From a virus (taxonomy: Duplodnaviria; Caudoviricetes): 62,973 nucleotides of DNA. The translations under genes were made by a program, and so were the position numbers. The notes beneath the pieces were generated by a model, which was given only the letters and a program-made list of their open reading frames with translations, was not told where the DNA came from and did no database searches. Position 1 is the stretch's first letter. Every line of letters starts with the position of its first letter. The stretch spans positions 1 to 62,973 of the IMG/VR virus record IMGVR_UViG_3300036761_000576, one strand, 5' to 3'. Positions 1 through 62,973 of this stretch are shown one piece after another.

Positions 1-11
1 GTCCGTCGGGG

Positions 12-84
12 GCGGTCATGGCTTGCTCCTTGCCGCGTCGATGGCGGCGTCAATGCGCCTGTCCATGTTGAATCCCTGACCGTG
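12..84. repeat. Terminal direct repeat (contig overlap), identical to 62901..62973
   Basis: gcggtcatgg...ccctgaccgtg (73 nt) occurs at both ends, consistent with a circular or terminally redundant genome. Confidence 0.9.
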
Positions 85-546
85 CCAGCCGAGTCGTTGA
101 CAGAACGGCGTCCATGTTTTATCGCCAACATCGCGTAGCCACCGATATCTTTCCGCATCCTTCGCCAGCGTATCCCGCTCGGCCTCCAGCGCGGTGATGC
201 GCTCCAGCAGCATATCCCCGGCTTTTATCGCAGCACGTCGCGCCTCCCGCCAATGATCCCGGTCGGCCTCGGCCACTTCTGCGCGGCGATAAGCGTCAAG
301 ACGAACAGCGATATGTCCATCTATGGCTGCGATCCAGTCGGCATTCTCCGCCTCCAGCGCAGCGATGCGCCAGCGCAGTCCCCGCAAAGCAACTGCGGCG
401 TTTGACAGCAAGCGCATATCATTCAGGACGCTGCTATCTACGCCTGCTTTGGCAAACGCGACAGTCAATCTGCGCTCGGCGTCAACCAAGTGCTCGATCA
501 GCCCATCCAGATCATCCCTCGGCCTCGCGCCGCCTGCGTCGATCAT
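16..546 (-). CDS. Hypothetical accessory protein, coiled-coil with RIxALEAE motifs
   Basis: 176-aa ORF, ATGA-coupled to neighbours, shares blocks with 61793..62200. Confidence 0.7.
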   Translation of the reverse strand: MIDAGGARPRDDLDGLIEHLVDAERRLTVAFAKAGVDSSVLNDMRLLSNAAVALRGLRWRIAALEAENADWIAAIDGHIAVRLDAYRRAEVAEADRDHWREARRAAIKAGDMLLERITALEAERDTLAKDAERYRWLRDVGDKTWTPFCQRLGWHGQGFNMDRRIDAAIDAARSKP

Positions 547-785
547 GGCTTCTCCTTCGCCATTTCCGCGGTCTCATCGTAGTAGTTTTGCTTCATGCGT
601 TCCAACCACTCGATCTTAATCATCTGCTCCGCGATCTTGGCGCGTGCAAGTGCCTCGGAGTCGCGTAATTGGACGAGCGCGGCGGCGGCAAGCCGAATGT
701 CGCTTAGGCTGTTGCCGGTTGTCGTCATGTCGGCCATGCGCCGCAGCCGCTCGACCAGATCATCTGGTGTTGCCATGGCCATCAT
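543..785 (-). CDS. Hypothetical accessory protein (DLVERLR type)
   Basis: 80-aa ORF overlapping both neighbours by 4 nt. Confidence 0.7.
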   Translation of the reverse strand: MMAMATPDDLVERLRRMADMTTTGNSLSDIRLAAAALVQLRDSEALARAKIAEQMIKIEWLERMKQNYYDETAEMAKEKP

Positions 786-1348
786 GTTCCTCCCCGTATG
801 ATTCCTCGATCGACGAGCCGCGCGTCAAATTGCGCCAGCGCACGCACGCGCAACTCCTCCAGCTTGCGGTGGCAGTCATCACGTTTGTCGCGCACGACAT
901 TGGCATCGAGCTTGAACATCTCACGTAGCCGCCTCGAGCTTGGACGGCCCAGACAGAACTGCGTGACCAACTCGCGGTAGCCGCGGATGCGGTGCGTGCC
1001 GGTCCCGGCCTGGCCCATCAGCCACCACGCCACACCATGCACACCAAGGCGCCGCTCTTCGCCCCAGCGGTCGATTAGCACGAGGCCGCCGCCGGCTTGG
1101 CGCTCCTCTGACGGCTTCGGTAGGTAGAACGCGATCAGGAAGCAGCGCGACACAGGATCATCGAGCCGATCGACCTCGGCGCGGATCAGCGCGGCCTGCG
1201 CCCGGATCTCGAGCTTGGTCAGGTCGCTCTTCGCGGGTTGCGGCGACAGCATGAAACCGAAAATGCTCGGCACGGACATCTCTCGGGCGAGCATCCCGAA
1301 CGCCCAGCGCAGCGCGCCTTCGGCCGAGCGCTCCCACGGATCATTCAT
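782..1348 (-). CDS. Putative late antiterminator or regulator (Q-like)
   Basis: Start MNDPW; Q-like position after replication and nin-type genes; ALRWAF N-terminus and basic helical C-terminus. Confidence 0.5.
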   Translation of the reverse strand: MNDPWERSAEGALRWAFGMLAREMSVPSIFGFMLSPQPAKSDLTKLEIRAQAALIRAEVDRLDDPVSRCFLIAFYLPKPSEERQAGGGLVLIDRWGEERRLGVHGVAWWLMGQAGTGTHRIRGYRELVTQFCLGRPSSRRLREMFKLDANVVRDKRDDCHRKLEELRVRALAQFDARLVDRGIIRGGT

Positions 1349-1377
1349 CCCCACCACACCCTGCCAGACCAATTTGT

Positions 1378-1587
1378 TCAATCGTGGTCCGCATTCGCGC
1401 GTTGGCTCAACACAACTTGGCTCAACACAACTATAGCGCGCCGAACAATAGCCGCAGCACATCTGCAATCTTCGCCAAGCGGAGTTTTTGGTGCGCAATT
1501 TCCTAGTTCGACGAGGAATATTTCTAGAGCTTTCAACCGCCCGTAAATATTGCCGTCCTTGCGTTGAAGTCGGCGGCCCTCCCTCAT
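1378..1587 (-). pseudogene. Possible decayed homing-endonuclease N-terminus
   Basis: GNIYGRLKALE followed by CRC/CG and TRECG fragments in shifting frames; AT-richer than flanks. Confidence 0.35.
1402..1431. repeat. 15-bp tandem duplication TTGGCTCAACACAAC x2
   Basis: Directly visible. Confidence 0.9.
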
Positions 1588-1820
1588 TCCGGCTTCCCAG
1601 CGAGTCCGCAGTAGCCGACCGCCTGTTCTGTACCGGCGGCCAGGACGCCAGGCATGAAGCGCCAGTGGCAGCACGCGCTCGCTATGCAGGTCGAGAAGCC
1701 ATAGACAACGTGATCCATGTGCCCGGCCGCGGCGATGCGCCCCGTCTGCACCTGCGGGATCATTGCTGCCGGCGACGCGCGGCATTGCTTGGTCTTGGCC
1801 TGCTCCTCGGTGAGTCTCAC
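1584..1820 (-). CDS. Small Cys-rich phage protein
   Basis: GTG start coupled to upstream stop; TEEQAKTKQC...CIASACCHWR...GYCGLAGKP. Confidence 0.7.
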   Translation of the reverse strand: MRLTEEQAKTKQCRASPAAMIPQVQTGRIAAAGHMDHVVYGFSTCIASACCHWRFMPGVLAAGTEQAVGYCGLAGKPE

Positions 1821-2128
1821 GCTGCCCTCCGCTTTTGTTCCGCCACGCGCGTCTTGGTCAGCGCGACCAATTCCGATTCCGTAATGCCGTACCCGCGCTC
1901 GAACGCCTTGCGACCCACGCAATGCACGCCAGCAATACCTCGGTGGTGATGGAAGCACAATGGAATGACCTCGGAATGCGGCGCTCGCCGTGCCGCGCCT
2001 ACCCCGGTGCGGGGATGATGTAACTCTGCCGGCGTGCCACGATAGCCCATCAACTCGCACAGGATGCAGCCGCCTCGAGCCGCGGCATCCATGTACGCGC
2101 GTTCGGCCTTCGTTGGCGCTTTAGACAC
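1817..2128 (-). CDS. Ref/DUF968-like recombination-enhancement HNH nuclease
   Basis: GCILC...AELHH...IPLCxxHH...GVH...FERGYG motif set. Confidence 0.8.
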   Translation of the reverse strand: MSKAPTKAERAYMDAAARGGCILCELMGYRGTPAELHHPRTGVGAARRAPHSEVIPLCFHHHRGIAGVHCVGRKAFERGYGITESELVALTKTRVAEQKRRAA

Positions 2129-2279
2129 CCATGACCCAGTACGCCAGCACTGCTATGCCAGCTCCGATGGTGAAGATGCCAACAACAACAAAGCCACCGA
2201 GGATCAGCACAACCCCCCCCACAAACAGCGCGAGGAACACGAGGCCCTGGGCGATCATAATTGCGGGTTCGTCATTCAT
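2121..2279 (-). CDS. Small membrane protein
   Basis: 52 aa, almost entirely hydrophobic, coupled overlaps. Confidence 0.55.
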   Translation of the reverse strand: MNDEPAIMIAQGLVFLALFVGGVVLILGGFVVVGIFTIGAGIAVLAYWVMGV

Positions 2280-2740
2280 TCCAATGACCTCAAGTGGCTC
2301 GCGTAGGGTTGGCGGATAAGTTCGTCGAAGACGGCTCCGGCGTCCGCATCCGTGTCCAGTTCGCGGCGCGATGCCACTCCACATAGGTTTCGCACCCCCT
2401 CCGCCGCGCCGTCTGGGTCTGGGCCCACCAGATGATTGATGACCATCCAATCCTGAAACTGTGGATCCTTGCACCACATCACGGCCAACTTGCAGCGCGG
2501 CCCGATCGGCTCGTGCGCGTGCTTGACGGCTTCTTCGTCGTTGCCGCCCGGCCCCGACCGCATTACCTGGTGCTGTCCGATCACCAGCGGCGCGATCGCC
2601 ACCGGCATATCGATCTCCGGGAACAGGCGGTGGAACGCAGCCTTGAAAGGAGGGTCGATATGGACGCTCAAGACCAGGGTCCCGTCGACCAATTCCTTGA
2701 CCTGGCGCCGCGTGCCCGGGATCGCGGTGACGTCGCTCAT
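2276..2740 (-). CDS. Conserved-type phage hypothetical protein
   Basis: LVDGTL and C-terminal CKDPQF...LCGVASRRELD motif. Confidence 0.75.
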   Translation of the reverse strand: MSDVTAIPGTRRQVKELVDGTLVLSVHIDPPFKAAFHRLFPEIDMPVAIAPLVIGQHQVMRSGPGGNDEEAVKHAHEPIGPRCKLAVMWCKDPQFQDWMVINHLVGPDPDGAAEGVRNLCGVASRRELDTDADAGAVFDELIRQPYASHLRSLE

Positions 2741-2919
2741 GCCAACACCCTCTCCGCCGCAGCCTTGGCGGCTGCCGCCGAATCGAACACATCCACGGGC
2801 CGATTGCCGTCCCACAGCAGGTAGCGATGTTGGCCGCCGACCGTCGCCTTACTGATGGTCACGGCGCCGCTCTGGATCGCGTACTTGCCGATCCTCTTCC
2901 AGCCGTCGTTCTCGGCCAT
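2737..2919 (-). CDS. Hypothetical protein
   Basis: 60 aa, coupled at both ends. Confidence 0.6.
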   Translation of the reverse strand: MAENDGWKRIGKYAIQSGAVTISKATVGGQHRYLLWDGNRPVDVFDSAAAAKAAAERVLA

Positions 2920-3026
2920 CACCACCCACGCTTACCCATCTTCTTGCCCGGGACCTTCTTCTTTGGTTGGATGGGGGGTGGTTTCCGCACCAACTGGGGG
3001 TACTCGAAGGTTTTCGCCTTGGCCAT
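2919..3026 (-). CDS. Small basic protein (35 aa, below ORF-track cutoff)
   Basis: AAGGAG RBS, MAKAKTFEYPQ...KRGW, TGATG coupling. Confidence 0.55.
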   Translation of the reverse strand: MAKAKTFEYPQLVRKPPPIQPKKKVPGKKMGKRGW

Positions 3027-3054
3027 GCTCTTCTCCTTGTGGTGGATGGGCGGC

Positions 3055-3264
3055 TCAGGGCCGCAATTTGGCAACGATCTTCGCCGCCGAAAGGTGGAAG
3101 ACGCGAGCGACGATGAAGAGATCGCGCAGCGTGGGCGCTACCAAGCCGCGCTCCAGGCGCGACAGGCGCGAGTAGTCGAGTTTGGCAACCAGGCCTAGGT
3201 CGCGGAGCGAGACGGTCCCGCGTTGCCGGCGGAGCCACTGTCCGAAGGTCGGCCGCGTCATCAT
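3055..3264 (-). CDS. XRE-family HTH regulator
   Basis: FGQWLRRQR...SLRDLG...SRLSRLERG..PT. Confidence 0.85.
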   Translation of the reverse strand: MMTRPTFGQWLRRQRGTVSLRDLGLVAKLDYSRLSRLERGLVAPTLRDLFIVARVFHLSAAKIVAKLRP

Positions 3265-3602
3265 GTTGCCCGGTTGGCGGCCGACGCGCGCCAGATCGCA
3301 ACTCGATGGCCGTGGGTGCGTGGACTCGCGGCGCACTTGTAGCGGCCGGTGTGCTCGATCACCTTTTGCCTGTCGGCGTGCTTGAACAGCGCGCCCCAGA
3401 CCTTGTGGGTGTGGGGGTTGGGATTGCCGCGGCTGAGGAAGTCGACCCGGAATTGTTCGGCCGTAAACGCTCTGTGCTCGGCGGCATAGACGCGCAATTT
3501 AGCCATCGCCCACGCCTTCCACGCCGCGGGCTCGACGAGAAGCGTCTGCGCACAGCCGAGATCCCTGAGCCGCAGGCTGAGTTGTCGGTCAAGAACAATC
3601 AT
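3261..3602 (-). CDS. Hypothetical protein
   Basis: FTAEQ...WGALF...H.H...IW pattern, coupled to neighbours. Confidence 0.7.
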   Translation of the reverse strand: MIVLDRQLSLRLRDLGCAQTLLVEPAAWKAWAMAKLRVYAAEHRAFTAEQFRVDFLSRGNPNPHTHKVWGALFKHADRQKVIEHTGRYKCAASPRTHGHRVAIWRASAANRAT

Positions 3603-3973
3603 CAGAAGGCCTCATTCGCGGGCTCGTTTTGAATGGCTTCCCGCTCGAGCAGCTCTTCGGCGATCAGGCATACCGGGCGTGCCGTTGGCCGCCGGACTGC
3701 GTTCGCCCAGCCCGTGGGCGGGGGCGTGCGCACGCTTCCGTAGCCTCGCCCTCTGAACATCGGGAAATGTTGGTGGCAGTACCAGCGATCCGAGCCACGG
3801 GTGCTTTCGGTGAGCGTGCCTGGCTTGCTGCATCGATTGCCTTGAGCATCAGTGTCGGCACAACGCCACCAATTTTGGTCATGGCCTTTACTGGGTGCTG
3901 CCGGCTTCCCGGCTGCGCATTTCAGGCAGTACGGCCCATCAACCACGCTGCCACAAGTGGGGCAATCTTTCAT
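3602..3973 (-). CDS. Zn-finger protein downstream of the replication initiator
   Basis: CPTC, CLKC, C..C, YCHQH. Confidence 0.7.
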   Translation of the reverse strand: MKDCPTCGSVVDGPYCLKCAAGKPAAPSKGHDQNWWRCADTDAQGNRCSKPGTLTESTRGSDRWYCHQHFPMFRGRGYGSVRTPPPTGWANAVRRPTARPVCLIAEELLEREAIQNEPANEAF

Positions 3974-4734
3974 CGCGTCGGCTCCATTTCAGCGCGTCGA
4001 ATCCACGTCCGCCAGACAGCCAGCCACTTGACTTTGGTGGCGTCCTTTCCGGCTTTGGCCGTCCAGTAATCTCGGAAGGTGATCGATTCACGGACAACAC
4101 CCTGCGAGGTCCAGTCGGGACGGATGGCGAGAGCTATCGCCTCCCAGTCGTCAGGCAGTCGCCAGTCATCAGGAAGGCGGGTCCCGCGAGCACTGCCGTT
4201 GAGTCCTTTGTCTTTTTTCTCCGGTTTTTGGGAAAGGGGGCTTTTTGGCAAAAAAGCACCAGGCTCTTGAACTGCTTTTGTTTTTAAGGCTTCTGGCTTC
4301 TGGCTACTGGCTAGCATTCCTCCCGCGCGAGCATTGCCATCGCTATGCGTTTGCATTGCGTTCGCATCAGCGTCGCATGTGCCTTCACATTGCCTTGGTA
4401 ATGCCATCGCATTGCGTTCGCTCCATCTGTGCTTTGCGGATTGACGGGCAGACGCACTGCGTTCGGACTGCGCCAGCAATTCAAGATCGGCCCGTTTCTG
4501 ATGCAGCCCATCCGCCTGCACGGTGAAATATCGCCCGACCACGTAATCCACCGCGACCTTGTCCGCTTTGCTGATGGCGCCGGCCATCCGATACCGTTCA
4601 CGTTGCTCGAGCGGGAGAGGCTTTTCGCTCGCGTAATACTGGTCGAGCAAGGCCGTGTAGGCTCCCCGCTCCGTGAGAGAGAGCCCTACGGTGTCGCGGA
4701 TGAAATCCCCGACATGACGCGGGTAATGATTCAC
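3970..4734 (-). CDS. Replication initiator, YdaU/DUF1376 family
   Basis: NHYPRHVGDF..DT..LS..ERGAY..LLD.YY; C-terminal RGTRLPDDW...FRDYW...W...WRTW. Confidence 0.85.
   Translation of the reverse strand: MNHYPRHVGDFIRDTVGLSLTERGAYTALLDQYYASEKPLPLEQRERYRMAGAISKADKVAVDYVVGRYFTVQADGLHQKRADLELLAQSERSASARQSAKHRWSERNAMALPRQCEGTCDADANAMQTHSDGNARAGGMLASSQKPEALKTKAVQEPGAFLPKSPLSQKPEKKDKGLNGSARGTRLPDDWRLPDDWEAIALAIRPDWTSQGVVRESITFRDYWTAKAGKDATKVKWLAVWRTWIRRAEMEPTR
4270..4421. promoter_or_regulatory. Putative replication origin within the initiator gene
   Basis: GCATTGCGTTCGC at 4353 and 4409 plus related GCATTGCCATCGC copies; adjacent AT-rich tract and TGGCT(T/A)C repeats, as in lambda O. Confidence 0.55.
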
Positions 4735-5072
4735 GCCGCCCCCAGCACTGGCTGCAAGGCTTGCATGAGCAGTAGGAGCGCCACCCCGTTGCGCAACTGG
4801 TCCGGTGTCACGTACAGCACGCGCCAACCGGCGAGCGCGGCGGCATTCATTTTTTCCATTTCCTTGAGTTGGCCGGCGCCGCGGGTGTGACGGCCTTGCA
4901 CCCAGATCCCACCATTGACTTCAAGGGCGAGCATGTGCAGCGGCCAGGCGTAGTCAAAACGCCACTTCCGCGTCGCGTGGAATTGGTACTCAGGGACCGG
5001 CTCCGGTAGCCGCGCAGCGCGACACAGGTTGACCAACGAGTAGATCGTCATCGCGTGCACGACCTGGTTCAT
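4731..5072 (-). CDS. PD-(D/E)XK endonuclease (DUF559/VRR-NUC-like)
   Basis: PEYQFH..RKWRFDYAW...ALEVNGG.W..GRHTRG...GWRVL. Confidence 0.8.
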   Translation of the reverse strand: MNQVVHAMTIYSLVNLCRAARLPEPVPEYQFHATRKWRFDYAWPLHMLALEVNGGIWVQGRHTRGAGQLKEMEKMNAAALAGWRVLYVTPDQLRNGVALLLLMQALQPVLGAA

Positions 5073-5383
5073 TCCGCGTCTTCCTCGAACAGCAGTCCGC
5101 GCTCCGCAATGGCGCGGCGTGCGATCGTTTCGATGGCGTGCGCGAGATCGGCGTTCACGCACACACGGGTCTTGTCGACGGCTTTCAGATCCAGCGCATC
5201 GAGGAATTTCGGCAGGTCGTCGAGCCGCACACCGGACTCGCCGTTGAGGATCTTCGTGGTCCACGACTCGGCTTTGCCCATGGCCATGTCGATCGCCTCA
5301 CGCTTTGCCCTTCCCAGACGCAAGCGGATGATCCCCATCCCTGGGAGTGCACCCGTCGCTGTTGTAGTGGACAGTTCTGCCAT
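5069..5383 (-). CDS. CII-like transcriptional regulator
   Basis: Between cro and replication genes; HTH-like AMGKAESWTTKIL; start uncertain. Confidence 0.55.
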   Translation of the reverse strand: MAELSTTTATGALPGMGIIRLRLGRAKREAIDMAMGKAESWTTKILNGESGVRLDDLPKFLDALDLKAVDKTRVCVNADLAHAIETIARRAIAERGLLFEEDAE

Positions 5384-5418
5384 GACATCAGGCGGCGCCC
5401 CCTCCCACGCGAAGATGC

Positions 5419-5694
5419 GTGTTCCTGCACACACCCAACATGGGAGGGTTTACCGTGGAAATAAGCGAAGCCGATTGGTACGATTTGGTCGCGCACACCG
5501 ACCTCGTACAAACGCTTGTCCTGCAATTGGTGCACCAGCACCCGCAGCGCGGCATGTTCATTTCCGGCCTCGCGCACGCGGTTCGGGACACTGCGGAAAA
5601 ATTACTCGCCATGCCTGTACCAGACGCACAAATAGCGGCGCTGGACCGGGAGGGTCAACGGTTACTCGCCTTGCTGAGAGCGCCAACAACGTAG
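5419..5694 (+). CDS. Possible antisense-oriented hypothetical protein
   Basis: Fills the gap between cII-like gene and cro; GGAGG precedes an internal GTG. Confidence 0.35.
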   Translation: MFLHTPNMGGFTVEISEADWYDLVAHTDLVQTLVLQLVHQHPQRGMFISGLAHAVRDTAEKLLAMPVPDAQIAALDREGQRLLALLRAPTT

Positions 5695-5727
5695 CCGTCA
5701 TCCGGCGGTTGAAATCGTCCTGGTCGC

Positions 5728-5979
5728 TCATGCCGCTTCCTTCGTCGGCATCGGCTTGCCCCGTATCACCGCCCAGTCGATGTCAGGTCGCAGCTCCTCG
5801 ACCGTCACCGCACCCTCAGTTACGCGCTCGATCTCAATGGCGCGATCCGTTGGCAGAGGTCTTGCCCCAGTGCACCACTGCGAAACCATAGAAACCGAAA
5901 CACCAAGGCGATTGGCAAGAGAGACCTGCGAACCAACTTCCCCGCAGGCTTTCCGGATTGCATCAATGGAGGCACTCAT
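5728..5979 (-). CDS. cro: Cro-like repressor (YdaS family)
   Basis: GSQVSLANRLGVSVSMVSQW...IERVTEGAVTVEELRPD; divergent from cI. Confidence 0.9.
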   Translation of the reverse strand: MSASIDAIRKACGEVGSQVSLANRLGVSVSMVSQWCTGARPLPTDRAIEIERVTEGAVTVEELRPDIDWAVIRGKPMPTKEAA

Positions 5980-5987
5980 GGAAACAC

Positions 5988-6028
5988 AATGTACAGCATT
6001 GCTGACTGCCAAGTCAACTGCATTGCTG
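5988..6028 (-). promoter_or_regulatory. PR-like promoter with two operators
   Basis: Minus-strand TTGACT (6017-6012) and TACATT; operators CAGCATTGCTG 5994-6004 and CTGCATTGCTG 6018-6028. Confidence 0.75.
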
Positions 6029-6058
6029 TTTCCTAGGAAACGGGCAGATTATTCAGCG

Positions 6059-6622
6059 ATGCTTAAGCGCGACAACCACGCGGCGCGCAAGATCGAGTGG
6101 GCCCTGCAACAGCCGGGGATCACGCCCAATGGGTTACGACGACTAGCTAAACTCAAAAGCAAGTCAGCAGTTTCTGAATGGAAGCGCACCGGGCGAATTG
6201 CTAAGCATCACATCCCACTACTGGCCGCACGAACCAACACGATAGAGCGCTGGTGGCTTACCAAAGACGCCCCGATCCCGCCGACCGTTCAATGGACGAC
6301 AGCAAGAGAGCCGAACGCCACCATCGAGCCAGTTTCCGTCGGACACCGAACGTTGGCTGAGTTGTCGACGGCGCAGGCGAAATTACTCGAGGTTTGGGCG
6401 CGACTGACAAAGACCCAGCAGGCGTCGCAGATGGATCAACTCCAAGCAACGGCGGCGAGCAACATCGAGATTGCCGAGCACCTGGTTGGGCTTGGCATCA
6501 CCCGCGTCATCTCCGACAGTGAAGTCAAAGAAAAATTGCGCCCCGAGGCGGCTCTCCGCGAGGGGATCACCCCTGGGAGTGTTCTCCAGCAGAGCCGCAA
6601 AGAGGTGAGGAAAAAACCATGA
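6059..6622 (+). CDS. cI: CI-like immunity repressor
   Basis: N-terminal HTH (KSKSAVSEWKRTGRIAK), divergent from cro; no obvious S24 peptidase domain. Confidence 0.75.
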   Translation: MLKRDNHAARKIEWALQQPGITPNGLRRLAKLKSKSAVSEWKRTGRIAKHHIPLLAARTNTIERWWLTKDAPIPPTVQWTTAREPNATIEPVSVGHRTLAELSTAQAKLLEVWARLTKTQQASQMDQLQATAASNIEIAEHLVGLGITRVISDSEVKEKLRPEAALREGITPGSVLQQSRKEVRKKP

Positions 6623-7260
6623 ACATCACGGTGGTCGCCACGTGCGCAACGCTGTTGCTCGGAGCTTGTGCGGGAGCTAAACCTGCGAACACCCAACCGC
6701 TCAAACCAGGCGCATCGAACTACTGGGAAGTCGTTTTCGCTGAGTGTGAGGCGCTTGGATACCGTCCTAAGACACCGGAACTTACGGCCTGCGTCGACAG
6801 GCTGGATACAACGAAATACGCACACCGATACGCCCCCGAAGGGGCACCTATATCGCTTAGCCAAACACCGCCGCCCAAACCTCAACCCTCGGCTCAAGCG
6901 CCCGCGGCCGTCTCCGTCCAGGAGGAATGTCGCGTCGTCCCAAGCAGTCCATACGACGATCCCCGCTTGCTGCGCCAAATGGCCACCATTTACTTGAAGC
7001 ATGGCCTATCCGAAGGAACGGATTTCCTGCAACGCGCATCGAACGCGCAGCAAGAGATAGACCTCCAGGAACGCGCATGCGCGCTGTGCGCCAATGCTGG
7101 CCTTGCCAACGGTAGCTTGGAGCGAAGCAACTGCGTTGCCGATCAAGTCGCAAAGCATCGGCGACCAGAGCGCGCAGATCCGTCACCAGGCTTTCGACAA
7201 AAGAGCAGCGTGACGTGCCGAAAGAATGTGCTCGGCGACGTGACCTGCACCGAAGACTAA
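6619..7260 (+). CDS. Lipoprotein coupled to cI; candidate superinfection-exclusion protein
   Basis: Lipobox LLGAC, two C-xxx-G...CV units, ATGA overlap with cI, segment matching the ejection protein. Confidence 0.8.
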   Translation: MNITVVATCATLLLGACAGAKPANTQPLKPGASNYWEVVFAECEALGYRPKTPELTACVDRLDTTKYAHRYAPEGAPISLSQTPPPKPQPSAQAPAAVSVQEECRVVPSSPYDDPRLLRQMATIYLKHGLSEGTDFLQRASNAQQEIDLQERACALCANAGLANGSLERSNCVADQVAKHRRPERADPSPGFRQKSSVTCRKNVLGDVTCTED

Positions 7261-7264
7261 GCCT

Positions 7265-7519
7265 ATGGCCGACGAACCACTGATCCAATCGCTTGTCGAT
7301 CGCGTGAATCGACAGGAAGCAGAGTTCGCAGTCCTGCGCACGCTCCTCGTGCTCGTGGCGCGACAAGCATCAGACCGCGCCGCTCTACTGCGAGAATTCG
7401 ATCGCTCCATGGAGGACCAGACGGTCAGAACCATCTACGCCACCATGCCAGAAGAATTCCTCGAAGAGCTGCGAATCGCGGCGTCGGTGTTTCGAGAACA
7501 ATTACTCGACGACGGCTGA
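7265..7519 (+). CDS. Hypothetical helical protein in the cI operon
   Basis: Starts 4 nt after the lipoprotein stop. Confidence 0.65.
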   Translation: MADEPLIQSLVDRVNRQEAEFAVLRTLLVLVARQASDRAALLREFDRSMEDQTVRTIYATMPEEFLEELRIAASVFREQLLDDG

Positions 7520-7769
7520 TTTCCGCCGATGCGCGCACCAGGCGTATTACGAAATCCTCGCGCTCGCTCCCATCGCCCGCTGGCACAGCGGTGATCTGCG
7601 CGCTGTCGGGCATACCTTGCGGCCAATCGAAAGTGCCGCCGCCGGACTCAACTAACCTCACCGGGGCAGCCCCCCCGCCCCCATCGCCGCCTTTGAACAC
7701 GCCCATCTCGCCCACCATCACATATCCACCGTCGCGTCCGCCACCGCCACCCGCCCCGCAGTTCGTCAT
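7425..7769 (-). CDS. Possible Gly-rich hypothetical protein
   Basis: GGAGAGGGCT-ATG start; overlaps the convergent gene by 95 nt. Confidence 0.4.
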   Translation of the reverse strand: MTNCGAGGGGGRDGGYVMVGEMGVFKGGDGGGGAAPVRLVESGGGTFDWPQGMPDSAQITAVPAGDGSEREDFVIRLVRASAEISRRRVIVLETPTPRFAALRGILLAWWRRWF

Positions 7770-7810
7770 AGCCCTCTCCGTTAGGTAGTTCGCCGGCCCG
7801 CCCGGCCCCC

Positions 7811-7836
7811 AAACCCGCTCCGGCGGGTTTTTCTTC
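7811..7836 (+). terminator. Intrinsic terminator ending the cI operon
   Basis: AAACCCGC-TCCG-GCGGGTTT followed by TTCTT. Confidence 0.75.
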
Positions 7837-7897
7837 GCCCATCGCCGGTTCTGAGACGGCTCAATAACGGCCAAGCGGCAGGCAAATGAAAGAATAT

Positions 7898-7937
7898 CAG
7901 CAATGCTGTTGACAGCATACCAGCATTGCTGTATTCT
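7898..7937 (+). promoter_or_regulatory. PL-like sigma70 promoter with two operators
   Basis: TTGACA (7909-14), 17 nt, TATTCT (7932-37); CAGCAATGCTG 7898-7908 and CAGCATTGCTG 7921-7931. Confidence 0.85.
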
Positions 7938-7982
7938 ACTCCCATCGACCTTTTCCATCCGCATCCAGCAGGAGCCGCACCA

Positions 7983-8288
7983 ATGCTCACCCGCAACCAA
8001 TTCCTTGGCGCCGCCTATGCCGCCCTTGTCATCGGGGGTGGCGCGCTCTGGGGCACGCGGCTCGAGCTGTCGGACGACGAGATCAACGCCGCGCTCGTCT
8101 CGGATCAGATCGCCAAGATAAAGCGCGACACGGTCCCCTGCCGTAAGCCAAAGGACAAAGAGCGCCTGACGGTCGAGTACGTCCATTTCCGCACCGACAA
8201 CACTGCGCAACTGCTGTGCGTATACACCGTCGGCGGCGGGTACGGCACCGTGCCGCAGACCGTGGCGGAAGTGTGGGGGCGGCCATGA
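7983..8288 (+). CDS. Early protein with N-terminal signal or membrane anchor
   Basis: AGGAG RBS, hydrophobic N-terminus. Confidence 0.7.
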   Translation: MLTRNQFLGAAYAALVIGGGALWGTRLELSDDEINAALVSDQIAKIKRDTVPCRKPKDKERLTVEYVHFRTDNTAQLLCVYTVGGGYGTVPQTVAEVWGRP

Positions 8289-8497
8289 CACCGCTACGCA
8301 AGCCTGTCTCGCGCGAGTCAACGGTCCGCGACGCTGGCCGCAACGTGATCGTCACGATCGGGCCGGGAGACATCATCAGCTTCCGCCTCAAAGGCTGCCG
8401 CAAGAGCGTGACCACAACGCTCGCGGCAACGTTCCACATGGCCGTCAAGGCCGAAGTGGCGGCCAAACGTGCCGCAAAGAAAGGAGCACGCAGATGA
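8285..8497 (+). CDS. Small basic hypothetical protein
   Basis: MTPLRKPVSRE...FRLKGCRK; ATGA coupling. Confidence 0.75.
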   Translation: MTPLRKPVSRESTVRDAGRNVIVTIGPGDIISFRLKGCRKSVTTTLAATFHMAVKAEVAAKRAAKKGARR

Positions 8498-9009
8498 CAA
8501 GAGCCATCGCTGCCCTGCCGCATCGCAAGACCGGACCCAAACTACAGGATCTCTGCGATCGATTCTTTCGGTACGTCAACAAGACGGCCACCTGCTGGCT
8601 ATGGACAGCCGCTCGCAACCGCGATGGCTACGGCTCGCTCATGCGTCACGGGCGAGGCTCCCCACTCGCGCATCGCATTAGTTACGAAATCCACGTTGGC
8701 CCCATCCCCAACGGCCTACATGTGTTGCACCGCTGCGACGTTCCAGTGTGCGTGAACCCGGAGCATCTTTTCCTTGGCACGCAGGCTGAAAACAACGCCG
8801 ACATGCTTGCTAAGGAGCGCTACGCAAGAGGGAGAAAGTGCTGGCACGCGAAGCTCACCGAAGCCGATGTTGCGGAAATCCGACGGGTACACAGTTCCGC
8901 CCGACTCGGCAGCGCCGGAACTGGGTACACGCTTCTCGGCAGACGTTTCGGTGTCTCAGGCACAACGGTTCGCGCTGCCGTCACCCGCCGCACATGGAGG
9001 CACGTATGA
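8494..9009 (+). CDS. HNH homing endonuclease
   Basis: CWLW...GYG...AHRISY...VLHRCDVPVCVNPEHLFLGTQAEN; AKLTEADV C-terminal domain. Confidence 0.95.
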   Translation: MTRAIAALPHRKTGPKLQDLCDRFFRYVNKTATCWLWTAARNRDGYGSLMRHGRGSPLAHRISYEIHVGPIPNGLHVLHRCDVPVCVNPEHLFLGTQAENNADMLAKERYARGRKCWHAKLTEADVAEIRRVHSSARLGSAGTGYTLLGRRFGVSGTTVRAAVTRRTWRHV

Positions 9010-9374
9010 AGGTAGAGATTCAATTGAGTCCATTGGAAGGCAATGTGATCCACACGCTCTACAGGTTGTTGATGAACGGCAACGTAGTGCTCCAGCAGAT
9101 CAGCGCGATCGGCGCCTACGACGTCACCACCTGTTTGGAGAAGATGCGCTTGGGGGACCAGGTTGAGGATGCCCTGCGGCAGCTCAATTTGAGGCCCTGG
9201 GGCCGTTCTCCGACGGCGGCGAAGGAACAGGCCACGGCGCGGCCGCACTTCGCCCACGGCCGCGCAGGACGGCCGGCGAAGGCCCCTTACCCGCACCCCG
9301 CCGACGATCTACCGCAGCGCATTCCAGAAGAGCAGCTCGGGTCGATGGGCGCGATCCCGGAGGTGGCATCGTGA
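9006..9374 (+). CDS. Hypothetical protein
   Basis: Coupled overlaps at both ends. Confidence 0.6.
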   Translation: MKVEIQLSPLEGNVIHTLYRLLMNGNVVLQQISAIGAYDVTTCLEKMRLGDQVEDALRQLNLRPWGRSPTAAKEQATARPHFAHGRAGRPAKAPYPHPADDLPQRIPEEQLGSMGAIPEVAS

Positions 9375-9577
9375 CCACGATTTTCCAGGACTACCCGGAG
9401 TACGCGGGCGTCGATACGTTCGTGGCCGAGCAGCAGCGCCCGTTGAGCGTGCTGCGCGACCGTTGCGTGCATTGCGGAGGCTTTGGCTCGATCGACTACA
9501 ACGACCAGTCGCAGCGGTGCGTGTTTTGCCACGGCTCCGGCTGGATCGAGTACACCAAACCACAGAGGAAGCCATGA
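9371..9577 (+). CDS. Small Zn-ribbon protein
   Basis: CVHCGGFG and CVFCHGSG (CxxCxGxG x2). Confidence 0.7.
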   Translation: MTTIFQDYPEYAGVDTFVAEQQRPLSVLRDRCVHCGGFGSIDYNDQSQRCVFCHGSGWIEYTKPQRKP

Positions 9578-10485
9578 GTGACGTAGTCCAGTACCAGGGC
9601 ACCGCGATCGCCACTGTCGGCGAGATCGTGTCCCACACCCTGCGCGTGCAGGAGATATTGAAGTCGGTGATGAAACAAGACGTTCACTACGGGATCATCC
9701 CAGGCACGAAGAAGAACACGCTCTACAAGCCCGGCGCCGAGATCCTGTGCGTCACCTTCCGCATCGTGCCAACCTACGAAGTCAGTGAGGATCGGTTCGA
9801 TGACGGCGTGCGCTATCGCGTCACCTGCTCTGGCGTGCATCAGGGCACCGGTGCGATCGTCGCCACCGGCCTCGGATCCTGCTCCTCGCTGGAGGAAAAG
9901 TACAAGTGGTGCAAGGCGTCCAAGCGCGAATGGGAGGCGACGCAGATCGATCGTCGCCGCGTCCAGTTCGGGTACAGCCGCTCGACGAACACCGAATACG
10001 AGATCCAGCAGGTTCGAGTCGAGACCGCGGACATCGAGAACACGCTTCTCAAGATGGCGTGCAAGCGGGCGTTGATCGCAATGACCCTCAACGCTGTAGC
10101 GGCAAGCGACATTTTTGCGCAGGACATCGAGGATCTTTCGGCAAAGGCCCGTTCGATCGTCACTGACACGGAGACGGGCGAGATCGGTAGCGAGGCCAAG
10201 AAGGAGCCTGTCAAGCCACCGCAGGCGAAGTCGGCGCCGAAGGCGGAGACGAAGCCAGCCAACGGCAACGGGCAGGCCGACGCATCGGGCGGCACCGCCG
10301 GCCCAACGGATGCAGACGCAACCGCAGCCAGCAACGGCTTGGTGCAGCACGTTCGCAATCGCTTGGCCAACGCGCAGATCGACGAGGCCGTGTGTCTCAA
10401 GCATTTCGACCTCGAAACGCTTGCCGGGATCACGGTCGCGCAGGCCAACGCGATCCTTTCGTGGTCGAGAAATTCGGCTGCGTGA
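9574..10485 (+). CDS. Putative single-strand annealing/recombination protein
   Basis: LYKPGAE...NTLLKMACKRA...ASDIFAQDIED; adjacent to exonuclease. Confidence 0.6.
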   Translation: MSDVVQYQGTAIATVGEIVSHTLRVQEILKSVMKQDVHYGIIPGTKKNTLYKPGAEILCVTFRIVPTYEVSEDRFDDGVRYRVTCSGVHQGTGAIVATGLGSCSSLEEKYKWCKASKREWEATQIDRRRVQFGYSRSTNTEYEIQQVRVETADIENTLLKMACKRALIAMTLNAVAASDIFAQDIEDLSAKARSIVTDTETGEIGSEAKKEPVKPPQAKSAPKAETKPANGNGQADASGGTAGPTDADATAASNGLVQHVRNRLANAQIDEAVCLKHFDLETLAGITVAQANAILSWSRNSAA

Positions 10486-11075
10486 TGCTGACGTTCGACC
10501 CCGTTGCTCACGCCTATTACTGGGGTGGCCAGCGTGTGCCAAATGTGACTTCCGTCCTGGAGAGCGTCGGGCTTACCGATTTCAGCGGTGTCAATGCGGA
10601 AGTGATGGCGCTGGCGCAGGCGCGCGGAAAGGCCGTACACCGGGCCTGCGAGCTGCACGATAACGACGACCTCGACGAGTCGACCGTAGACCCAGAGATC
10701 GTCGGCTATCTCGCTGCCTGGCGCCGATTTCGGAGAGAGACGCATCACGAGTGGGAGAACATCGAAAAGCGCGCCTACCACCCACGCTATCGCTATGCCG
10801 GCACTGCGGACAGGACGGGCAAGTTGTTTGGGAATCCTGCGCTGGTCGACATCAAGACCGGCGTGCCGCAACCGGCGACGGGTGCGCAGACGGCCGCATA
10901 CGCCAATCTGCATTGGCCGCCAGGCGACGCGGAGCGGAAGGTGCATCGCTACGCCGTGCACCTTGGTGCCAGCGGCATGTACCACTTGATCGAATACAAG
11001 GACCGCACCGATTTCGGTGTTTTTCTCTCTGCTCTGACAATTTTTAATTGGCTAGGAAATCATGGAAACCGTTGA
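10485..11075 (+). CDS. PD-(D/E)XK exonuclease (RecE/Cas4-like)
   Basis: RGKAVH...YAGTADR...LVDIKTG...QTAAY. Confidence 0.85.
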   Translation: MLTFDPVAHAYYWGGQRVPNVTSVLESVGLTDFSGVNAEVMALAQARGKAVHRACELHDNDDLDESTVDPEIVGYLAAWRRFRRETHHEWENIEKRAYHPRYRYAGTADRTGKLFGNPALVDIKTGVPQPATGAQTAAYANLHWPPGDAERKVHRYAVHLGASGMYHLIEYKDRTDFGVFLSALTIFNWLGNHGNR

Positions 11076-11877
11076 AAAAATCCGCTCCATTTCGTATCAA
11101 GCCCCGACTGCGGTGGAATTGCTGACGCCGGCGGAGGCCGCGTTGCGTGACGTCGAAGCCTTCATGGTCGACTGCCTGCCAATGCGCGACATTGCCACGC
11201 AGGAAATGAACGCCGCCAAGACGAAGGCGAAGCAGCTCGACGAGCGCGAAAAGCAGATCACGCGGCCGATTCTCGCTGGCCTGGACGAGATCCGGGATTT
11301 GTTCCGTGGTCCGAAGGAGCTGATGAAGAAAGTCGCTGATCTCTACGCGGTCAAGATCATCGACTTCAACCGCGAACAGGATCGGCGGCGCCGCATCGAA
11401 GAAGAGAAGCTGGCGGAAAGCGCCCGCAAGGAGCAGGCCAAGGTGCGCGAAGAGGCGGCGCGCGTAGCCGCCAAAGCTGCCGCCGACGCGGAGGTCTTGC
11501 GCCAGAAGGCTGCCGACGCCGCAGCCGCCGGCAATGCAGGCCAGGCTGCCCGGCTCGCGTTGCGGGCAGAAGCCACAGTCGAGGCCGGCGAGAACAAAGC
11601 GGCGGCGCTGAATGACATGGCCGACGCCGCGCCTATCGCGCCGGTGCTCGCCGCTGCGCCAAAGATGGACGGCGCGCACGAGACTGGCCGGTGGAGCGCG
11701 GAGGTCACGGACAAGGCCGCGCTGGTCGCGTTCGTTGCCGCGAACCCGATGTTTCTGCACCTGCTGGACGTCAACGCGATGGCGCTCAACGCGCAGGCAC
11801 GTTCGTTGAAGGATGCCTTCCAGATCCCTGGATGCCGCGCGATCAAGAAGGTCGGGCTGACATCAAGGGCAGCATGA
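11062..11877 (+). CDS. Coiled-coil protein of the recombination module
   Basis: Long A/E/K/R-rich helix, C-terminal W.AEVTD...IPG motif. Confidence 0.7.
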   Translation: METVEKIRSISYQAPTAVELLTPAEAALRDVEAFMVDCLPMRDIATQEMNAAKTKAKQLDEREKQITRPILAGLDEIRDLFRGPKELMKKVADLYAVKIIDFNREQDRRRRIEEEKLAESARKEQAKVREEAARVAAKAAADAEVLRQKAADAAAAGNAGQAARLALRAEATVEAGENKAAALNDMADAAPIAPVLAAAPKMDGAHETGRWSAEVTDKAALVAFVAANPMFLHLLDVNAMALNAQARSLKDAFQIPGCRAIKKVGLTSRAA

Positions 11878-12062
11878 ACGCGAAGAAGTGCAAGGCGCTG
11901 CGCAAGCTCGCCCGTGAGCGCACGGTGGGGATGCCAGCACGCCGCTATGTGATCCACAGAGGCGGGAAATGCCTCATCAACGCGCCGGAGTCGACGCGCG
12001 GGGAATACCGCTCGCTCAAGAAGATCGCGCACACGATCACGTTCTCGAAGGCAAAGCCATGA
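11874..12062 (+). CDS. Small basic hypothetical protein
   Basis: MNAKKCKALRK; ATGA coupling. Confidence 0.65.
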   Translation: MNAKKCKALRKLARERTVGMPARRYVIHRGGKCLINAPESTRGEYRSLKKIAHTITFSKAKP

Positions 12063-12268
12063 AGATGCAGAAGGTGAAGTCCAGCTCGGTCGCCGCCTAC
12101 GGCTACGACGAGGCCACGCGCACGCTTGCGGTGCGCTTCCTCAACGGTGGCGTCTATCACTACGCCGATGTTCCGCCCGAGACTGCCACCGGCCTCGGCT
12201 CTGCGAAGTCGATCGGCAGCTACCTGCACGCGCATATCCGAGGAAAATTTGGACACCGCAAGCAATAA
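12059..12268 (+). CDS. KTSC domain protein
   Basis: VKSSSVAAYGYD...L.VRF..G.VY.Y.DVP...A.SIGSY...IRG. Confidence 0.9.
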   Translation: MKMQKVKSSSVAAYGYDEATRTLAVRFLNGGVYHYADVPPETATGLGSAKSIGSYLHAHIRGKFGHRKQ

Positions 12269-12455
12269 CTTTACTCCACGCGAGACCGCCATCGGCGCCT
12301 TGCTCGTGCATGGAGGGCTCACGAACAAGCAGATTGGCGGCGCGCTCGGCATGGCGGAGAAGACAGTCAAGGTGCATCTGCACAATATGTTCCTGAAACT
12401 GGGAGCCAAGAATCGGACCCAGGTCGCGCTGTTGCTGGCCAAGAGGACCCAATGA
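12249..12455 (+). CDS. LuxR-type HTH protein
   Basis: FTPRE...GLTNKQIG..LG..EKTVKVHL..MF.KLG..NRTQ; TTG start inferred. Confidence 0.85.
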   Translation: MDTASNNFTPRETAIGALLVHGGLTNKQIGGALGMAEKTVKVHLHNMFLKLGAKNRTQVALLLAKRTQ

Positions 12456-12718
12456 CCGACGCCATCGTAGAGCGCTTGGACGCGCTGATCGCGGCGACTC
12501 GTACCGCGCACCTTGATCGGTGGCTGACCGCCGAGGACGTCGGCGCATTGCTCGGGTACTCACCCGCGCAGATCCGCGAACGGATCGCGTGCCGGCCTGG
12601 ATTTCCTAAGCCCCTGCGTGTCGACGGCGGGCACCCACGGTGGAAGGCGAGCGAAATTCAGGCATGGGCAGAGGCAGAGCGGGAGCGGACAGGAGGAAGG
12701 AAGCGAAGAGCACCATGA
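12452..12718 (+). CDS. xis: Excisionase (AlpA-like)
   Basis: WLTAEDVG.LLG...FPKP...RWKASEI.AW; adjacent to integrase. Confidence 0.8.
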   Translation: MTDAIVERLDALIAATRTAHLDRWLTAEDVGALLGYSPAQIRERIACRPGFPKPLRVDGGHPRWKASEIQAWAEAERERTGGRKRRAP

Positions 12719-12825
12719 CCGCGGACACGCGCCAGCGTCACGCCGTCCGCCGTGGCCTGTTGGATGATCACCGCCGGGGTCATATTTCGACCTCAACATG
12801 GTCGCCGGAATCGCCTGACGGTTGC

Positions 12826-12857
12826 CGAAGGTGCTCAACTTTCTCGAAGGTGCTCAA
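12826..12857. repeat. Direct repeat CGAAGGTGCTCAA x2 (19-nt period)
   Basis: Directly visible just past the integrase stop. Confidence 0.85.
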
Positions 12858-12858
12858 G

Positions 12859-13800
12859 TTATTTGTGTGAGCGTCTTCGGTGCCCGATGAGCATCTTCGC
12901 CAGCTCGAGCACGTCGAGCTTCCTCGATAGCCGAGTGATCGCGTTGGCCCGCGAATCGTGGAAGTGGACGCCGACGATGCCCGCGCGATCGCGGGCCGCC
13001 CGGAAGTGAACGTCGAGGGTTGCCGGGGCCAGGCCGAGGCCCTTGGGGACCAGCTCGAGCAGCGCGAGGGCCGTGGAGGACAGCGGAACCTGGCGCGCAT
13101 CGCCGTTTTTCGTGCGCGGCAGGGTCAGGAATCGGCCAGGAGCGTCGATGTCCTCGCGCTTGAGCCCACACAGCTCGCCCGCGCGCATCGCGGTTTCCAA
13201 GGCCAGCAGGAAGGCGACGGCGACGCGCTGCCCTGCCGTCTGCGCGGGTGTACCACGTTCGTAGCCCAGCGCCATGAGGATGCGCTCGATCTCGTCGTCG
13301 GAGAACAGGCGCTTCCGTGCCGGCGGGCTCGGCGGGCGCTTGACACTGGCCATCGGGTTGTCGTGGAGCCAGCCCCATTCGAGGCGGGCAACCTCGAATA
13401 CCTGCCGCAGCAGGCCCATTTCGCGGCGCACGGTGGCCGGCGCCAGCGTCAGGAGCGCGGCGTCGCGCCACTCCGCAACGTCGGCGCGCATCACCGCGGC
13501 GAGCATCTTGGCGCGGAACGGCAGCTCGCGCGCGAGCTTTGTGCAGCGCACCTTCTCCCAGCGCGCGCCCTTGTGCGTCGGGGCGACCTTCTCGGCGTAG
13601 GCGTCGAGGGCCTGCTTCACCGTTCGCGGTATGATCTTCCCGCGGCGGGTGTCGCGTAACTCGGTTTCCCGGCGCGCGGCCCAGGCGGAAGCCTCCGCCT
13701 TGGTGTCGAACGTCGCGGACTCGCGCGGGAAGCCCTTGAGATCAATGCGTGCGCGCCAGGTGGAGCGGCGTTTGCCGCGCTGGGGTTCGAAGGAGGCCAC
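12859..13800 (-). CDS. int: Tyrosine integrase, C-terminus truncated (no catalytic Tyr)
   Basis: TAMRAGE, TKNG, FHDSR, IGH motifs; ends GHRRRSHK. Confidence 0.9.
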   Translation of the reverse strand: MASFEPQRGKRRSTWRARIDLKGFPRESATFDTKAEASAWAARRETELRDTRRGKIIPRTVKQALDAYAEKVAPTHKGARWEKVRCTKLARELPFRAKMLAAVMRADVAEWRDAALLTLAPATVRREMGLLRQVFEVARLEWGWLHDNPMASVKRPPSPPARKRLFSDDEIERILMALGYERGTPAQTAGQRVAVAFLLALETAMRAGELCGLKREDIDAPGRFLTLPRTKNGDARQVPLSSTALALLELVPKGLGLAPATLDVHFRAARDRAGIVGVHFHDSRANAITRLSRKLDVLELAKMLIGHRRRSHK

Positions 13801-13873
13801 GGCGCCGGGGGCTTTTTGGGGGGTGCGGCGCTGGATAATGCGGCAAAAAACTGGGGATTGCTAGACTGTCGTA

Positions 13874-13889
13874 TGTTCCACGTGGAACC
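13874..13889. promoter_or_regulatory. parS-like palindrome TGTTCCACGTGGAACC
   Basis: 15/16 match to TGTTCCACGTGGAACA; perfect 14-bp palindrome in an intergenic region. Confidence 0.7.
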
Positions 13890-13947
13890 CAACACCATGA
13901 TTTGCGTGGAAAAGATGGAAATTACTGGGATTTTCTGGAAACAGCCG

Positions 13948-13965
13948 TGGTGCCCAGGAAGGGAC
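13948..13965 (-). other. Putative attP core (3' end of a tRNA, probably tRNA-Leu)
   Basis: Minus strand GTCCCTTCCTGGGCACCA resembles T-stem, acceptor stem and CCA; upstream of int. Confidence 0.75.
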
Positions 13966-14010
13966 CGCAGTCCGCGGGCGTAGCTCCGCGTTTCGGCTAA
14001 TTTTCGACGA

Positions 14011-14211
14011 TTACGGCTTGAACAGACGATCGAGCATCTTCGCCACGTCGTCGAGGAACTTCGCCTTCCTGTCTTCCTCGCTCGGGACCCCGTGCCGCGC
14101 ATCGCGGATGCGAGCGCAATGCCGTGAGCAGCAGTCCCCAACACGCAAAGGGTGGTCAGGCGGGAACAGGATCTTGCACTCCGGGCACTCGTGCCAGTGC
14201 TTTGTCACCAA
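14011..14211 (-). CDS. Small Zn-binding protein
   Basis: CPEC...CCSRHC; start uncertain. Confidence 0.55.
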   Translation of the reverse strand: MVTKHWHECPECKILFPPDHPLRVGDCCSRHCARIRDARHGVPSEEDRKAKFLDDVAKMLDRLFKP

Positions 14212-14215
14212 AGGA

Positions 14216-14338
14216 TCAGCGCCGTCGGCGCTCGCGTACCGTGGTCGAGACGTGCTTCGCGGCATAGGCCGCGCTCACGAACAAACCGCTGATTGCGCTG
14301 CGAAAAACGTAGTAGAACTTGCTCTTGTGCTTCGCCAT
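14216..14338 (-). CDS. Small basic protein
   Basis: RSAISGLFVS..YA.KH..TTVRE; AAGGAG RBS. Confidence 0.6.
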   Translation of the reverse strand: MAKHKSKFYYVFRSAISGLFVSAAYAAKHVSTTVRERRRR

Positions 14339-14487
14339 CAGAGTCTCCTTCGGTCGTTGCGACGGTAGATGACCTCGAGGAACAGCGCCAACGCGGCGAC
14401 AACGATCCCGACCACGCCGAACACCAGAACCGCCTCGGGGTCGAGCAACAGTGCCAGGACCGTGATGCCGACCAGGAAGTAGCTCAT
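14338..14487 (-). CDS. Small membrane protein
   Basis: Hydrophobic, ATGA-coupled to the giant gene. Confidence 0.55.
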   Translation of the reverse strand: MSYFLVGITVLALLLDPEAVLVFGVVGIVVAALALFLEVIYRRNDRRRL

Positions 14488-17400
14488 TGCAGCGCCTCTC
14501 TGACCGCTGGGCGCATACCCTTTGGCGCGGTCTTCGCAATCCGTTCCTCGCGCAGCGCCCGCATGGCCTTCACCCTCTGGTTCACGCCGGCCATGTCGAT
14601 GCGGATGCGGGAGTCGGGGTTCTTCTCGTTCCAGTCGACGAGATCCGCGCGCGCGCGCTCGACCTTCGATGGGTCGTTCTCGAACCGCCCTTCCGCCATG
14701 AGGCCGGCAATATCGCCCTGCACCCTCTTCGCAAGCCCGATGTCTTGCTGGATGTCGCGGGCCTTGCGGGAGGCCACGGCAACGCTTTGCGGTTGCAGGC
14801 CGATCGCCTTCGCCGCGGCGTCCGCGCCCGTGGTCTCGATGACGTTCCTGCCCTTGAAGTCGCGGTAGTGGCCCGTCTGCATCATGTCGATGGCCTTCAT
14901 GGCATTCTGCACCGCCGTCGGCGCCATGGACACGGCCACACCCCGCTTGTCGCCAGCTACCGCGGCGTCCCACGCCCTGCCGATGCCCTGCACAAAGCCG
15001 CCGATCGGCCCGAAGGCTTCGTTCACGTCGCGGGTCTTGTCAACCTCGGAGCGTTTGAGGATGGCCGTGCCGGGGACCATATTCCCGAAACCCAGCCGGC
15101 CAATATCCACCGGGAAGCCGGTCACGCCGGAAATCCCGTGCATCATGAAGTCGGGCGCGAGATCGTGCAGCCACCGCTTGCTGTTGGTGTTGTAGCCGAT
15201 GGCCTGGCCGATGGTGTCGACCAGATCCTCGAGGTCTTCGGCGAACGGCAAGCCTTGCAGCCCTGCCGCGAAGATCAGAATGGCGATGGCCAAGGCTTGC
15301 TCGCGCGGCGGGAGCCGCTTCACGAACTCGACGTAGGCGATGCTGAACTGCTTGAAGGTGAACAGCGTAGCCCCGACGCCGCTGCGCGCCCACACGGGGC
15401 GATTGGCGCGGCTGTAGACGCCCTGGGTGTCATGCACGGCCTTCTCGGCGAAGGCGTAGGCGTCCGTCACCCCTGCCTTCCTGAACTGCTCGGGCGTCAT
15501 GTCCTGCGCCGCGCGCCACGCCGCGATGAACGTGATCTTGCGGTTCCACGCCTCGGCCAGCGAGAAAAGCGAGCCCCACGCCCGCAGGAACTTCCGCGCC
15601 GGCAGCGAGCCCCCAAGCGTGCGGATCGACTCCGCGTACAGCGCGTGAATCTCGTGGGGCTCGGTGATCCCTTCCTTCTCGGCCTGGAGTAACGCGGCCC
15701 TCAACGCGGGCTCGTTGATCGGCCCGCCCGCCGCTGCTCGAGCTGCGCCCGTGAGCGCCTTGGCCGCGCCGGCGGGCCCCGTGAATTGCGACAGGTACGC
15801 CAAGGTCTGGGTGACCGGCTGAGTCATGTTGACCAGTGCAGAAGCGATGTTGCCGCCGAGGTAGTTGACGAACAGGAGGCCCCGAATAGCCGAAGCCTCC
15901 TCGGTCGGGTTCTGCACGTAGTCGAGGAGCTTGATGGCGTGATCTTTGACGTCGCCGCGGCCCAGTTCGTTGACCGCTTCCCGCATTTCGCCAAGGTGGT
16001 AATTCTTGCTGGCGAGCCGCGCGTTGCTGGTGACGAAGGTTGCCAGCACGCGCGTCACGTCCTGCTCGAAGCCGGGCGTGCCCTGCCGGTGCATCAGCCG
16101 CTTCAAGGCGGAGCGATTGTTGACCGCCAGACGAAGGTACTGCTGGAAGACCGCGGACTCCTCGGCGCCGATCGCGTGCGCGAACAGCTTGAGCGAGTCG
16201 AGCGAGATCCCGCCGTAGAGCTTGTACGCCTCCTTCGACATGATGTTGGTGTAAACCTCGGCGTCGGGGTACTCCTCCTTCATGCGCCGCTCCATTCGGC
16301 GCTGCTCGGCCTGGCTCTCGTACATGCCGAAGAAGATGGATTCCTTCGTCTCCGGGTCCTGCACGAACACCGTGTACTGCCCGAAGCGCATCAGCGGGGC
16401 GTAGCCCTCGGCCTTGAGCGTCTTGGCCCGGTCGAAGGTCTTGCTGACGTCGGAGAGCATCTTGGCCGAGATGTCACGGGTGGTTTCCCACGCTTTCACG
16501 GCGAAGTCGTGGCGGGCTTCCAGCTCGGCACGCTGCTCCTTCCGCGCGGCCTCCACCGTGAGCCGGCCGCCGGGGCCCTTCGCCGCCTTGAGGAGCGGCG
16601 CCGTGGCCTTGTCGAACGCCTTGAGTTCGGCCGTGCGCTTGTCCACCGCGCGCCGGTAGCCCGCTTGCTCCCTCTCGGCGATCGGCCGCAGGAAAGCATC
16701 ATAGATACCAGGAGCGCCGACGGGATCGGCCTTCGCCGCCTCGATCACGCTCCGCGACAGCGGTGTTCCGCGAACCTGCTGCGCGGCCGAGGACGCCGCC
16801 AGGTCGTCGAGCGAGCGGTCGAGCGCGGCCCGTGCTTGGCGGTACAAGTCCACTTGCTTCGCGGTCAACCCCTTCGCCGCGAGTTCCTCATCGGAGTACA
16901 CCTTCTTGTCTTCAAGCGTGCCGTCGAAGATCGCCTTCGCCACGGCGTCGAAGTCGGCGCGCGACGGAGCCTGCTTGTCCTTCGAGCGCAGGATGTTGGG
17001 CAGGACGTCCCGGATGTTCTTGAGCGTCGGCAGGAGATCCGGCGCGAGCTGCGCCGCGTCCATCGAGAACTGGTTGGTGTCGTTGATGTACTTCTGAGCG
17101 AGCCGGAACACCGGCTTGAACGCGGGCACCGTCTCGGCGATGTGGTACATCGTGCCGACGCTCTTGTGCCACCAGTTGAGGGTCTTGCTACTGTTCAGGA
17201 GGAAGGCGAGGCGGTCCTGAATGCCCTCGCGGGTGACGGGGCCGAGGCCAGGGATGGCGCGAGAGAACATCGGCATCCCCGCCAGAGCCTTCTCGCGCAT
17301 AGCCGGGGTGATGTCGAAGCCCTGTTGCTCGCCGACCTTCGCGGTCTGCACCAGTTTCCCGCCGAACAATTCAGCGAGGTTCGCGCTGCCGTGTTCTTGA

Positions 17401-20400
17401 ATAGCTGTGCGGAATGGCACTCCCTGCCCCATTGCCTCCACAACGCTGCGGAGTTGGCGCTCCAGCGTAGCGCCATGATCCTTCTCGTGGATCTTTTCGT
17501 GTACGTCTCGCGCCGTCGGTATTGGCCCCTCGTAGTGCTGGAACTGGACCCCGTTCTCCACCACGCCCTTGAACGTCCGGACGCGCTCACCACCTAATTT
17601 CTTGAGGATGTCGTTGGCGACGGAGGGGATGATGCGATCGTAGAAGCCGCGCATTCCTGAGCCGCCTATGTCGAGGCCCTCTCCTGAGAGTTCTCCCTTG
17701 TGCTTCGCGGCAATCTTCTCGGCCACCTCCTTGCCAAGCACTTCGTCGAGACCCTTGCCCACTAGGCGTTCAGCGTGGACGTTGGTGTGGTGGTCGACGA
17801 TCTTTCCGCCGTCTACGGTGAACCGGATCGAGCCGTGGCCGACCGTGGTGATCTTGACGTCCTGCTTCGTCGTGCCGATGACGGGATCCCACTTGATGCC
17901 GTCTACCTGCGATGACAGGGAGTACCGCTTGTTCTGCTGATCTCCCGTTGTCCACGCCACCGCATCCATGCCATTTTCGGACGCATAACGTATGGCGCGC
18001 TTGAGTGCCAGGGCGACCCAGGCTTCGGTCTTCTGGACAAAGGGGGCGGGAGGCGGGGCCGCTCCAAGTCGATCGTACTCAGGAGTAATTTCGTCCATGC
18101 GCGCCAGGTCTGCCGCGCCGGCATTGCGCATATCTCCACCGGATCGCGCTTGAATGGCAGCGCGCTCGGCCGCAAGTTTGGCGCGTTTGTCGTTGTCGTT
18201 GAATCCCTCCTTCCGCCCCTTCTGCGCCCAGTCGGATTGAATCTCCTCGATGAACAGCACCGGCTTGCCCTCGGCGTCGGTGCGCTCGTTCATCCGAACG
18301 TGCACCAGCACGTTGTCGGCAACGTCGGAGTAGTGGCCTTGGCGGAAGTCGCGGTTGCCGTTTGGCGTGTTCCGCATTTCCTCGACCAGTCGATCGCGCT
18401 GGCTGTCGCTCAGGTTTTCGAGGATTGACGTGCCAAATAGGCGCTTTGCCACATCGCCGGTCGTGGTTTCTCGACGCGGCAGCGTGATAAGCAGCTCGCG
18501 GTAGTTGCTGCCGCCGGGCTGCTGCCATTGGGCGTGCTTGGGTTCTCCCGGTCTAGGACCGGAATAGTTTGACTCGTTATCGCGTAGCTCGCCCAAGCGC
18601 GTTGCCGGCGCGGCAACATTGCTGTGCAGCGTTTCAACCGTGTCGCCTTCATCGGGCTCAGAGTCGGGATCGGCGTTTGTCCATTCCCGCGTCCCTTCAT
18701 CAAAGACGAAATACATATCGTCCCGATCGCGCGTGAGGCCCTGCAACCGGCTCTCGTAGTCGATGTCCGGTGTGTAGCCAAGATGGGCGAGTCGCGCCGT
18801 CAGGCTTTCAACGGTGTCGCCGTCGCTCTCCGCCTTCTTCTCGCCAAGCACCCTCTCATCCAGCCGCGTGCCGTTCTCGTCGAGGAAGGCGCCCACCTGG
18901 TCGCGCGTGACGCGGCGCTCGAGCTTGAGGAAGTCGGTCAGGCCGGACCATTCCAGCTCGTCTTTCTTGAACGTGCCGTCCTTGGTGCGGGCTTCGAGCC
19001 AGCGCGCGAGCTGGGGGCTGTCGATCACCCCAGCCTTGGAGAATGGAGCCTTCGCCGCGACGGACTCGGCGAGAGCGGAGCGCCAGATCGGGGCCTTGCG
19101 CGAAGCGGCCGCTTGGCGGTCGCCTGCCGGTCGCTCGGCGGTCGCTTGGCTACCGCGCAGCACGTCGTTGACGTAGGCAAGCGCCTCGGCGTCGGTGAAC
19201 CCCTCCATCGCATCCGCCATGCGCGTCAGGCCCATCTTCCGCAGCCAGGTCTGCACGGCCGCAAGGAAGCGGCCCAATCCCGTCAGATTCGCCCCGCGCT
19301 GGCCAAGATCGGCAAGCGCCTCCTCGTAGGATTGGAAGCGGTGCGCGAACTCTGAACGCCCGTCCCGGCCGTTCGCTGCGCGCCACGCCGCCGCGGCCTT
19401 GCGAAGATTGGGATTGATCGCCACCAGGCGGTCAAACTCCCCGCGGAGCGCGGGCTCGCGCTTGAGCTGGTCATGGAACAACTCGTGGAACGCGACGTGC
19501 TCGACGTCGACCGGGCTGAACAGATTGTCCGCGACGAAGTAGAGTTTGCCGCCGTGCGATGCCCCGCGGGTGTCGGGGCTGGCCTTGAACGGCAGATCGG
19601 CGACGTGCTGGACGACGACGCGCTCGGGCCATGCCTCGCTGGTGAAGGAATCGACTTGCGAGTGGACGCCAGAAGCGGAAAGCCCGCCAGAGGGGCGGGC
19701 TTCATTGGCGCGCGATTGCGCGGAACCGGGAGGCTCTACTTTTTCGGCAGGTTGAATGCCTTTTGCATGTAGGCGCGCGTCTCGTTCCCGTTCTGCCGCA
19801 CCCGCTCGATTTCTGAGGGAGTCAGCATCCCGGAAGCTGAGGATGTACCCCGCCTCCGCTGCGGTGAGGGCGGCGGGCTCGATGTTGAATATTTCGCGGA
19901 CGGCATCGCCATAGCGTTGTTCGACCTGGTTGATCTGCTGCTTAGACGCCTGCATTGTCGGCGTTCGGCTGGCGTCCGTCAACACGACCGTTCCGATGAC
20001 TTCGCCGCCCCCGGCCCGGATGTGGTCGCCCAACTCCGCCAGCGTGCCGCCCATCGTGCTCACGTCGTCGGCCAACACGTACCGCGCACCAGAGACAACT
20101 TCGCCGTCGAACACGGGTCTGGCGATAAGGCGCTCCATCGCCTTCGCGCCGGTGTGGAATGCGTGGTTCGTCTGCACGATCACCGGCGCCAAAGCGCCGT
20201 CGGTAGCCTCGGCGTAACGCGCCGCCAACGCTGCCGGCAGCGCGTTCAGACCACTTGCCTCTTCCGCGTGCGGCCACGCGAACAATGCACCACCCCCGAA
20301 CGCCTTGCGGGCCTCGTCGAGATCATCCTCGTTCACCAAGTCGCGAACCAGGCGCTCGGCCGCTTCCGGGTCGCCAGCCTTCGCCGCGATGTAGTCGGCG

Positions 20401-23400
20401 TGCCCTTTGAGCGCGTTAGTGTTGCGCGAGCTGGCGATCTGCTTGGTTTCCGCTGGCAGTCCTTCCCGCCTTGTGGCCCGCGAAAACATCGCCTCGCCTT
20501 GGTCTGGCGAGTAGGTCGCCTCTTGTTCCTTGGCGTACCAAGATGGCAAATCAGGCGACTTCCTGCCCGTCTTATCAATGCGGGAAACAGGAACCTTGCC
20601 GGGAGCCATGTCGCCACGCGCGGCCACGGAGTTCTCATCTCCGGCCGCAATGACGTCGCCGAAAACGCCAGATTTCCGCAGCAAGGCGTACTCGGGGCTC
20701 ATGGCGCTGGTAGGCGTTACCGCAAACAGGTAGCCGCCAGTACCGGCCTGCAACATGGCGCGGCGCACCGCCGCGAGCATTCTGATGCTTTCTGGCCGGG
20801 TCTTTGGTTGCAGCGAGGGCACCGGAATTTCGGTGACGAGCCCAATGAGTCCGCGCGGGCCGCCAGTAGCAATCACGGTCACGTAGCCGTCTCGCGTCTG
20901 GAGCTCCTTTGCTATGGCCACCATCTGGCTCGGGCCGGTGATTGGACGGCCGAGCATCGGGTGCGGAGCTTCGACATTGCTGCCAGCGAGCGCCTTGCTA
21001 TTGAGTTCCGGAGCCGGCACCGTGCTGTCCGTGCCGTCAGCGAGGATCTGGTGAAACTCGTTGTGGTCGATGATGACGTGGCCGACGAAACCGGGCACGT
21101 TTTGCTTGAGCATGTCCGTGAGGAAGCGGTCAGACCCGGACGCCTCCGCCAATCCCGACGGATGGTTGTGCAGGAGCCAGTACCGCACATGACCAAATTG
21201 CCCCTTGCCGAACCGGAGCTTGTCGGCCGCAACGTGCTGGTCAAGGTCCGCGGGAAGGTGAACCGCACCAGGAAGGCGCGACGAATACGTACCCTCGCCG
21301 ATGACTCGATCGGCGCTGTCGACGTAGAAAACGCGGAAGGTCTCGAACCGGGGATCGCGCAGCACTTGCGCGATCGTGGCGAGATCCTGCGGGCCCCGGA
21401 CTTGCTGCCCGACGAGCGTTACACCGCCGTCGGCGCGGAAGTCCTTGGAGATACGGCTACCAAGTAGGGCGGCGCCGTGCCGTCCAGAACCAGCGGGCCC
21501 GAAGATGCGCCTTTCCGCAGCAGCGAGAGCAGCTCGGCCGTCGTCCTTTTGCGCGTCGGTAGTGCCGGGGCGGGTTTTAAGTGGCTCATACGGGTCAGAG
21601 AAGGGGTCGGGTGGGGTTGGTTCGCCGGTCTTATTGTACGCCCCGTTGGGCTCGTAGAGCGCAATCCCCTTGTCGGTTTCCTTGGTCTGGATGACATTGA
21701 AGAGATCATCAAACGCCGCGTCGATCGCCGCACGCTCCGCGCCCTCGGGGTAGGGCTTCATGTCGAAGGCCGCGTAATACTTGTTTTCGACCGCGTGTAC
21801 CAGATAGTCGCTCTTCTTCTGCGCCGCCGCGAGCTGGTCGAAGATGTACGACTCGAACGCGCGGGCACCCATTTCGTGCCTGGTGCTCCAATAGTCAGAC
21901 GCACGCAGTCCGTCGATCTTATTCGCTTCGTTGAGGTACTCGGTCCCGGTTCTGCGCTCCTCGATCGTGCCCTTTTGCGCCGAGGCAACGCGGTCCTGCA
22001 TATCCTTCACGCTCTTGATGTGCCAATGCAGTCGCCGCCCTTGGGAATCGGGGTCGGCTCGGTCGAAACTGCGACCACGCACTTCCTTGTAGATCGCATT
22101 GAGCACGCGCACTACTTCCGACGATCCATAGCCGAATGAAAAACGCCCAGCGCCCTTCGGTGGCGGCACTTGGACGTCGGCCCCATTGTCGCCAGCCATC
22201 GCGCGCTCGGCCAACGCATCCCACGCCTTCAACTGCGCGGGCGTCGCGGCGCCTTTCTTCTGGCCGTATTCGGCCTTCTTGGCAATCTCGGAGCGAAGCC
22301 CGTCCAGGTTGTACTTGAGGCTCTCCTGCGCCGTGGTGAGGCGGCGCGTGGCTACGTTCTCATCGACGGCTACACCCTCCTTCTTGGCCGTCATCGTGTC
22401 GACCAGATGCTTGAACGCGGCGATCAGCTCAGGGCGCGCATCGGTGTTGTACGGGAAGCCGTAGGTGGCGTAGGGCCGCCCCTCTTTCAGCACCGTGCGG
22501 GCGCGCTGCGCCTTGGCATTGTCGGCGCTCTTGGTCAGGTAGTCGTCGAGCGCGTGGAACCACTCGTGAGCGAGGGAGCCGGCGCCCCTGATCTTCGTCA
22601 GGTTGATGACGACCTTATCGGGCCCGTAGTGCGCCGCTGCTGCGCCAACGCCTCCGGTCCCGCGTGCGCCGAAAGCCACCGCAAGCTCGCCGTTCAGGGA
22701 CAGAGCCTTGGCCGGCACGCCGATGGTGTCCGCCAGATCGTGCAGTGCGTCGTAGGCGTGATTGAGCGCCGCCTGGCCGTCGCTGCCCATATTCCAGTTG
22801 CCAAACTCACCAGCGCGGAAGCCGAACGCTTCCTGGAACATCTTGGTGGTGACGTCGCCCTTGCGTTTTGGCTCGCCTACGCGCTCGATGCGATCGAGCC
22901 AAGGCTTCTCGGGGAATTGAAACTTGTGTTCAATGATCGGCACGGGGTCGGACGCCATCGCTTTCATGGCATCTTCTTCCGTGGCGAATCCACCCTTCAC
23001 CAGCGCCCGCTTGCGCTCGCCGATTTGACGGAAAATCCCCTGCTTCTGCTCGCCGTCCTTGTCCTTGTACGAATAGACGCGGTGATTGCGCGCGACCTCG
23101 GCCAGCGGAATCGCGGCGAGCGCGTCCTCTTCGGTGTCAAACACCGTGCGCGAGGCGCGACTCACAGCGCCGCTGGCGCCGCGGTTGGCGCGCATCAGCT
23201 CCCACTTGCCGGTCTTCTTCGGTTGTTCCGCGTTCCGCATCGGGAACGAGTACGACGACGAACGCTCGAGCTGCTCCATAGCGATGTACGGACGCGCCCA
23301 TGCCGGGCGCTCGTCGACGACCTTCGAGATCGTGCCGCGCTTGCCAAGCGGAGTGGCCGTATCCTTGCGCGCGCCGCCGATCTTGGGCCCAAAATCAGCT

Positions 23401-26400
23401 ACAGACTCGCCCTTGCCGATGGTTTCGATCTCGGTGGCTGGATCGGCCAGCGCCGGTTCGATCGCCTCTACCTGCTTTGCGATTTCCGCGGCTTCGGCGG
23501 CCGGCGGCGTTTCGGCAGTCGGAAACTCGGCCTGCCCCGCAGCGGCGCCAACGTCGCGCTGGCGGCTCGATCCGGTGAGTTGGAACCCGCCGACGCCCTC
23601 GTCAATCGCATCCTTGGCGGCGGCGGCTTGCTTGGCGTCCTCGGCCGCTTTGGCCTTCTTCTCCGCCGCTACGATTTCGGCGTTGGTTTGGGCGGTAAGG
23701 GTGAACGTTTCCGGCGCAACCGTAGCATGGCCCGATGCTGGTGCAGGGCTCGCCTCGCTGCCTTGAGCAATGACTTTGGCGTGGGCATCTTCGTGATCCT
23801 TCAAGAATGCGCGGATCGCGGCCAGAAATCCAGCCTCGTCGTCCGCGTGCTGTATGGACAGGCGCTCTACGGCGCCGTCATCAATCGCCGCAGCCTGGGC
23901 CACCAGATCGACAGCCGCGAGATCGACCGGGCTGTGCGGGTCAAGGCCCGCGTCGCCAAAGAGCGCCTCCGGCGTGGCAATGCCCGCGAATTCGTCACCG
24001 GCGGCATGTGCTTGCGCTGCGGCCTCTTGCTCGAGGCCGATTTCCTCCCGGCGCTCCGCCAACTGCTCGAATTGAACTTCTTCGCCGCGGACCCCTCTGG
24101 CATAGGTTTTGTTGCCCGCCAGCTCGCGCTGAATCAGATCGACAAGGCGATTGGAGGCTCCGGTAACCTGGTCGGCGTCGTTCTCCGTCAGGTAGTTGTA
24201 GCCCTCCAGGACGCCGGCCATGTCGTCAAGGCCAAGACCGCCCTTTCTGAACAACGATCCAACAAACGGCAGGCGCGGATTGACGTTCTTCTCGCCGACG
24301 ACGTCTGCTCGGTACTCGTTGCTCAAGCCGCCGAGTTTGATGATCGCCGGGATAAGCGAATCGGTCTTCGGATACAGGATTTTCCGGTTCCGCCCCCTCT
24401 TGGCGAGTTCGGCGTCGCGGTCCAGTTGCTTTTCGGAACGCGGTTTGGACGCCTCCTGTTCCGCCAGCATTGCGTGCTGCTGATCCACGCGCATCCTGTC
24501 GCCGAGTCGCTCGGTGATGGCCGTCAGGGTGCCGTTCGGAAGACCTGACGCGCGGAGCTTTTTCACCAACTCGTCGACCGTGATCTTTCCGTTCAAGGCG
24601 TCGACAACGTTCATCTTCGCCTTGACCTCGGCGGCGGATTCGCCCTTCAACGGGGCGGCGTACTCGTAGCGAGTGGCCGGCTTTGTTTTCTCTCGCCCGT
24701 CCTCGGCCATCGTCTGACCAGCGGGCGGTGCAGCGTTGCCGGCCGCAACCCGCGCGCGTTCGGCCTCGCGCGGATCGCCTTCGGGCGGCACCTTGCTCGC
24801 GCGGCCCTGGGGATTGCTGTAGTCGAACTCCAACTCCGTGACGTGAACACGGATAACCGTCGGCTCTCCCTTGCGGACATAGATCGAACGCAACTCGACG
24901 TCAGCCTTTGCGGTCTCGGGGTCGATCGCTACGATCGTTCCCTTGAGACCGGAGTGATAGACACTGTGGCCTTCGGTGTCGTTGCTGATCGCGCCCATTG
25001 GGACGGTCCAATCTCCGACCTTCCATTCGGCAAGCGCATCAGCAACACGCTTCGCCTGTGCGGCAACGGACTTGTCGCGCGCCGCTACGATCGCCTTCTG
25101 CTCATCGGGCGGCAGCTTGCTCCACAGCACACCAGCCTTCTTTTTCGAGTCGACGCCAAGCAAGAAGTTGGTACGCGCATTCGATGACAGGCCAGCCCAC
25201 CACTGATCGAGCGCCTCACCCTGCGATTCGGCGGGTTTGTCAACCTTGGTGCCGTCTTCCTTGTCCCACACGCGCCCGTTGTACGAGATCCGTGCGACCA
25301 ACTTCCCGGTTTCGTCGGTGACGCGCACACCGTTGCCGACCTGAGATACGCCAGCGCCGCTCTTGTCGCGGAACTCCGTCCACTTCGCTTGCGCGTCGGC
25401 CACCGACTCGACCGGGTGCCGTTTGCTCCCCCATTCTGCATAGAGTTGCGTGCGCGGCGCCAACGCCGTTTTCGCAACCTCACCCTTCAACGGGATCTCC
25501 GTCACCTTCTCGTTCTGGTCGGAGAATTCCAGCGTCGAAATCTTGAACTCGCGGCCTTCGAGGGGATTCTTGCCGCCGGCCGTGAGCGTGCCGCGCTTGC
25601 CGTACCCCAGCGTGATGTGCGGCCGGTATTCGGGGAAGGTGTCCGTGTGCGGCAGGGACGCGATCTTGGCGTTCAGGCGATGAAGGTCCGGGCTGTCGAC
25701 CCGCGCCACCAGCACGTCGTAGTCCTTGCCCTCGGGCTGGAATACCTCGAGCTTGCCGATCGTGCCGGTGATCGGAGGCTCGCTCTCAATGAGCTTGCGG
25801 ACGGCCTCGGGGGCGTTTTCGTGCAGGCCGTACTTCACCGTGACGTGCGGGCGGTCCTCGAGCCCCTTCTCGGGATGGCGATCGGCCGGCGCGATCATGG
25901 CCTTCGCGGCGGTCTTGACGTCCTTGGCCAACCCGGACGGCAGCGCGACCTGGGTGGAGTTGAACTCCTGCGGGCCAGCCCCGGGCACCTCTTTCGCTGC
26001 CTCGACCTTGGCCGGAGCCTCACGCTTCTCGAGCTGGATCACCCCCTCGGGCTTGGTCGCCAGGGGCCGCCATTGCAGCGCGTGCGTGCCGTCGTCGGCA
26101 ACGAGGGAATGGGTCGCGGCATCGAAGGTGCCGGCGCCGAATGCCTTTTGGCGGGTCTTGGGAAGGGAGTCGCGCTCGGCGCGCAGGCGTGCTTCGAGAT
26201 CGGTGGTAACGGCAGGGATCTGTGCCTCTGGCGCGGCGGGAGCGGCAGGGATCTGTGCTTGCTCAGTACCCTTCGGCCGGATCACGAACGCCTTGTCGCC
26301 GATCTCCGCAACCGCGTGCGTATCGCCGAGCCCTTGAAGCTCCATGCGGTTGCCGGCCGCCTTCCGCGCCGCGAACGGCAGGCCATCGTTGGGGCGCCCG

Positions 26401-28526
26401 ATGTCGCCGGGCAGCATCCCCGGCGCAGGCGGCGCTACTTCACCGGCGGGAGCAACCGTTGGTATCGCTTCGGCTTGGCCGGGGACTGCGGGGCCCGTGG
26501 CGGCAGGCTCATTCCCTTGCTGGCCCGGTTCCACTCGTCCACTGATACTCCCTGGCTCGCCAGTTTGTCCCGGTTCGCGTTGAAGTACCTCTCCTGTGCC
26601 ATGCTCTTGTAGGGCATTGGGTATCTCCTCGGTTGGTGTCTTCGGCCGCAGTACCCAACCTGTGCCGACCTGTGCAATATCGTGGCTGTCCTCGAGGCCC
26701 AAGCGCTTGATCGCGTTGAGGGCCGGGAGCTTCGCCAAGAACGGGTTGCCGTCGGCTCGGCCAACGTCTCCCGTCTGCATTCCGGCCGGCAATGGCGGCC
26801 CTGTGGGCGCCGCTTCCGGCGCGGCGGGCGTGACGGCAGGCGGAGCGCCCGGTGGCGTCTCCTGCGGCCCGGCAGCGGGCGGCGGTTGCGTTCCTGGAGC
26901 CTGCGGCGGCTTGAATTCGGTCTGCTTTCCACCTTCGTGACCACGAGACACCGCTCCGCCAGCGAGGCCCATACCGAGCCCGGCCGCAGCGCCGCCGAAT
27001 GTCTGGTGCCATACGTCGCGCATCGTGTCGATGCTGGGATCGGCCGCTTGTGCGGATACATTCTCGCCAAGTTGCTGCAACGGATTTTGGACAAGCTCCT
27101 CGCCGGTTTCCACTCCTCCGGTCTTGAGCATCCGCACGAACCGATTTCCGGCCACCTTGCCGCGGAACGCGCTGAATATCATCGCGTCGCCCAGTCCGGC
27201 GAAGGGCATCGTGCCAATGAAGGCGAGCACCGCCGCCTGCGTTCCTTGATTCTTGGCCAAGGCTGCTTTTGCGGCTTCACGATCGCCGCCGTAGCCGTCG
27301 ACGAGTTCCCGGAATGCTGCCGACTTCTCATACAGCATTCCGGTATCCATCTTCTCGATCTCTTCGCGCACGCTACGGTAACTTTGGCCCGCAGCGAAGG
27401 CCCCCTCTCCACCGCCGCCGCCTAACCAGTTCCCGATCTTGGCGGCAGTTTCAACGGAGGGCGTAGCTGCCACAATCTCTTTCGCCGCCGCAGCCTGCGC
27501 CGCTTCTACGGTCAATCCCTTGGCGACGCCAGCACGTGTTGCTTGGGCCAGCACTCCGCTACGCGCCGCTCCCTCAAGCGCAGTCTTCGCCGCCATCTTC
27601 GCCGCGATGGACCCAGCCGCCATCGACGGCACCATGCCAAGCACCATTTCCGGCGCCGAACCGAGGATGCCAATCGCCCACGATTTCGGGTCGGCTGCTG
27701 CGGCACCCTCTTCCCACGGGAACAGGTCCCATCGTTTTTCTGCGGCCGCAGCCCACTCTGGCGTGCGTGCAGCTATCTGCTTCTCTCGCATTGCGTCAAG
27801 CGACGGCATCCCCATCACTTCGCCGAGCTTTTCGATGCCCCATACCACGTTGTCGCCCAACGTCATTTGAAGCAGCGAACGCACGTCCTCGCCGGGGGCG
27901 ATCCAGCCCCCATAGAACTCGTTGCCGATCTTGGAGAAGATGCTGGGTTCCGCTTTCGGCGTTGCGGCCGTCCAGTCGATCGGCAAAGGCGCACCGAGCC
28001 GCGACTCCCAATCCTTCCCGAATTGCCCTGTCGCCGGCAACGCGCGACGCGGGACCAGAGGCTCTCCGGCGTCTGTCGTTGTCGTCGAGTTCGGCGCGAG
28101 GACCCGGGCGGCGGGCGGTCCTGCCTCGCCCATCACCTTCCGCACATAGTCTGGCGTGCGCGTGATCCCGTCTGAGTTGTCGGGAATCCCATTGCCGCCA
28201 GCGTTGAGATCTGCCTGAACGTTGCCAGGGCCGGTATGAAATGCGGCGATACCAACGGGCAATGATCCGAATTTGTTGATCTGCTTCGAGAGATACCCAA
28301 CGCCCATCGAGATATTGCTGCGCCAGTCGAGCGGATCCCCGCCGCCCATTTCCTCGACCGTGGCTGGCATCAACTGCATCATCCCCTTGGCGTTCTTGTA
28401 TGAAACGGCCAAAGGATCACCACGCGATTCGACGCCGATCAATTTCTCGGCGATTGGGCGCGGGACGTTGGGAAATTGCGAAAGGACGTCGGTCAGGTGC
28501 GCGCTGAGTTCTTCCGGGGTCGGCAT
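14484..28526 (-). CDS. Giant polyvalent virion/ejection protein (SLT, 2H phosphoesterase, LPD5/LPD1-like, JAB, PRTase, zincin, PLxRFG)
   Basis: ESRGD..AKGMMQLMP; HVT/HIT; DFGPKIGGARKD; HEWFH...EMGARAFE; HNHPSG..S..D; LADDVSTMGGT; HELFH; PLMRFG. Confidence 0.9.
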   Translation of the reverse strand: MPTPEELSAHLTDVLSQFPNVPRPIAEKLIGVESRGDPLAVSYKNAKGMMQLMPATVEEMGGGDPLDWRSNISMGVGYLSKQINKFGSLPVGIAAFHTGPGNVQADLNAGGNGIPDNSDGITRTPDYVRKVMGEAGPPAARVLAPNSTTTTDAGEPLVPRRALPATGQFGKDWESRLGAPLPIDWTAATPKAEPSIFSKIGNEFYGGWIAPGEDVRSLLQMTLGDNVVWGIEKLGEVMGMPSLDAMREKQIAARTPEWAAAAEKRWDLFPWEEGAAAADPKSWAIGILGSAPEMVLGMVPSMAAGSIAAKMAAKTALEGAARSGVLAQATRAGVAKGLTVEAAQAAAAKEIVAATPSVETAAKIGNWLGGGGGEGAFAAGQSYRSVREEIEKMDTGMLYEKSAAFRELVDGYGGDREAAKAALAKNQGTQAAVLAFIGTMPFAGLGDAMIFSAFRGKVAGNRFVRMLKTGGVETGEELVQNPLQQLGENVSAQAADPSIDTMRDVWHQTFGGAAAGLGMGLAGGAVSRGHEGGKQTEFKPPQAPGTQPPPAAGPQETPPGAPPAVTPAAPEAAPTGPPLPAGMQTGDVGRADGNPFLAKLPALNAIKRLGLEDSHDIAQVGTGWVLRPKTPTEEIPNALQEHGTGEVLQREPGQTGEPGSISGRVEPGQQGNEPAATGPAVPGQAEAIPTVAPAGEVAPPAPGMLPGDIGRPNDGLPFAARKAAGNRMELQGLGDTHAVAEIGDKAFVIRPKGTEQAQIPAAPAAPEAQIPAVTTDLEARLRAERDSLPKTRQKAFGAGTFDAATHSLVADDGTHALQWRPLATKPEGVIQLEKREAPAKVEAAKEVPGAGPQEFNSTQVALPSGLAKDVKTAAKAMIAPADRHPEKGLEDRPHVTVKYGLHENAPEAVRKLIESEPPITGTIGKLEVFQPEGKDYDVLVARVDSPDLHRLNAKIASLPHTDTFPEYRPHITLGYGKRGTLTAGGKNPLEGREFKISTLEFSDQNEKVTEIPLKGEVAKTALAPRTQLYAEWGSKRHPVESVADAQAKWTEFRDKSGAGVSQVGNGVRVTDETGKLVARISYNGRVWDKEDGTKVDKPAESQGEALDQWWAGLSSNARTNFLLGVDSKKKAGVLWSKLPPDEQKAIVAARDKSVAAQAKRVADALAEWKVGDWTVPMGAISNDTEGHSVYHSGLKGTIVAIDPETAKADVELRSIYVRKGEPTVIRVHVTELEFDYSNPQGRASKVPPEGDPREAERARVAAGNAAPPAGQTMAEDGREKTKPATRYEYAAPLKGESAAEVKAKMNVVDALNGKITVDELVKKLRASGLPNGTLTAITERLGDRMRVDQQHAMLAEQEASKPRSEKQLDRDAELAKRGRNRKILYPKTDSLIPAIIKLGGLSNEYRADVVGEKNVNPRLPFVGSLFRKGGLGLDDMAGVLEGYNYLTENDADQVTGASNRLVDLIQRELAGNKTYARGVRGEEVQFEQLAERREEIGLEQEAAAQAHAAGDEFAGIATPEALFGDAGLDPHSPVDLAAVDLVAQAAAIDDGAVERLSIQHADDEAGFLAAIRAFLKDHEDAHAKVIAQGSEASPAPASGHATVAPETFTLTAQTNAEIVAAEKKAKAAEDAKQAAAAKDAIDEGVGGFQLTGSSRQRDVGAAAGQAEFPTAETPPAAEAAEIAKQVEAIEPALADPATEIETIGKGESVADFGPKIGGARKDTATPLGKRGTISKVVDERPAWARPYIAMEQLERSSSYSFPMRNAEQPKKTGKWELMRANRGASGAVSRASRTVFDTEEDALAAIPLAEVARNHRVYSYKDKDGEQKQGIFRQIGERKRALVKGGFATEEDAMKAMASDPVPIIEHKFQFPEKPWLDRIERVGEPKRKGDVTTKMFQEAFGFRAGEFGNWNMGSDGQAALNHAYDALHDLADTIGVPAKALSLNGELAVAFGARGTGGVGAAAAHYGPDKVVINLTKIRGAGSLAHEWFHALDDYLTKSADNAKAQRARTVLKEGRPYATYGFPYNTDARPELIAAFKHLVDTMTAKKEGVAVDENVATRRLTTAQESLKYNLDGLRSEIAKKAEYGQKKGAATPAQLKAWDALAERAMAGDNGADVQVPPPKGAGRFSFGYGSSEVVRVLNAIYKEVRGRSFDRADPDSQGRRLHWHIKSVKDMQDRVASAQKGTIEERRTGTEYLNEANKIDGLRASDYWSTRHEMGARAFESYIFDQLAAAQKKSDYLVHAVENKYYAAFDMKPYPEGAERAAIDAAFDDLFNVIQTKETDKGIALYEPNGAYNKTGEPTPPDPFSDPYEPLKTRPGTTDAQKDDGRAALAAAERRIFGPAGSGRHGAALLGSRISKDFRADGGVTLVGQQVRGPQDLATIAQVLRDPRFETFRVFYVDSADRVIGEGTYSSRLPGAVHLPADLDQHVAADKLRFGKGQFGHVRYWLLHNHPSGLAEASGSDRFLTDMLKQNVPGFVGHVIIDHNEFHQILADGTDSTVPAPELNSKALAGSNVEAPHPMLGRPITGPSQMVAIAKELQTRDGYVTVIATGGPRGLIGLVTEIPVPSLQPKTRPESIRMLAAVRRAMLQAGTGGYLFAVTPTSAMSPEYALLRKSGVFGDVIAAGDENSVAARGDMAPGKVPVSRIDKTGRKSPDLPSWYAKEQEATYSPDQGEAMFSRATRREGLPAETKQIASSRNTNALKGHADYIAAKAGDPEAAERLVRDLVNEDDLDEARKAFGGGALFAWPHAEEASGLNALPAALAARYAEATDGALAPVIVQTNHAFHTGAKAMERLIARPVFDGEVVSGARYVLADDVSTMGGTLAELGDHIRAGGGEVIGTVVLTDASRTPTMQASKQQINQVEQRYGDAVREIFNIEPAALTAAEAGYILSFRDADSLRNRAGAAERERDARLHAKGIQPAEKVEPPGSAQSRANEARPSGGLSASGVHSQVDSFTSEAWPERVVVQHVADLPFKASPDTRGASHGGKLYFVADNLFSPVDVEHVAFHELFHDQLKREPALRGEFDRLVAINPNLRKAAAAWRAANGRDGRSEFAHRFQSYEEALADLGQRGANLTGLGRFLAAVQTWLRKMGLTRMADAMEGFTDAEALAYVNDVLRGSQATAERPAGDRQAAASRKAPIWRSALAESVAAKAPFSKAGVIDSPQLARWLEARTKDGTFKKDELEWSGLTDFLKLERRVTRDQVGAFLDENGTRLDERVLGEKKAESDGDTVESLTARLAHLGYTPDIDYESRLQGLTRDRDDMYFVFDEGTREWTNADPDSEPDEGDTVETLHSNVAAPATRLGELRDNESNYSGPRPGEPKHAQWQQPGGSNYRELLITLPRRETTTGDVAKRLFGTSILENLSDSQRDRLVEEMRNTPNGNRDFRQGHYSDVADNVLVHVRMNERTDAEGKPVLFIEEIQSDWAQKGRKEGFNDNDKRAKLAAERAAIQARSGGDMRNAGAADLARMDEITPEYDRLGAAPPPAPFVQKTEAWVALALKRAIRYASENGMDAVAWTTGDQQNKRYSLSSQVDGIKWDPVIGTTKQDVKITTVGHGSIRFTVDGGKIVDHHTNVHAERLVGKGLDEVLGKEVAEKIAAKHKGELSGEGLDIGGSGMRGFYDRIIPSVANDILKKLGGERVRTFKGVVENGVQFQHYEGPIPTARDVHEKIHEKDHGATLERQLRSVVEAMGQGVPFRTAIQEHGSANLAELFGGKLVQTAKVGEQQGFDITPAMREKALAGMPMFSRAIPGLGPVTREGIQDRLAFLLNSSKTLNWWHKSVGTMYHIAETVPAFKPVFRLAQKYINDTNQFSMDAAQLAPDLLPTLKNIRDVLPNILRSKDKQAPSRADFDAVAKAIFDGTLEDKKVYSDEELAAKGLTAKQVDLYRQARAALDRSLDDLAASSAAQQVRGTPLSRSVIEAAKADPVGAPGIYDAFLRPIAEREQAGYRRAVDKRTAELKAFDKATAPLLKAAKGPGGRLTVEAARKEQRAELEARHDFAVKAWETTRDISAKMLSDVSKTFDRAKTLKAEGYAPLMRFGQYTVFVQDPETKESIFFGMYESQAEQRRMERRMKEEYPDAEVYTNIMSKEAYKLYGGISLDSLKLFAHAIGAEESAVFQQYLRLAVNNRSALKRLMHRQGTPGFEQDVTRVLATFVTSNARLASKNYHLGEMREAVNELGRGDVKDHAIKLLDYVQNPTEEASAIRGLLFVNYLGGNIASALVNMTQPVTQTLAYLSQFTGPAGAAKALTGAARAAAGGPINEPALRAALLQAEKEGITEPHEIHALYAESIRTLGGSLPARKFLRAWGSLFSLAEAWNRKITFIAAWRAAQDMTPEQFRKAGVTDAYAFAEKAVHDTQGVYSRANRPVWARSGVGATLFTFKQFSIAYVEFVKRLPPREQALAIAILIFAAGLQGLPFAEDLEDLVDTIGQAIGYNTNSKRWLHDLAPDFMMHGISGVTGFPVDIGRLGFGNMVPGTAILKRSEVDKTRDVNEAFGPIGGFVQGIGRAWDAAVAGDKRGVAVSMAPTAVQNAMKAIDMMQTGHYRDFKGRNVIETTGADAAAKAIGLQPQSVAVASRKARDIQQDIGLAKRVQGDIAGLMAEGRFENDPSKVERARADLVDWNEKNPDSRIRIDMAGVNQRVKAMRALREERIAKTAPKGMRPAVREALQ

Positions 28527-29854
28527 CAACGGACCTGTGACATTGCCGCGTTGAGTTCGCGCAGTTGCGACGGAGAAAGGTTACCGCGTTGTGCGTCATA
28601 CTTCTGTGCCAAGGCCAGCGGCGCGAGGGTGGTCTTGTCGGCGTCGAATGCGGCCTGAACCGCCTTCGGGCCTTCGTCCGCTGCGGATTGCATGGCGAGC
28701 TTGCGCGCCTGAAAACCTTGTCTTCCAGCAACCGAGAATCGGCTCGGCGGCAATGGTGCGACAGGCCCCGCCGGTTGGTCCGGTGGCGGTTCAGGCAACG
28801 TGCGCTGGCCTACCTTCAATTTCGTGGGGGCAGCGGCCCCCGGAGGCAGATTCTTGCCGCTGATGTAGGCGAGCTTCGCCGCATTCGCCGTCTCCCTGTC
28901 GGGATAGGAGCCCACAGGTTGCCACTTGCCGGGCCCACCCATCTTGTCGACCAGAAGGAATCCGTTGCCATCCGGATTCTGGTGCACGTCGACGAACTGG
29001 AAGCGCGTCAACTTGTCGGCCAGCTCAATTGCCTTGCTGGGGTCGGCGCTTGTGTCCAGATTCTTCACCAGGTCTTCCACGATTTTCTTGCGCACCGCGA
29101 CGGGACTTCCTCTCATTTCAGCGATCTCGCGTGCCGAATCTGCCTTGACGCCAGCGACTTCAAGTGCGCTGGAGAAACGATCTTGCTTCTGTTGAGCCAA
29201 CAGATCGTTGCGCTGCCCCATCAACAGGGCGCGCTCTTCCGCTGCCGCGGCCTGCGTTTTTAGCGCTTCGCCGTGCGCCTTCTGATACCCGGCGAGCGAT
29301 TCTTGGCCAGCGGACAGAATCCGGTTGTGCTCCTTCTGCACGCCGATGCTCTGCTCGTGCTGCTGCTGCGCGAAGTAGTCCTTGTACGACAGGAGAGACT
29401 TCCGCATAGCGTCAGGATTGAACGTCGCCGGAGGGCCGTTAGCACGGTTCGCTGTGATGGTCCCGTCGTCGTTTTTTACAATATCCGTCACGTCGTTGAA
29501 GCGCCCCGACCTGTTGAACGCTTGCGCAGCTCCAGCCATGTCACCGGCGTCCACACGGCCGAGAGCTTCGAACACGTTTTCCTTCGCCGCTTCGCGCCCT
29601 CGATTGAGCCAGTCCAAACCTTCCGACAGGCCGTGCTTGTAGTAGATCTGCGCCATCTTGTACATCTGGTCGGGGTTGCTAAAGAACTCGTGCGCAATCG
29701 CGAGATTCGGCAACTTAGGACCGTATTGCGCTCCCTGGTCTTGGCCTCCACCACCAGAAGCAGATGAGCCGCCTTGCGGGACCTCATTGAAGCCGCCAGG
29801 AGGCGCCGCAGGAGGCTCCGTCGGCGTGGCATCAGCGAACGTTTTCGGATCCAT
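28526..29854 (-). CDS. Putative DNA-ejection (internal virion) protein
   Basis: A/Q/G-rich helical protein coupled directly upstream of the giant protein. Confidence 0.7.
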   Translation of the reverse strand: MDPKTFADATPTEPPAAPPGGFNEVPQGGSSASGGGGQDQGAQYGPKLPNLAIAHEFFSNPDQMYKMAQIYYKHGLSEGLDWLNRGREAAKENVFEALGRVDAGDMAGAAQAFNRSGRFNDVTDIVKNDDGTITANRANGPPATFNPDAMRKSLLSYKDYFAQQQHEQSIGVQKEHNRILSAGQESLAGYQKAHGEALKTQAAAAEERALLMGQRNDLLAQQKQDRFSSALEVAGVKADSAREIAEMRGSPVAVRKKIVEDLVKNLDTSADPSKAIELADKLTRFQFVDVHQNPDGNGFLLVDKMGGPGKWQPVGSYPDRETANAAKLAYISGKNLPPGAAAPTKLKVGQRTLPEPPPDQPAGPVAPLPPSRFSVAGRQGFQARKLAMQSAADEGPKAVQAAFDADKTTLAPLALAQKYDAQRGNLSPSQLRELNAAMSQVR

Positions 29855-29855
29855 A

Positions 29856-30230
29856 TCAGCTCAATGTCCAGTCGTAGACAGACGGCAGCGTTCTCGGCAC
29901 GCGCTTCTGAGTCACGAATGGTGTCGGCTCCGTCGGTTGCTGCGCCTCAAGACCAGGCGGTTGCGTGAACATCGGCGTTGGCGGCTGCGCACCAAGGGGA
30001 TTTGGATCTACGGCTTCGGCAGCGGGATTTCGATTTCCAATAAGAGAGGCTTGCGCATCGCGTCGAGCCATCCAATCCTGTTGAAACTTCTCTTGGAAAT
30101 CTTTCACGCTAATACCAGCTTCCTTGTTCGCATTGATCTTGTTGAGCAGTGACCCCGCTTCGAGGCCGCCTCTGAAACCAGACGCCGCGCCACCGGCCAC
30201 GTATCCAATCTGCGAAAGTAGTCTAGCCAT
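29856..30230 (-). CDS. Putative small ejection protein
   Basis: GGAASGFRGG N-terminus; position in the ejection cluster. Confidence 0.6.
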   Translation of the reverse strand: MARLLSQIGYVAGGAASGFRGGLEAGSLLNKINANKEAGISVKDFQEKFQQDWMARRDAQASLIGNRNPAAEAVDPNPLGAQPPTPMFTQPPGLEAQQPTEPTPFVTQKRVPRTLPSVYDWTLS

Positions 30231-31110
30231 GTCGTTTCTCCAGTTTGGTCACCTTCTTGTCGAGTTGCTGCACCGCGCCGAGTGTCAAACCCGCTATATC
30301 CTGGTGCGCGATCATCTTTCCATCGCCGATGCCGGTGGCCGCTTGCATGTCTTCGGCCATCGGTCCAACGTGCTGACCAGGCAGCATCCCAAGGCCGCGC
30401 TTGTACTTGTAGGTCTGCACCGGCATCTTTCGCGTCGCCTCCAACGCGCCCGTCGCCAGACGGCGCTGCGTTTTCAATTTCTTCGACGAGAATCCGCCCA
30501 ACGCAGCATAAACTCCGAGTCCAGTTCCGAATGCAGAGCCAAGCCCCGCAAGACCAGAATTGTCTTGCGCCTGTTGGTCAAGTTGATTTCTCTGCTGCGC
30601 TATCGCATTGGTGACACCGTAGTTGTATTGCTGGCCACCGGCAGTGGCCGCGCCGATCGCCTGGCCCACCTTTGCATCCCCGCGTCCAGAGAGCCCTACC
30701 AAAGTGTCGTAGGCGAGCTGGCGCGTGTTTTGGCGCGACGTCGTCCCCGCCGCCGCCGTAGCCAAGCCCTGCGCGGCATCGAGCCCACGGTTGACGTAGC
30801 TGTAGCGCCCGCTGTTCGGATTAACGCCCAGGCTGGCAAGATTGGCATCGGACGCCGTCTTGGCCTCTCCGAATTTCCGCGACACGTCCGCTTGCGCTAG
30901 ACCCGCCTGTTCGTTGGCGTAAGCCGGCGTCTGCCACTGCTGCACCGACTGCACCGCCTGATCTTCCAGTGGATTGAAGACCGCCGTCGCCCGGTTCTGC
31001 CGCTCCTTGGCGATCTCCGCCAAAGTGGTCATAAAGATGTTGTCGGCAGGAGCCGGCACGTTCGGCGCCGGCGCCGAGGAACCGCTACCGCCACAAAGAT
31101 CGCACCCCAT
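30223..31110 (-). CDS. Ejection-type protein with C-terminal peptidase S74 chaperone domain
   Basis: GVNPNSGR, Gly-rich hydrophobic stretch, SSKKLK...YKYK...GPMAED. Confidence 0.75.
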   Translation of the reverse strand: MGCDLCGGSGSSAPAPNVPAPADNIFMTTLAEIAKERQNRATAVFNPLEDQAVQSVQQWQTPAYANEQAGLAQADVSRKFGEAKTASDANLASLGVNPNSGRYSYVNRGLDAAQGLATAAAGTTSRQNTRQLAYDTLVGLSGRGDAKVGQAIGAATAGGQQYNYGVTNAIAQQRNQLDQQAQDNSGLAGLGSAFGTGLGVYAALGGFSSKKLKTQRRLATGALEATRKMPVQTYKYKRGLGMLPGQHVGPMAEDMQAATGIGDGKMIAHQDIAGLTLGAVQQLDKKVTKLEKRHG

Positions 31111-31600
31111 CACGCACTCCTTCTCGTGTTGCTGTCTCTGTCCTAAGATTGTCCAGGTAGCCGACGAATCCTTCGTCATGCACCCACTCGCGGAGCTTGC
31201 CGCCCTGCTCCACGCCCCATTCCACGCCGCCGATCAAGGTCGCGCTCATCGTAGCCAGGTCGACATAGGAACTTCGCGTTATGAACGCGATCATCAGCGC
31301 ACCAGCATCAGGGGATTCCATGCGCTCGATGTTGTTGGCGATGCGCCAGTTGACGATGGCGTTGACCAGAATCGGCTGCAACACCGAGCGATGCGTCGCG
31401 TAGAAGGCGTTGTTCGGGATCGCAATCAAGGTCAGCCAAAACGCCTCGTGAATATCCTCGTCGGTGAGCTGCTTGTCCTTGTCGACGAGGTCATCCCACA
31501 CGTGAAGCACCCGCGCGATATCGTGCAGGAACTCGATCGCGCTTGCGTTACCTTGCACGGCGCGCGCGACCAGCGGATCGGTTATAGGCTCATTCATCAT
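31085..31600 (-). CDS. Isoprenoid-synthase-like helical protein
   Basis: HVWDDLVDKD (DDxxD motif). Confidence 0.6.
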   Translation of the reverse strand: MMNEPITDPLVARAVQGNASAIEFLHDIARVLHVWDDLVDKDKQLTDEDIHEAFWLTLIAIPNNAFYATHRSVLQPILVNAIVNWRIANNIERMESPDAGALMIAFITRSSYVDLATMSATLIGGVEWGVEQGGKLREWVHDEGFVGYLDNLRTETATREGVRDGVRSLWR

Positions 31601-32475
31601 TCAAACCAAGAAAGCAAAACGTAGCCATGGCCGCCACGAGCCCCCTCGTTTCCCAGGGTAATGACGCCGGGGCGTACTTCCGTATTTCCGCCCGCCCCTC
31701 CTCCACCGGCCCCGTGGGAAGACACGAATGGGCCAGACGAGTCATTTCCCCCACCATCGCCACCAGGCCCATAGTTGCTGGCTGCGCCGCCGCCGCCGGC
31801 ATTGGCGCCGGAATGATTGACTCCTTTAGCTCCGCCAGCCCAAGGGCCGAGAGGAGCGCCGTTCCCGCCAGAACCAGGAGTGAGCGCATTGTTGCCGGTG
31901 CCTCCGCCGGAGCCGGGCCAAAAACGCCCACAACATTTTCTGAGCGCAAAGAAGCCATCCAACGGTGCATCGGAAAAATTTATCGGTGCGGTCGATCCAA
32001 GTTGGCCGGGATTCTGCCCGGTCTGTCCAGCCGAAACGCCACCACCCATAGAACCGTGATTCGCCCCTGATCCGCCGCCAGTTCCGCCCCACCCGCCGCG
32101 CAGCCGGATAGTAGTAGTCGGCCCCGTAATGACGGTGTCGTCCCCACCCTCACCAAAGAGATTGGGGCCGGCAAATGAGTTGTAGGTTATGGCTTGAAAG
32201 ACGTTATGTACGGGGACTGGCCGGATGTCACCAGGATGCCCACCCTTACCAACGTCAATTAAAACGCTGCCCAAAGGCGTGACGGCCATGCGCACCCCAG
32301 AACATGACTCACCAGAGCCACCCGCCCCGCTTCCCATCGGCCAACCTTTTTGGCTAGAACCTCCTCCCCCGCCGCCAGCTACGGCGGTGACAAAGATCCA
32401 GGTCGTAGTTGCTGGCACATTAAATGTCACCTGGACGCCGACGGTGAAAAAAAATTCCTGGGCGCGAAAAATCAT
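31597..32475 (-). CDS. Glycine-rich tail fibre-like protein
   Basis: FNVPA...VTAVAGGGGGG...GGHGYVLLSW. Confidence 0.75.
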   Translation of the reverse strand: MIFRAQEFFFTVGVQVTFNVPATTTWIFVTAVAGGGGGGSSQKGWPMGSGAGGSGESCSGVRMAVTPLGSVLIDVGKGGHPGDIRPVPVHNVFQAITYNSFAGPNLFGEGGDDTVITGPTTTIRLRGGWGGTGGGSGANHGSMGGGVSAGQTGQNPGQLGSTAPINFSDAPLDGFFALRKCCGRFWPGSGGGTGNNALTPGSGGNGAPLGPWAGGAKGVNHSGANAGGGGAASNYGPGGDGGGNDSSGPFVSSHGAGGGGAGGNTEVRPGVITLGNEGARGGHGYVLLSWFE

Positions 32476-32478
32476 AGG

Positions 32479-33480
32479 TCAGGAAGGCGCTGTCCAAGTT
32501 CCTGAACCAGCGGTCTTTACTTCAAATGAGCCGCCAATGTAGGTGACTAGAAGGTAGCCGTTGGTGCCAGCACCACCAGGCATTCCTCCCGCCCTGCCGC
32601 CGCCTCCGCCGCCGCCGCAACCGTAAGCTGTGGCCGCTGCCGACGACCCCGCCGCACCGCCAGCGCCGGCGTCACCACCGATGCCGTAGATGGTCGCCGC
32701 ACCACCGCCACCACCAGCCGACGAACCCGCCAACGCCCCACCGGCGCCGCCGACCAGTTGCCCGCCACCGCCGCCTCCTGGCCCGCCGGGAGAACTGGTT
32801 GAGAAACCGCCACCACCACCTCCGGATCCACCAAAATAGGTCGCCGTTTCAGGATTACCGAAGCCGCCTGTTGCCCCAGGGTTACTACCTACCCCGCCGA
32901 CACCGCCACGTGCTCCACCTCCTACTCCGCCCGTGGTCGATGACCCAGTTTTTCCGGCGCGGCAGGCCAATATGCTGAATGTGCTGTCGCCTCCATTTTG
33001 GGCGGCAGCTCCCCCGGCCCCCACTGACCACGATACCGTCGCGCCCGGAGCGATGTAGATCAACTCGCCCTCGACCGATTCTCCTGAGCCGCCGCCGCCG
33101 CCCCCAGCAGCCGCCGCGGTTGACGTATTGCCACCACCCCCCCCGGCGACCATCGTCACCCATACCGTACCACCGAAGCCGATGACCCCCGGAGGGCCTT
33201 GCGGCCCAGGTGGACCTACGGCTCCTCCGTGTACATTGACCACGTCCGACATTTCTGTCGGTTTGATCGGCTTGTTGATAATCGTCGTCTGTGACGCGAG
33301 AAGCTCGTCGTGTGTTACCAGCGTGTAGCCATTGATGCCGTTATAGCCAAGGCGGTTCTCGAGCACACCCCACAGTTTTGCCAATTCCTTGCGCGTGGCA
33401 TCATCGGCAATGGACCCAAGGGGCCCGCGTGCCTCATCTAAATTCGGCGTCGGCCTAGCGGCGTCTGGATTGGTCGGCAT
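32479..33480 (-). CDS. Tail fibre protein with short collagen segment and Gly-rich domain
   Basis: GPPGPQGPPG then VTMVAGGGGG...GTNGYLLVTY. Confidence 0.75.
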   Translation of the reverse strand: MPTNPDAARPTPNLDEARGPLGSIADDATRKELAKLWGVLENRLGYNGINGYTLVTHDELLASQTTIINKPIKPTEMSDVVNVHGGAVGPPGPQGPPGVIGFGGTVWVTMVAGGGGGNTSTAAAAGGGGGGSGESVEGELIYIAPGATVSWSVGAGGAAAQNGGDSTFSILACRAGKTGSSTTGGVGGGARGGVGGVGSNPGATGGFGNPETATYFGGSGGGGGGFSTSSPGGPGGGGGGQLVGGAGGALAGSSAGGGGGAATIYGIGGDAGAGGAAGSSAAATAYGCGGGGGGGRAGGMPGGAGTNGYLLVTYIGGSFEVKTAGSGTWTAPS

Positions 33481-33482
33481 TG

Positions 33483-35357
33483 CTACACAGTGGCCAACTC
33501 GGACATCGTGGAAGCTAGATACGCTTCGCGCACAACCTGATCGGCTCCTGACCCGAACCGCAAGCGCCACCGCCGCGCTTTGAATCCATTAGGCAGGCGG
33601 AAACTGTATGCCTGCGAATTCGCTGCGGACAAGCCGGTCGCAGGAAATATCATCGATAACTGAAACCGCAGTACTCCATCCCCGAAAACCTGCACCAGTA
33701 GCGGCGCTGACTGGATTGCTGGATCTCCGTACCCGACAATTTGCAGAGCCCCGAAGTTGACGGGTTGCGGTACGATCACGTCGCGCGTCGAATAGCCAAA
33801 CTGGACTCGAAACATGGTTTCGTCGCCAAAGCGCGCAATCGTCGAGCCCGTGATCCCGGAAGTCACTACGTACAGGCTATCGTCATGCGGCAAAATAAAA
33901 TCGCTCACTGTCGTTGCCGTTAGGATAAGTTCCGTCATCTGCGTGTCTGGATCAACGACATTGATGAGGAAGCCCGTGGCGCCGTTGCTGAAATAGCAGA
34001 TCAGATGCCCGTCGGAGTACGCCAGGCGCATGGCCGTGAAAAACGCCTTATAGCGAAGATCCCACTCCTCGCGCGTGAACAGCGCGCGCCCAAGAGGACG
34101 CGCCCTACCGCTTGCGATGAGCCAAAGACCATCGTGCGTCCCGTAGATCACGCCTGCCGGGCTTCGTACCACGGCTCGACTCGGGTTCGTGAATCCTCCG
34201 GCATTCGGTGCGGTTGCCAGACCAGCCTCGACGTTCTGCAATTTCTCGTAGGTGGCGTTCGAGGGATGCGACCCCGTGATGACGTAGGGCTCGCGATCGG
34301 TGATGACAAGCAGCGCGTTTTCGTCGACGGTCAGGGCCAGGATCTTGAACGGTATCGCGATGATGTACTTCTGTGGCCAAGCCGACGGCCTGAACGGCTC
34401 GCAAAAGTAGATCAGGTTGTTGTCAAAAGCCACCATCATGCCGTTGCGCCACGCTGTAAGCCCCATCAACTTGCGTGCCGGAGGCGGATCCCAGTCGAGA
34501 GAGGGCAACGTCTCCAGAAGGTCCGTCGCCCTAGCGTTGTCGGTGAATTTCCATCCAAACAAGTCGGTGTACGGGTTCGGAGTCGAGCGCACCGGAAACG
34601 GGAAGTACGCAGTGATGAGCGATATTTTATTCGGCTCCACGCTGGCCGTGTTTCCGGTCACGGTCGCGGTTTCTATCGTTTTCGGCACAACCTGGTACAC
34701 CGCTTGACCGCTTGCGGTCACATTCGATCGATAGACGTTAAAGTATGCGATTGGGACATAGAACGCTGATGCCAGCGGCGCCGGAGACTTGAATTTCCCG
34801 GACAACTCGACGCCGTGCATGAAGGAAACATCAATCGACGCCGGAGGGCAAGGGATCGACTCTTCGCCGAAGTCGTTGACCTGCGTTAAAAGGTAGGTGC
34901 GGGTCTCCACGGTCCCGTAGTTCATCTTGAACCCGAGCCACGTAGTCAGGTAGTCAATCCCGGCCACTGGGGGCGCCGTCTTCCATAGAGTGAAGAGGCC
35001 GTTATAGGGCCCGGCATCCGTAAGGTTGCCTTGGAAATTGAACATTTCGATCCACATGCCACCGGGCACGGAATCAGTGACGTTCTTCCCTGTTTGGCGC
35101 GAGTTGGTCGAGTAACAGGTGAATATCTGACGGTTCTCGTGATCTGGATCGTAGCCTTCTACTTTCACGCAGCGCTTGAGTTCGTTCGACGAATACGTCA
35201 CGCCACCGGCAGATTGCAGAATCGCGCCCGGAGTCGTATCTGTGCCATCGAGCTGGTGAATGTTGGTAACGTCGAGATAGACCAGCCCGTTGTAGCGGAT
35301 CGACGTCGCGTTGATGATCTCGAAACTTTTTCCGGGCGGGATCAGGAGCGTGCTCAT
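33483..35357 (-). CDS. Tail nozzle/tubular protein, C-terminal part
   Basis: TRTYLLTQVNDFGEES.P; GLTAWRNGMMVAF..N.IYFCEPFRPSAWP.KY; FRLP.G. Confidence 0.75.
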   Translation of the reverse strand: MSTLLIPPGKSFEIINATSIRYNGLVYLDVTNIHQLDGTDTTPGAILQSAGGVTYSSNELKRCVKVEGYDPDHENRQIFTCYSTNSRQTGKNVTDSVPGGMWIEMFNFQGNLTDAGPYNGLFTLWKTAPPVAGIDYLTTWLGFKMNYGTVETRTYLLTQVNDFGEESIPCPPASIDVSFMHGVELSGKFKSPAPLASAFYVPIAYFNVYRSNVTASGQAVYQVVPKTIETATVTGNTASVEPNKISLITAYFPFPVRSTPNPYTDLFGWKFTDNARATDLLETLPSLDWDPPPARKLMGLTAWRNGMMVAFDNNLIYFCEPFRPSAWPQKYIIAIPFKILALTVDENALLVITDREPYVITGSHPSNATYEKLQNVEAGLATAPNAGGFTNPSRAVVRSPAGVIYGTHDGLWLIASGRARPLGRALFTREEWDLRYKAFFTAMRLAYSDGHLICYFSNGATGFLINVVDPDTQMTELILTATTVSDFILPHDDSLYVVTSGITGSTIARFGDETMFRVQFGYSTRDVIVPQPVNFGALQIVGYGDPAIQSAPLLVQVFGDGVLRFQLSMIFPATGLSAANSQAYSFRLPNGFKARRWRLRFGSGADQVVREAYLASTMSELATV

Positions 35358-36421
35358 GCCGAGTCTCCGCCGTCGCCAGTGCCGTCGCTGTCACCAACGT
35401 CACCACCCGCCGGATCGGTAGAGCCACCTCCGCCTACTGCGCTGCCACCGTCTGACGCGCCGCTTCCTTGGCCGCCACCTGGGTCTGGCGGCAGGGGCGT
35501 CGGATCTGCCACGGGCGTCGAACCATAGGTGAGGATGATATCGGCGGCCGCGCTGTTGTTGACGATGATAACCGTGCGCGCGATTGGTACAGTGTCCAGA
35601 TCAGGCGGGATGAAGAAGTAGTATTTGTACGGCCGCTGAGTCGCGCCAAGCGAACTCAGCAAGTCTTGGATCTTATATTGCCGCAACGCATTGGGGTAGC
35701 CGACGTTGGTAACGAACACGTTATTGTGTACCCATGGCACATGCGGGATGTTGTCCGCAGGATTGGGCCGATTTGCGGTTTCGTTATTGCTGATGTCTAG
35801 CTGGGCGACGATCTGTCCGGTAGGGTTTTCAAGGAAATACATGACCCGGAGCGAAAGCCGCGGGATGCCTGGCCACTCTGGAAGATCGGACAGCGTGATC
35901 TCGAGTTTGTCGGTGTCGGCGACGCCTTGCACGCGTGGCGGCGGTACCCCAAGCACCCAGGAGTCTGGCCCCCCTGGCCCCGCTATCCCGACTGGCGGCG
36001 GATTGGAGTTTTCCGGCGGCTGGTAGTTGCCAAGAACGGCGGAAGTTCCGATGAGCTTAGTTGGCGGATTGACCGAGTCGTTGCGCCATGTACGCGCGAC
36101 CTTGATGATCGGCCCATCATCGAGTACCTGGGTGTAGAAGACTCGGTAGAACTTATCGTCGACTACCTGGCTTTTGACCGCGTAGGTGTCGTAGGCCCAA
36201 GCGAAATAGTCGACGCCGTCCTCGGTGTAGACGCTAGTAATCGCCCGGCCCTGAATGGCAGTGACTAGATTGCTGGCCAAAGTCTTGTTGCTGCGCAGCC
36301 CGCGCAGGTCGCCGTGCGCGAGATCGCAGTTAGTCGCGTCTTGCGAGGCCCCTTCTGGCAGCAGATGCGCCGGCAGACGTGGAATCTCGCCGCCAAAGGA
36401 TCGGAAAACGATTTTGCTCAT
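35354..36421 (-). CDS. Tail nozzle/tubular protein, N-terminal part
   Basis: FGGEIPRLPAHLLP...A.NC.L..G.L; LGVPPP. Confidence 0.7.
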   Translation of the reverse strand: MSKIVFRSFGGEIPRLPAHLLPEGASQDATNCDLAHGDLRGLRSNKTLASNLVTAIQGRAITSVYTEDGVDYFAWAYDTYAVKSQVVDDKFYRVFYTQVLDDGPIIKVARTWRNDSVNPPTKLIGTSAVLGNYQPPENSNPPPVGIAGPGGPDSWVLGVPPPRVQGVADTDKLEITLSDLPEWPGIPRLSLRVMYFLENPTGQIVAQLDISNNETANRPNPADNIPHVPWVHNNVFVTNVGYPNALRQYKIQDLLSSLGATQRPYKYYFFIPPDLDTVPIARTVIIVNNSAAADIILTYGSTPVADPTPLPPDPGGGQGSGASDGGSAVGGGGSTDPAGGDVGDSDGTGDGGDSA

Positions 36422-37158
36422 TATTTTATGATTAACCAGAAGTCGTCTGACAATCCGCGACTACTCACGTAGTCATAGGGCATAGTGCAATAACCATTGA
36501 GGCCCCAATGCTTGCCCCAGGAGTTGCGTACAGTCACCCTCTGAGTCGCGTTGTCGTAGCCAACGCACAGTGCCGCGTGACCGCCCAGCAATTTCTCTCC
36601 CTTGGTCGGCATTGGCACGACGCCGGTGCTGGCGACCTTGCTGGACTCGAAGGAGGCGTACACCGAAAAACCGAACACGACAGGAAGTTTGTTTGCCAGC
36701 GCCGCCTGCAAGTTGTCGAAACCGATGACGCGCTGATATTCCGTTATACGACGCAAACGCGCATCGGCGTAGGCGCGTTTCCCTGGCTCTTTGCGGTAAT
36801 CGACGATGCGGTACGGCCAGTACGCTTCGGAACAGACACCGAACTTGGCGCACACCTTCACGCCATCGCGTATTTGCGCCCCCGCGTCGTAGCCAACCGT
36901 GCCCTCGATCTTGCGTTCCTGCCAGTACACGAAGAGGCGAGAGAGATTGAGCTTCGCTCCGCCGTCTATCCCTTCCAGGTACTCGAGCGCGCCGACGATC
37001 GCATTCCCGGTACAGGATCCGAGATTGCCTTGGTCTTCAACGGGAGAGCAGTGCTGGCGCAGATCAACACTTTCTGGCAGCCGTTTCCCGTTTGCCTTGA
37101 AGACGTGATCGCGTAAGGCATCGGGTACGTCTGGACGCCAGGTGTAGCAGCGGGCCAT
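36421..37158 (-). CDS. Papain-like cysteine peptidase (C1A)
   Basis: SVDLR..DQGNLGSCTGNA; GGHAALCVGY; RNSWGKHWG. Confidence 0.92.
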   Translation of the reverse strand: MARCYTWRPDVPDALRDHVFKANGKRLPESVDLRQHCSPVEDQGNLGSCTGNAIVGALEYLEGIDGGAKLNLSRLFVYWQERKIEGTVGYDAGAQIRDGVKVCAKFGVCSEAYWPYRIVDYRKEPGKRAYADARLRRITEYQRVIGFDNLQAALANKLPVVFGFSVYASFESSKVASTGVVPMPTKGEKLLGGHAALCVGYDNATQRVTVRNSWGKHWGLNGYCTMPYDYVSSRGLSDDFWLIIK

Positions 37159-37301
37159 CAGCGGTGAAAGAACACGAAACCGAGGATGAGGCCACCCAGC
37201 ACTCCGGCCAATACCGCCGCCGCCTTGCGATGCGTGTTTCCCCACTCGAAGGCTGCGCTGGCGCCGTCCTTCAAGTGCTGTGCGAACTCGTATCTATTCA
37301 C
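37158..37301 (-). CDS. Small membrane protein (47 aa)
   Basis: GTGA and TGATG coupling; C-terminal TM segment. Confidence 0.55.
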   Translation of the reverse strand: MNRYEFAQHLKDGASAAFEWGNTHRKAAAVLAGVLGGLILGFVFFHR

Positions 37302-37933
37302 TGGACCGCTCCTTTTGCCATGGCCGCGAGATAACCGTCTTCGCGGTCCCGGCAGGTCTTCCAGAGGCCGTAAGCATCGGCATACGCTGCCGTGCTACCC
37401 ACGAAGTACACGGCTAACTCGCGTTCGTCGTAGATACCGCCCGCGGTTGCGGCGGAGTCGGGTACGGGATCGGCTCCCGCTTTTGTTCCGGAGTCAGGAC
37501 GGGCGCTGTTGGCTGCACTGGCGGATTCGATGAGCAGCCGAGCAAGTTCATTATCAAGCTGCACGCCAGGACCAGAGGCAACGCCTGTCGCGCGTTGTTG
37601 TAGCGCAGAAAATGTCGCATCTTTGGTCGCCTCCGCTTTCTTCGCCGCATCCATCGCGGCCATGAGTTTCCCCGACAGTTCGAGCGTCAGTTCCGTCGTG
37701 CGCCGGATCCGCTCCGCCTTGTCCGCATCCCACTTCACCTGTACCTCTGCGCTCCCTCGGGCCTCGTACTCGTGCGCGACCGCCGAGCACAGCAGCATTG
37801 CCGCTCCCGCCAAGGCCACGTAGATCGCAAGCTGGAAGGCGCGAAGCAGCCAGACAATGAGGCCGGCGGCCACGAACAAGCTCGCCCCGAGTGCCGCCAT
37901 TACCCACGGCTCAGGCAGGAAGTGCAGCATCAC
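37298..37933 (-). CDS. Rz: i-spanin (Rz-like)
   Basis: N-terminal TM segments then coiled coil; in the lysis cluster. Confidence 0.65.
   Translation of the reverse strand: MMLHFLPEPWVMAALGASLFVAAGLIVWLLRAFQLAIYVALAGAAMLLCSAVAHEYEARGSAEVQVKWDADKAERIRRTTELTLELSGKLMAAMDAAKKAEATKDATFSALQQRATGVASGPGVQLDNELARLLIESASAANSARPDSGTKAGADPVPDSAATAGGIYDERELAVYFVGSTAAYADAYGLWKTCRDREDGYLAAMAKGAVQ
37414..37620 (-). CDS. Rz1: Embedded o-spanin lipoprotein (Rz1-like)
   Basis: Alternate frame within Rz; lipobox LLGC followed by a Pro-rich tail. Confidence 0.55.
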   Translation of the reverse strand: MRHFLRYNNARQALPLVLACSLIMNLLGCSSNPPVQPTAPVLTPEQKREPIPYPTPPQPRAVSTTNAS

Positions 37934-38346
37934 TTCCCGGCTTTCATGCGGTCCAACAATTGCTTCTTCGCCGAGAGGTCGATGCCCGCATCCCGGATGT
38001 CGGTACCGATGCGTTCCATTTCCTTCTTTCTGTCCTGCGTGACCGGCCCCTGCGCGAAAGTGATCTGCGAAAGATTGGCCCGGAGGAGTTGTATCTTCAA
38101 GTTCAACGTCTCAACTTCGGTGGTGAGACGGTTGATCTCCTGGCCGCTGGTGAGGTCGGCGCGCATCTGCCGCATGTCCGTCGCGTGGGCATACCGATCC
38201 TCTACGAAGTACACCGCAGCCACGAACACTGAGAGCGTGCCTATGGATACCCATGAGACGACAGACCGCACCGGGCTCTTGGCGAAGGCCAGCAGCCGTT
38301 GCGCTCGTGACTCAGCGGCGGGCTTTGGCTTTTTTGCGGCGGGCAT
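37930..38346 (-). CDS. Membrane-anchored coiled-coil protein
   Basis: One TM segment plus heptad repeats. Confidence 0.65.
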   Translation of the reverse strand: MPAAKKPKPAAESRAQRLLAFAKSPVRSVVSWVSIGTLSVFVAAVYFVEDRYAHATDMRQMRADLTSGQEINRLTTEVETLNLKIQLLRANLSQITFAQGPVTQDRKKEMERIGTDIRDAGIDLSAKKQLLDRMKAGK

Positions 38347-38677
38347 AGGGAGTCAAACTCAGAGGAGGCAGAACGGAAGGAAGGAGGTCTGGCGCGACAC
38401 TTGGCGCCACTGACGGATGCGGTTTGTCGCCCATGCGGAAGGCGCCGACAGCACCAACCGCGACGCCAAAGCCGGTGCAAACGCTGCCGATACCAATGCC
38501 TATCGCTTGCACATCGAACGAGTGGGCGGCGTCGAGGACCATCTTGACCGTAGCGACGACCAACAGGAGCGGAATTGCGGTGATGACGGCCACCATGATC
38601 CAGAACAAAGCCAGATACCCGGCGTCCACTTCGCCGTCGGCACCTTTGACCGCCGAGCGAAAGATCGAACCATTCAT
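38312..38677 (-). CDS. Putative holin (2 TM)
   Basis: Two hydrophobic helices, basic C-terminus, follows endolysin. Confidence 0.55.
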   Translation of the reverse strand: MNGSIFRSAVKGADGEVDAGYLALFWIMVAVITAIPLLLVVATVKMVLDAAHSFDVQAIGIGIGSVCTGFGVAVGAVGAFRMGDKPHPSVAPSVAPDLLPSVLPPLSLTPYARRKKAKARR

Positions 38678-38688
38678 GATCGCTCCTG

Positions 38689-39084
38689 TTACGGGTAGAA
38701 CCATCTGCGTTTGCCAGGCACCCATGAGGCATACGGAACAATTTGGCAGTGAAACCATCCTTTCGTGCTGCCGGGAAACTCCTGCCACAGCCCGATCAAG
38801 TCGAGAATCGGGTTATCCAGCGCCCAGTCGTCCAAGTTCCCATCGTGGTCCTCGAGGTCGCAGGCTTGGCAGGTCATGTGCTTCGAATGCTGTGCGGCGC
38901 CTGGCGTGGTTGCGTTCACCAATGCCGGGCGCCAGCCCGATGTGACTTCCCGTTCCGCGCCGAACTTTGCCAGCAGCGCGTTGACACGATCGACGGTGAT
39001 CTGCGCGTTCGCGCGCAACGTGTCCGTCAACTCGCTCGCATAAGCAACGTCGCGGCCCATGTAATAGTCGCTAAGGCCGATCAT
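38689..39084 (-). CDS. Endolysin, peptidase M15 family
   Basis: TSGWRP...SKHM...ACD...WFH. Confidence 0.85.
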   Translation of the reverse strand: MIGLSDYYMGRDVAYASELTDTLRANAQITVDRVNALLAKFGAEREVTSGWRPALVNATTPGAAQHSKHMTCQACDLEDHDGNLDDWALDNPILDLIGLWQEFPGSTKGWFHCQIVPYASWVPGKRRWFYP

Positions 39085-39410
39085 CGAGAGCGATTTCTGC
39101 CGACTTCCTGTGACGCCTCGAGGGACGAAAGTCGGCGTTCGTGTTCCCCGGCTCGCTGCCGCTGCACTTCTAACATCTGCATCAGCAATTCACGATCGCG
39201 TCGGCCATCGTCCTTGGTGTAGCGTTCCAGCTTGATTTCCCTGATCGTCTCCACCAGGTTGTCAACCTTGTTCGACAGGCTGGAAAGCGACCAGATGAAG
39301 CCCCCCGTCTGGACGACCACGGCCGCGATGAGCGCCAGTGGAATCTCTTTCCCGACGTGCCAGAACTGCATCGATTGCGTTTCCTGATCTGTTTTATCCT
39401 CGATCGCCAT
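39081..39410 (-). CDS. Membrane protein (holin/antiholin-like)
   Basis: WHVGKEIPLALI..TM..coiled coil; coupled to endolysin. Confidence 0.6.
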   Translation of the reverse strand: MAIEDKTDQETQSMQFWHVGKEIPLALIAAVVVQTGGFIWSLSSLSNKVDNLVETIREIKLERYTKDDGRRDRELLMQMLEVQRQRAGEHERRLSSLEASQEVGRNRSR

Positions 39411-39411
39411 G

Positions 39412-40218
39412 TCAAGCCCTCGTCGCAACTACGCGCTGATGTTTGTCAATGGCCACGATCCGAGCGGAGAGCACATCGCCGGTAGCATCGATTGGGGTGG
39501 ACAGCCAGACCAATCCCGCCGTGGCCGAGGCCGCAGCGCCCGCGTTGATGGGAGTCAAGGTGCCGGCGAGGTAACCCACGGCTTGCGCTTTCGCTCGTCC
39601 GACCGCGCCAAGTTGAATTCCCGTCGTCAGCGCAGCAGCACCCACCGCATTGGCGGTTCCAAGCGCCACCGTGAAGCCGTTGTAGAGGCTCGCGGCCCCG
39701 ACGACCGTCACGGTGCCAAAGGCGTTGTAGAACCCGCCGTAGAGGCTCGCCAGGCCTATTGCCGAGGCCGTCGGTGCGATTACCAGAGGGATTTGCGTGA
39801 ACAGCGCCCCCATGCCGATCGCCTTGAAAAACGCGCCATCGGCCGCGATCTTGAGTGGGATCTGCACGGCCCCAAAGCCGATCGCCGAGACCGTGGGCGC
39901 CGCCGCCAGGTTGATGCCGGTGGTGATCGCGCCAGCACCGATGGCCGACGTAACCGCGTTGGCATTGAGGATCGAGAACGAGTTGTAGCCAATGCCAGAC
40001 GCCGTCCCCGCCGCCGCCAAATTGATCGCCGTCAACAATGACGGCGTGTTGGCAGTGGCACTCGCCGCGGGGACATTGCTGGCAAGGTAGATCGGGACGT
40101 AGAGGGGGTTGGCCCCGGCCGTAGCCGAGGCCGTTGCCACTGCAACGCAGCGAATCAGCGCCGTCAGTGCTGCGAACGGCGTCGCCGACGCCGTTCCCGC
40201 TCCGACCATGTCGGTCAT
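39412..40218 (-). CDS. Ala/Gly/Thr-rich repetitive fibre protein
   Basis: ~20-aa quasi-repeats (A.G.A.L.T.I.L). Confidence 0.65.
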   Translation of the reverse strand: MTDMVGAGTASATPFAALTALIRCVAVATASATAGANPLYVPIYLASNVPAASATANTPSLLTAINLAAAGTASGIGYNSFSILNANAVTSAIGAGAITTGINLAAAPTVSAIGFGAVQIPLKIAADGAFFKAIGMGALFTQIPLVIAPTASAIGLASLYGGFYNAFGTVTVVGAASLYNGFTVALGTANAVGAAALTTGIQLGAVGRAKAQAVGYLAGTLTPINAGAAASATAGLVWLSTPIDATGDVLSARIVAIDKHQRVVATRA

Positions 40219-40225
40219 GGCGAAC

Positions 40226-40660
40226 CTACGCGAACGTCATCGTGAAGCTGCCCGCCGTGAAGCTCGGCGCTGCGTCGCCGTTATTGATGGTCTTGTTCGC
40301 TTGCAGCGCGCCCTCGAACAGCATGTTGCCGGCCGAGGCAGCATCCATGATGGCCCACGAAACAGCCGTGCCCCAGTTCGCCGTTGGCGCGGGGAAGGTG
40401 ATCGCCACCGCGTTACTGATGACGCCGGACGTACCGCTCGAGGCGCCCGTGGTATTGCCGTGCGTGCCGTTGAAGTTGGTATCGTTGACGGTCACCGCCA
40501 CGCGGGCATAGGAGCCGCCCGTGACTTCCGTGCCGCCGCCGGCATCGGACGGGGCCACGGTGAACAGGGCGTAATACAGCGTTGCAGGCTTGCTGTAGGA
40601 GGTCGCCCGGAAAAGGTGGTCGGCGATCTTGTTTTCCAGAAAGTCGGTCATCGAGGACAT
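40226..40660 (-). CDS. Tail-fibre-associated structural protein
   Basis: MTDFLEN...LY.ALFT..P.D.GGGTEV.GGSYARV...FP..T.NWG; AAGGAG RBS. Confidence 0.8.
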   Translation of the reverse strand: MSSMTDFLENKIADHLFRATSYSKPATLYYALFTVAPSDAGGGTEVTGGSYARVAVTVNDTNFNGTHGNTTGASSGTSGVISNAVAITFPAPTANWGTAVSWAIMDAASAGNMLFEGALQANKTINNGDAAPSFTAGSFTMTFA

Positions 40661-40681
40661 GCCATTTTCTCCTTGGGGAAA

Positions 40682-40697
40682 AGGCACTCCTGCGCCC
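40682..40697 (-). promoter_or_regulatory. AGGA-loop RNA hairpin, candidate CsrA site
   Basis: GGGCGC-AGGA-GTGCCT, 22 nt upstream of the start. Confidence 0.55.
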
Positions 40698-40733
40698 GGG
40701 GGTAGCGCCGCTCATGCGGCGCATGGGGAACAA

Positions 40734-41063
40734 CTAGGCCAACACGTTGAGGTTGGCAGACCGAGCTACGGTCTGCACTCTGCCGCCAACGTGGTACAGC
40801 GTGATTCGTCCTTCGTAGCGCCCAACCGCGAGCGAGTCCAGGCCGCCGAACGGCCACACGAAACGAACATAGCCGCCGGTGAATGGGTTTTCCGGCGCAC
40901 CTGGCACCGTCAACAAGACCGTGATCGTGCCTGGCATTCGCACCAGCATCGCCGCGCTTGAGACATCGGTCAGGTCGATCGGCAGCGAAGTATCGCCGTC
41001 GACCAGGGCGAAGCGGAGATCGGGCAGCGTGTCGCCCTTCACCACGTCGATAATTGAACTCAT
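40734..41063 (-). CDS. BppU-N-like structural protein
   Basis: KGDTLP.L...L.D...IDLT...G.V...W...G.Y. Confidence 0.7.
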   Translation of the reverse strand: MSSIIDVVKGDTLPDLRFALVDGDTSLPIDLTDVSSAAMLVRMPGTITVLLTVPGAPENPFTGGYVRFVWPFGGLDSLAVGRYEGRITLYHVGGRVQTVARSANLNVLA

Positions 41064-41671
41064 GCTTTGCTCCCTTGGCCAAAGACGGAGGTGCGGCGCT
41101 CGCGGGCCCTGGTGATGGCGTTCGCCGCCACCGCGGCATACGCCAGCCCTTGCTGCGGATCCGCCCAGATCGTTCCGCGCATCAGCAGCAGCCGAGCCTT
41201 GGCCCCAGAACACAGCGCGTCGTAGTAGTCGTTGAACAGGAAATCAGGCCCCTGCGTCGAGTCACGTGTCGGGCCCAGGATGACGGTGAGAATGAGTTGC
41301 GTCGTCACTGTCGGTTGCGGCAAAACGCAGAATTCTTCCGGCTGCATTTGCGTGACCGCCTCGGGTGTGCCGGCAAGACCCAACCGCCAGCCGTGGAACA
41401 GGCGATCGCACGTCTCTGGCGTGAGCACGCCCAGCTCTCTCCCCGCCACCTGAGCCTCGACGATCTGGTAGACACGCGTGCCAGCGTCGGCCTCGAGCGG
41501 ATAGGACACCAGCCCCGGGGTCAGGAAATAGGCCGGCTGGACCTCTTGCCAAATCTTGCTCTCGGCACAGAAGTCGATCGCCGTGTCGCGGATCGCCTGA
41601 ATAGCGATCGGCGGAGGACAGGCCGCAACCTCTGGTTGCACGCTCGGCAGAAATAGAGTCCAGTCTTTCAC
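41060..41671 (-). CDS. Head-tail adaptor/ring paralogue 4
   Basis: W..FLP...PEV..CP...IWQE...PTRDS..GPDFLF.DYY. Confidence 0.8.
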   Translation of the reverse strand: MKDWTLFLPSVQPEVAACPPPIAIQAIRDTAIDFCAESKIWQEVQPAYFLTPGLVSYPLEADAGTRVYQIVEAQVAGRELGVLTPETCDRLFHGWRLGLAGTPEAVTQMQPEEFCVLPQPTVTTQLILTVILGPTRDSTQGPDFLFNDYYDALCSGAKARLLLMRGTIWADPQQGLAYAAVAANAITRARERRTSVFGQGSKA

Positions 41672-42291
41672 GCCGCGTTCCCCGCTCCACGCAGCTCGAA
41701 TACGTTCTGGTTGCGGTCTTTGGCATCACGTGCATCCTTGCCGAACATCATCGTGTAGACCGCCGCCTGTTGGGGATTCGACCACTTCGCACCGGCCATC
41801 AGCATCAGCGTGGCCTTTGCTTTGGCGCAGATCGTCTCGTAGTAGTCGGCGAACAAGAAGTCGGGTCCGTCGATCGAATCGCGCGTGGGCTGCAAGGCCA
41901 CGGTCAAGATCAGGGACGAACTGCTCGTTGGTTGCGGGATCACTGAGAACTTGTCCGTCTGCACCTGTGAGACAGCTTCGGGTCTCGCCACCACGCCGTT
42001 ACGCCAGCCGTAGAACAGCCGATCCGCCGTTTCCGGAGCGATGACCGCCAATTCCCGGCTGGAAATCTGCGCCTCGACAATCCGCGATACACGGGATCCG
42101 GCCGTCACCACGAAGGCGATCAATACCGGGGTCGAAGTGACGGTGTAGGGCGCTTGCGTCTCCTGCCAGATTTCCGACTCGGTGCAGAAGCGGATGACCG
42201 CGTCCCGAATCGCCCAGGTGGCGAGCGGCAGCGGGCACGCCTCGACCTCGGGCAGCACGTTGGGAAGGTAAGACGTCCACGGCGTTGTCAT
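41668..42291 (-). CDS. Head-tail adaptor/ring paralogue 3
   Basis: Same motif set. Confidence 0.8.
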   Translation of the reverse strand: MTTPWTSYLPNVLPEVEACPLPLATWAIRDAVIRFCTESEIWQETQAPYTVTSTPVLIAFVVTAGSRVSRIVEAQISSRELAVIAPETADRLFYGWRNGVVARPEAVSQVQTDKFSVIPQPTSSSSLILTVALQPTRDSIDGPDFLFADYYETICAKAKATLMLMAGAKWSNPQQAAVYTMMFGKDARDAKDRNQNVFELRGAGNAA

Positions 42292-42920
42292 AGGAATTGC
42301 CCTCGCACTCGCGTCACTGCTCGTCCAAACGCGCGGTTTCTACGAGAGCGCGCCTGCACCAGTTGATCGGCCGCCATCTCGCCGTAGATCGCGGCCAGGC
42401 GCGGATTTGCCCACTCTGCTTCGTTCATCAGCATCAACCTGGACTTAGCACCCAGACAGATCGTTTCGTAGTAGTCGTCGAACAAGAAGTCCGGGCCATC
42501 AATGGCATCGCGCGTCGGCTGGAGAGCCACCATCAGCAGCAAGGACGTGGTGGCAACAGGTTGCGGCACGACACTGAATGCATCGGGCCCGATCTGCGTC
42601 ACCGCTTCGATCGTGCCGGTCCGTCCGGTTCTCCAATTCTGGTAGACCTCGTCGCAACGCTCTGGCGTCAGGATGTCGAGTTCCAGGCCATTGACCTGCG
42701 CCGCCATGATCTGTGCCACGCGCGACCCGGTCGCCGTTACAAACTCGTAACTGAGCGGGGTGGACGTAATCGTGTATGGCGCTTGCGTCTCCTGCCAGAT
42801 CTTCGTGTCGGCCAGGAATTTGATCGCCGTTTCCCGTACCGCCCATTGCGCCACCAACATCGGGCACGTTTCGACCTCGGGCAAGATGCCGGGCAGGAAA
42901 GACGTCCAGTTGGCTGCCAT
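42288..42920 (-). CDS. Head-tail adaptor/ring paralogue 2
   Basis: Same motif set; start MAANWTSFLP by TAATG coupling. Confidence 0.8.
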   Translation of the reverse strand: MAANWTSFLPGILPEVETCPMLVAQWAVRETAIKFLADTKIWQETQAPYTITSTPLSYEFVTATGSRVAQIMAAQVNGLELDILTPERCDEVYQNWRTGRTGTIEAVTQIGPDAFSVVPQPVATTSLLLMVALQPTRDAIDGPDFLFDDYYETICLGAKSRLMLMNEAEWANPRLAAIYGEMAADQLVQARSRRNRAFGRAVTRVRGQFL

Positions 42921-43531
42921 TACGCCTTCTTGCGCACGAAGACCGACTTGTTGCGCTCCCGCGCTTCTTGCGAGCGGAGATGAGCCGTCGCCGCATAGAT
43001 CGCTCCCTGTTGGGGATTGGCCCATTCCGCTTCCGGCATGAGCATCAACCGCGACTTAGCACCCGCAGCTAGGTCTTCGTAGTAATCGTCGAACAGGAAG
43101 TCGGGCCCCTGGGTCGAATCGCGGGTGGGCTGCAAGGCCACGGTCAGAATGAGCGAGGCAGTTCCCGTCGGCCGTGGAACGACCGCAAATTTGGTCGTCT
43201 CGACCTGCGCCACGGTGTCGGGCGTGCCCGTGATCCCGTTGCGCCAACCGTAGAACAAGCGGTCAAGGCTCTCTGGCGTAAGCACGGTAATCTGACGTGC
43301 AGAAATTTGTGCCTGGACGATCTTCGCCACGCGAGACCCTGACGTCGTGACGAAATCGTAGGTGATCGGACTCGACGTCAGGTTGTAGGGCGTCTGCGTT
43401 TCCTGCCAGATCAGGCTGTCGACACAGAAGCGAATCGCGGTATCGCGCACGGCCCACAACGCCAGCACCAAGGGACAGGTGCTCACTTCCGGCAGCACAT
43501 CAGGCAGAAAGGTCGACCAGTCTTTGCTCAT
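42920..43531 (-). CDS. Head-tail adaptor/ring paralogue 1
   Basis: Same motif set. Confidence 0.8.
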   Translation of the reverse strand: MSKDWSTFLPDVLPEVSTCPLVLALWAVRDTAIRFCVDSLIWQETQTPYNLTSSPITYDFVTTSGSRVAKIVQAQISARQITVLTPESLDRLFYGWRNGITGTPDTVAQVETTKFAVVPRPTGTASLILTVALQPTRDSTQGPDFLFDDYYEDLAAGAKSRLMLMPEAEWANPQQGAIYAATAHLRSQEARERNKSVFVRKKA

Positions 43532-44148
43532 TGCTTCACCATTTCACTGGCAGCACCAGTGCCGAGTGATGTTTCAAAAGCGGCGCGGAAGAGTGCGGCT
43601 CGCGGCGTCACCACAAACTCGTCGTCCTTCGATTCTGCGCGGAAGATCACGTAGGACTCCAAGGCGGGCTCGTACTGCTCGTTGAGGGGGATGGTGCTGT
43701 TGATGGTCAGAGCGGTGGTGTTCAACTCTGTCCACGAAGCGTCGAGGAGCTGGCCGGCGAGGCTCTTGGGATAGACGTAGAACCTGTTGTTCGGTTGCTT
43801 GCTGGCATCAGCCGGAAAGCGCATCCAGTGCACCGCGGGCCCGGCTGGGTCCGTGCGCCAGCCGGCCCGGTAGGCACGAAAGGTGTCGAAGTCGGCGTAA
43901 GTGATGGCGCCCCCGTTCTGGACCCCATAGACGTCGATCACGAACCAGCCATTCGGGACAATCGTTTGCTCGACGCCCGCCACACAGGTTATGGCACCCG
44001 TGACCGTGAACAGATCAGGCCGCAGCACGCAGGTCTCGCGCAGTCCATCTAGCGCATAGGCCAACAGTTCAGGATCGGGATAGCGAACCTTGTCGGTGTC
44101 GTTCAGCGTCGGCCGCAGCCGGTCGAGAACGGCCTGGAACGTAGCCAT
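43528..44148 (-). CDS. Head-tail adaptor (DUF6682-like)
   Basis: LNDTDKVRY...LL.Y...LRPD; FYVYP; YVIFRAESKD.E. Confidence 0.75.
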   Translation of the reverse strand: MATFQAVLDRLRPTLNDTDKVRYPDPELLAYALDGLRETCVLRPDLFTVTGAITCVAGVEQTIVPNGWFVIDVYGVQNGGAITYADFDTFRAYRAGWRTDPAGPAVHWMRFPADASKQPNNRFYVYPKSLAGQLLDASWTELNTTALTINSTIPLNEQYEPALESYVIFRAESKDDEFVVTPRAALFRAAFETSLGTGAASEMVKQ

Positions 44149-44498
44149 CAGTCGTCAACCGTGGTCGCTTTCTTCGCCGCCTTGGCCGCGCGCGCTGCTG
44201 CCATGCGATCGGTCTTGATGGCCTCTACACCGTTGCTCCTGGTCTCGGCCGCCGTGCGCAACGCGGTATCGGCGTCGATCCGCGCTTGCACCGCTGCCGC
44301 CGCGGCCTCTGTCCTGATGTCGGAATAGGGCCTATAACCGGCGCCAATCGACAGAATGGCGTCGTAGTGTTGCTCGTCGGAAACCTCGGCCACGTAGTCC
44401 CCGAGTTCGTTCGGCAAGAAGTGGTAAAACTTGCCGCCATAGGTCATCTTGGTGCCGCCCTTGAACGGCGACACAGTCTGAATGAAACGCGCACGCAT
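44148..44498 (-). CDS. Hypothetical morphogenesis protein
   Basis: GGT...G..YHF.P...G..VAEV....H...LSI..GY. Confidence 0.75.
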   Translation of the reverse strand: MRARFIQTVSPFKGGTKMTYGGKFYHFLPNELGDYVAEVSDEQHYDAILSIGAGYRPYSDIRTEAAAAAVQARIDADTALRTAAETRSNGVEAIKTDRMAAARAAKAAKKATTVDD

Positions 44499-44514
44499 GG
44501 GCTACCTCATCCGT

Positions 44515-44544
44515 AAAAAATGGACCGACCAGAAGGCCAGTCCA
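44515..44544 (-). terminator. Intrinsic terminator after capsid/decoration genes
   Basis: TGGACTGGCC-TTCT-GGTCGGTCCA plus T6. Confidence 0.7.
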
Positions 44545-44563
44545 ATTACGTTACCAAGACCGC

Positions 44564-45097
44564 TTAGGCGCCGTACCGCGCTGCCCGATAGAAGAGCTGG
44601 AAGTCGATGCGCCTGATCGTTGCCGGATTGGTCGCCGCGGACGCCACAATGCCCAAACCGATCGAGCGATCCACCAAGGTGGAGGGCGCGATTTGCTGGA
44701 ATGTAGCCAGTGCGCAGCGCGTGTAGGCAGGAGCCTGCAACAGCGTGCTGCCAGAGGCGATGCCTTCCACCCCCACTGTCGCTAACACTCGACCCGCATC
44801 GCCGACCGTTCCCGTCATCAGACCGAGCTTGATGGTGATCGTCGGCGTGCCGTTAGAGTCGAAATCATCATTGGAAAGGATGAAATCGACCGGCACGTGG
44901 TCAGCAGGAAGCACCGCCAACTCGATTAAGTCGTTGATCGCCGGATTGACGCCGGACGCAAAGATGATCGTCCCGGTAACCTCCACCAGATCGCCCGCTT
45001 CGGTGGAGATTACCGACGAATGCCGAAGGGTCTGAATGCCCGTCAGTGCGACGGCGGTCGTCGAGCCCGTTATTTCATTGGTTGCGTAGTACGCCAT
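44564..45097 (-). CDS. Capsid decoration/cement protein, copy B
   Basis: Follows major capsid; closely similar to 45126..45650. Confidence 0.75.
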   Translation of the reverse strand: MAYYATNEITGSTTAVALTGIQTLRHSSVISTEAGDLVEVTGTIIFASGVNPAINDLIELAVLPADHVPVDFILSNDDFDSNGTPTITIKLGLMTGTVGDAGRVLATVGVEGIASGSTLLQAPAYTRCALATFQQIAPSTLVDRSIGLGIVASAATNPATIRRIDFQLFYRAARYGA

Positions 45098-45125
45098 TCG
45101 TTTTCTCCTTCAAGCCGCTGACTGC

Positions 45126-45650
45126 TTAGGCGCCGTACCGCGCTGCCCGATAGAAGAGCTGGAAGTCCAAGCGCCTGATGGTCGCCGGATTGGTCGGTGC
45201 CGCCACGATTCCTATGCCGATCGAGCGATCCGCGGTAGTGCTCGGCGCGATTTGCTGGAAGGTCGCCAGTGCGCAGCGGGTGTAAGCCGCCGCCTGCAAC
45301 AGCGTAGAACCGGAGGCGATGCCTTCCACCCCGACCGTGCCGATCGCGCGCCCAGCGTCACCCACCGCGCCCGTCATCAGACCGAGCTTGATGGTGATGA
45401 GGGCGGCACTGTCGAAGTCGTCGTTCGACAAGATGAAGTCGAGCGGCACGTGGTCGGCCGGCAGCACGGCCAGTTCGATCACATCATTGATCGCCAGGTT
45501 GACGCCGGACGCGAAGATGATCGTCCCGGTCACGGACTCGACATCGCCCGCTTCCGTGGAAATCACCGAAGAATGCCGGAGCGCCTGAATGCCCGTGAGA
45601 GCGGCGGCAGCCGTGCTGCCCGTGATCTCGTTCGTTGCGTAGTACGCCAT
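45126..45650 (-). CDS. Capsid decoration/cement protein, copy A
   Basis: NDVIELAVLPADHVP.D; immediately after major capsid. Confidence 0.75.
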   Translation of the reverse strand: MAYYATNEITGSTAAAALTGIQALRHSSVISTEAGDVESVTGTIIFASGVNLAINDVIELAVLPADHVPLDFILSNDDFDSAALITIKLGLMTGAVGDAGRAIGTVGVEGIASGSTLLQAAAYTRCALATFQQIAPSTTADRSIGIGIVAAPTNPATIRRLDFQLFYRAARYGA

Positions 45651-45723
45651 GATGAAACTCCTTTCGGTGCTGGAATGAAAACGGTCGCCCGAGAGCGACC
45701 GTTGCCGTCAGTACAACCCGAGA

Positions 45724-46833
45724 TCAGCCCGGATCGGCCGCTGCGGACTCGACCGCGATCACTCCGTAGTCCTTGGAGTTGAACGTGGTCTTCTTCATGC
45801 CGCAGATGGTGGACGTCGAGATCACGACCTGGTTGCCGTTGTCCCGCGTTTCCTCGTGCCAGTCGAAGCGCAGACCCGTCCCCGGTGAGCCGAAGGCGCA
45901 CACCGCCGCCTGTTCGCCCAGGAACAGCGACCGACTGGCGGCGAGGTTGGCGCCGGCCCCATAGTCGGTGAAGCGGATCACCGCCTTGTGCTGATGCAGG
46001 ACCACGTTGTTGTACATGGCGAGGCCGCCCTTGAAGATCGGGGAATCGAGGCCGGTCTTGGTCGCCGCCGCCTTCTGGATGTCGAGCCACTGGCCGGTCG
46101 ATGTTGACGTGCGCAGGTTGAACGCATCCCACGGCGTCATGCAGAGCACGTAATGCTCTTCGCCATCGACCATGATCGGCTGGATCTGCGGCGTGCCCTG
46201 CACGCCACCGCCCATCATGTTGGCCTTGGCCACCAAGCGGTCGATCGAGGCCAGAGAGAGCTTGTCGCCGACAACCAAAGTAGCCTTCGACGTGGCCGCA
46301 CCGGAATACAGGATGTGATCCGGAGAATCCGGCGCCACCAGCGAATTGTTGGCAAAGCCGGTGTAGGTCAGCGGAAAGATGTAGTCCGAATTGACGCCAC
46401 GCGCGCCAGACAGGTACATGAAGAACAGCTCATCGAACGCCCTGGCCCACAACTCCGATTCGCGCCGCTTGGCGATCTGGCGCAGATCGTACAGCGTTTT
46501 CTTGCGCGACATGCGTCCACCGGTGTTGACGCCGACCCGCAGTTGGTCGATGTAGACCTGGTCCGTGTAAAACTTTAGGTCCTCTTCTTGGCTTTCCAGC
46601 ACTTGATCGCCTTCGATCGGCTGCATCCGCAGTTGCACGGAGAGATCGTAGGTGATCTGTTCGCCAGCATCGCTCTCCAGTTGCGTGAGCACCTGGATTG
46701 GCATGGACGATGTTTCGCCAACGCCCATGAACTTCTTGTTGAAATACGACTTGCGGGCCATGTCTACGGCCAGCATTCCGCTGAACCGCTTGACAGCTTT
46801 CGGATCATTTAGACCGATGACAGTCTTTGCCAT
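45724..46833 (-). CDS. Major capsid protein (N4-gp56/DUF4043 family)
   Basis: LESDAGEQITYDLSVQL...IDQLR...GGRMSRK...GMKKTTFN.KDYGVI. Confidence 0.92.
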   Translation of the reverse strand: MAKTVIGLNDPKAVKRFSGMLAVDMARKSYFNKKFMGVGETSSMPIQVLTQLESDAGEQITYDLSVQLRMQPIEGDQVLESQEEDLKFYTDQVYIDQLRVGVNTGGRMSRKKTLYDLRQIAKRRESELWARAFDELFFMYLSGARGVNSDYIFPLTYTGFANNSLVAPDSPDHILYSGAATSKATLVVGDKLSLASIDRLVAKANMMGGGVQGTPQIQPIMVDGEEHYVLCMTPWDAFNLRTSTSTGQWLDIQKAAATKTGLDSPIFKGGLAMYNNVVLHQHKAVIRFTDYGAGANLAASRSLFLGEQAAVCAFGSPGTGLRFDWHEETRDNGNQVVISTSTICGMKKTTFNSKDYGVIAVESAAADPG

Positions 46834-46860
46834 GTGAGTGCTCCTTCGCTAGTGAACGAA

Positions 46861-46878
46861 GTCGCACTCCTGCGCGAC
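46861..46878 (-). promoter_or_regulatory. AGGA-loop RNA hairpin, candidate CsrA site
   Basis: GTCGCGC-AGGA-GTGCGAC, 28 nt upstream of the capsid start. Confidence 0.6.
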
Positions 46879-46896
46879 ACCAAGCCTCTTTAGAGG

Positions 46897-47091
46897 CTAC
46901 TCGGGCCTGCCCAATTGCCTACGCACAAACGACGTGGGCGGTGGTATTGCGGCAAGCCGCCGAATTTGAACCTCCTTCATCGCCTCGAAACTGAGACGAG
47001 TTTTCTGCCCCGACTTGCTTTCTACGCGGACGATGACACGACCGGAGTCGATGTCTACCCCCTCGCCCACGCGCAAATCGAGCTTTAGCAC
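46897..47091 (-). CDS. csrA: CsrA/RsmA-like RNA-binding protein
   Basis: ML.L..RVGE...I....V.V.V...SG...RL...A.KEV.I.R aligns with the CsrA pattern. Confidence 0.7.
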   Translation of the reverse strand: MLKLDLRVGEGVDIDSGRVIVRVESKSGQKTRLSFEAMKEVQIRRLAAIPPPTSFVRRQLGRPE

Positions 47092-47095
47092 CGAC

Positions 47096-47989
47096 TTACG
47101 CTCTCGTTCTCAGATACGCTTCCTCATCAGCGGAACCAAACTTGGCCAGCTCATTTTCAAGCGGGATGCCCGTGAGCTTGTCGAGATGCGCGAAGCGATC
47201 GCCGCCGACATCTGGCAAATCCGCCGCCGGGATCTCGCCCAACGTCTTCGGTGCCATCGCACGCGCCTTGTCCTCGCCCGCCTTCTTGGGTGGTGTGTCG
47301 TCTTTCACAACGGTTGCGCCAGGCGGGTTCTGGCCGTATTCCATCATCACTCGCTTGTGTGAGCGTTCGAGCAGCTCATCGCCGGTAAGATCATCAACGC
47401 CGTCTATCTGCCCTTCCAGAAGCACCGCCTGCATCAGACCTGCATACAGCAAACTTCCTTGTTTGTACTGTCCATGCGTCTTGAAAAAACGCTTCTGTTC
47501 ATGTGCCCAGATTCCATCCTGAACAGCCTTGTTGATGGCCTCCGCATTCACGAATTGACTCTGTGCGACGGAGATATCGCGCATGATCTTGTGATAGGTA
47601 GCTTCTTCCAACTCACCTTCTTCGTATTTCTTGACCGTCGCTGCTGCTTCGGCGTCGTAATCGCGGGCTTCTCCGGTAGGCATGTTCAGCACAAATCCCC
47701 GGTCCTTAGCTTCTGCATCGACCGCGTGGTCAACCTTGGCCGTGGACTCTGCTTTGGCCTTGTCGGTTGCGACTTTTGCGTCAGCCGGTTCGGCCTCGCC
47801 CGCATCGCCGGCTGCGGCAGCTTCTACCGCCTCTTCTTCGTCATCAATTACGTCACCCTCGGCCGCCAACGCAGCCTTCTTCTCCGCGTCGTCTATCTGC
47901 GCGGCGTCGGTCGTTGTGTCTTCGAGTGCCGCGCGTTCCTCTGGGGTAAGTAGCGAGACTTCCGCGTCCGACATACCTTCAATTGACAT
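47096..47989 (-). CDS. Capsid scaffolding protein
   Basis: Acidic; LTPEERAAL start and PKTL..IPAA...F..LD.L.G...E..LA end; upstream of capsid. Confidence 0.75.
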   Translation of the reverse strand: MSIEGMSDAEVSLLTPEERAALEDTTTDAAQIDDAEKKAALAAEGDVIDDEEEAVEAAAAGDAGEAEPADAKVATDKAKAESTAKVDHAVDAEAKDRGFVLNMPTGEARDYDAEAAATVKKYEEGELEEATYHKIMRDISVAQSQFVNAEAINKAVQDGIWAHEQKRFFKTHGQYKQGSLLYAGLMQAVLLEGQIDGVDDLTGDELLERSHKRVMMEYGQNPPGATVVKDDTPPKKAGEDKARAMAPKTLGEIPAADLPDVGGDRFAHLDKLTGIPLENELAKFGSADEEAYLRTRA

Positions 47990-48007
47990 GCTTTTTCTCC
48001 TTAAAAG

Positions 48008-48127
48008 TCAGCCCAACCAGTCGCGCATGAACTCGCCTAAGAAGTGGATCGAAGCCGCTGCGCCAACATAGACGGCGACCATGACCCACAGTAGCGACAG
48101 CGCATGGAGCGTTACCGGATCGATCAT
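48008..48127 (-). CDS. Small membrane peptide (39 aa)
   Basis: ATGA coupling; hydrophobic. Confidence 0.4.
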   Translation of the reverse strand: MIDPVTLHALSLLWVMVAVYVGAAASIHFLGEFMRDWLG

Positions 48128-48768
48128 CTCTTGTGATCGTTCTTGTGCTTGTTTTGTTGCGATTGGCGCCCCATCGACCCAAGCTGGAGACCGTAGTGCA
48201 TCAATTTCTCTTCTATTTTTAGAATATGGTGGTAAGGAACCGCCTGGATCAATATCGGATTACTAGCGACAACGACCCCGCCGGCATCCGAGTCGACGGC
48301 GATAAAATCGAGTGACACGTTGTAGGCCTTGCCGGGCGCCCCAGCTCCAGTTTTGACAAGACCGGCAATGTCATTCAGGCCTCTCTGGAACACCGCCAAT
48401 CCATTTGCGTCGATTCCGGCGAAGGTATTGGCGCCCTTGTAAAACAGGCGCCCATCTTGCTTTTTGATTTCGCAGTACATCGTCAGGTCGTTTGCCATCG
48501 CTTGTTCCTTTGGTTGCCCTACCGTTACCCTGCGCACCTTGCCGTCACCTATCCGCTCCCACACTGCGCGAGTGATCCCCATTCCCCGCAGGGATTCGTC
48601 TATGGCCCGGTAGATTTCTGGCGTGAAAGTGCCTTGTGCGCACGAAATGTGAGCTTCTTCGCCGTGGAAGCAACACGTGCAAGAAAACGCGAAAGAGTCG
48701 CCATAATCTCCGACGCCACCGTGGTAGCGGAGTAGCGCGACCAGCGGCTCGACGCTAATCCGCCCCAC
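48124..48768 (-). CDS. Hypothetical protein, possibly two-domain or with an internal start
   Basis: 214-aa ORF; in-frame AAGGA...ATG at MANDLT. Confidence 0.55.
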   Translation of the reverse strand: MGRISVEPLVALLRYHGGVGDYGDSFAFSCTCCFHGEEAHISCAQGTFTPEIYRAIDESLRGMGITRAVWERIGDGKVRRVTVGQPKEQAMANDLTMYCEIKKQDGRLFYKGANTFAGIDANGLAVFQRGLNDIAGLVKTGAGAPGKAYNVSLDFIAVDSDAGGVVVASNPILIQAVPYHHILKIEEKLMHYGLQLGSMGRQSQQNKHKNDHKR

Positions 48769-48778
48769 GGGTCAAACA

Positions 48779-49228
48779 TCAAGGGTTTGGGACCGGCGCG
48801 CCAGCGGCAACGCCCATGCTGACGGTCTCGCCGGCAACGACTTCGATGTCGATGGTCCCGGATACCGGCTTGATACCGTCACCCATGTCCGCATCGGCGG
48901 TTGCGCTGATTTGCACCGAGCCCACCTTGCCGACCGGCAGCACGTCACATGAGAGCGAGTCGGCCGAAGGCACAACCGTTGCCACCGTTTCATCCGAGGA
49001 AGCCCACACGGCAGCACCGTCAATGGTTGCCGGGTTGCCGAACTTGTCGACCGGGGCGACAAAGAGAGTTACCTTGAAATCATCTCGCAGCAGCATTTTC
49101 GTTACTCCTTTGAATGTGCTACCCCTATAGGCAGCGTTGAACGTCAACTCACCGTTATCCATCTCTGGATAGAGACAGACGCGCGGCCCGTTGAAATCTA
49201 TGACGACGTGTACTTTCGGCAGCTTCAT
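48779..49228 (-). CDS. Ig-like domain protein
   Basis: PVDKFGNPA...WASSDETVATV...G...ISATAD; strong internal RBS before MLLRDD. Confidence 0.7.
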   Translation of the reverse strand: MKLPKVHVVIDFNGPRVCLYPEMDNGELTFNAAYRGSTFKGVTKMLLRDDFKVTLFVAPVDKFGNPATIDGAAVWASSDETVATVVPSADSLSCDVLPVGKVGSVQISATADADMGDGIKPVSGTIDIEVVAGETVSMGVAAGAPVPNP

Positions 49229-49248
49229 GCGCCGCCTCCTGGTTGAGA

Positions 49249-51132
49249 TCAAAGCAGTGTCAGGAGCACTTTGAGTGCTTCGACGTTGTGTTCCAGCACG
49301 GCAATCTTCTCTAGCAGCGCATCGCGTTCTTCCTTGAGCGCCGCGATCTCAGTCGCCGCGGCGAGCGCCGATCCACTGTCGACGCTCGCCGGAGCGTACT
49401 TCTCGGCGGGGGGTATCTGTTTCTGCTTCTTCGGTGGCTTCGCCTTCTCCGCCTTGGCATCGGCCTCGGCCAGTCGTTTGGCGATGTCGTAGGTCGTGTC
49501 CCGCGACAGCCCAAGCTCGAGCGCGTGTCGCGGCTTGCCGCCAGGTATCGCTCGGCCATCGCGTTTGCGCGGGGTCGGCTCTCCGCCACCGCCTGCTGGT
49601 GCGGGCTCAGGCAGAGGCGGCGGAATTACGGCCGGCGCTGCCTCGTCGAAGATGATCGGCGACCAATCGTCAGTCGCCTCTTCTTCCTCGATCGGCTCGT
49701 CTATTCCTTGCTCGACGTAGTCGAAGTAGACCGGCGCATCGAGCAGCGGTCCCGTCGTCCAATCGTCGGTGGACTCTTCATCCTCGATCGGATCGGCATC
49801 CGTCGTTTGGATGACGTCGATGGACGGATCGAAGATCGTCGGCCACCAGTCGTCGGTGGCTTCTTCTTCGTCAAGCAGCTCCTCGAAGACGAAGGCGATC
49901 GGGTCAATCGCCGGGATCGGGGCCGGCTCGAATATTTGCGCAGCGAAGCCTTCGTCGTCCTCTGGCTCGTCACCTTCGTCGGCAGCGGTAGCCGGCGGCG
50001 CAAACTCGTCGAAGACCGGATCCTGCCTCCAATCTTCCGTCCCCTCTTCCTCATCCAGCTCTTCGCCGCTGGTCGTGGAGATCGCGTCGACCGTGGAGAA
50101 ATCGTCTGGAAGCGCCGCTATCCAGTCATCGGCAGCCTCATCGCCTTCATCTTCGTCGGCGATCGTGGACGCGATCGGGTCGTTCAGATCGGGCGGGGTG
50201 CCTTGCGCCCAATCTTCCGTGCTTTCTTCTTCGTCCTGTTCGTCACTAAGCGTTGCTACGACAACATCCTGAACCGCAGCGACTACGCCCTCGACTCTGC
50301 CGGTCCAGTCTTCCGCTGTTTCTTCCGCCTCATCTTCATCGGCCGAAACACAGGCCATGAAGTCAGGTTGCGGGCCCGCAGGATCGATCCAGACGCTTTG
50401 CGCGTCCTCGGTGGACTCTTCCTCATCCTGCTCATCGCCCAACGTCGTGCTGATGACGTCCTGCGCCGCCGCGACGACCTGCTCGACCCAACCTACCCAA
50501 TCTTCGGTTGCCTCGTCTTCGTCGGCATCGTCGCCAATGGTCGCGGTTACGAAATCAGCCGCGGCGCCAGCAACGTCCTCGACGCGGCCGATCCAATCTT
50601 CGGTCGCTTCTTCGTCTTCTGCCGGATCCTCCTGTGGCGCGGCGATTGCGTCGACGGTCGATAACGGATCGAAAACGGCGGCCGTAGCGTCTTCGGACTC
50701 GCTTTCGGCGTCAAACTCGTCATCACCAATGCTGGCAACGATGGGGAACGGATCGAAGATCGGCGACTGCGCCCAATCTTCGGTGCTTTCCTCCTCGTCG
50801 ATCTCGTCGTTGACGAAAGCGGCGATGGCATCTACCGTCGACCACGGATCGAATAGCTGCGGCGTCCAGGCGTCGGTTTCTTCCGGTTCTGGCTCTTCTT
50901 CGGCCTCGGCTACAGGAGGAATGTAGTCAACGGCCGCCGCAACGGCTGCGTCGAAGATCAAACTACCCTGGCATGGTTCCGTTTCCTCTTCTTCTTGCCA
51001 CTCCGTATCATCTGGATAGGTGTGGAAGAGGCTGCCTTCCGCTGACGCCGGATCCGGTATCGGTACACCGAGTTGGATCCATGTGACCCGCCCTACGCGC
51101 GGATAGTAGAGCGACAGCAGCGCGAGAAGCAT
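49249..51132 (-). CDS. Highly acidic repeat protein
   Basis: ~15 units of ~30 aa, core DEEE(S/A)T(E/D)DW. Confidence 0.8.
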   Translation of the reverse strand: MLLALLSLYYPRVGRVTWIQLGVPIPDPASAEGSLFHTYPDDTEWQEEEETEPCQGSLIFDAAVAAAVDYIPPVAEAEEEPEPEETDAWTPQLFDPWSTVDAIAAFVNDEIDEEESTEDWAQSPIFDPFPIVASIGDDEFDAESESEDATAAVFDPLSTVDAIAAPQEDPAEDEEATEDWIGRVEDVAGAAADFVTATIGDDADEDEATEDWVGWVEQVVAAAQDVISTTLGDEQDEEESTEDAQSVWIDPAGPQPDFMACVSADEDEAEETAEDWTGRVEGVVAAVQDVVVATLSDEQDEEESTEDWAQGTPPDLNDPIASTIADEDEGDEAADDWIAALPDDFSTVDAISTTSGEELDEEEGTEDWRQDPVFDEFAPPATAADEGDEPEDDEGFAAQIFEPAPIPAIDPIAFVFEELLDEEEATDDWWPTIFDPSIDVIQTTDADPIEDEESTDDWTTGPLLDAPVYFDYVEQGIDEPIEEEEATDDWSPIIFDEAAPAVIPPPLPEPAPAGGGGEPTPRKRDGRAIPGGKPRHALELGLSRDTTYDIAKRLAEADAKAEKAKPPKKQKQIPPAEKYAPASVDSGSALAAATEIAALKEERDALLEKIAVLEHNVEALKVLLTLL

Positions 51133-51160
51133 GGGTTTATGCCCTCACGCTAGATGAAAC

Positions 51161-51832
51161 TCAGGCCGGAACTTCTTCCCACATCAGCCGAGAAGTGACG
51201 CTGTGCGTGGTCACTGACGTTGTGTTGAGCAGCGCCAGCACGCCACCGGGCGGCACAATCAGCGAGCCATCAAAAAACTGCACGCCGACGACGCTCGGGG
51301 TAGGCGTGGCTACGGCAACCGTAGTCGTGAGCAGTCCGGACGCCACGGGGAAGTCGGCACCCTCGAACACCACGAGACTGTTGGTCAAGCCGGTGAGGGC
51401 AACGCCTCCGGGGAACGCCTTCGCCGAAGAGCCGGCGGCGACGAGGGTACGTCGGTTGAACGGCGCGCTGCCCGTCGTGATCGCGCCATTACCGCCAGAC
51501 GCCGCCCAGACGAAGCCCCCTAGATCGACCGACGTAATGTTATTGATGCGATCCGTCAAACTCGCTTGGAGGATCACGAGATTGACCAGTGACGTCGACG
51601 GATTCCACACGCCAACAATGGGTGTCGTCGTCGACGTCAGGGTAATCGTGTTGGCAGACAGGGCCGTGACGCCGGAACCAGTGCTGTACAGTCCACCGCG
51701 CAAAGTTTGCTCAAAATACCTGCCGTGCAGTTGGCTTGAAATCAGTTCCGCGGAGCGGCCCTGACGCAGCGTTTGAACCGCGCCGTCTTGAAGTTGCTGG
51801 ACGCCAACTTGCCCTTGGATGGGGATGCCCAT
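51161..51832 (-). CDS. Putative virion structural protein
   Basis: HGRYFE...WNP..S.VNLV...IVPPGG...WEEVP. Confidence 0.7.
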   Translation of the reverse strand: MGIPIQGQVGVQQLQDGAVQTLRQGRSAELISSQLHGRYFEQTLRGGLYSTGSGVTALSANTITLTSTTTPIVGVWNPSTSLVNLVILQASLTDRINNITSVDLGGFVWAASGGNGAITTGSAPFNRRTLVAAGSSAKAFPGGVALTGLTNSLVVFEGADFPVASGLLTTTVAVATPTPSVVGVQFFDGSLIVPPGGVLALLNTTSVTTHSVTSRLMWEEVPA

Positions 51833-51841
51833 GTGTTTCTC

Positions 51842-52141
51842 CTAGTTGAAAATGTCTATTGCAGCAGCCGGATCGTACATTGTCTGTCCCGACATGAGCG
51901 ACAACTGAAGGTTCATTAGGCGCAGTTGCCCGAGAATCTGTGACAACACTGTTAGCAGCGCGTCGGAGTGGACCTGTAGATTACCACTCAGGTCTACATT
52001 CGCCAACGCGGACGGCAGGGATGCGTCGCCCAGCACCACCCGCTGCCGCTCCACCACGACGCCGTCACTGCGCGTGATCTCGCTGACCTCGATCTTTTTG
52101 CCACTGCTGTCCGGGGATACCTGGACATACTGATCTGCCAT
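51842..52141 (-). CDS. Hypothetical structural protein
   Basis: VQVSPDSSGKKI...ERQRVV.GD. Confidence 0.7.
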   Translation of the reverse strand: MADQYVQVSPDSSGKKIEVSEITRSDGVVVERQRVVLGDASLPSALANVDLSGNLQVHSDALLTVLSQILGQLRLMNLQLSLMSGQTMYDPAAAIDIFN

Positions 52142-52144
52142 CGA

Positions 52145-53104
52145 CTACTCCCGCGCCGTCCCGCGCACACGCAGGTCAGCGAAATTTGCGATTGGATCAA
52201 CGATTGCCGAGGCCACTGTCCGAGTGCGAGTAACCGCGCCCTGTGCCGGTGTCACAAGTTCAGTCCATGAGTCGCGCACCGTCGTCCCTTCCAGCAAGTT
52301 CAAGTCGAAATAGGTGTCCAGATTTACCGCTTGCAGGCGCACATTCGCTGTCATGCTGCTCCCTGCGGCTGGTTTGTTGGTTGCGCTAAGCAACACTTCA
52401 AACTGTTGCGCACTTGGGGCAAGGCTTACCTGAGCGCCCCAAAAGTAAACGCCGGAAACGTTGTCCCCGGTAATGTTTTTTGTGTAGAAGTAGTCGGCCG
52501 CCGCCCCTCCGACCTGAGTCCGCACCGTCCATGTGCACCGATACCACCCGCTTCCAACTGCCGTCATGGAAGCCGATCCCTTGCCGGACGTGGCATAGAT
52601 GCCATTGGTCAAGTCGAATGTGGCGGTTGCCAAAAAAGAGCCAGCATCCATTGTGGCAAGGCTGCATATATCGTACTCGGCAGCTTTGGCGTACATTGAG
52701 TTGGTGTAGTAGGTGCTCCCTGTTTTCGTTACGTCCTGCCTGAGATAGTAACCGCCGGCTGAAAAAGTATTGTCCGGGCATACCTTATCTGCGGTCATGG
52801 AACCATCAGGAGCAACAGCAACATTGGAATAGACAACCGTGTGGTTTGCGAGCCACACAGCATCGTCAAACGCATTTGAAGCGGTCAGCAAATTGACCGC
52901 AGCGGCAGGATTCTCCGAGGAATAGATGTAATCCGCATCGTCCGCAGCGGCCTCGTCAATCATCGCGTACAGATCGACTCCGGTACTCGGCAACCACCCG
53001 CCCGCCGCAATGTCAGATGCAGGACGAGCGTACTGGTAGACGGCCGCAGCGACCGGGTGCGAAGCAAGAGGCGCACCGGCGAGCGGCCTATAGCCGAGCG
53101 CCAT
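52145..53104 (-). CDS. Fibre/spike protein with carbohydrate-binding-like domain
   Basis: NLL..SN.F...W...APDG..TADK...YT.S.YAK...GWYRC...WGAQ. Confidence 0.7.
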   Translation of the reverse strand: MALGYRPLAGAPLASHPVAAAVYQYARPASDIAAGGWLPSTGVDLYAMIDEAAADDADYIYSSENPAAAVNLLTASNAFDDAVWLANHTVVYSNVAVAPDGSMTADKVCPDNTFSAGGYYLRQDVTKTGSTYYTNSMYAKAAEYDICSLATMDAGSFLATATFDLTNGIYATSGKGSASMTAVGSGWYRCTWTVRTQVGGAAADYFYTKNITGDNVSGVYFWGAQVSLAPSAQQFEVLLSATNKPAAGSSMTANVRLQAVNLDTYFDLNLLEGTTVRDSWTELVTPAQGAVTRTRTVASAIVDPIANFADLRVRGTARE

Positions 53105-53491
53105 TTACTCCGCCGTCGCGGCGATCTTCGCCTTGATCGCGTTTACTACCTGCGCCGTAGTGCGGGCCGTGAGCGCCGGTATCACCGCCGCGCGGAGAAT
53201 ATTCACTTCGTCCAACACGACGAGCGCGAGAGCACGAATCAGCCGCTCTTCCATGCTGCCACCGATCAACTGGCCGTTGTCGATGCCCGCCGTTGCCGCA
53301 GTCTTGGCTTGTTGCGCCCCAAAGGTCGCATCGGAGGCAGCAGACCCATCGAAGGCATCAATCGTCGGCTGCGCCGCTGCCTGCAATGAAGGCGGCGTAA
53401 CTTCTCCTGCGATGGATACCCCAGAGATCACAACGCCTGCCGCAACAATCGCGGTATGCAAACGCGCTAGATTGGTTTCGGTAATTGCCAT
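53105..53491 (-). CDS. Fibre-associated small protein
   Basis: Coupled to the upstream fibre gene. Confidence 0.65.
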   Translation of the reverse strand: MAITETNLARLHTAIVAAGVVISGVSIAGEVTPPSLQAAAQPTIDAFDGSAASDATFGAQQAKTAATAGIDNGQLIGGSMEERLIRALALVVLDEVNILRAAVIPALTARTTAQVVNAIKAKIAATAE

Positions 53492-54603
53492 TACTGAGGC
53501 ACCCCAATAAATATACTGATAAAAGCAAAGGTGCTGACAAGCGCCGATGACTCTTGCTCAAGCGCCTGAATGAAACTGAAACCAAGCGGTAGAACAGAAT
53601 GACCACCCCCTCCAAAAGCAAATGCAAGGGCGGTGGCGGCATTATTTATCGTTTTTGTTGGCGAATCAAACGCAGTAGTGGAGTTAATCCCCATGCCCGT
53701 AGCTTGGGCGCCATTTGCAGCGGTAGTGTTGTTGATTCGCGTCGCCACTGCCGCAGCCTTGCTGAATGAACATATGATCTGGCACCTTGCGGTAGACGTA
53801 TTGTTCCATGATCGTACCGTTGCACTATTGTACGTGTGGGATGTGTTATCGGTAACTGTGCAGCGCCTAAGAACCGTGTTGTAAATGTTGTCTACAAGAC
53901 GATTCTTCTCACTGTCCTCCGTGGTCGTCGTTGCCGTCGTGTAGAACGTGCCCAACAACAAGCGCGTCTTGTCTCCGGATTTGCAGTAGCGCCCGTCCTG
54001 AAACGTCACCGCTGTTGCGCGTGCCGTGTCGCTCGTCCATGCCAGCAATTCGGTATTCAGCGCCCCCGCATTCAAGAAACCGAACACATCGTATGGCTTG
54101 GCACTGGTAAGCGTGCCGAGTGCCAACGTCACTTCGCTGAACGTAATGCATTTCCAAATGTTGCCGTCCCACAAATTGATGATGTTGTGGACGTAGGGCG
54201 TATAGAAAATACTCGTCTTTGCGGCCTGATCCGTCGTCGAAACTGGGACGCCGGTTTCGAGAGTCAACCGCCCGCCCGGAGTGATCGCCTGCGCGGCAAG
54301 GTTCGCGGTATCCGCAATGTTGCTGACCAGATCGACGAACAGGTTTTCCGCGCCGCTGCAACTGATCGCAGCGCCCGTGCTGGAATCTGTCCGCGTCGTG
54401 CGTGCGAACAAAGTCCCGGCGTGCGTGTACGTCCCGTACCCCGTCTCCCACGCCGTCCCGTCCTCGATCACATACGCGAACAACTTCGCATCATCACCCG
54501 CCGCGAACGTCTGAAATCCAGACGCAGCCGCGCCGAGCGTAAGCGTGCCAGTGCCGGTCGTCGCAGAGGCGACCTTGATCCGGTCCTTCCAAGCGAGCGG
54601 CAC
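53491..54603 (-). CDS. Fibre protein
   Basis: DRIK...TTGTGTLTLG...GFQ; WETG.GTY; GGRLTL.TG.PV. Confidence 0.75.
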   Translation of the reverse strand: MPLAWKDRIKVASATTGTGTLTLGAAASGFQTFAAGDDAKLFAYVIEDGTAWETGYGTYTHAGTLFARTTRTDSSTGAAISCSGAENLFVDLVSNIADTANLAAQAITPGGRLTLETGVPVSTTDQAAKTSIFYTPYVHNIINLWDGNIWKCITFSEVTLALGTLTSAKPYDVFGFLNAGALNTELLAWTSDTARATAVTFQDGRYCKSGDKTRLLLGTFYTTATTTTEDSEKNRLVDNIYNTVLRRCTVTDNTSHTYNSATVRSWNNTSTARCQIICSFSKAAAVATRINNTTAANGAQATGMGINSTTAFDSPTKTINNAATALAFAFGGGGHSVLPLGFSFIQALEQESSALVSTFAFISIFIGVPQ

Positions 54604-54615
54604 ACCCTACCCTTG

Positions 54616-55068
54616 TCAATCTTCTTCGAAGATCGCGCTTACCGAGCAGGCTTGGTACGTCACCCCGGAAGTAAGTGCACGCAGGGAAAGGAATTCAGCG
54701 TTGCGCGCCTCAAACTTATTGCCGCCAGCCGGCGCATTCCAGATGATCGAGCCGCCAAGTGCATTCCAGCCGAGGACCACGTAATTGGTGCCCATCGTCG
54801 GTTGCGCCGACCAGGTCGTGTTGACCACGGTGACGGCTGCCGGCTGATCGTTGTGTTCGAACTTGTCCGGGACGATCGGGCCGCCCGGCGTGGTGCCGCC
54901 AGTGGCGCGCCCCAGGAGGAACTGTTGCGCGGCCGAAGACGAGCCCAGGCCACCAATGCTGACCTGGATCATCCGCATCCGGCGTGAAGCCAGGCTGAGG
55001 AATTGAAAAACGTCATTCGCTGCCGTCGGCGTGATGTTTTGCCGTGCTACCACATAGCGATTGCCCAT
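54616..55068 (-). CDS. Putative beta-sandwich structural protein
   Basis: 150 aa ending IFEED; first gene of the accessory block. Confidence 0.65.
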   Translation of the reverse strand: MGNRYVVARQNITPTAANDVFQFLSLASRRMRMIQVSIGGLGSSSAAQQFLLGRATGGTTPGGPIVPDKFEHNDQPAAVTVVNTTWSAQPTMGTNYVVLGWNALGGSIIWNAPAGGNKFEARNAEFLSLRALTSGVTYQACSVSAIFEED

Positions 55069-55086
55069 GGTTCGGTCTCCGAAATG

Positions 55087-55108
55087 AAAAAACCCGCCGG
55101 AGCGGGTT
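55087..55108 (-). terminator. Intrinsic terminator after portal
   Basis: AACCCGC-TCCG-GCGGGTT plus T-run; same stem-loop as at 7811. Confidence 0.75.
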
Positions 55109-55148
55109 CATGGAATGCGCCACTGGCGCCCGGTTGCTACTTCGTCAG

Positions 55149-57815
55149 TCAGGCTTTCGAGCCTGCTTTTGGCGGTTTCCCACCAGCCTTCTTCTCCGTC
55201 ATCGAAGCCCCTTTGATCTTCCCGTCTGGGCCCGTCTGAAACTCGATCTGCCGGTGCGTCTCGCCGCCGTTTTCTGATGGCAGGACGATCACCGTGGGCG
55301 CCGGCTGCGTCGGCATAGCCTGCGCCGCGCTTTCCTTGGCCGCCGCCGCTTCCTGCACACGCCTGTCCGCGGTTGCAGCGATGTCCTTCATCTGTTGCTG
55401 GGCCTCGTTCTTGGCGGCGCCCATGGCTTGCAACTCGACCCGCAGAATCCCCAGTTCGCCCTGCAAGGCCTCGAGCTTGGTGCGGTTGTCAGCTTCGAGC
55501 GCGGCGATCTTCTCCGCACTTTCCGCGCGCAGGCGTTCGCGCTCGAGTTCAGCGTCGGCATTCACTTCGGCCACACGCACCTTGCCGTCAGCATCAGCCG
55601 CAGAGACGGCAATGTCGGCCTTGACCTTGGCGTCGATCTCAGCCGAACGGTCAGCGGCCTTCATCTGCGCCTGCCGCACCTGGTCTGTGAGATTGGCGAT
55701 CAGCTTGGCGGTGTCAGTGCGGATCTGCTGCACCTTCTGCTCCATCTGCGCCTTGACTTCGCTGTTGGCCCCAACGGCACTGGCTTGCGCCATGATCTCG
55801 TCGGCCTCGGCGTTGAGCTTCTTCACCGTGGCGGCCTGAGTCTCGACTGTAAGCAGCGCTTGCTTGACCGCCAACTGCTCGGCGAAGGCCTGTTTCTGGG
55901 CCTGCTGCTGCTTCTGTGCCTGTATCTGGGCCTCTTCCTCGGGCGTGAGTTGCTTGTCGCGCGGCGGCTTGCCGTTGATCTCGCGGATGGTCTGGATGAT
56001 CGCTTCCGCGCCAGGCAGGTCGGCGAACTCGAGCACATCGTCAAGCAGCTTGATGGCGATCTCCGGTGGAAGTTTCGTCACCATGTCCATCATGCGGTCG
56101 TAGGCTGCCTGTCTTGCCGACTCGCGGAAGTCCTGGGAGCTGACGACGAAATCGGCCTGGTCTTTGGTGATGTCGTTCAGCAACGTTGGCTGGCCGGTGT
56201 TCTTGTCGATGCCCGGTTCGTTGATGGTCAGGAAGTCGTAGCCCTTGCGCTCGCCGATGACGCGAATGTCTTTCTTCTCGGTGTAGAACTGCTCGGCCAG
56301 CGAGAGCACTTTCTGCCCGTGGAGCTGGACCGCGAGCCGCAGGGCGTCGAAGTAGTCGGTAGTGACCGTCGAGCCTTGGTCCTGCCTGGCCTCGATCGCC
56401 TTGCCCGAGATCGCATTGGTCTTGCGTCCCATCAACTCGTCGACGACGCCCGACGTGTCCTGAATCATGCGTTCGTCGATGCGCGAATACTCCAAGTGCG
56501 CCTCGGCGATGTCGATGTCCGTGTGCAACTCGAACCGGGCCCCTGGTTTGATCTCGAACACCGGATCGGGCCTTGCCGCTTCTTCCCGAATCACTTCCAG
56601 GTCTTCGTGCGCGCCCCGGTCCATGATGACGCGCCGGGCCGAGAGCGAGAACAGGGCCTTGCTCATCCGCCGGTTGAAGTCCTCCTGCGGGTCGCGCATC
56701 CCCCGGATCATCCCGTAGGGCGCGTTGTCGAGCCCGCGACGGTTGCCCCAGATAGGCGTGAACGGGAACTCGTTGTGCCGGTACGGGCTCATCACGTCCT
56801 GCAACAGCGTGCCGCGGACGAAAATCGCGCAACGCACGCGCATCGACACCCGCTCGATGACGCTGGCCGCCCGCTGCTGCATCAGCCACACGTGGTAATC
56901 GTCGTTCGGATCGAAAATCGTGCCGTGCAGACCGCTGCCTACGATCAGCGAGCACTTGCAGGGCATCCGATACCAAGCTTCGATCAGGCGCACCCGCGAG
57001 CGACGGTTGAAGCTGCTCGCCGTGGAATCAACGAACGTGCGGCGCCCAATCGCGGCCGATAGGCCATCCGGCTGGCGCGCGCTGAGATACTGGCCCATGT
57101 ACCACAGATCGTTTTCTTGCCAATCGACCATGTCCGAGTAGGTCGAAGCGGCCCGAATGGCTTCCACCGTCTCCGGGAAGAGCAATTCGGCCACGTCGAG
57201 GTCAACGTGCTTCTGCCTGAACACGTACCGCCAGTCGGTGCCGTCAGTTTCGATGCCGTGTGAGTCGTACAACAGGTTTCGCCACGATTCGTGCCGGTCG
57301 AAGATCAATTCCTTGGTCGGATCGGCCCGCAGACCGCATTCCAGCCATCCCAGGCCAACTTTGACGGCATCAGCGAAAGCCCGCGACCGCGCGTACTGGC
57401 TTTTGTTGACGTCAGCGATGTATTTCAGAACCTTGGTCTTGTTCTCGGCCCCGTTGCGATCATTCGACGAGCGTGGGAACACCTTGAAATCGATCCGCGT
57501 GCGCTTTTCGGTCCCCGTCACCCACCGAATCGCGGGCGCGATCTTGTTGTAGACCAGCGGTGCCTGACCGCGGCTTATCAGCGCTTCGGCGTCGTCGTCC
57601 GAGATTTGCAGGTTGTCGTAGAAATCCTCGTCTATCGCCATCTGGTAGCGATTCGGCGCCTGCCGGATCTGCTCAACTTCCAGCCACTCCTCGAGCTGCC
57701 GCAGCCGCTTCTGCGCCGGCTCGCTTTCCAGCGCCGTCGACGTGCGCGTGTTGGCCGTACCGGCCATGATGTCGAGCGAGGCCGTGCGCGGGCCGGGGCC
57801 AGTATTCTCGATCAA
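55149..57815 (-). CDS. Portal protein (P22-like) with long C-terminal coiled coil
   Basis: RGQAPLVYNKI; YGMIRGMRDPQ..FN.R.SK; SGKAIEARQDQG. Confidence 0.92.
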   Translation of the reverse strand: MIENTGPGPRTASLDIMAGTANTRTSTALESEPAQKRLRQLEEWLEVEQIRQAPNRYQMAIDEDFYDNLQISDDDAEALISRGQAPLVYNKIAPAIRWVTGTEKRTRIDFKVFPRSSNDRNGAENKTKVLKYIADVNKSQYARSRAFADAVKVGLGWLECGLRADPTKELIFDRHESWRNLLYDSHGIETDGTDWRYVFRQKHVDLDVAELLFPETVEAIRAASTYSDMVDWQENDLWYMGQYLSARQPDGLSAAIGRRTFVDSTASSFNRRSRVRLIEAWYRMPCKCSLIVGSGLHGTIFDPNDDYHVWLMQQRAASVIERVSMRVRCAIFVRGTLLQDVMSPYRHNEFPFTPIWGNRRGLDNAPYGMIRGMRDPQEDFNRRMSKALFSLSARRVIMDRGAHEDLEVIREEAARPDPVFEIKPGARFELHTDIDIAEAHLEYSRIDERMIQDTSGVVDELMGRKTNAISGKAIEARQDQGSTVTTDYFDALRLAVQLHGQKVLSLAEQFYTEKKDIRVIGERKGYDFLTINEPGIDKNTGQPTLLNDITKDQADFVVSSQDFRESARQAAYDRMMDMVTKLPPEIAIKLLDDVLEFADLPGAEAIIQTIREINGKPPRDKQLTPEEEAQIQAQKQQQAQKQAFAEQLAVKQALLTVETQAATVKKLNAEADEIMAQASAVGANSEVKAQMEQKVQQIRTDTAKLIANLTDQVRQAQMKAADRSAEIDAKVKADIAVSAADADGKVRVAEVNADAELERERLRAESAEKIAALEADNRTKLEALQGELGILRVELQAMGAAKNEAQQQMKDIAATADRRVQEAAAAKESAAQAMPTQPAPTVIVLPSENGGETHRQIEFQTGPDGKIKGASMTEKKAGGKPPKAGSKA

Positions 57816-58207
57816 TGGAACACCAGGCTAACGTGCTTGTCGCGCACAGCGACCTCCGCCTTGTCTTCGGGCTTGGCCTCGATCGGCTCGGGCTGCATCG
57901 TCAGCAGCTCAATAAGCATGTCCTGGATGAACGAGGCGATGCGATAGGCCGAAAACTTCGAGCGGCCAAAGCCCATGACTTTGGCGAACTTGGTCGACTG
58001 CCGCACCAGGTAGTCGTCTTCCGTGTACTTGTACGCAGCCGAGAGCCCTATCACCACCGCACCATCGTTCCTGAGCGCCAAGGGGCTGCCGAGCGCGCCG
58101 AGCCGCCATAGGCACAGGCTTTCCTCGCCGTTGACGTACTGGAAGGACGCGACCATGTCCCCGCGCGTGATCTGCTTGCGCGCGTTCTTGCCGAATTCGA
58201 TGCCCAT
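57812..58207 (-). CDS. Hypothetical protein upstream of portal
   Basis: 131 aa, coupled to portal. Confidence 0.75.
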   Translation of the reverse strand: MGIEFGKNARKQITRGDMVASFQYVNGEESLCLWRLGALGSPLALRNDGAVVIGLSAAYKYTEDDYLVRQSTKFAKVMGFGRSKFSAYRIASFIQDMLIELLTMQPEPIEAKPEDKAEVAVRDKHVSLVFH

Positions 58208-58615
58208 TTATTTCACCGTGGCCCAGTCATGCATTTTATCTAGCTCGCGCGCATAAACGACGCGCGTTCTGGCGTAGCGCTTGGCGCCCCTGGCTCGCTC
58301 GCGGTCCTGCGCGCGATCACGGCTAAGCACAGGCGTTGTCATCAACAGCGCCGCCTTCTTCTCATCGCCATCGAACAAGGCGTCCGAGGCCAGCCGCGAT
58401 TTATTGGCTACCAGATAGCGCACCGTTGCCTTTGAACTAAAGCCTTGCACGCGCGGCCAAAGCTTGTTGGTTTCCGCTTCGATCGAGGCAAATTGATCGT
58501 TGGTCAAACGCTCGCTTGGCCACGCTCCGGCCGCGATACGTAGCGCCCAACCAACGGTCTTGTTGCCCTGCCATCCCGCCAGCAGGATCGCGGTCCATTC
58601 GCGTTGCGTCAGCAT
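58208..58615 (-). CDS. Hypothetical protein
   Basis: 135 aa with GGAG RBS. Confidence 0.6.
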   Translation of the reverse strand: MLTQREWTAILLAGWQGNKTVGWALRIAAGAWPSERLTNDQFASIEAETNKLWPRVQGFSSKATVRYLVANKSRLASDALFDGDEKKAALLMTTPVLSRDRAQDRERARGAKRYARTRVVYARELDKMHDWATVK

Positions 58616-58633
58616 TACTGGCTCCAGAAATGG

Positions 58634-58656
58634 AAAACCCAGCCGGAGCTGGGTTT
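58634..58656 (-). terminator. Terminator-like hairpin after the tRNA
   Basis: AAACCCAGC-TCCG-GCTGGGTTTT. Confidence 0.65.
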
Positions 58657-58664
58657 CGATAGGG

Positions 58665-58736
58665 TTGCAGGGACGCGAATTGAACGCGCTATCTTCGGGT
58701 TATGAGCCCGACGACTTACCGGCCGTCTCCCCTGCT
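58665..58736 (-). tRNA. tRNA-Met(CAT), initiator-like
   Basis: Anticodon arm TCGGG-CTCATAA-CCCGA with three G:C pairs, 1:72 mismatch, T-arm GCGCG-TTCAATT-CGCGT; no encoded CCA. Confidence 0.85.
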
Positions 58737-58836
58737 GCAAAATTGGGCCCCTTACGGGGGCGAGTCGCTACAGCCGCATCCGGCCGCTACGGATCACTCT
58801 GCCGAATCACTCCGTGCTTCGCCGGGCGGAGCAGAG

Positions 58837-60276
58837 TCACATTGTCCTCCAGTTTGGCTGGCGCTCGATCCGTTTCTTGTCTGACGGCTTCACGGTCGCA
58901 AAGCGCCGGCACATGAAGGCGTAGCGCGACGCCGAGATCGCGTCGTCGTCGATCTTGTTGATGATGCCGTCCTGCCGGTGGTACAGCCGCTTCTCGTCCA
59001 TCCACGCGGTCAGGTGCCGAAAGACCTTCCACCGGCCGCTCTGCATCATTTCCAGCATCCCGGTAATCCCGGGCTCGACGTTGTTGGTACCGTCCTCGAA
59101 CGTCGCCTTCTCCGGCAGCAGGTTCAGCCCTTGATCGCGGTACTGTTGGGCGAGCTGGATGCCGCTGCCCTTATCGTGCTGGAGGCCGTCGTGGGGCCAG
59201 GCAATCGGCAGCCAGGTGCCCCAAGCTTTAACCGTAGGGGCGAACATCAGCGGCGTGGCCTCGCGCATCTTGTGCACGCTAGTCACGTAGTAGGCGTCGT
59301 TATCGCGGTCAATGGCGAGCCGCGTCGCCGCGCTGGGGTGATCCCAACCGAAGTCGAGGCCAGCGATCTGCGCCCAGTGCCGCGGGATCTCGAACTGGTC
59401 ACACGTGATCTGGTGATCGGACACCGGGAACACGGCCCCGGAACCCATGACGGGCACGCCGTAGGCTCGCGCCTCCCGCTCGTGCTCAGGGTAGCCGTCG
59501 ATGATCCGCTCGCGATCCTCTTCGCTGTAATGCGCGGCCTCTGCGATCCCCATCTGGACCATCACGGTGCCGCGCACCTTCTCGACCATGAATCGCAACA
59601 CCACCCCGGACATGCCTTTCAACGGCGTGAATGTCAGGAAGGTGATGCCGTGCGTCGTATTGGTCCGCGTCACGCCCTCGGAGTAGATCGCGTAGTCGGG
59701 CTCCTCGTCGAACCAGACCAGGTCTAGGGTTTCCGCCTGAAACTTTTCTCTACCTTGGTCGTAGGACTTGAAGCCGATGATAGACTCACCGCGCTGCACG
59801 TCGCCCCCGCCGCCGTGCCAGACGACGATGGTCTCAAGCGCGTCCTTCGCGCCATGCGCGCGCCGCTGGACCTCTTTCACCCTAGTAGCCGGGATCGCGC
59901 CGGTGCCCCACGCATTCGCACGGCCCATGAGGATCCGCTGCGGCCCGTCGCGCGTCAGCTCGCCGGAGACCCCGGCGACCCAGCCGACGATCGCCTTGTC
60001 GAAAACCTTGCCTTGCCACCAGTCTGGATATTCCCCAGTGGCGTGCATCGCATATTCCATGCCCCCTGCCAGCGTTTTGCCGAGCTGATTGCCGGCGGCA
60101 AACAGCCGCTCTCGGAATTCCGCTCCTAGTGCGTGGAAAAGCGCCTGCTTAGGGTAGGGCGCGTAGTCGTACAACCGGCCCTGCGCCAGCTTGCGCACGA
60201 TCTTAATGCGTAGCGCGGCCTGGGCCTCGGGCGGCATTGTTTCGTACAGCAGGCGAACGGGCTGCATCTGACTCAT
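58837..60276 (-). CDS. terL: Terminase large subunit (P22-like)
   Basis: AGNQLGKT, VWFDEEP, TFTPLKG, GLDFGWDHP, DDAISASRY. Confidence 0.95.
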   Translation of the reverse strand: MSQMQPVRLLYETMPPEAQAALRIKIVRKLAQGRLYDYAPYPKQALFHALGAEFRERLFAAGNQLGKTLAGGMEYAMHATGEYPDWWQGKVFDKAIVGWVAGVSGELTRDGPQRILMGRANAWGTGAIPATRVKEVQRRAHGAKDALETIVVWHGGGGDVQRGESIIGFKSYDQGREKFQAETLDLVWFDEEPDYAIYSEGVTRTNTTHGITFLTFTPLKGMSGVVLRFMVEKVRGTVMVQMGIAEAAHYSEEDRERIIDGYPEHEREARAYGVPVMGSGAVFPVSDHQITCDQFEIPRHWAQIAGLDFGWDHPSAATRLAIDRDNDAYYVTSVHKMREATPLMFAPTVKAWGTWLPIAWPHDGLQHDKGSGIQLAQQYRDQGLNLLPEKATFEDGTNNVEPGITGMLEMMQSGRWKVFRHLTAWMDEKRLYHRQDGIINKIDDDAISASRYAFMCRRFATVKPSDKKRIERQPNWRTM

Positions 60277-60823
60277 CCATCAACTCGAGCAGTTCTTTGA
60301 CCTGCGCGTGCGTCAGGGCATCGAGGGGGTCGCTGATGTTGCGCCGGGTCTCGATGAACATGCCCCGTTCCTTGCCCAACAGCTCGAGCGCGCGGTTGAC
60401 GGCGGCCAAGTTGGCAGAGCGCACTTCGCCCGTTGGCGTCCCTTCCTTGTCGCAAATTGTCTCGTCGGACAGCCCGTTTTTGACCACTGTAATCAAGTTT
60501 GCCTCGATCCAGGCCTTGTCGACAATGGTCTGCTCGAGGGCGGCGGCGGCCCTCATGTCCACCGCTACCTGCGGCGTGGTTGCGACCGCGCTCTCGATGA
60601 GCAGTTTGTCGACCTTTTTCCGAACCAGGTGCTTGAGAGAGGCGATGCGCGCCTTCACGTGCGGCAGCTTGGCGAGGTCGGCGGCATCGTGGTGCACGCT
60701 GACGACGTCCCGCTGCCGGCCCACATCGTAGGCTGCTCGGTAGGCTCCAGACAACGACATCCCTTTGGCGAGACCCAGGCAGAACTCCTCCTGCTTTTCC
60801 GTGAGCTTGCGGAGCTTTGCCAT
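60203..60823 (-). CDS. terS: Terminase small subunit
   Basis: LTEKQEEFC...AYRAAY; ALELLGKERGMF. Confidence 0.9.
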   Translation of the reverse strand: MAKLRKLTEKQEEFCLGLAKGMSLSGAYRAAYDVGRQRDVVSVHHDAADLAKLPHVKARIASLKHLVRKKVDKLLIESAVATTPQVAVDMRAAAALEQTIVDKAWIEANLITVVKNGLSDETICDKEGTPTGEVRSANLAAVNRALELLGKERGMFIETRRNISDPLDALTHAQVKELLELMDESDAARSPAVRNNAARGPGRATH

Positions 60824-61027
60824 TCAGCGCCCTAACACCGCGTTCGCCTTGGCGTCGATCGTCGCCTTCTGAGCGGCGGTCAGGTTGCCCCGCTTGCGCT
60901 GCTGCGTGGCCCGAGCTTTGGCGTTGGCAGCGTGAGCCCGATCTGGAAGCGGATACTTGCGCTCTGCCGACAGGCCAAACTCGACCGGCGGCAAGGTGCG
61001 CCGTATCCGTGCTGTCAGTTCGCCCAT
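60824..61027 (-). CDS. Small basic protein (DUF6582-like)
   Basis: R..L...FG...RKYPLPDRAHAANAKAR. Confidence 0.75.
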   Translation of the reverse strand: MGELTARIRRTLPPVEFGLSAERKYPLPDRAHAANAKARATQQRKRGNLTAAQKATIDAKANAVLGR

Positions 61028-61210
61028 TGGCGTGCTCCAAGGTGGGGGCCGGCCCGCTTACCCTCGCCAAATGGAGGGGCCAAAGCACGGCGAGATGGCA
61101 TAGAAACGAAAGCGGCCCACACGCAAGTGAGCCGCGCGCGGGGATAGTCTCCCACGTTATGAAAAAGGACTGTAGCAGCGTCATTCTGGAAAAGCAAGCG
61201 CTGCCGGGGG

Positions 61211-61741
61211 TCAGGCGGGGGGATTGATTAGCGCCCGGATCGCCTCGGCAATCTGCTCTGCGCTAAAGTGCTCGCGCATGATGTAGGCTTGCGCTTTGCT
61301 TTCAGCATCCCGCGCAGCCCCCGCAGCATCCCGCGCATCCCCCGCAGCAGCCTCCGCAGCCTCCGCAGCCCCCGCAGCCCCCGCAGCCCACGCAGCAGCC
61401 CACGCAGCAGCCCACGCAGCAGCCCGCGCAGCCCCCGCAGCCCACGCAGCAGCCTCCGCAGCAGCCACCGCAGCCCCTCTTTCATCGTCGTCGGCACCGC
61501 GCCGCGCACAGTCAATCGCCCACGCGCACGCGAGTTGCGATTCAGGCTCAACCAGGTGCCATACACGCTCGGCCATGTCGGACGCAGCCGCCAGCGAGTC
61601 CAATCCAAGCTCCCGCGTGAACCACGCCATCCAATCGCCGTTCTGGCACTCAGTCCATGCCTGCTCAAGTGTACGTTTACCTACCCATTCGACGGCCTCG
61701 GGGCAGGCGTCCATTTTGCGGAGTTGGTCAGCGAAGGTCAT
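61211..61741 (-). CDS. Hypothetical protein with Ala-rich AAWAA repeats
   Basis: ACPEAVEW...GDWMAW; GCAGCC-based tandem repeats at ~61310-61475. Confidence 0.75.
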   Translation of the reverse strand: MTFADQLRKMDACPEAVEWVGKRTLEQAWTECQNGDWMAWFTRELGLDSLAAASDMAERVWHLVEPESQLACAWAIDCARRGADDDERGAAVAAAEAAAWAAGAARAAAWAAAWAAAWAAGAAGAAEAAEAAAGDARDAAGAARDAESKAQAYIMREHFSAEQIAEAIRALINPPA

Positions 61742-61792
61742 TTCTGCTCCTTGTCCAGCGCGGCTAGGGCGGCGTCGAGGATCGCAATGGCT

Positions 61793-62200
61793 TCATCCGT
61801 GTTCATCATCCGCGCAGCTTTGGATGCCTCGATCACCCGCAGCATTGCAAGGACGCGCTCGGGGGACCCACTTGTTGTTGATCTTGATGAGGTCTGCCCG
61901 CTCGGCCTCAAGGGCGGCGATGCGTTCAGCGGCGAGCCTTGAGTAGTATTCGACCGCGCGTGCCACCATCCCACGCCATGCTTGATGACGTTCGTTCAGG
62001 GTCGCTTCCACCCGCGCATTCTCATCGCGCAGTTGGACGAGCGCGGCGGCGGCGTCGTGAATGGCCTGCGAATAGTCCCGCTGCGAGGCAATCGTCCTGT
62101 CCGGCGGATTGAATCCTTGCAGCCGCTCGATCAGCGCGTCCACATCGCTCGTTGGCCTCGCGCCGCCTGCGTCACGCAAAAGTCCGTCGGGGGTGGTCAT
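61793..62200 (-). CDS. Mosaic accessory protein, possibly frameshifted at its 3' end
   Basis: Shares exact DNA blocks with 16..546 and 543..785. Confidence 0.6.
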   Translation of the reverse strand: MTTPDGLLRDAGGARPTSDVDALIERLQGFNPPDRTIASQRDYSQAIHDAAAALVQLRDENARVEATLNERHQAWRGMVARAVEYYSRLAAERIAALEAERADLIKINNKWVPRARPCNAAGDRGIQSCADDEHG

Positions 62201-62391
62201 GGCTTGTCCCACCCGATGCGTTTGCTCGCGCTAACATGATCGGATGTAGCCCGACGTTCGCTCATCACTTTGGCGTAGTAACTTCCTGTGTCCCCTTGGA
62301 ACATGGCGTCACCAACGGGAGCAAATCGCCAGCGTCGCAGCAGCGCTTCGTAGTCGGCCTCGTCAATCCATTTGCGTTCCGAGTCAGTCAT
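62197..62391 (-). CDS. Hypothetical protein
   Basis: WID...YE.LLRRWRFAP.G...FQG..G.Y...ASK.IGW. Confidence 0.7.
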   Translation of the reverse strand: MTDSERKWIDEADYEALLRRWRFAPVGDAMFQGDTGSYYAKVMSERRATSDHVSASKRIGWDKP

Positions 62392-62699
62392 CACTTCTCC
62401 TCCAACGCGGCCAGCTTGGCGTCGAATGTCGCAAATCCGCAAGTGTCCCAATGTTCTTTATCGGGGTTACGAAGCTTTCCGTTGTCACACATCGGGCAAT
62501 CCTTACCTTTCCGCATCGCCTTCGCCGCCTCGATCACATCCAGCAGTTGCAGGACGCGCTCGGGATGTGCCTCGTCGTGGAAGTCATCAAGGGCGTCCTG
62601 CCATATCTGCATCTTGACGGAGGACAATTTGCTGTGATCTGACGGTTCGTGAGTGATTGCCGCCCGCGCCAGCCGTTCGAGGTCGGTGATGGTCATCAT
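62391..62699 (-). CDS. Ead/Ea22-like protein
   Basis: LERLARAA...AHPERVLQLLDVIEA. Confidence 0.65.
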   Translation of the reverse strand: MMTITDLERLARAAITHEPSDHSKLSSVKMQIWQDALDDFHDEAHPERVLQLLDVIEAAKAMRKGKDCPMCDNGKLRNPDKEHWDTCGFATFDAKLAALEEK

Positions 62700-62908
62700 A
62701 ATTCCTTGATGATTTTGTCTGCTTCCGCGAGCATACGTTGGCGCTCGCCTTCGTCTAACCTGTCGCGCTCGGCTGCTCTACCGGCGAGCCATATCTCATA
62801 GTAAAAGTCCGATGACCTCGCGCCGGGACTGAACAGGGTTCCGGTCATTTTCTCGCACCATTCATTAAATTCTTTGCGTAACGCGAATACATCGTGGTCA
62901 GCGGTCAT
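62696..62908 (-). CDS. Hypothetical protein
   Basis: 70 aa, ATGA-coupled. Confidence 0.6.
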   Translation of the reverse strand: MTADHDVFALRKEFNEWCEKMTGTLFSPGARSSDFYYEIWLAGRAAERDRLDEGERQRMLAEADKIIKEL

Positions 62909-62973
62909 GGCTTGCTCCTTGCCGCGTCGATGGCGGCGTCAATGCGCCTGTCCATGTTGAATCCCTGACCGTG

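Follow-up and report, generated by a model that had tools for sequence, protein, structure and literature searches.

What lies beside the repressor-like gene?

The phage of IMG/VR record IMGVR_UViG_3300036761_000576 is temperate and comes from sediment, and the window, by which we mean the whole 62,973-bp stretch that was analysed, holds a lambdoid immunity region in which a gene for a probable exported protein has Cro-like, CII-like and integrase genes near it, the integrase gene being at 12859..13800. The features of this region are the following.

3970..4827, minus strand: primosomal/replication gene, left of the Cro/YdaS-like gene
5069..5434, minus strand: CII-like gene, left of the Cro/YdaS-like gene
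5728..6012, minus strand: Cro/YdaS-like helix-turn-helix (HTH) gene, 94 aa (Pfam YdaS_toxin E 1.1e-22, P22_Cro E 2.1e-11)
6059..6622, plus strand: repressor-like gene, read divergently from the Cro-like one (187 aa, counted from its ATG at 6059)
6619..7260, plus strand: 213-aa protein with an export signal, probably a lipoprotein (ORF, ATGA overlap)
7265..7519, plus strand: downstream ORF, 84 aa, function not assigned by family (no match in Pfam, PADLOC or NCBIfam)
7909-7937, plus strand: promoter-like site, past ORF 7265..7519

The initial annotation spoke of cI, a name that 6059..6622 owes to its position only; we call the gene repressor-like, its single family match being a weak one to the HTH model NF046037 (E 9.4e-4, under the curated cut-off), with no match in Pfam, PHROG, PADLOC or PDB. 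The junction of the two genes is as first described, the upstream ORF ending in a TGA (6620-6622) that shares letters with the ATG at 6619. A Shine-Dalgarno-like stretch, GAGGTGAGGA, lies close upstream of that ATG. The gene caller of the source annotated only a 93-aa ORF here, starting at Met121 (P0062), and we favour the long form of 213 residues because its homologues are conserved upstream of that methionine. When reads of four sediment-metagenome runs were examined over the region 5700-7600, the gene sequence was identical in X3, X4 and X5, so that there is no microdiversity over 6619..7260 to exploit. Seven runs were found in all, and none of them is listed as RNA. As a separate observation, X3 also yields one 164-nt contig with 14 differing positions over 7147-7258.

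The product has a signal peptide with LLGAC (Cys17) and an N-terminal pair of cysteines (C43, C58). A Pro-rich linker at about residues 75-100 leads to a C-terminal domain rich in cysteine (residues about 100-213; C104, C154, C157, C172, C200, C210). In an AlphaFold2 (AF2) model, residues 111-180 of this last domain have pLDDT values of 81-90, with helices at 115-127, 132-159 and 167-181. Hydrophobic, signal-like N-termini occur in all four members of the family (this protein, P0001, P0002 and P0063), and we consider export likely, judging from the sequence. Lipidation is not certain. A lipobox has the consensus [LVI][ASTVIG][GAS]C and closes a hydrophobic stretch, and LLGAC after ITVVATCATLL agrees with it when compared by eye. 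The N-terminus (MNITVV...), however, has no Lys or Arg before the hydrophobic region, ACA|G would be an alternative fit to signal peptidase I, and the signal peptides of P0001, P0002 and P0063 are plain ones without a lipobox cysteine, which suggests that lipidation may be special to this one protein and that export is the common feature.

Family and structure searches return little for this protein. No family matched in Pfam, PHROGs, NCBIfam or PADLOC, there was no PDB sequence match and no significant fold match, and the ESM Atlas matches are weak (scores 0.83-0.85, all below 0.9). TPR/Sel1-like repeats were looked for in it and in the 442-aa protein described below, and Pfam gave no match at E<=1 for either, except DUF6508 (E 0.12). 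The idea that the two Cys-pair units form an internal repeat was dropped, BLASTP finding none and the eye finding only a C-x3-G-x10-C-V spacing in common.

What is the 442-residue protein?

On the other strand of the window lies a row of four genes, here in the order in which they would be read.

30223..31179, minus strand: virion structural protein, 318 aa, with a C-terminal intramolecular chaperone domain (phrog_8003 E 3.5e-46, Pfam Peptidase_S74 E 1.9e-6)
29856..30230, minus strand: 124-aa ORF with a Gly-rich N-terminus, directly upstream of the 442-aa gene (no family match in Pfam, PHROG, PADLOC or NCBIfam)
28526..29854, minus strand: 442-aa protein (P0003), probable internal virion (ejection) protein (synteny, AF2 model)
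14484..28529, minus strand: giant polyvalent protein, 4681 aa, DarB-like, SLT lytic transglycosylase domain at its N-terminus

The sequence 318 aa (phrog_8003), 124 aa, 442 aa and 4681 aa with SLT fits an ejection-protein neighbourhood, and the first of these proteins has tblastn matches in 35 phage records. The T7 ejectosome genes likewise stand in a row, one small, one for a mid-size helical protein and one very large with an N-terminal lytic transglycosylase (gp16). The succession of 124, 442 and 4681 aa here is like it, with the difference that the giant protein of our phage is polyvalent and DarB-like (for the T7 gp14-gp15-gp16 ejectosome, see PMC8605104). In Pfam the giant protein shows SLT (E 1.7e-14, residues 20-109), LPD1 (E 4.5e-20), 2_5_RNA_ligase2/Acb1-like and Pribosyltran domains, and this union of SLT, LPD1, 2H/Acb1-like and PRTase in one polypeptide places it with the polyvalent proteins (the family is treated in PMC5512222).

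The 442-aa gene occupies the virion-protein position of Bcep22-like podophages: Skulduggery, PEp14 and SopranoGao have 'virion structural protein' genes at the same place, directly upstream of DarB-like giant genes, and in phage JC1 the positional counterpart is gp68, directly upstream of the DarB-like gp69. A mass-spectrometric study reported JC1 gp68 among the virion proteins (PMC9144972). The protein itself consists of a disordered N-terminus, an N-domain (51-155), an 89-residue helix (157-245) and C-terminal parts, and its AF2 model, built from 52 sequences, has a mean pLDDT of 80.9. Its similarity to proteins of the Bcep22 gp74/PEp14_00026 type is weak, both by BLASTP (E 0.015 and 0.025) and by hhalign (E 0.037 and 0.26), with an A[FY]N..G.F.D motif common to both, and Foldseek relates it to a 383-aa SopranoGao protein (E 0.01, probability 0.80). 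Fold searches of BFVD and PDB gave nothing at E<=0.001, PDB sequence searches gave no meaningful match, and none of them brought up a solved ejection protein, whether by sequence or by fold. On synteny together with these weak scores, we regard it as a probable internal virion (ejection) protein. Another idea was that the 124-aa ORF had once been the N-terminal module of long family forms such as P0011 and P0015 and had split off; with BLASTP E values of 0.16 and 4.8, it was dropped.

How are the two proteins related?

What links these two distant genes is a short segment.

6952..7056, plus strand: shared segment, residues 112-146 of the exported protein, helix-turn-helix hairpin (BLASTP, hhalign, predicted helices)
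29579..29683, minus strand: shared segment, residues 58-92 of the 442-aa protein (BLASTP; predicted helices 61-73 and 77-91)

The initial annotation had proposed that the phage carries, in a protein made by the lysogen, a copy of a piece of its own ejection protein, and the observations behind that proposal hold up well. Both ORFs are as it gave them (6619..7260, plus strand, 213 aa; 28526..29854, minus strand, 442 aa), the nucleotide positions 6961-7056 and 29674-29579 are correct, and the KHGLSEG identity and the quoted codons are confirmed. A gapless BLASTP alignment of residues 112-146 with residues 58-92 has 17 identities in 35 (E 1e-8), and since all of these fall in the 32-residue span first reported, the original count of 17/32 is right as well. 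Compared as profiles, the two families match with a probability of 97.6% and an E value of 4.2e-12 over 37 columns (hhalign), which lifts the match beyond chance and makes it one of real homology. Each segment matches only the other gene when all six frames of the entire 62,973-bp record are searched (E 6.5e-6 and 1.6e-5), and both are predicted to be helical hairpins, single in each protein and without repetition.

Searched against 1,835,955,588 representative proteins at E<=1e-3, the segment profile gives 60 matches, made up of 54 from the virion-protein family (52 of 344-624 aa and two truncated forms of 159 aa), the exported protein's own cluster and five artefacts, these last being multi-stretch repeat proteins of which the two inspected consist of short tandem repeats. 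On this breakdown the hairpin is not widespread, and it is limited to the two families.

The word 'copy' needs more care. That the copy is not a recent one stands, because the DNA has diverged: the same codon is used at seven of the 17 identical residues, five of the seven identical turn codons differ synonymously, and 58 of 105 nucleotides are identical, with a longest exact run of 5 nt. Recent gene conversion is rejected on similar grounds (flank DNA 41/81 nt identical, turn 17/24, longest exact run 5 nt). Nor does the segment outside the turn look like a recent copy of the phage's own gene, as in the 27 residues flanking the turn the resident P0003 shares 10 with the exported protein and so ranks 24-37 among the 54 representatives, and over the whole segment the best partner is P0008 (19/35, against 17/35 for P0003). 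The segment had also been seen as an insert between Cys units of an otherwise unrelated lipoprotein; it does lie there, but as an integral conserved part of a Cys-rich C-domain of about 110 residues, which in P0001, P0002 and P0063 stands alone behind the plain signal peptides.

A rival reading is shared ancestry with no functional link, in which a periplasmic moron inherited its hairpin long ago from a virion-protein gene and now has a role unrelated to entry, such as envelope fitness or some other lysogenic conversion. We find this rather unlikely. It draws support from the ordinary identity of the flanks and from the structural role that conserved positions in such hairpins often have, and the product matches no PADLOC defence family. 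The segment tree cannot decide and is compatible with one or with several origins. A tree on 40 columns, five of them lipoprotein-specific, unites the four lipoprotein segments in a single clade (100/89). On 35 columns P0063 falls beside P0059 of the virion family (SH-aLRT 92.6), and AU tests allow both monophyly of the lipoprotein segments (p 0.74) and a clade of the window lipoprotein with P0003 (p 0.67).

Relatives with genomic context did not come to light. In tblastn searches of 50,697 phage records, neither the exported nor the 442-aa protein had a match, and the same held for the repressor-like protein, P0006 and P0015. No related locus was found in viral contigs (queries A1, A2, the 10-sequence A5, P0059 and P0063), in metagenome contigs (A1, A2) or in genome contigs (A2, A6).

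What sets the turn apart?

It is in the eight residues at the tip of the hairpin that the two resident proteins come closest.

7000..7023, plus strand: turn HGLSEGTD, residues 128-135 of the exported protein, the part that matches the resident virion protein
29612..29635, minus strand: turn HGLSEGLD of the 442-aa protein, counterpart of HGLSEGTD

The two turns agree at seven of eight positions, against at most four for the other 53 virion-family representatives (4/8 in eight of them, 3/8 in 24, 2/8 in 14 and 1/8 in seven). Most members of that family have a near-constant G[LM]PEG at this place, with Pro and Gly each in 46 of 54 at their columns, and the serine that replaces the proline occurs in one of 54 and the aspartate in three of 54, so that the column frequencies of the seven matched residues multiply to 2e-5. 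Eight residues of the segment are private to the window lipoprotein, and P0003 shares four of them, which ranks it first of the 54 (Poisson-binomial P(>=4) 0.005-0.007). Within the lipoprotein family, on the other hand, the turn is the most divergent stretch: the window protein and P0001 agree at 3/8 there, as against 14/16 and 10/11 in the helices and 34/37 in the Cys unit.

These observations weigh against shared ancestry without a functional link, which would have to put the turn match down to chance, to helix N-cap constraint or to an old micro-conversion. The first must cope with the rare serine and aspartate, with a turn that changes fastest inside an otherwise conserved domain, and with a second rare turn type, HGDDTGLE of P0063 and HGDDTGLQ of P0059 (7/8, frequency product 2e-6, flanks 10/27), this pair having been matched by sequence alone. 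The second has some force, since Pro-to-Ser at a helix N-cap is conservative and a parallel change is easier than the column frequencies imply. Micro-conversion has against it flanks whose DNA is too diverged for homologous conversion.

The co-variation proposed by the initial annotation is a mixed matter. It is seen in the window lipoprotein and P0003, the only pair known to share a genome, and a single such pair is also what shared ancestry can live with. P0001 and P0002, by contrast, carry the common turn type (AGLPQGVN in P0002), and their match to P0004 and P0005 does not stand out, being 5/8 as it is for eight and 13 other representatives, which favours shared ancestry; over the whole segment P0004 ranks 11th for P0001 and P0005 23rd for P0002.

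How might the exported protein act?

Our best reading of 6619..7260, which on the sequence evidence we put a little short of an even chance, is superinfection exclusion of a decoy type. The gene would be a moron, carried by a temperate podophage of the Bcep22-like kind within its immunity operon and presumably expressed in the lysogen, and its product would be exported to the periplasm, where in this phage it is probably tethered as a lipoprotein. There it would display a hairpin whose homologue is the best-conserved element of the internal virion protein. Its tip, HGLSEGTD, would have stayed like the phage's own HGLSEGLD as the remaining hairpin residues and the DNA diverged. A kin phage arriving at such a cell would eject its internal proteins into the periplasm, and the resident protein would compete, either by taking the partner that the incoming hairpin needs or by capping the incoming virion protein itself. 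The trans-envelope conduit would then fail and no DNA would enter, which amounts to exclusion by mimicry.

A more pointed version, which we offer only tentatively, is that the prophage shows its own ejectosome specificity loop on a disulfide-rich periplasmic scaffold, that selection keeps the loop identical, that kin would be poisoned at conduit assembly, and that the loop could be re-tuned as the virion protein changes. A modelled complex of residues 48-160 of the 442-aa protein with residues 100-213 of the exported protein scored 0.02, below the mark, and weighs neither way.

The same match might arise if both hairpin tips bound one host envelope component and so followed one and the same variant of the host, with the resident protein masking that factor or exploiting it for some other end; in the masking case this would still be exclusion, through an occupied host docking site. 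A turn matched within one genome is what adaptation to one host would produce, the two proteins would be expected to meet in the periplasm (from the signal peptides and the virion-gene synteny), and host proteins are known targets of exclusion lipoproteins, FhuA being that of T5 Llp and LptD that of Rtp45 (PMC12685063). A partner that is itself conserved, in the phage or in the cell wall, would however explain the near-constant G[LM]PEG turn better than a host protein that varies. The present evidence fits the decoy reading equally, and a common host target strikes us as unlikely.

How does it compare with known systems?

The nearest parallel to the decoy reading is SieA of P22, which is described as blocking the ejection-protein conduit, with escape mutations in the ejection proteins gp16 and gp20, so that there too exclusion specificity is set by ejection proteins (PMC10883804). 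Unlike SieA, the product of 6619..7260 is probably exported, soluble or lipid-anchored, and carries a homologous piece of its putative target; Pfam, PHROG and PADLOC show no sequence relation between the two.

Sp (spackle) of T4 inhibits the tail lysozyme and is not known to be copied from a virion protein segment, and as T4 is virulent, Sp is not a lysogen function. Our protein differs from it in being prophage-encoded and in carrying such a segment. The likeness to Sp, and to Imm of the same phage, would be that of a periplasm-acting exclusion factor directed against a component brought by the incoming virion, Sp being described as a modulator of the lysozyme that keeps peptidoglycan from being degraded (PMC11436027). 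Our hairpin might work in a related way, if that of the 442-aa protein docks on the SLT domain of the giant protein and the periplasmic copy binds the incoming SLT and stops peptidoglycan penetration. The 442-aa gene does directly precede a giant gene with SLT in its first 109 residues, but Pfam, PDB sequence and fold searches show no similarity to known lysozyme or transglycosylase inhibitors, and we consider this route improbable.

Among prophage lipoproteins, Ltp has an HTH-repeat fold and a tape-measure target. Its host is Gram-positive and there is no homology between it and our protein. They would be alike in that Ltp, from the Streptococcus thermophilus phage TP-J34, is a prophage lipoprotein in superinfection exclusion (PMC3952083). 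T5 Llp and Rtp45 are, again, small periplasm-facing phage lipoproteins that give exclusion (PMC12685063; 10.64898/2026.03.26.714494), and they differ in binding a host outer-membrane receptor and stopping adsorption or triggering, with no virion-protein likeness described (PMC12685063). We found no account of exclusion through a copy of a phage's own ejection protein in the literature covered, which included parts of a 2024 exclusion review (PMC11436027) and had supplements and subscription journals outside its scope. The product of 6619..7260 belongs to none of the known exclusion and defence families compared (SieA, Ltp, Llp, Cor, PADLOC models). In animals, restriction factors derived from viruses, such as endogenous retroviral env and gag derivatives, act in a dominant-negative or receptor-blocking manner. 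The resemblance, a resident viral copy of a virion component that hinders the entry or assembly of kin, is an analogy only, from another domain of life and other machinery.

Why does it matter?

Entry-blocking envelope proteins are, to our knowledge, frequent in prophages, and we know the mode of target recognition for very few of them. If the decoy reading is true, recognition would here be achieved with a copy of the loop through which the target itself interacts. Exclusion specificity could then be read from sequence by comparing two genes of one genome, and it could be re-tuned through a swap of eight residues. It would also flag a functional site in an uncharacterised family of podophage internal proteins, a family that has 54 representative clusters and no solved or annotated relative.

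The phage and its immunity region

The window takes in the whole IMG/VR record (62,973 bp, G+C 61.8%, CheckV completeness estimate 84%), and genes for portal, major head protein and terminase are all found in it. Since its portal shares 41-45% identity with the portals of Pseudomonas phage Skulduggery, Burkholderia phage BcepMigl and a group of Ralstonia phages, we assign the phage to the Bcep22-like podophages. It is known from sediment metagenomes only, with near-identical sequence in five runs from five studies (one possibly the source of the record). Judged from its genes, the layout is temperate, with an integrase and a lambdoid immunity region:

5069..5434 (-), CII-like gene, immunity region
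5728..6012 (-), Cro/YdaS-like gene, immunity region
6059..6622 (+), divergent repressor-like gene, 187 aa, named by position only
8494..9009 (+), HNH endonuclease gene in the early-left operon, flanked by the immunity region and the recombination genes
9463..10485, phrog_10048 protein, recombination gene
11062..11877, exonuclease, recombination gene
12859..13800, integrase

The lipoprotein gene, 6619..7260 (+), overlaps with its own start the stop of the repressor-like gene (ATGA) and has a Shine-Dalgarno-like GAGGTGAGGA. GC3 in this gene and its operon neighbours (0.62-0.67) is lower than in the structural genes (0.70-0.79); lower GC3 is usual for morons.

A segment shared by two proteins

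Residues 112-146 of the 213-residue lipoprotein align without gaps to residues 58-92 of the 442-aa protein, the putative ejection protein encoded at 28526..29854 (-), with 17/35 identical (BLASTP E 1e-8), and six-frame searches of all 62,973 bp found no further copy in the record. The DNA of the segment is identical at 58 of 105 nt, the longest exact run being 5 nt, and the same codon is used at only seven of the 17 identical residues. The initial annotation had described both reading frames, the protein match, the codon differences and the ATGA overlap, and it was accurate in every particular.

When the two families are compared profile to profile, the match (probability 97.6%, E 4.2e-12) is confined to 37 columns. 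A profile of the segment itself (50 positions, three members per family), searched against 1,835,955,588 representative proteins at E<=1e-3, has 60 matches: 54 in the 442-aa family (52 of them 344-624 aa long and two truncated to 159 aa), one lipoprotein cluster, represented by P0002, and five multi-stretch repeat proteins. Because the matches fall in this way, the motif is not widespread in unrelated proteins; a widespread motif had been named as fatal to the exclusion idea.

The lipoprotein family

In 5.8 billion protein clusters, searches recovered three relatives of the lipoprotein, P0001 (141 aa), P0002 (133 aa) and P0063 (137 aa), each a plain signal peptide leading directly into the C-terminal domain (about residues 100-213 of the window member), with six invariant cysteines (C104, C154, C157, C172, C200 and C210). 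As the relatives consist of a signal peptide and this domain alone, the segment belongs to a conserved exported domain and is not, as had been proposed, an insert; only the window member adds a lipobox, an N-terminal Cys pair (C43, C58) and a Pro-rich linker. The source gene call, 6979..7260 (+), gives only a 93-aa product from Met121 (P0062), which cuts the hairpin and loses the signal peptide; since the homologues are conserved upstream of Met121 (ECRVVP..PYDDP), the 213-aa frame is the real one.

In an AF2 model from a shallow alignment (mean pLDDT 65.7; 81-90 over residues 111-180), helices are predicted at 115-127, 132-159 and 167-181, so that the segment is modelled as a helix-turn-helix hairpin. 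C104 and C154 stand on either side of it, and we infer that a disulfide between them staples the hairpin. Both Cys-pair units, C43..C58 (6745..6792, +) and C157..C172 (7087..7134, +), have the spacing C-x3-G-x10-C-V and may be an internal duplication, which BLASTP did not detect. In one sediment-metagenome run, a 164-nt contig departs from the lipoprotein gene at 14 positions in its 3' end (7147..7258) and is wholly divergent past 7258; samples of this kind therefore also contain another version of the gene in different surroundings.

Virion status of the 442-aa protein

The neighbourhood of the 442-aa gene is as follows, the first four entries in gene order:

(-), virion structural protein, 318 aa, phrog_8003, S74 chaperone domain
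29856..30230 (-), 124-aa ORF, N-terminus Gly-rich (MARLLSQIGYVAGGAASGF...)
28526..29854 (-), 442-aa gene
14484..28529 (-), polyvalent giant, 4681 aa, first 109 residues an SLT lytic transglycosylase domain
31597..32475 (-), Gly-rich ORF of 292 aa (GGGG runs, GxG repeats), upstream of the internal-protein genes, no PHROG match

The order from the 124-aa ORF to the giant is reminiscent of T7 gp14-gp15-gp16, in which a small gene, a mid-size helical gene and a large gene with an N-terminal transglycosylase follow one another. The layout 318 aa, 124 aa, 442 aa and giant recurs in Skulduggery, PEp14 and SopranoGao, where the DarB-like giant directly follows a gene annotated as encoding a virion structural protein, and JC1 gp68, in the equivalent position, was detected in purified virions by mass spectrometry (PMC9144972). 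It is a reasonable inference that the 442-aa protein is a virion, or ejection, protein. Sequence comparison links it weakly to the relatives' positional counterparts, by BLASTP at E 0.015 and 0.025 and by hhalign at E 0.037 and 0.26, and the Foldseek match of its model to a 383-aa SopranoGao protein, the size of that phage's gp07, is weak too (E 0.01, probability 0.80).

The protein has no Pfam or PHROG family match, and its AF2 model (52 sequences, mean pLDDT 80.9) no match at E<=0.001 among solved or BFVD structures. The modelled N-domain (residues 51-155; five helices, three strands) holds the segment as helices 61-73 and 77-91 and is followed by an 89-residue helix, 157-245; after the segment, the family members inspected show NVFEAL..GD..A..AFN.SG.F...KNDDGTWT. 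By eye, the N-terminus of the 124-aa ORF is like that of the longer family members P0011, P0015 and P0023, whose hairpin lies about 160 residues in. The likeness hints at one gene split in two or two genes fused, which BLASTP does not bear out (E 0.16 and 4.8).

The SLT domain of the giant raises the idea that the lipoprotein is an Sp-like inhibitor acting on the incoming domain, which we consider improbable. Besides SLT, the giant has Acb1-like/2H phosphoesterase (~889-981), LPD1 (2207-2283) and phosphoribosyltransferase (~2807-2855) domains, and may therefore be injected anti-defence cargo.

A matched turn

The initial annotation had suggested looking for co-variation of the two proteins, and here the turn agrees, HGLSEGTD in the lipoprotein against HGLSEGLD in P0003, the resident 442-aa protein (7/8), but the whole segment does not, since P0008 (19/35) beats P0003 (17/35), which is second of 54. 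The excess likeness is confined to these eight residues, which take in the turn and the beginning of helix 2: the other 53 representatives score 4/8 (n=8), 3/8 (n=24), 2/8 (n=14) or 1/8 (n=7), and over the other 27 residues P0003 (10/27) ranks only 24-37 of 54. Two of the matched residues are rare among the 54 family members: Ser replaces the usual Pro (46 members) in one, and the last turn position is Asp in three. Multiplying the column frequencies over all seven matched residues gives 2e-5. Eight residues of the window lipoprotein are private to it within its family, and P0003 shares four of them (H, S, E, D), the highest count among the 54 (expected P(>=4) 0.005-0.007). Within the lipoprotein family conservation is lowest in the turn, where the window lipoprotein and P0001 agree at 3/8, against 14/16 and 10/11 in the helices and 34/37 in the Cys unit.

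The turn DNA is identical at 17/24 nt, with synonymous differences in five of seven identical codons, and the flank DNA at 41/81; with such divergence homologous gene conversion has no visible substrate, and we read the match, from sequence comparison, as probably kept by selection. It may also be an old micro-patch event. A common host target for both proteins is another reading of the likeness, and an unlikely one in our view.

A similar pattern appears in P0063, the most distant lipoprotein, whose turn HGDDTGLE is 7/8 identical to HGDDTGLQ of the 442-aa-family member P0059 (P0054 next, 6/8), while its flanks are closer to other lipoproteins (11-14/27) than to P0059 (10/27). The scaffold thus tracks the lipoproteins and the turn a particular virion protein, twice; co-residence in one genome is verified for the window pair, and P0063/P0059 is a comparison of representatives. 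P0001 and P0002 have the common GLPQGV turn, and among the 54 representatives, compared as sequence pairs, neither P0001/P0004 nor P0002/P0005 makes a special match (5/8, equalled by 8 and 13 others). That the lipoprotein and the 442-aa protein have no functional link is rather unlikely, we think.

A segment this short yields trees that do not decide how often it arose. With 40 columns, all four lipoprotein segments fall into a single clade beside P0015 (100/89), but five of the columns are lipoprotein-specific; with 35, P0063 groups with P0059 (SH-aLRT 92.6); AU tests rejected neither monophyly (p 0.74) nor the window lipoprotein with P0003 (p 0.67).

A possible route to exclusion

Our tentative reading, the best supported of those considered and one to which we give a nearly even chance, is exclusion at the DNA-entry step by a predicted exported, lysogen-expressed mimic of the virion protein's hairpin tip. 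The lysogen would express and export a protein presenting the copied tip in the periplasm. By competing there with arriving kin phages for the tip's partner, or for the virion protein itself, this protein would block them at DNA entry. Exclusion by prophage envelope proteins is already a known kind, of which P22 SieA is the nearest case by function; unlike SieA, the blocker here is homologous to its presumed target. In the main texts of openly accessible papers we found no description of exclusion by a loop that is copied from the target and matched to the phage's own version of it. The turn-matching result, based on one verified and one unverified pair, is specific, unexpected and directly testable and, if the reading is true, such exclusion would be a new variant of envelope-protein exclusion.

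Follow-up and report, generated by a model that had tools for sequence, protein, structure and literature searches.

A CsrA-like gene and candidate switch hairpins in the leaders of head genes of a Bcep22/GP4-like podophage

Introduction

To our knowledge, a GGA triplet is the core of every known CsrA site. The scaffolding protein of phage P22 is under post-transcriptional self-control, and the coat proteins of RNA phages bind operator hairpins. Members of the CsrA family mostly repress by bridging a hairpin and the Shine-Dalgarno (SD) sequence, as is well established (see also PMC7492729). The same paper describes activation at E. coli ymdA, where CsrA binding at two leader sites was proposed to destabilise an SD-sequestering structure (Renda et al., 2020). 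According to PMC6483171, the Com protein of phage Mu activates mom translation by binding a hairpin beside a translation-inhibition structure.

Published catalogues of phage csrA genes treat them only as "morons" that are presumed to manipulate their host. Thirty csrA-bearing phages were listed with their role left open (PMC7366521), and phage csrA was annotated as a moron (PMC9144972; PMC10269572). The part played by csrA in the phage life cycle was previously untested, and its knock-down in one coliphage gave small plaques (PMC11879866). In the literature searched, no published description of a leader hairpin or switch was found. New here are a specific, conserved candidate operator beside a phage csrA-like gene, a predicted two-state leader design with clear mutational predictions, and evidence placing the csrA-like gene in the head module; a long-unexplained phage gene gains a concrete, testable target. 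The window (the whole stretch of DNA analysed, 62,973 nt) came from the complete 62,973-bp record of a Bcep22/GP4-like podophage.

Results

Gene Order and the CsrA-Like Protein

The coordinates given in a preliminary description of this DNA were all correct, with the addition that every feature reads on the minus strand. The genes concerned were:

47096..47989, minus strand: scaffold-position gene (phrog_8246, E=3e-25), directly upstream of the CsrA-like gene
46897..47091, minus strand: CsrA-like gene, 64 aa, GTG start, starting 4 nt past the stop codon of the scaffold-like gene
45724..46833, minus strand: major capsid protein gene, candidate target 1 (PF13252, 199 bits; phrog_334, E=2e-106)
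40226..40660, minus strand: gp80-like fibre I / head protein gene, candidate target 2 (PF23140 'Podophage GP4 fiber I protein gp80', 144 bits; phrog_240)

The scaffold-position gene occupied the same place as the gene preceding csrA in JC1 and GP4. The PF13252 and phrog_334 matches identified the capsid gene, and the CsrA-like ORF did lie directly before it, ending 63 nt from the capsid ATG (46833). The gp80-like gene started at ATG 40660, in frame and 8 nt past its AAGGAG.

Only one such CsrA-like ORF was present in the window. Its product matched phrog_8397 ('CsrA-like regulator') at E=1.3e-11 and Pfam CsrA (PF02599) at 24.8 bits (E=2.1e-5), below the cut-off of 27; the homologues in JC1 (37.6 bits), GP4 (29.8 bits) and the relative L003 (27.6 bits) were above it. 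A profile of 45 phage members matched RsmE (2jpp) at E=7.5e-9 and CsrA at 2e-7. The AF2 monomer model of the 64-aa protein (pLDDT 87.6) contained the five-stranded beta fold of the CsrA monomer. The best 13 matches of this model in a Foldseek search of the PDB were all CsrA/RsmE/RsmA chains (TMt 0.57-0.85, rmsd 0.6-1.4 Å), with E-values of 6e-3 to 7e-2, none as low as 1e-3 because the protein is short. The ORF therefore encodes a real CsrA-family protein, as had been supposed from the letters, and structure prediction, which the preliminary description had suggested as a check, showed the CsrA fold in the modelled 64-aa protein.

As in CsrA, RsmA and RsmE, the protein was modelled as an interleaved homodimer (score 0.75, against 0.00 for the best control; among solved structures, 20 of 30 homodimers and 1 of 23 single chains attained that mark), a pass that may merely reflect likeness to solved CsrA dimers. 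Three runs agreed in 100% of contacts (pLDDT at least 88), which linked residues 2-6, in strand 1, with residues 31-35 of the partner chain, and residues 43-46 with residues 11-14. The fold was the same as that of the CsrA/RsmA/RsmE proteins (e.g., RsmE-hcnA, PDB 2jpp), with an rmsd of 0.6-0.9 Å over 45 residues, whereas the first beta-strand differed, the Arg44 position was variable and no C-terminal helix was predicted. The RNA-contact residues of CsrA are Arg44 together with Leu2, Leu4, Arg6, and Arg7; L2, L4, R7, and R45 of the window protein aligned with the contact positions, while D5 and L6 differed from Thr5 and Arg6 in CsrA. The Arg44 position was R or K in 23 of the 45 family members.

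Leader Hairpins in the Window

The 12-mer GCGCAGGAGTGC occurred as only two exact copies, at the positions first described (46864-46875 and 40684-40695), both on the minus strand. Allowing up to one mismatch gave five matches; shuffled sequence gave a mean of 0.82, and none of 100 shuffles had as many as five. Folded alone, each copy formed the stem with an AGGA loop that had been noticed earlier. A hairpin model built from relatives only, with the window left out (R1), gave exactly three matches in the window at E<0.01, the next best being at E=0.77:

46861..46878, minus strand: candidate switch hairpin of the capsid leader, GUCGCGC-AGGA-GUGCGAC, the best R1 match of the window (24.6 bits, E=0.0008); -11.4 kcal/mol alone
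40682..40697, minus strand: proximal (candidate switch) hairpin of the gp80-like leader, GGGCGC-AGGA-GUGCCU (R1 24.4 bits, E=0.0009); -8.7 kcal/mol alone
40705..40722, minus strand: distal (candidate anchor) hairpin of the gp80-like leader, GCGCCGC-AUGA-GCGGCGC (R1 21.4 bits, E=0.005)

The distal hairpin, in tandem with the proximal one, had been missed earlier. The 3' ends of the other two hairpins lay 27 nt (capsid) and 21 nt (gp80-like) before ATGs 46833 and 40660, each of which had its own AAGGAG (46841-46846 and 40669-40674), in keeping with the closeness originally claimed. In a departure from the CsrA/RsmA/RsmE systems, a sponge-like RNA with many sites was not found in the window, and the only three R1 matches in 62,973 bp all sat in mRNA leaders. 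Within 40000-47500, neither leader had an Rfam family match at E<=1.

A third, looser site had been proposed before ATG 31110. The string CACGAGAAGGAGTGCGTG was present there, but R1 did not match it; it was that gene's own SD sequence and was rejected as a member of the hairpin family. Loose CANGAG hairpins with a stem of at least 3 bp were not enriched in the whole window (9 observed, 8.1 expected).

The Hairpin Family Across Relatives

At the core of the hairpin, a G-C pair and a closing C-G pair enclosed the tetraloop A-N-G-A; the consensus was GCGCANGAGUGC. Like the targets of CsrA/RsmA/RsmE, the candidate target was a short C-G-closed hairpin whose loop was A-N-G..A, placed close to the SD of an mRNA leader, and it had site pairs tens of nucleotides apart. 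It differed in its ANGA tetraloop, in which GGA was not required. The second loop base in 42 proximal tetraloops was U in 18, G in 12, A in 10, and C in 2; the window loops were AGGA in two of three hairpins and AUGA in the third. The notion of GGA as the conserved determinant thus had to be given up, and the known specificity of CsrA is therefore not transferable to the phage family.

CANGAG was present in 46 of 68 unique capsid leaders and was flanked by at least three base pairs in 53 of 59 leader occurrences, vs. 45 of 450 occurrences elsewhere in the same loci. The outer stem pairs covaried, with 11 double changes at pair 6:17 and 14 at pair 5:18. Position 8:15 was GU in 41 sequences, GC in five, and UG in four, i.e., G-U pairs were conserved, and the R1 matches in 65 loci were on the coding strand in 63 of 63 cases. 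Covariation and strand counts both bear out the hairpins as conserved, strand-specific leader elements; the conserved G-U pairs and the strand bias argue for RNA rather than DNA.

Tandem hairpins had a loop-to-loop spacing of 20-35 nt, and the distal hairpin kept its loop core in 11 of 11 tandem leaders. In these leaders the distal hairpin paired with the pre-AUG segment at -6.9 kcal/mol and the proximal hairpin at -11.3 kcal/mol; pairing with that segment therefore does not explain the loop conservation of the distal hairpins.

A Predicted Competing Closed Fold

All RNA structures were thermodynamic predictions. The minimum free energy (MFE) fold of each window leader was a closed form:

46828..46879, minus strand: closed (sequestering) fold of the capsid leader (MFE of 46825-46900 on the minus strand -32.9 kcal/mol, z=-4.1, 0 of 200 shuffles as stable)
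40654..40691, minus strand: closed fold (MFE) of the gp80-like leader, in which AGGAGUGCC pairs with GGCAUGUCCU (AUG included) and CUUUUCC with the SD

The capsid closed fold paired 46864-46869 with 46836-46841 (GAGUGC:GCACUC) and 46875-46879 with 46828-46832 across the AUG, and contained an inner anti-SD hairpin (46855-46861 with 46844-46850). Forcing the small hairpin cost 7.1-7.8 kcal/mol in the capsid leader. Forcing the proximal hairpin cost 5.3 kcal/mol in the gp80-like leader, where the closing-pair probability in the unconstrained ensemble was 0.997 for the distal hairpin and 0.0 for the proximal one. In longer contexts, the unpaired probability of the window ribosome sites rose only modestly with the hairpin forced (0.31 to 0.44 and 0.30 to 0.39), and the local anti-SD hairpin persisted.

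Among 53 leaders, the MFE was the closed form in 50; forcing the hairpin cost a mean of 5.9 kcal/mol and raised the unpaired probability of positions -13..+3 from 0.26 to 0.54. Pairing between the 3' half of the hairpin and the pre-AUG segment averaged -10.4 kcal/mol within the same leader, vs. -7.3 with segments of other leaders and -5.0 with shuffled segments (permutation p<1e-4, n=53 leaders). Loop base N=U went with a CUC abutting the AUG in 12 of 18 leaders, vs. 5 of 24 for other N. The leaders of gene-less relatives were not clearly more open (0.21-0.64).

The hairpin loop and 3' arm are thus predicted to pair alternatively with the bases just before the AUG, forming a second helix that would bury the SD and start codon, and comparison of the sequences showed that this alternative helix covaries. 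A hairpin and SD bridged by a repressor does not fully describe the conserved leaders, since the hairpin competes with the covarying SD- and AUG-burying helix; this competition points to activation at least as much as repression. It also separates the phage leaders from the CsrA/RsmA/RsmE systems. The two-site logic of ymdA, as given in the source cited above, matches the distal and proximal hairpins before the gp80-like gene. That system has canonical GGA sites and a chromosomal global regulator, whereas the candidate phage operator is a defined, conserved hairpin family with its regulator encoded beside the target and activation as the presumed sign.

Distribution Among Relatives

In 65 of 82 related loci, the ORF immediately preceding the capsid gene matched the family profile, and divergent copies (13.6-14.9 bits) were found in four further loci. 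At least 69 of the 82 loci had the csrA-like gene flanked by the scaffold and capsid genes; judging from gene order, it is therefore a core head-module gene and not a "moron." It is phage-borne with its candidate targets in its own gene cluster, unlike CsrA/RsmA/RsmE. A comparison of relatives with and without the gene had been suggested in the preliminary description. Hairpin and gene were found to go together, and R1 matched none of seven representative loci lacking the csrA-like gene. Co-loss of gene and hairpin amounted to only four changes on the best tree; well-supported branches gave two independent pairs, a number too small for a sign test.

In the relative L081, the slot before the capsid gene was filled by a Mu Com-type zinc ribbon (PF10122, 33.1 bits; cut-off 22.9); L081 itself lacked the ANGA hairpin family. 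This was the only relative with PF10122 in the slot, and the window protein had the CsrA fold, not the zinc-ribbon fold of Com. As described in the Mu source, Com is likewise a protein of ~60 aa encoded immediately upstream of its target gene, and it exposes start signals via hairpin binding, the role proposed here for the phage CsrA-like protein. Both arrangements would place a hairpin beside a start-site-sequestering structure, which in the phage leaders is predicted. The target of Com, on the same account, is a DNA-modification gene and not virion genes.

Discussion

With a probability of roughly 45%, we propose that the phage uses its own CsrA-fold protein to regulate the translation of head genes, with the protein capturing the leader hairpin to open the ribosome site. 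The gene just upstream would supply the dimer, its expression probably coupled to that of the scaffold gene. Without the protein, the leader would adopt its more stable closed fold with the ribosome-binding site buried. The dimer would capture the hairpin form, helped where present by the constitutive distal hairpin, and the captured hairpin would keep the ribosome site open, such that capsid and fibre translation would rise as the protein accumulates. Both the binding of the protein to the hairpin and the sign of its effect, activation, are what we infer from these patterns. A phage translational circuit on the capsid and fibre genes, as originally put forward, remains the best reading, with GGA not supported as its determinant and the leaders more than a hairpin and SD to be bridged. 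As in the P22 scaffolding and RNA-phage coat systems, amounts of morphogenesis proteins would be set at translation by a small protein-RNA hairpin interaction, although the proteins and operators differ and the sign in the coat-protein systems is pure repression.

If capture of the hairpin does open the leaders, a non-GGA tetraloop can be read by the CsrA fold, a widespread phage group would gate its capsid translation by a dedicated protein-RNA switch, and synthetic biology would gain a compact, orthogonal translational switch in the protein-hairpin pair. A wider version is possible, if doubtful: in a large podophage group, a diverged CsrA lineage may have become a core regulator of morphogenesis, with a new specificity for the GC-closed ANGA tetraloop replacing GGA. 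It would act with both signs, opening capsid and fibre leaders and in some relatives sitting on the scaffold SD, where it would turn down the scaffold gene and itself, and would set the scaffold:capsid:fibre ratio.

Somewhat unlikely, in our judgement, but still a serious rival, is that the same protein-hairpin pair is a repressor, in which a dimer on the hairpin 20-40 nt before the AUG, perhaps also on the SD GGA, blocks the 30S subunit and limits capsid and fibre, a feedback that could set the scaffold:capsid ratio. Repression by bridging is the usual mode of the family, and the hairpin-to-SD distance in the capsid leader (~26 nt) is like the tandem loop spacing. In six relatives of one subclade the geometry is typical of repression, with the hairpin on the scaffold gene's own SD (L013, L019, L024) or abutting that SD (L036, L046, and L066); binding there would repress, and the protein may therefore be a repressor in general. 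A repressor, however, has no need for a helix, conserved and covarying, that in the absence of the hairpin already hides the ribosome site, and stabilising the hairpin would necessarily free that site. The leader SD sequences are also without the loop motif of the hairpin, and a homologue of a Com-type activator takes the same slot in L081.

Less probable again is that the leader switches by itself, as RNA alone, or serves some other factor as operator, and that the CsrA-like protein acts elsewhere. Temperature, an RNase, or translation of the upstream ORF could be the signal, or the leader could act as a timer during transcription, and its two-fold design is thermodynamically workable without any protein; yet the distal hairpins keep their loop core while pairing worse with the ribosome site, which calls for a reader with sequence specificity. 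Manipulation of host mRNA, the published "moron" view, or a small part in the virion or its assembly could be the task of the protein. In purified virions, one peptide of the JC1 homologue was detected (PMC9144972), key CsrA RNA-binding positions vary within the family, and the co-loss of gene and hairpin has few independent events. Against an action elsewhere, the spacing of the tandem sites suits a two-surface dimer and the gene is fixed beside its putative target in most of the related loci. Some hosts, moreover, may offer no Csr system to interfere with: Burkholderia cepacia and B. cenocepacia, hosts of related phages, were reported to be without chromosomal csrA (PMC7366521), and a target inside the phage is therefore a better fit than the view that the protein interferes with Csr regulation of the host.

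It is highly improbable that the 12-mer recurs by chance or acts at the DNA level, for example as a promoter, terminator, or protein-binding palindrome. A genome of 62% G+C commonly has short, G+C-rich inverted repeats, and the loose hairpins are not enriched window-wide, but no sigma-70-like promoter was found in 40000-48200 and the leader hairpins were not among the seven terminator-like sites. The shuffles and the kept G-U pairs also argue against such a reading, and the covariation and the coding-strand bias of the R1 matches already contradict it.

Genome and Late-Gene Layout

The window spans 62,973 bp and constitutes a complete virus record of the Bcep22/GP4 podophage type. Its capsid gene shared 65–67% DNA identity with Ralstonia, Burkholderia, Agrobacterium and other phages, and no near-identical record was found in the phage collection by megablast. 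Six DNA sets, all sediment metagenomes, carried the window sequence; no RNA datasets were listed. The features named in the preliminary description were all present on the minus strand.

Genes of the window, the late genes in their order
58837–60276, minus strand: large terminase, first of the late genes
55149–57815, minus strand: portal, followed by several ORFs without assignment
47096–47989, minus strand: scaffold-position gene
46897–47091, minus strand: CsrA-like ORF, between the scaffold-position and major capsid genes
45724–46833, minus strand: major capsid gene, followed by virion proteins
40226–40660, minus strand: gp80-like fibre I gene, last of these, after the phrog_437 paralogues
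14484–28529, minus strand: 4,681-aa ORF

Between the portal and scaffold-position genes lay approximately 6.5 kb of ORFs (48124–54603, minus strand), including a 627-aa ORF (49249–51132) that matched neither Pfam nor PHROG; GP4 and JC1, named phage relatives, have no counterpart of this stretch at the same position. Four tandem phrog_437 “virion structural protein” paralogues (41060–43531, minus strand; ~203–245 aa each) lay between the capsid module and the gp80-like gene. A strong terminator-like hairpin (TGGACTGGCC-TTCT-GGTCGGTCCA, then TTTTTT; 44521–44544, minus strand) followed two virion genes 3′ of the capsid gene and is probably where a highly expressed capsid transcript ends. The promoter scan of 40000–48200 found no sigma-70-like promoter.

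The CsrA-Like Protein

Sequence, fold and dimer modelling all place the product of the CsrA-like ORF in the CsrA family. It matched Pfam CsrA with E = 2.1e-5 (24.8 bits, just under the curated cut-off of 27) and phrog_8397, “CsrA-like regulator,” with E = 1.3e-11; a profile of 45 phage homologues matched RsmE (2jpp; E = 7.5e-9) and E. coli CsrA (2e-7). The AlphaFold model had a pLDDT of 87.6, and its top 13 PDB matches by Foldseek were all CsrA, RsmE or RsmA chains (rmsd 0.6–1.4 Å; E 6e-3 to 7e-2), all with E above 1e-3 on account of the protein’s short length. Two copies were modelled as an interleaved CsrA-type dimer, with 100% contact agreement and a pLDDT of at least 88 across runs. The dimer scored 0.75 against 0.00 for the best control, a level that 20 of 30 solved homodimers but 1 of 23 solved single chains attained, and this pass may show likeness only, since CsrA dimers have already been solved. 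The phage family has diverged: in 23 of 45 members R or K occupies the position of CsrA Arg44, and strand 1 has the pattern L-x-L-D-L-R/K. Overlapping the gene’s stop codon is a hairpin, AGCCUC-UAAA-GAGGCU (46883–46898, minus strand), which has no U-tract after it and is outside the ANGA family described below.

Position of the CsrA-Like Gene Among Relatives

Gene order was examined in 82 loci, namely the best 80 of 597 IMG/VR capsid relatives together with GP4 and JC1. The family profile matched the ORF directly before the capsid gene in 65 loci. Four others (L013, L029, L030, L063) had divergent copies (13.6–14.9 bits), one match was doubtful (L010, 2.7 bits), nine loci had no CsrA-like ORF in the slot (L041, L049–L051, L065, L069, L070, L072, L081), and three were too short to judge (L053, L057, L074). 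The CsrA-like gene is a core head-module gene, not the moron that csrA has been labelled in print for JC1 (PMC9144972), CSP3 (PMC10269572) and, in a review, DC1 (PMC8310193).

In L081 the scaffold–capsid slot was occupied by a 58-aa Mu Com-type zinc ribbon (2102–2278, plus strand; PF10122, 33.1 bits, cut-off 22.9), and in L070 by a different Cys-rich 61-aa ORF (1871–2056) with no Pfam match. One translational regulator may here have been swapped for another of unrelated fold.

A Hairpin Family in Capsid and Fibre Leaders

The 12-mer from which the preliminary description started occurred exactly twice in the window; allowing up to one mismatch there were five matches, against 0.82 expected and with none of 100 shuffles reaching five. 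Folded alone, both copies formed AGGA-loop hairpins with different yet pairing outer bases; 27 and 21 nt separate their ends from ATGs, each with its own AAGGAG. In relatives the capsid leaders share an element with the consensus GCGCANGAGUGC, built from a G-C pair and a C-G pair that closes the tetraloop A-N-G-A, and across 42 proximal tetraloops N was U in 18, G in 12, A in 10 and C in 2, so GGA is not what is conserved. A minority had 5-nt loops, e.g., AGAAA or AGGAC.

With no pairing required, CANGAG was found in 46 of 68 unique capsid leaders. At least three flanking pairs accompanied 53 of 59 leader occurrences, compared with 45 of 450 elsewhere in the same loci. Among 50 aligned hairpins there were 11 double changes at pair 6:17 and 14 at pair 5:18, while pair 8:15 was GU in 41, GC in five and UG in four; as the three pairs adjoining the closing pair served to select the sequences, the evidence lies in the outer pairs and pair types only. 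A covariance model of these 50 relatives’ sequences, with the window left out, had exactly three matches in the window at E < 0.01, all on the minus strand and intergenic (next match, E = 0.77).

Covariance model matches in the window (E < 0.01)
46859–46880, minus strand: capsid-leader hairpin
40679–40700, minus strand: gp80-like leader, proximal hairpin
40703–40724, minus strand: gp80-like leader, distal hairpin GCGCCGC-AUGA-GCGGCGC, in tandem with the proximal hairpin

The distal hairpin had been missed by the preliminary description. The looser string it placed before the ATG at 31110 is present, but was rejected as a third site: it is the gene’s own SD in a 10-nt loop, with no model match. 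Scans of other late leaders in the window for 4–7 nt GA-containing loops and for GGAG..CACUC..AUG gave nothing convincing; the leader of the scaffold-position gene is a plain AAGGAG. None of the hairpins was called as a terminator. An AGGA-loop hairpin sequence of 18 nt, TGT(C/A)GGCAGGAGCC(G/T)GCA, occurs twice in near-identical form (31041–31058 and 44722–44739, plus strand), antisense to virion genes (30223–31179 and 44564–45097), and fits the model weakly.

In 65 related loci, 63 of 63 model matches were on the coding strand. Sixteen matches fell outside the seed alignment, some in the leader of whichever gene follows capsid (L015, L004, L020, L008) and some at the scaffold gene start, where the hairpin either carries the SD as its loop or abuts it.

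Scaffold-start hairpins
L013:1038–1059, L019:1172–1193, L024:1139–1160: loop AGGAG is the SD itself
L036:1176–1197, L046:1154–1175, L066:1177–1198: hairpin adjoins the GGAG SD

All six loci belong to one subclade, and in leaders of the first type the SD lies 8–9 nt before the ATG. Of 80 gp80-like loci, the majority belonging to other types of phage, L102, on the contig of a capsid relative (L005), was the only one with the family’s hairpin just before the gp80-like gene. Four of five complete relatives had model matches at E ≤ 1, with the best match in GP4 being its capsid-leader hairpin; variants with 5-nt loops score poorly with this model. Neither window leader matched an Rfam family at E ≤ 1.

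A Competing Closed Fold

In both window leaders the minimum free energy (MFE) fold in context was other than the small hairpin. The fold of the capsid leader joins GAGUGC (46864–46869) to GCACUC (46836–46841) just 3′ of the SD; the 5′ arm forms pairs across the AUG, and the SD itself pairs with an inner hairpin (−32.9 kcal/mol, z = −4.1). In the gp80-like leader, AGGAGUGCC pairs with GGCAUGUCCU, the latter including the AUG. The GP4 and JC1 leaders form the same closed fold with other letters.

Across 53 leaders, pairing of the loop and 3′ arm with the pre-AUG segment averaged −10.4 kcal/mol for a leader’s own segment, −7.3 for those of other leaders and −5.0 for shuffled ones (permutation p < 1e-4), a comparison in which a few hairpins, the window’s among them, were mis-picked, an error that acts against the result. 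N = U went with a CUC abutting the AUG (AUGA pairing with UCAU) in 12 of 18 cases versus 5 of 24 (Fisher p = 0.004, uncorrected for relatedness). The MFE structure was the closed form in 50 of the 53. Forcing the hairpin cost 5.9 kcal/mol on average and doubled the unpaired probability of positions −13 to +3 from 0.26 to 0.54. For the window the cost was 7.1–7.8 kcal/mol (capsid) and 5.3 kcal/mol (gp80-like); in longer contexts opening was modest, from 0.31 to 0.44 and from 0.30 to 0.39, respectively, because a local anti-SD hairpin remains. Openness in leaders lacking the CsrA-like gene ranged from 0.21 to 0.64 (n = 7 only).

A Probable Protein Reader of the Hairpin

A protein likely reads the hairpin, as several observations suit a dimer that has two RNA surfaces. 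The GC-ANGA-G core is retained by the distal hairpin of all 11 tandem leaders, although this hairpin pairs more weakly with the ribosome site (−6.9 vs. −11.3 kcal/mol), with a loop-to-loop spacing of 20–35 nt. In the gp80-like leader of the window the formation probability was 0.997 for the distal hairpin and 0.0 for the proximal. The model matched none of seven representative loci without the CsrA-like gene and 40 of 56 with it; the tree needs only four changes for each trait, and with just two independent pairs on supported branches a statistical test of co-loss is underpowered.

The CsrA-like protein may activate capsid and fibre translation by capturing the hairpin (probability approximately 0.45): the dimer would hold both ribosome sites open. 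Activation is favoured because the design resembles two known systems. At Mu mom, the small protein Com, whose gene lies immediately upstream, binds a hairpin beside a translation-inhibition structure and the start signals are exposed (PMC6483171); the candidate system shares the small upstream-encoded protein and the hairpin next to such a structure. At ymdA, CsrA binding at two sites destabilises a ribosome-blocking structure (PMC7492729), and the likeness lies in binding that would open such a structure. PMC7366521 reports that B. cepacia and B. cenocepacia, which host related phages, have no chromosomal csrA; this favours a phage-internal target.

That the same protein–hairpin pair instead represses is less likely; in its favour are the hairpins at the scaffold gene that have the SD within them. 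Whether it carries or abuts the SD, the hairpin there has a repression geometry and may autoregulate the scaffold–csrA pair, and the CsrA-like protein may act with both signs. Slightly less probable still is a switch independent of protein, with the CsrA-like protein doing something else, as could be read from the single JC1 peptide detected in virions (PMC9144972).

The literature found on phage csrA consisted of catalogues, annotations and one knock-down phenotype, with no description of the hairpin or switch; that knock-down gave small plaques, and the paper says that no earlier work had tested the role (PMC11879866). The candidate system pairs a regulator of CsrA fold and a non-GGA operator in a role that is internal to the phage and probably activating.

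At the aligned position of the capsid gene start, some relatives had non-ATG codons: ATT in L003 (2501), ATC in L077 (~2498) and TTG in L031 and L047 (~2498). These may be an extra layer of translational control or sequencing errors.
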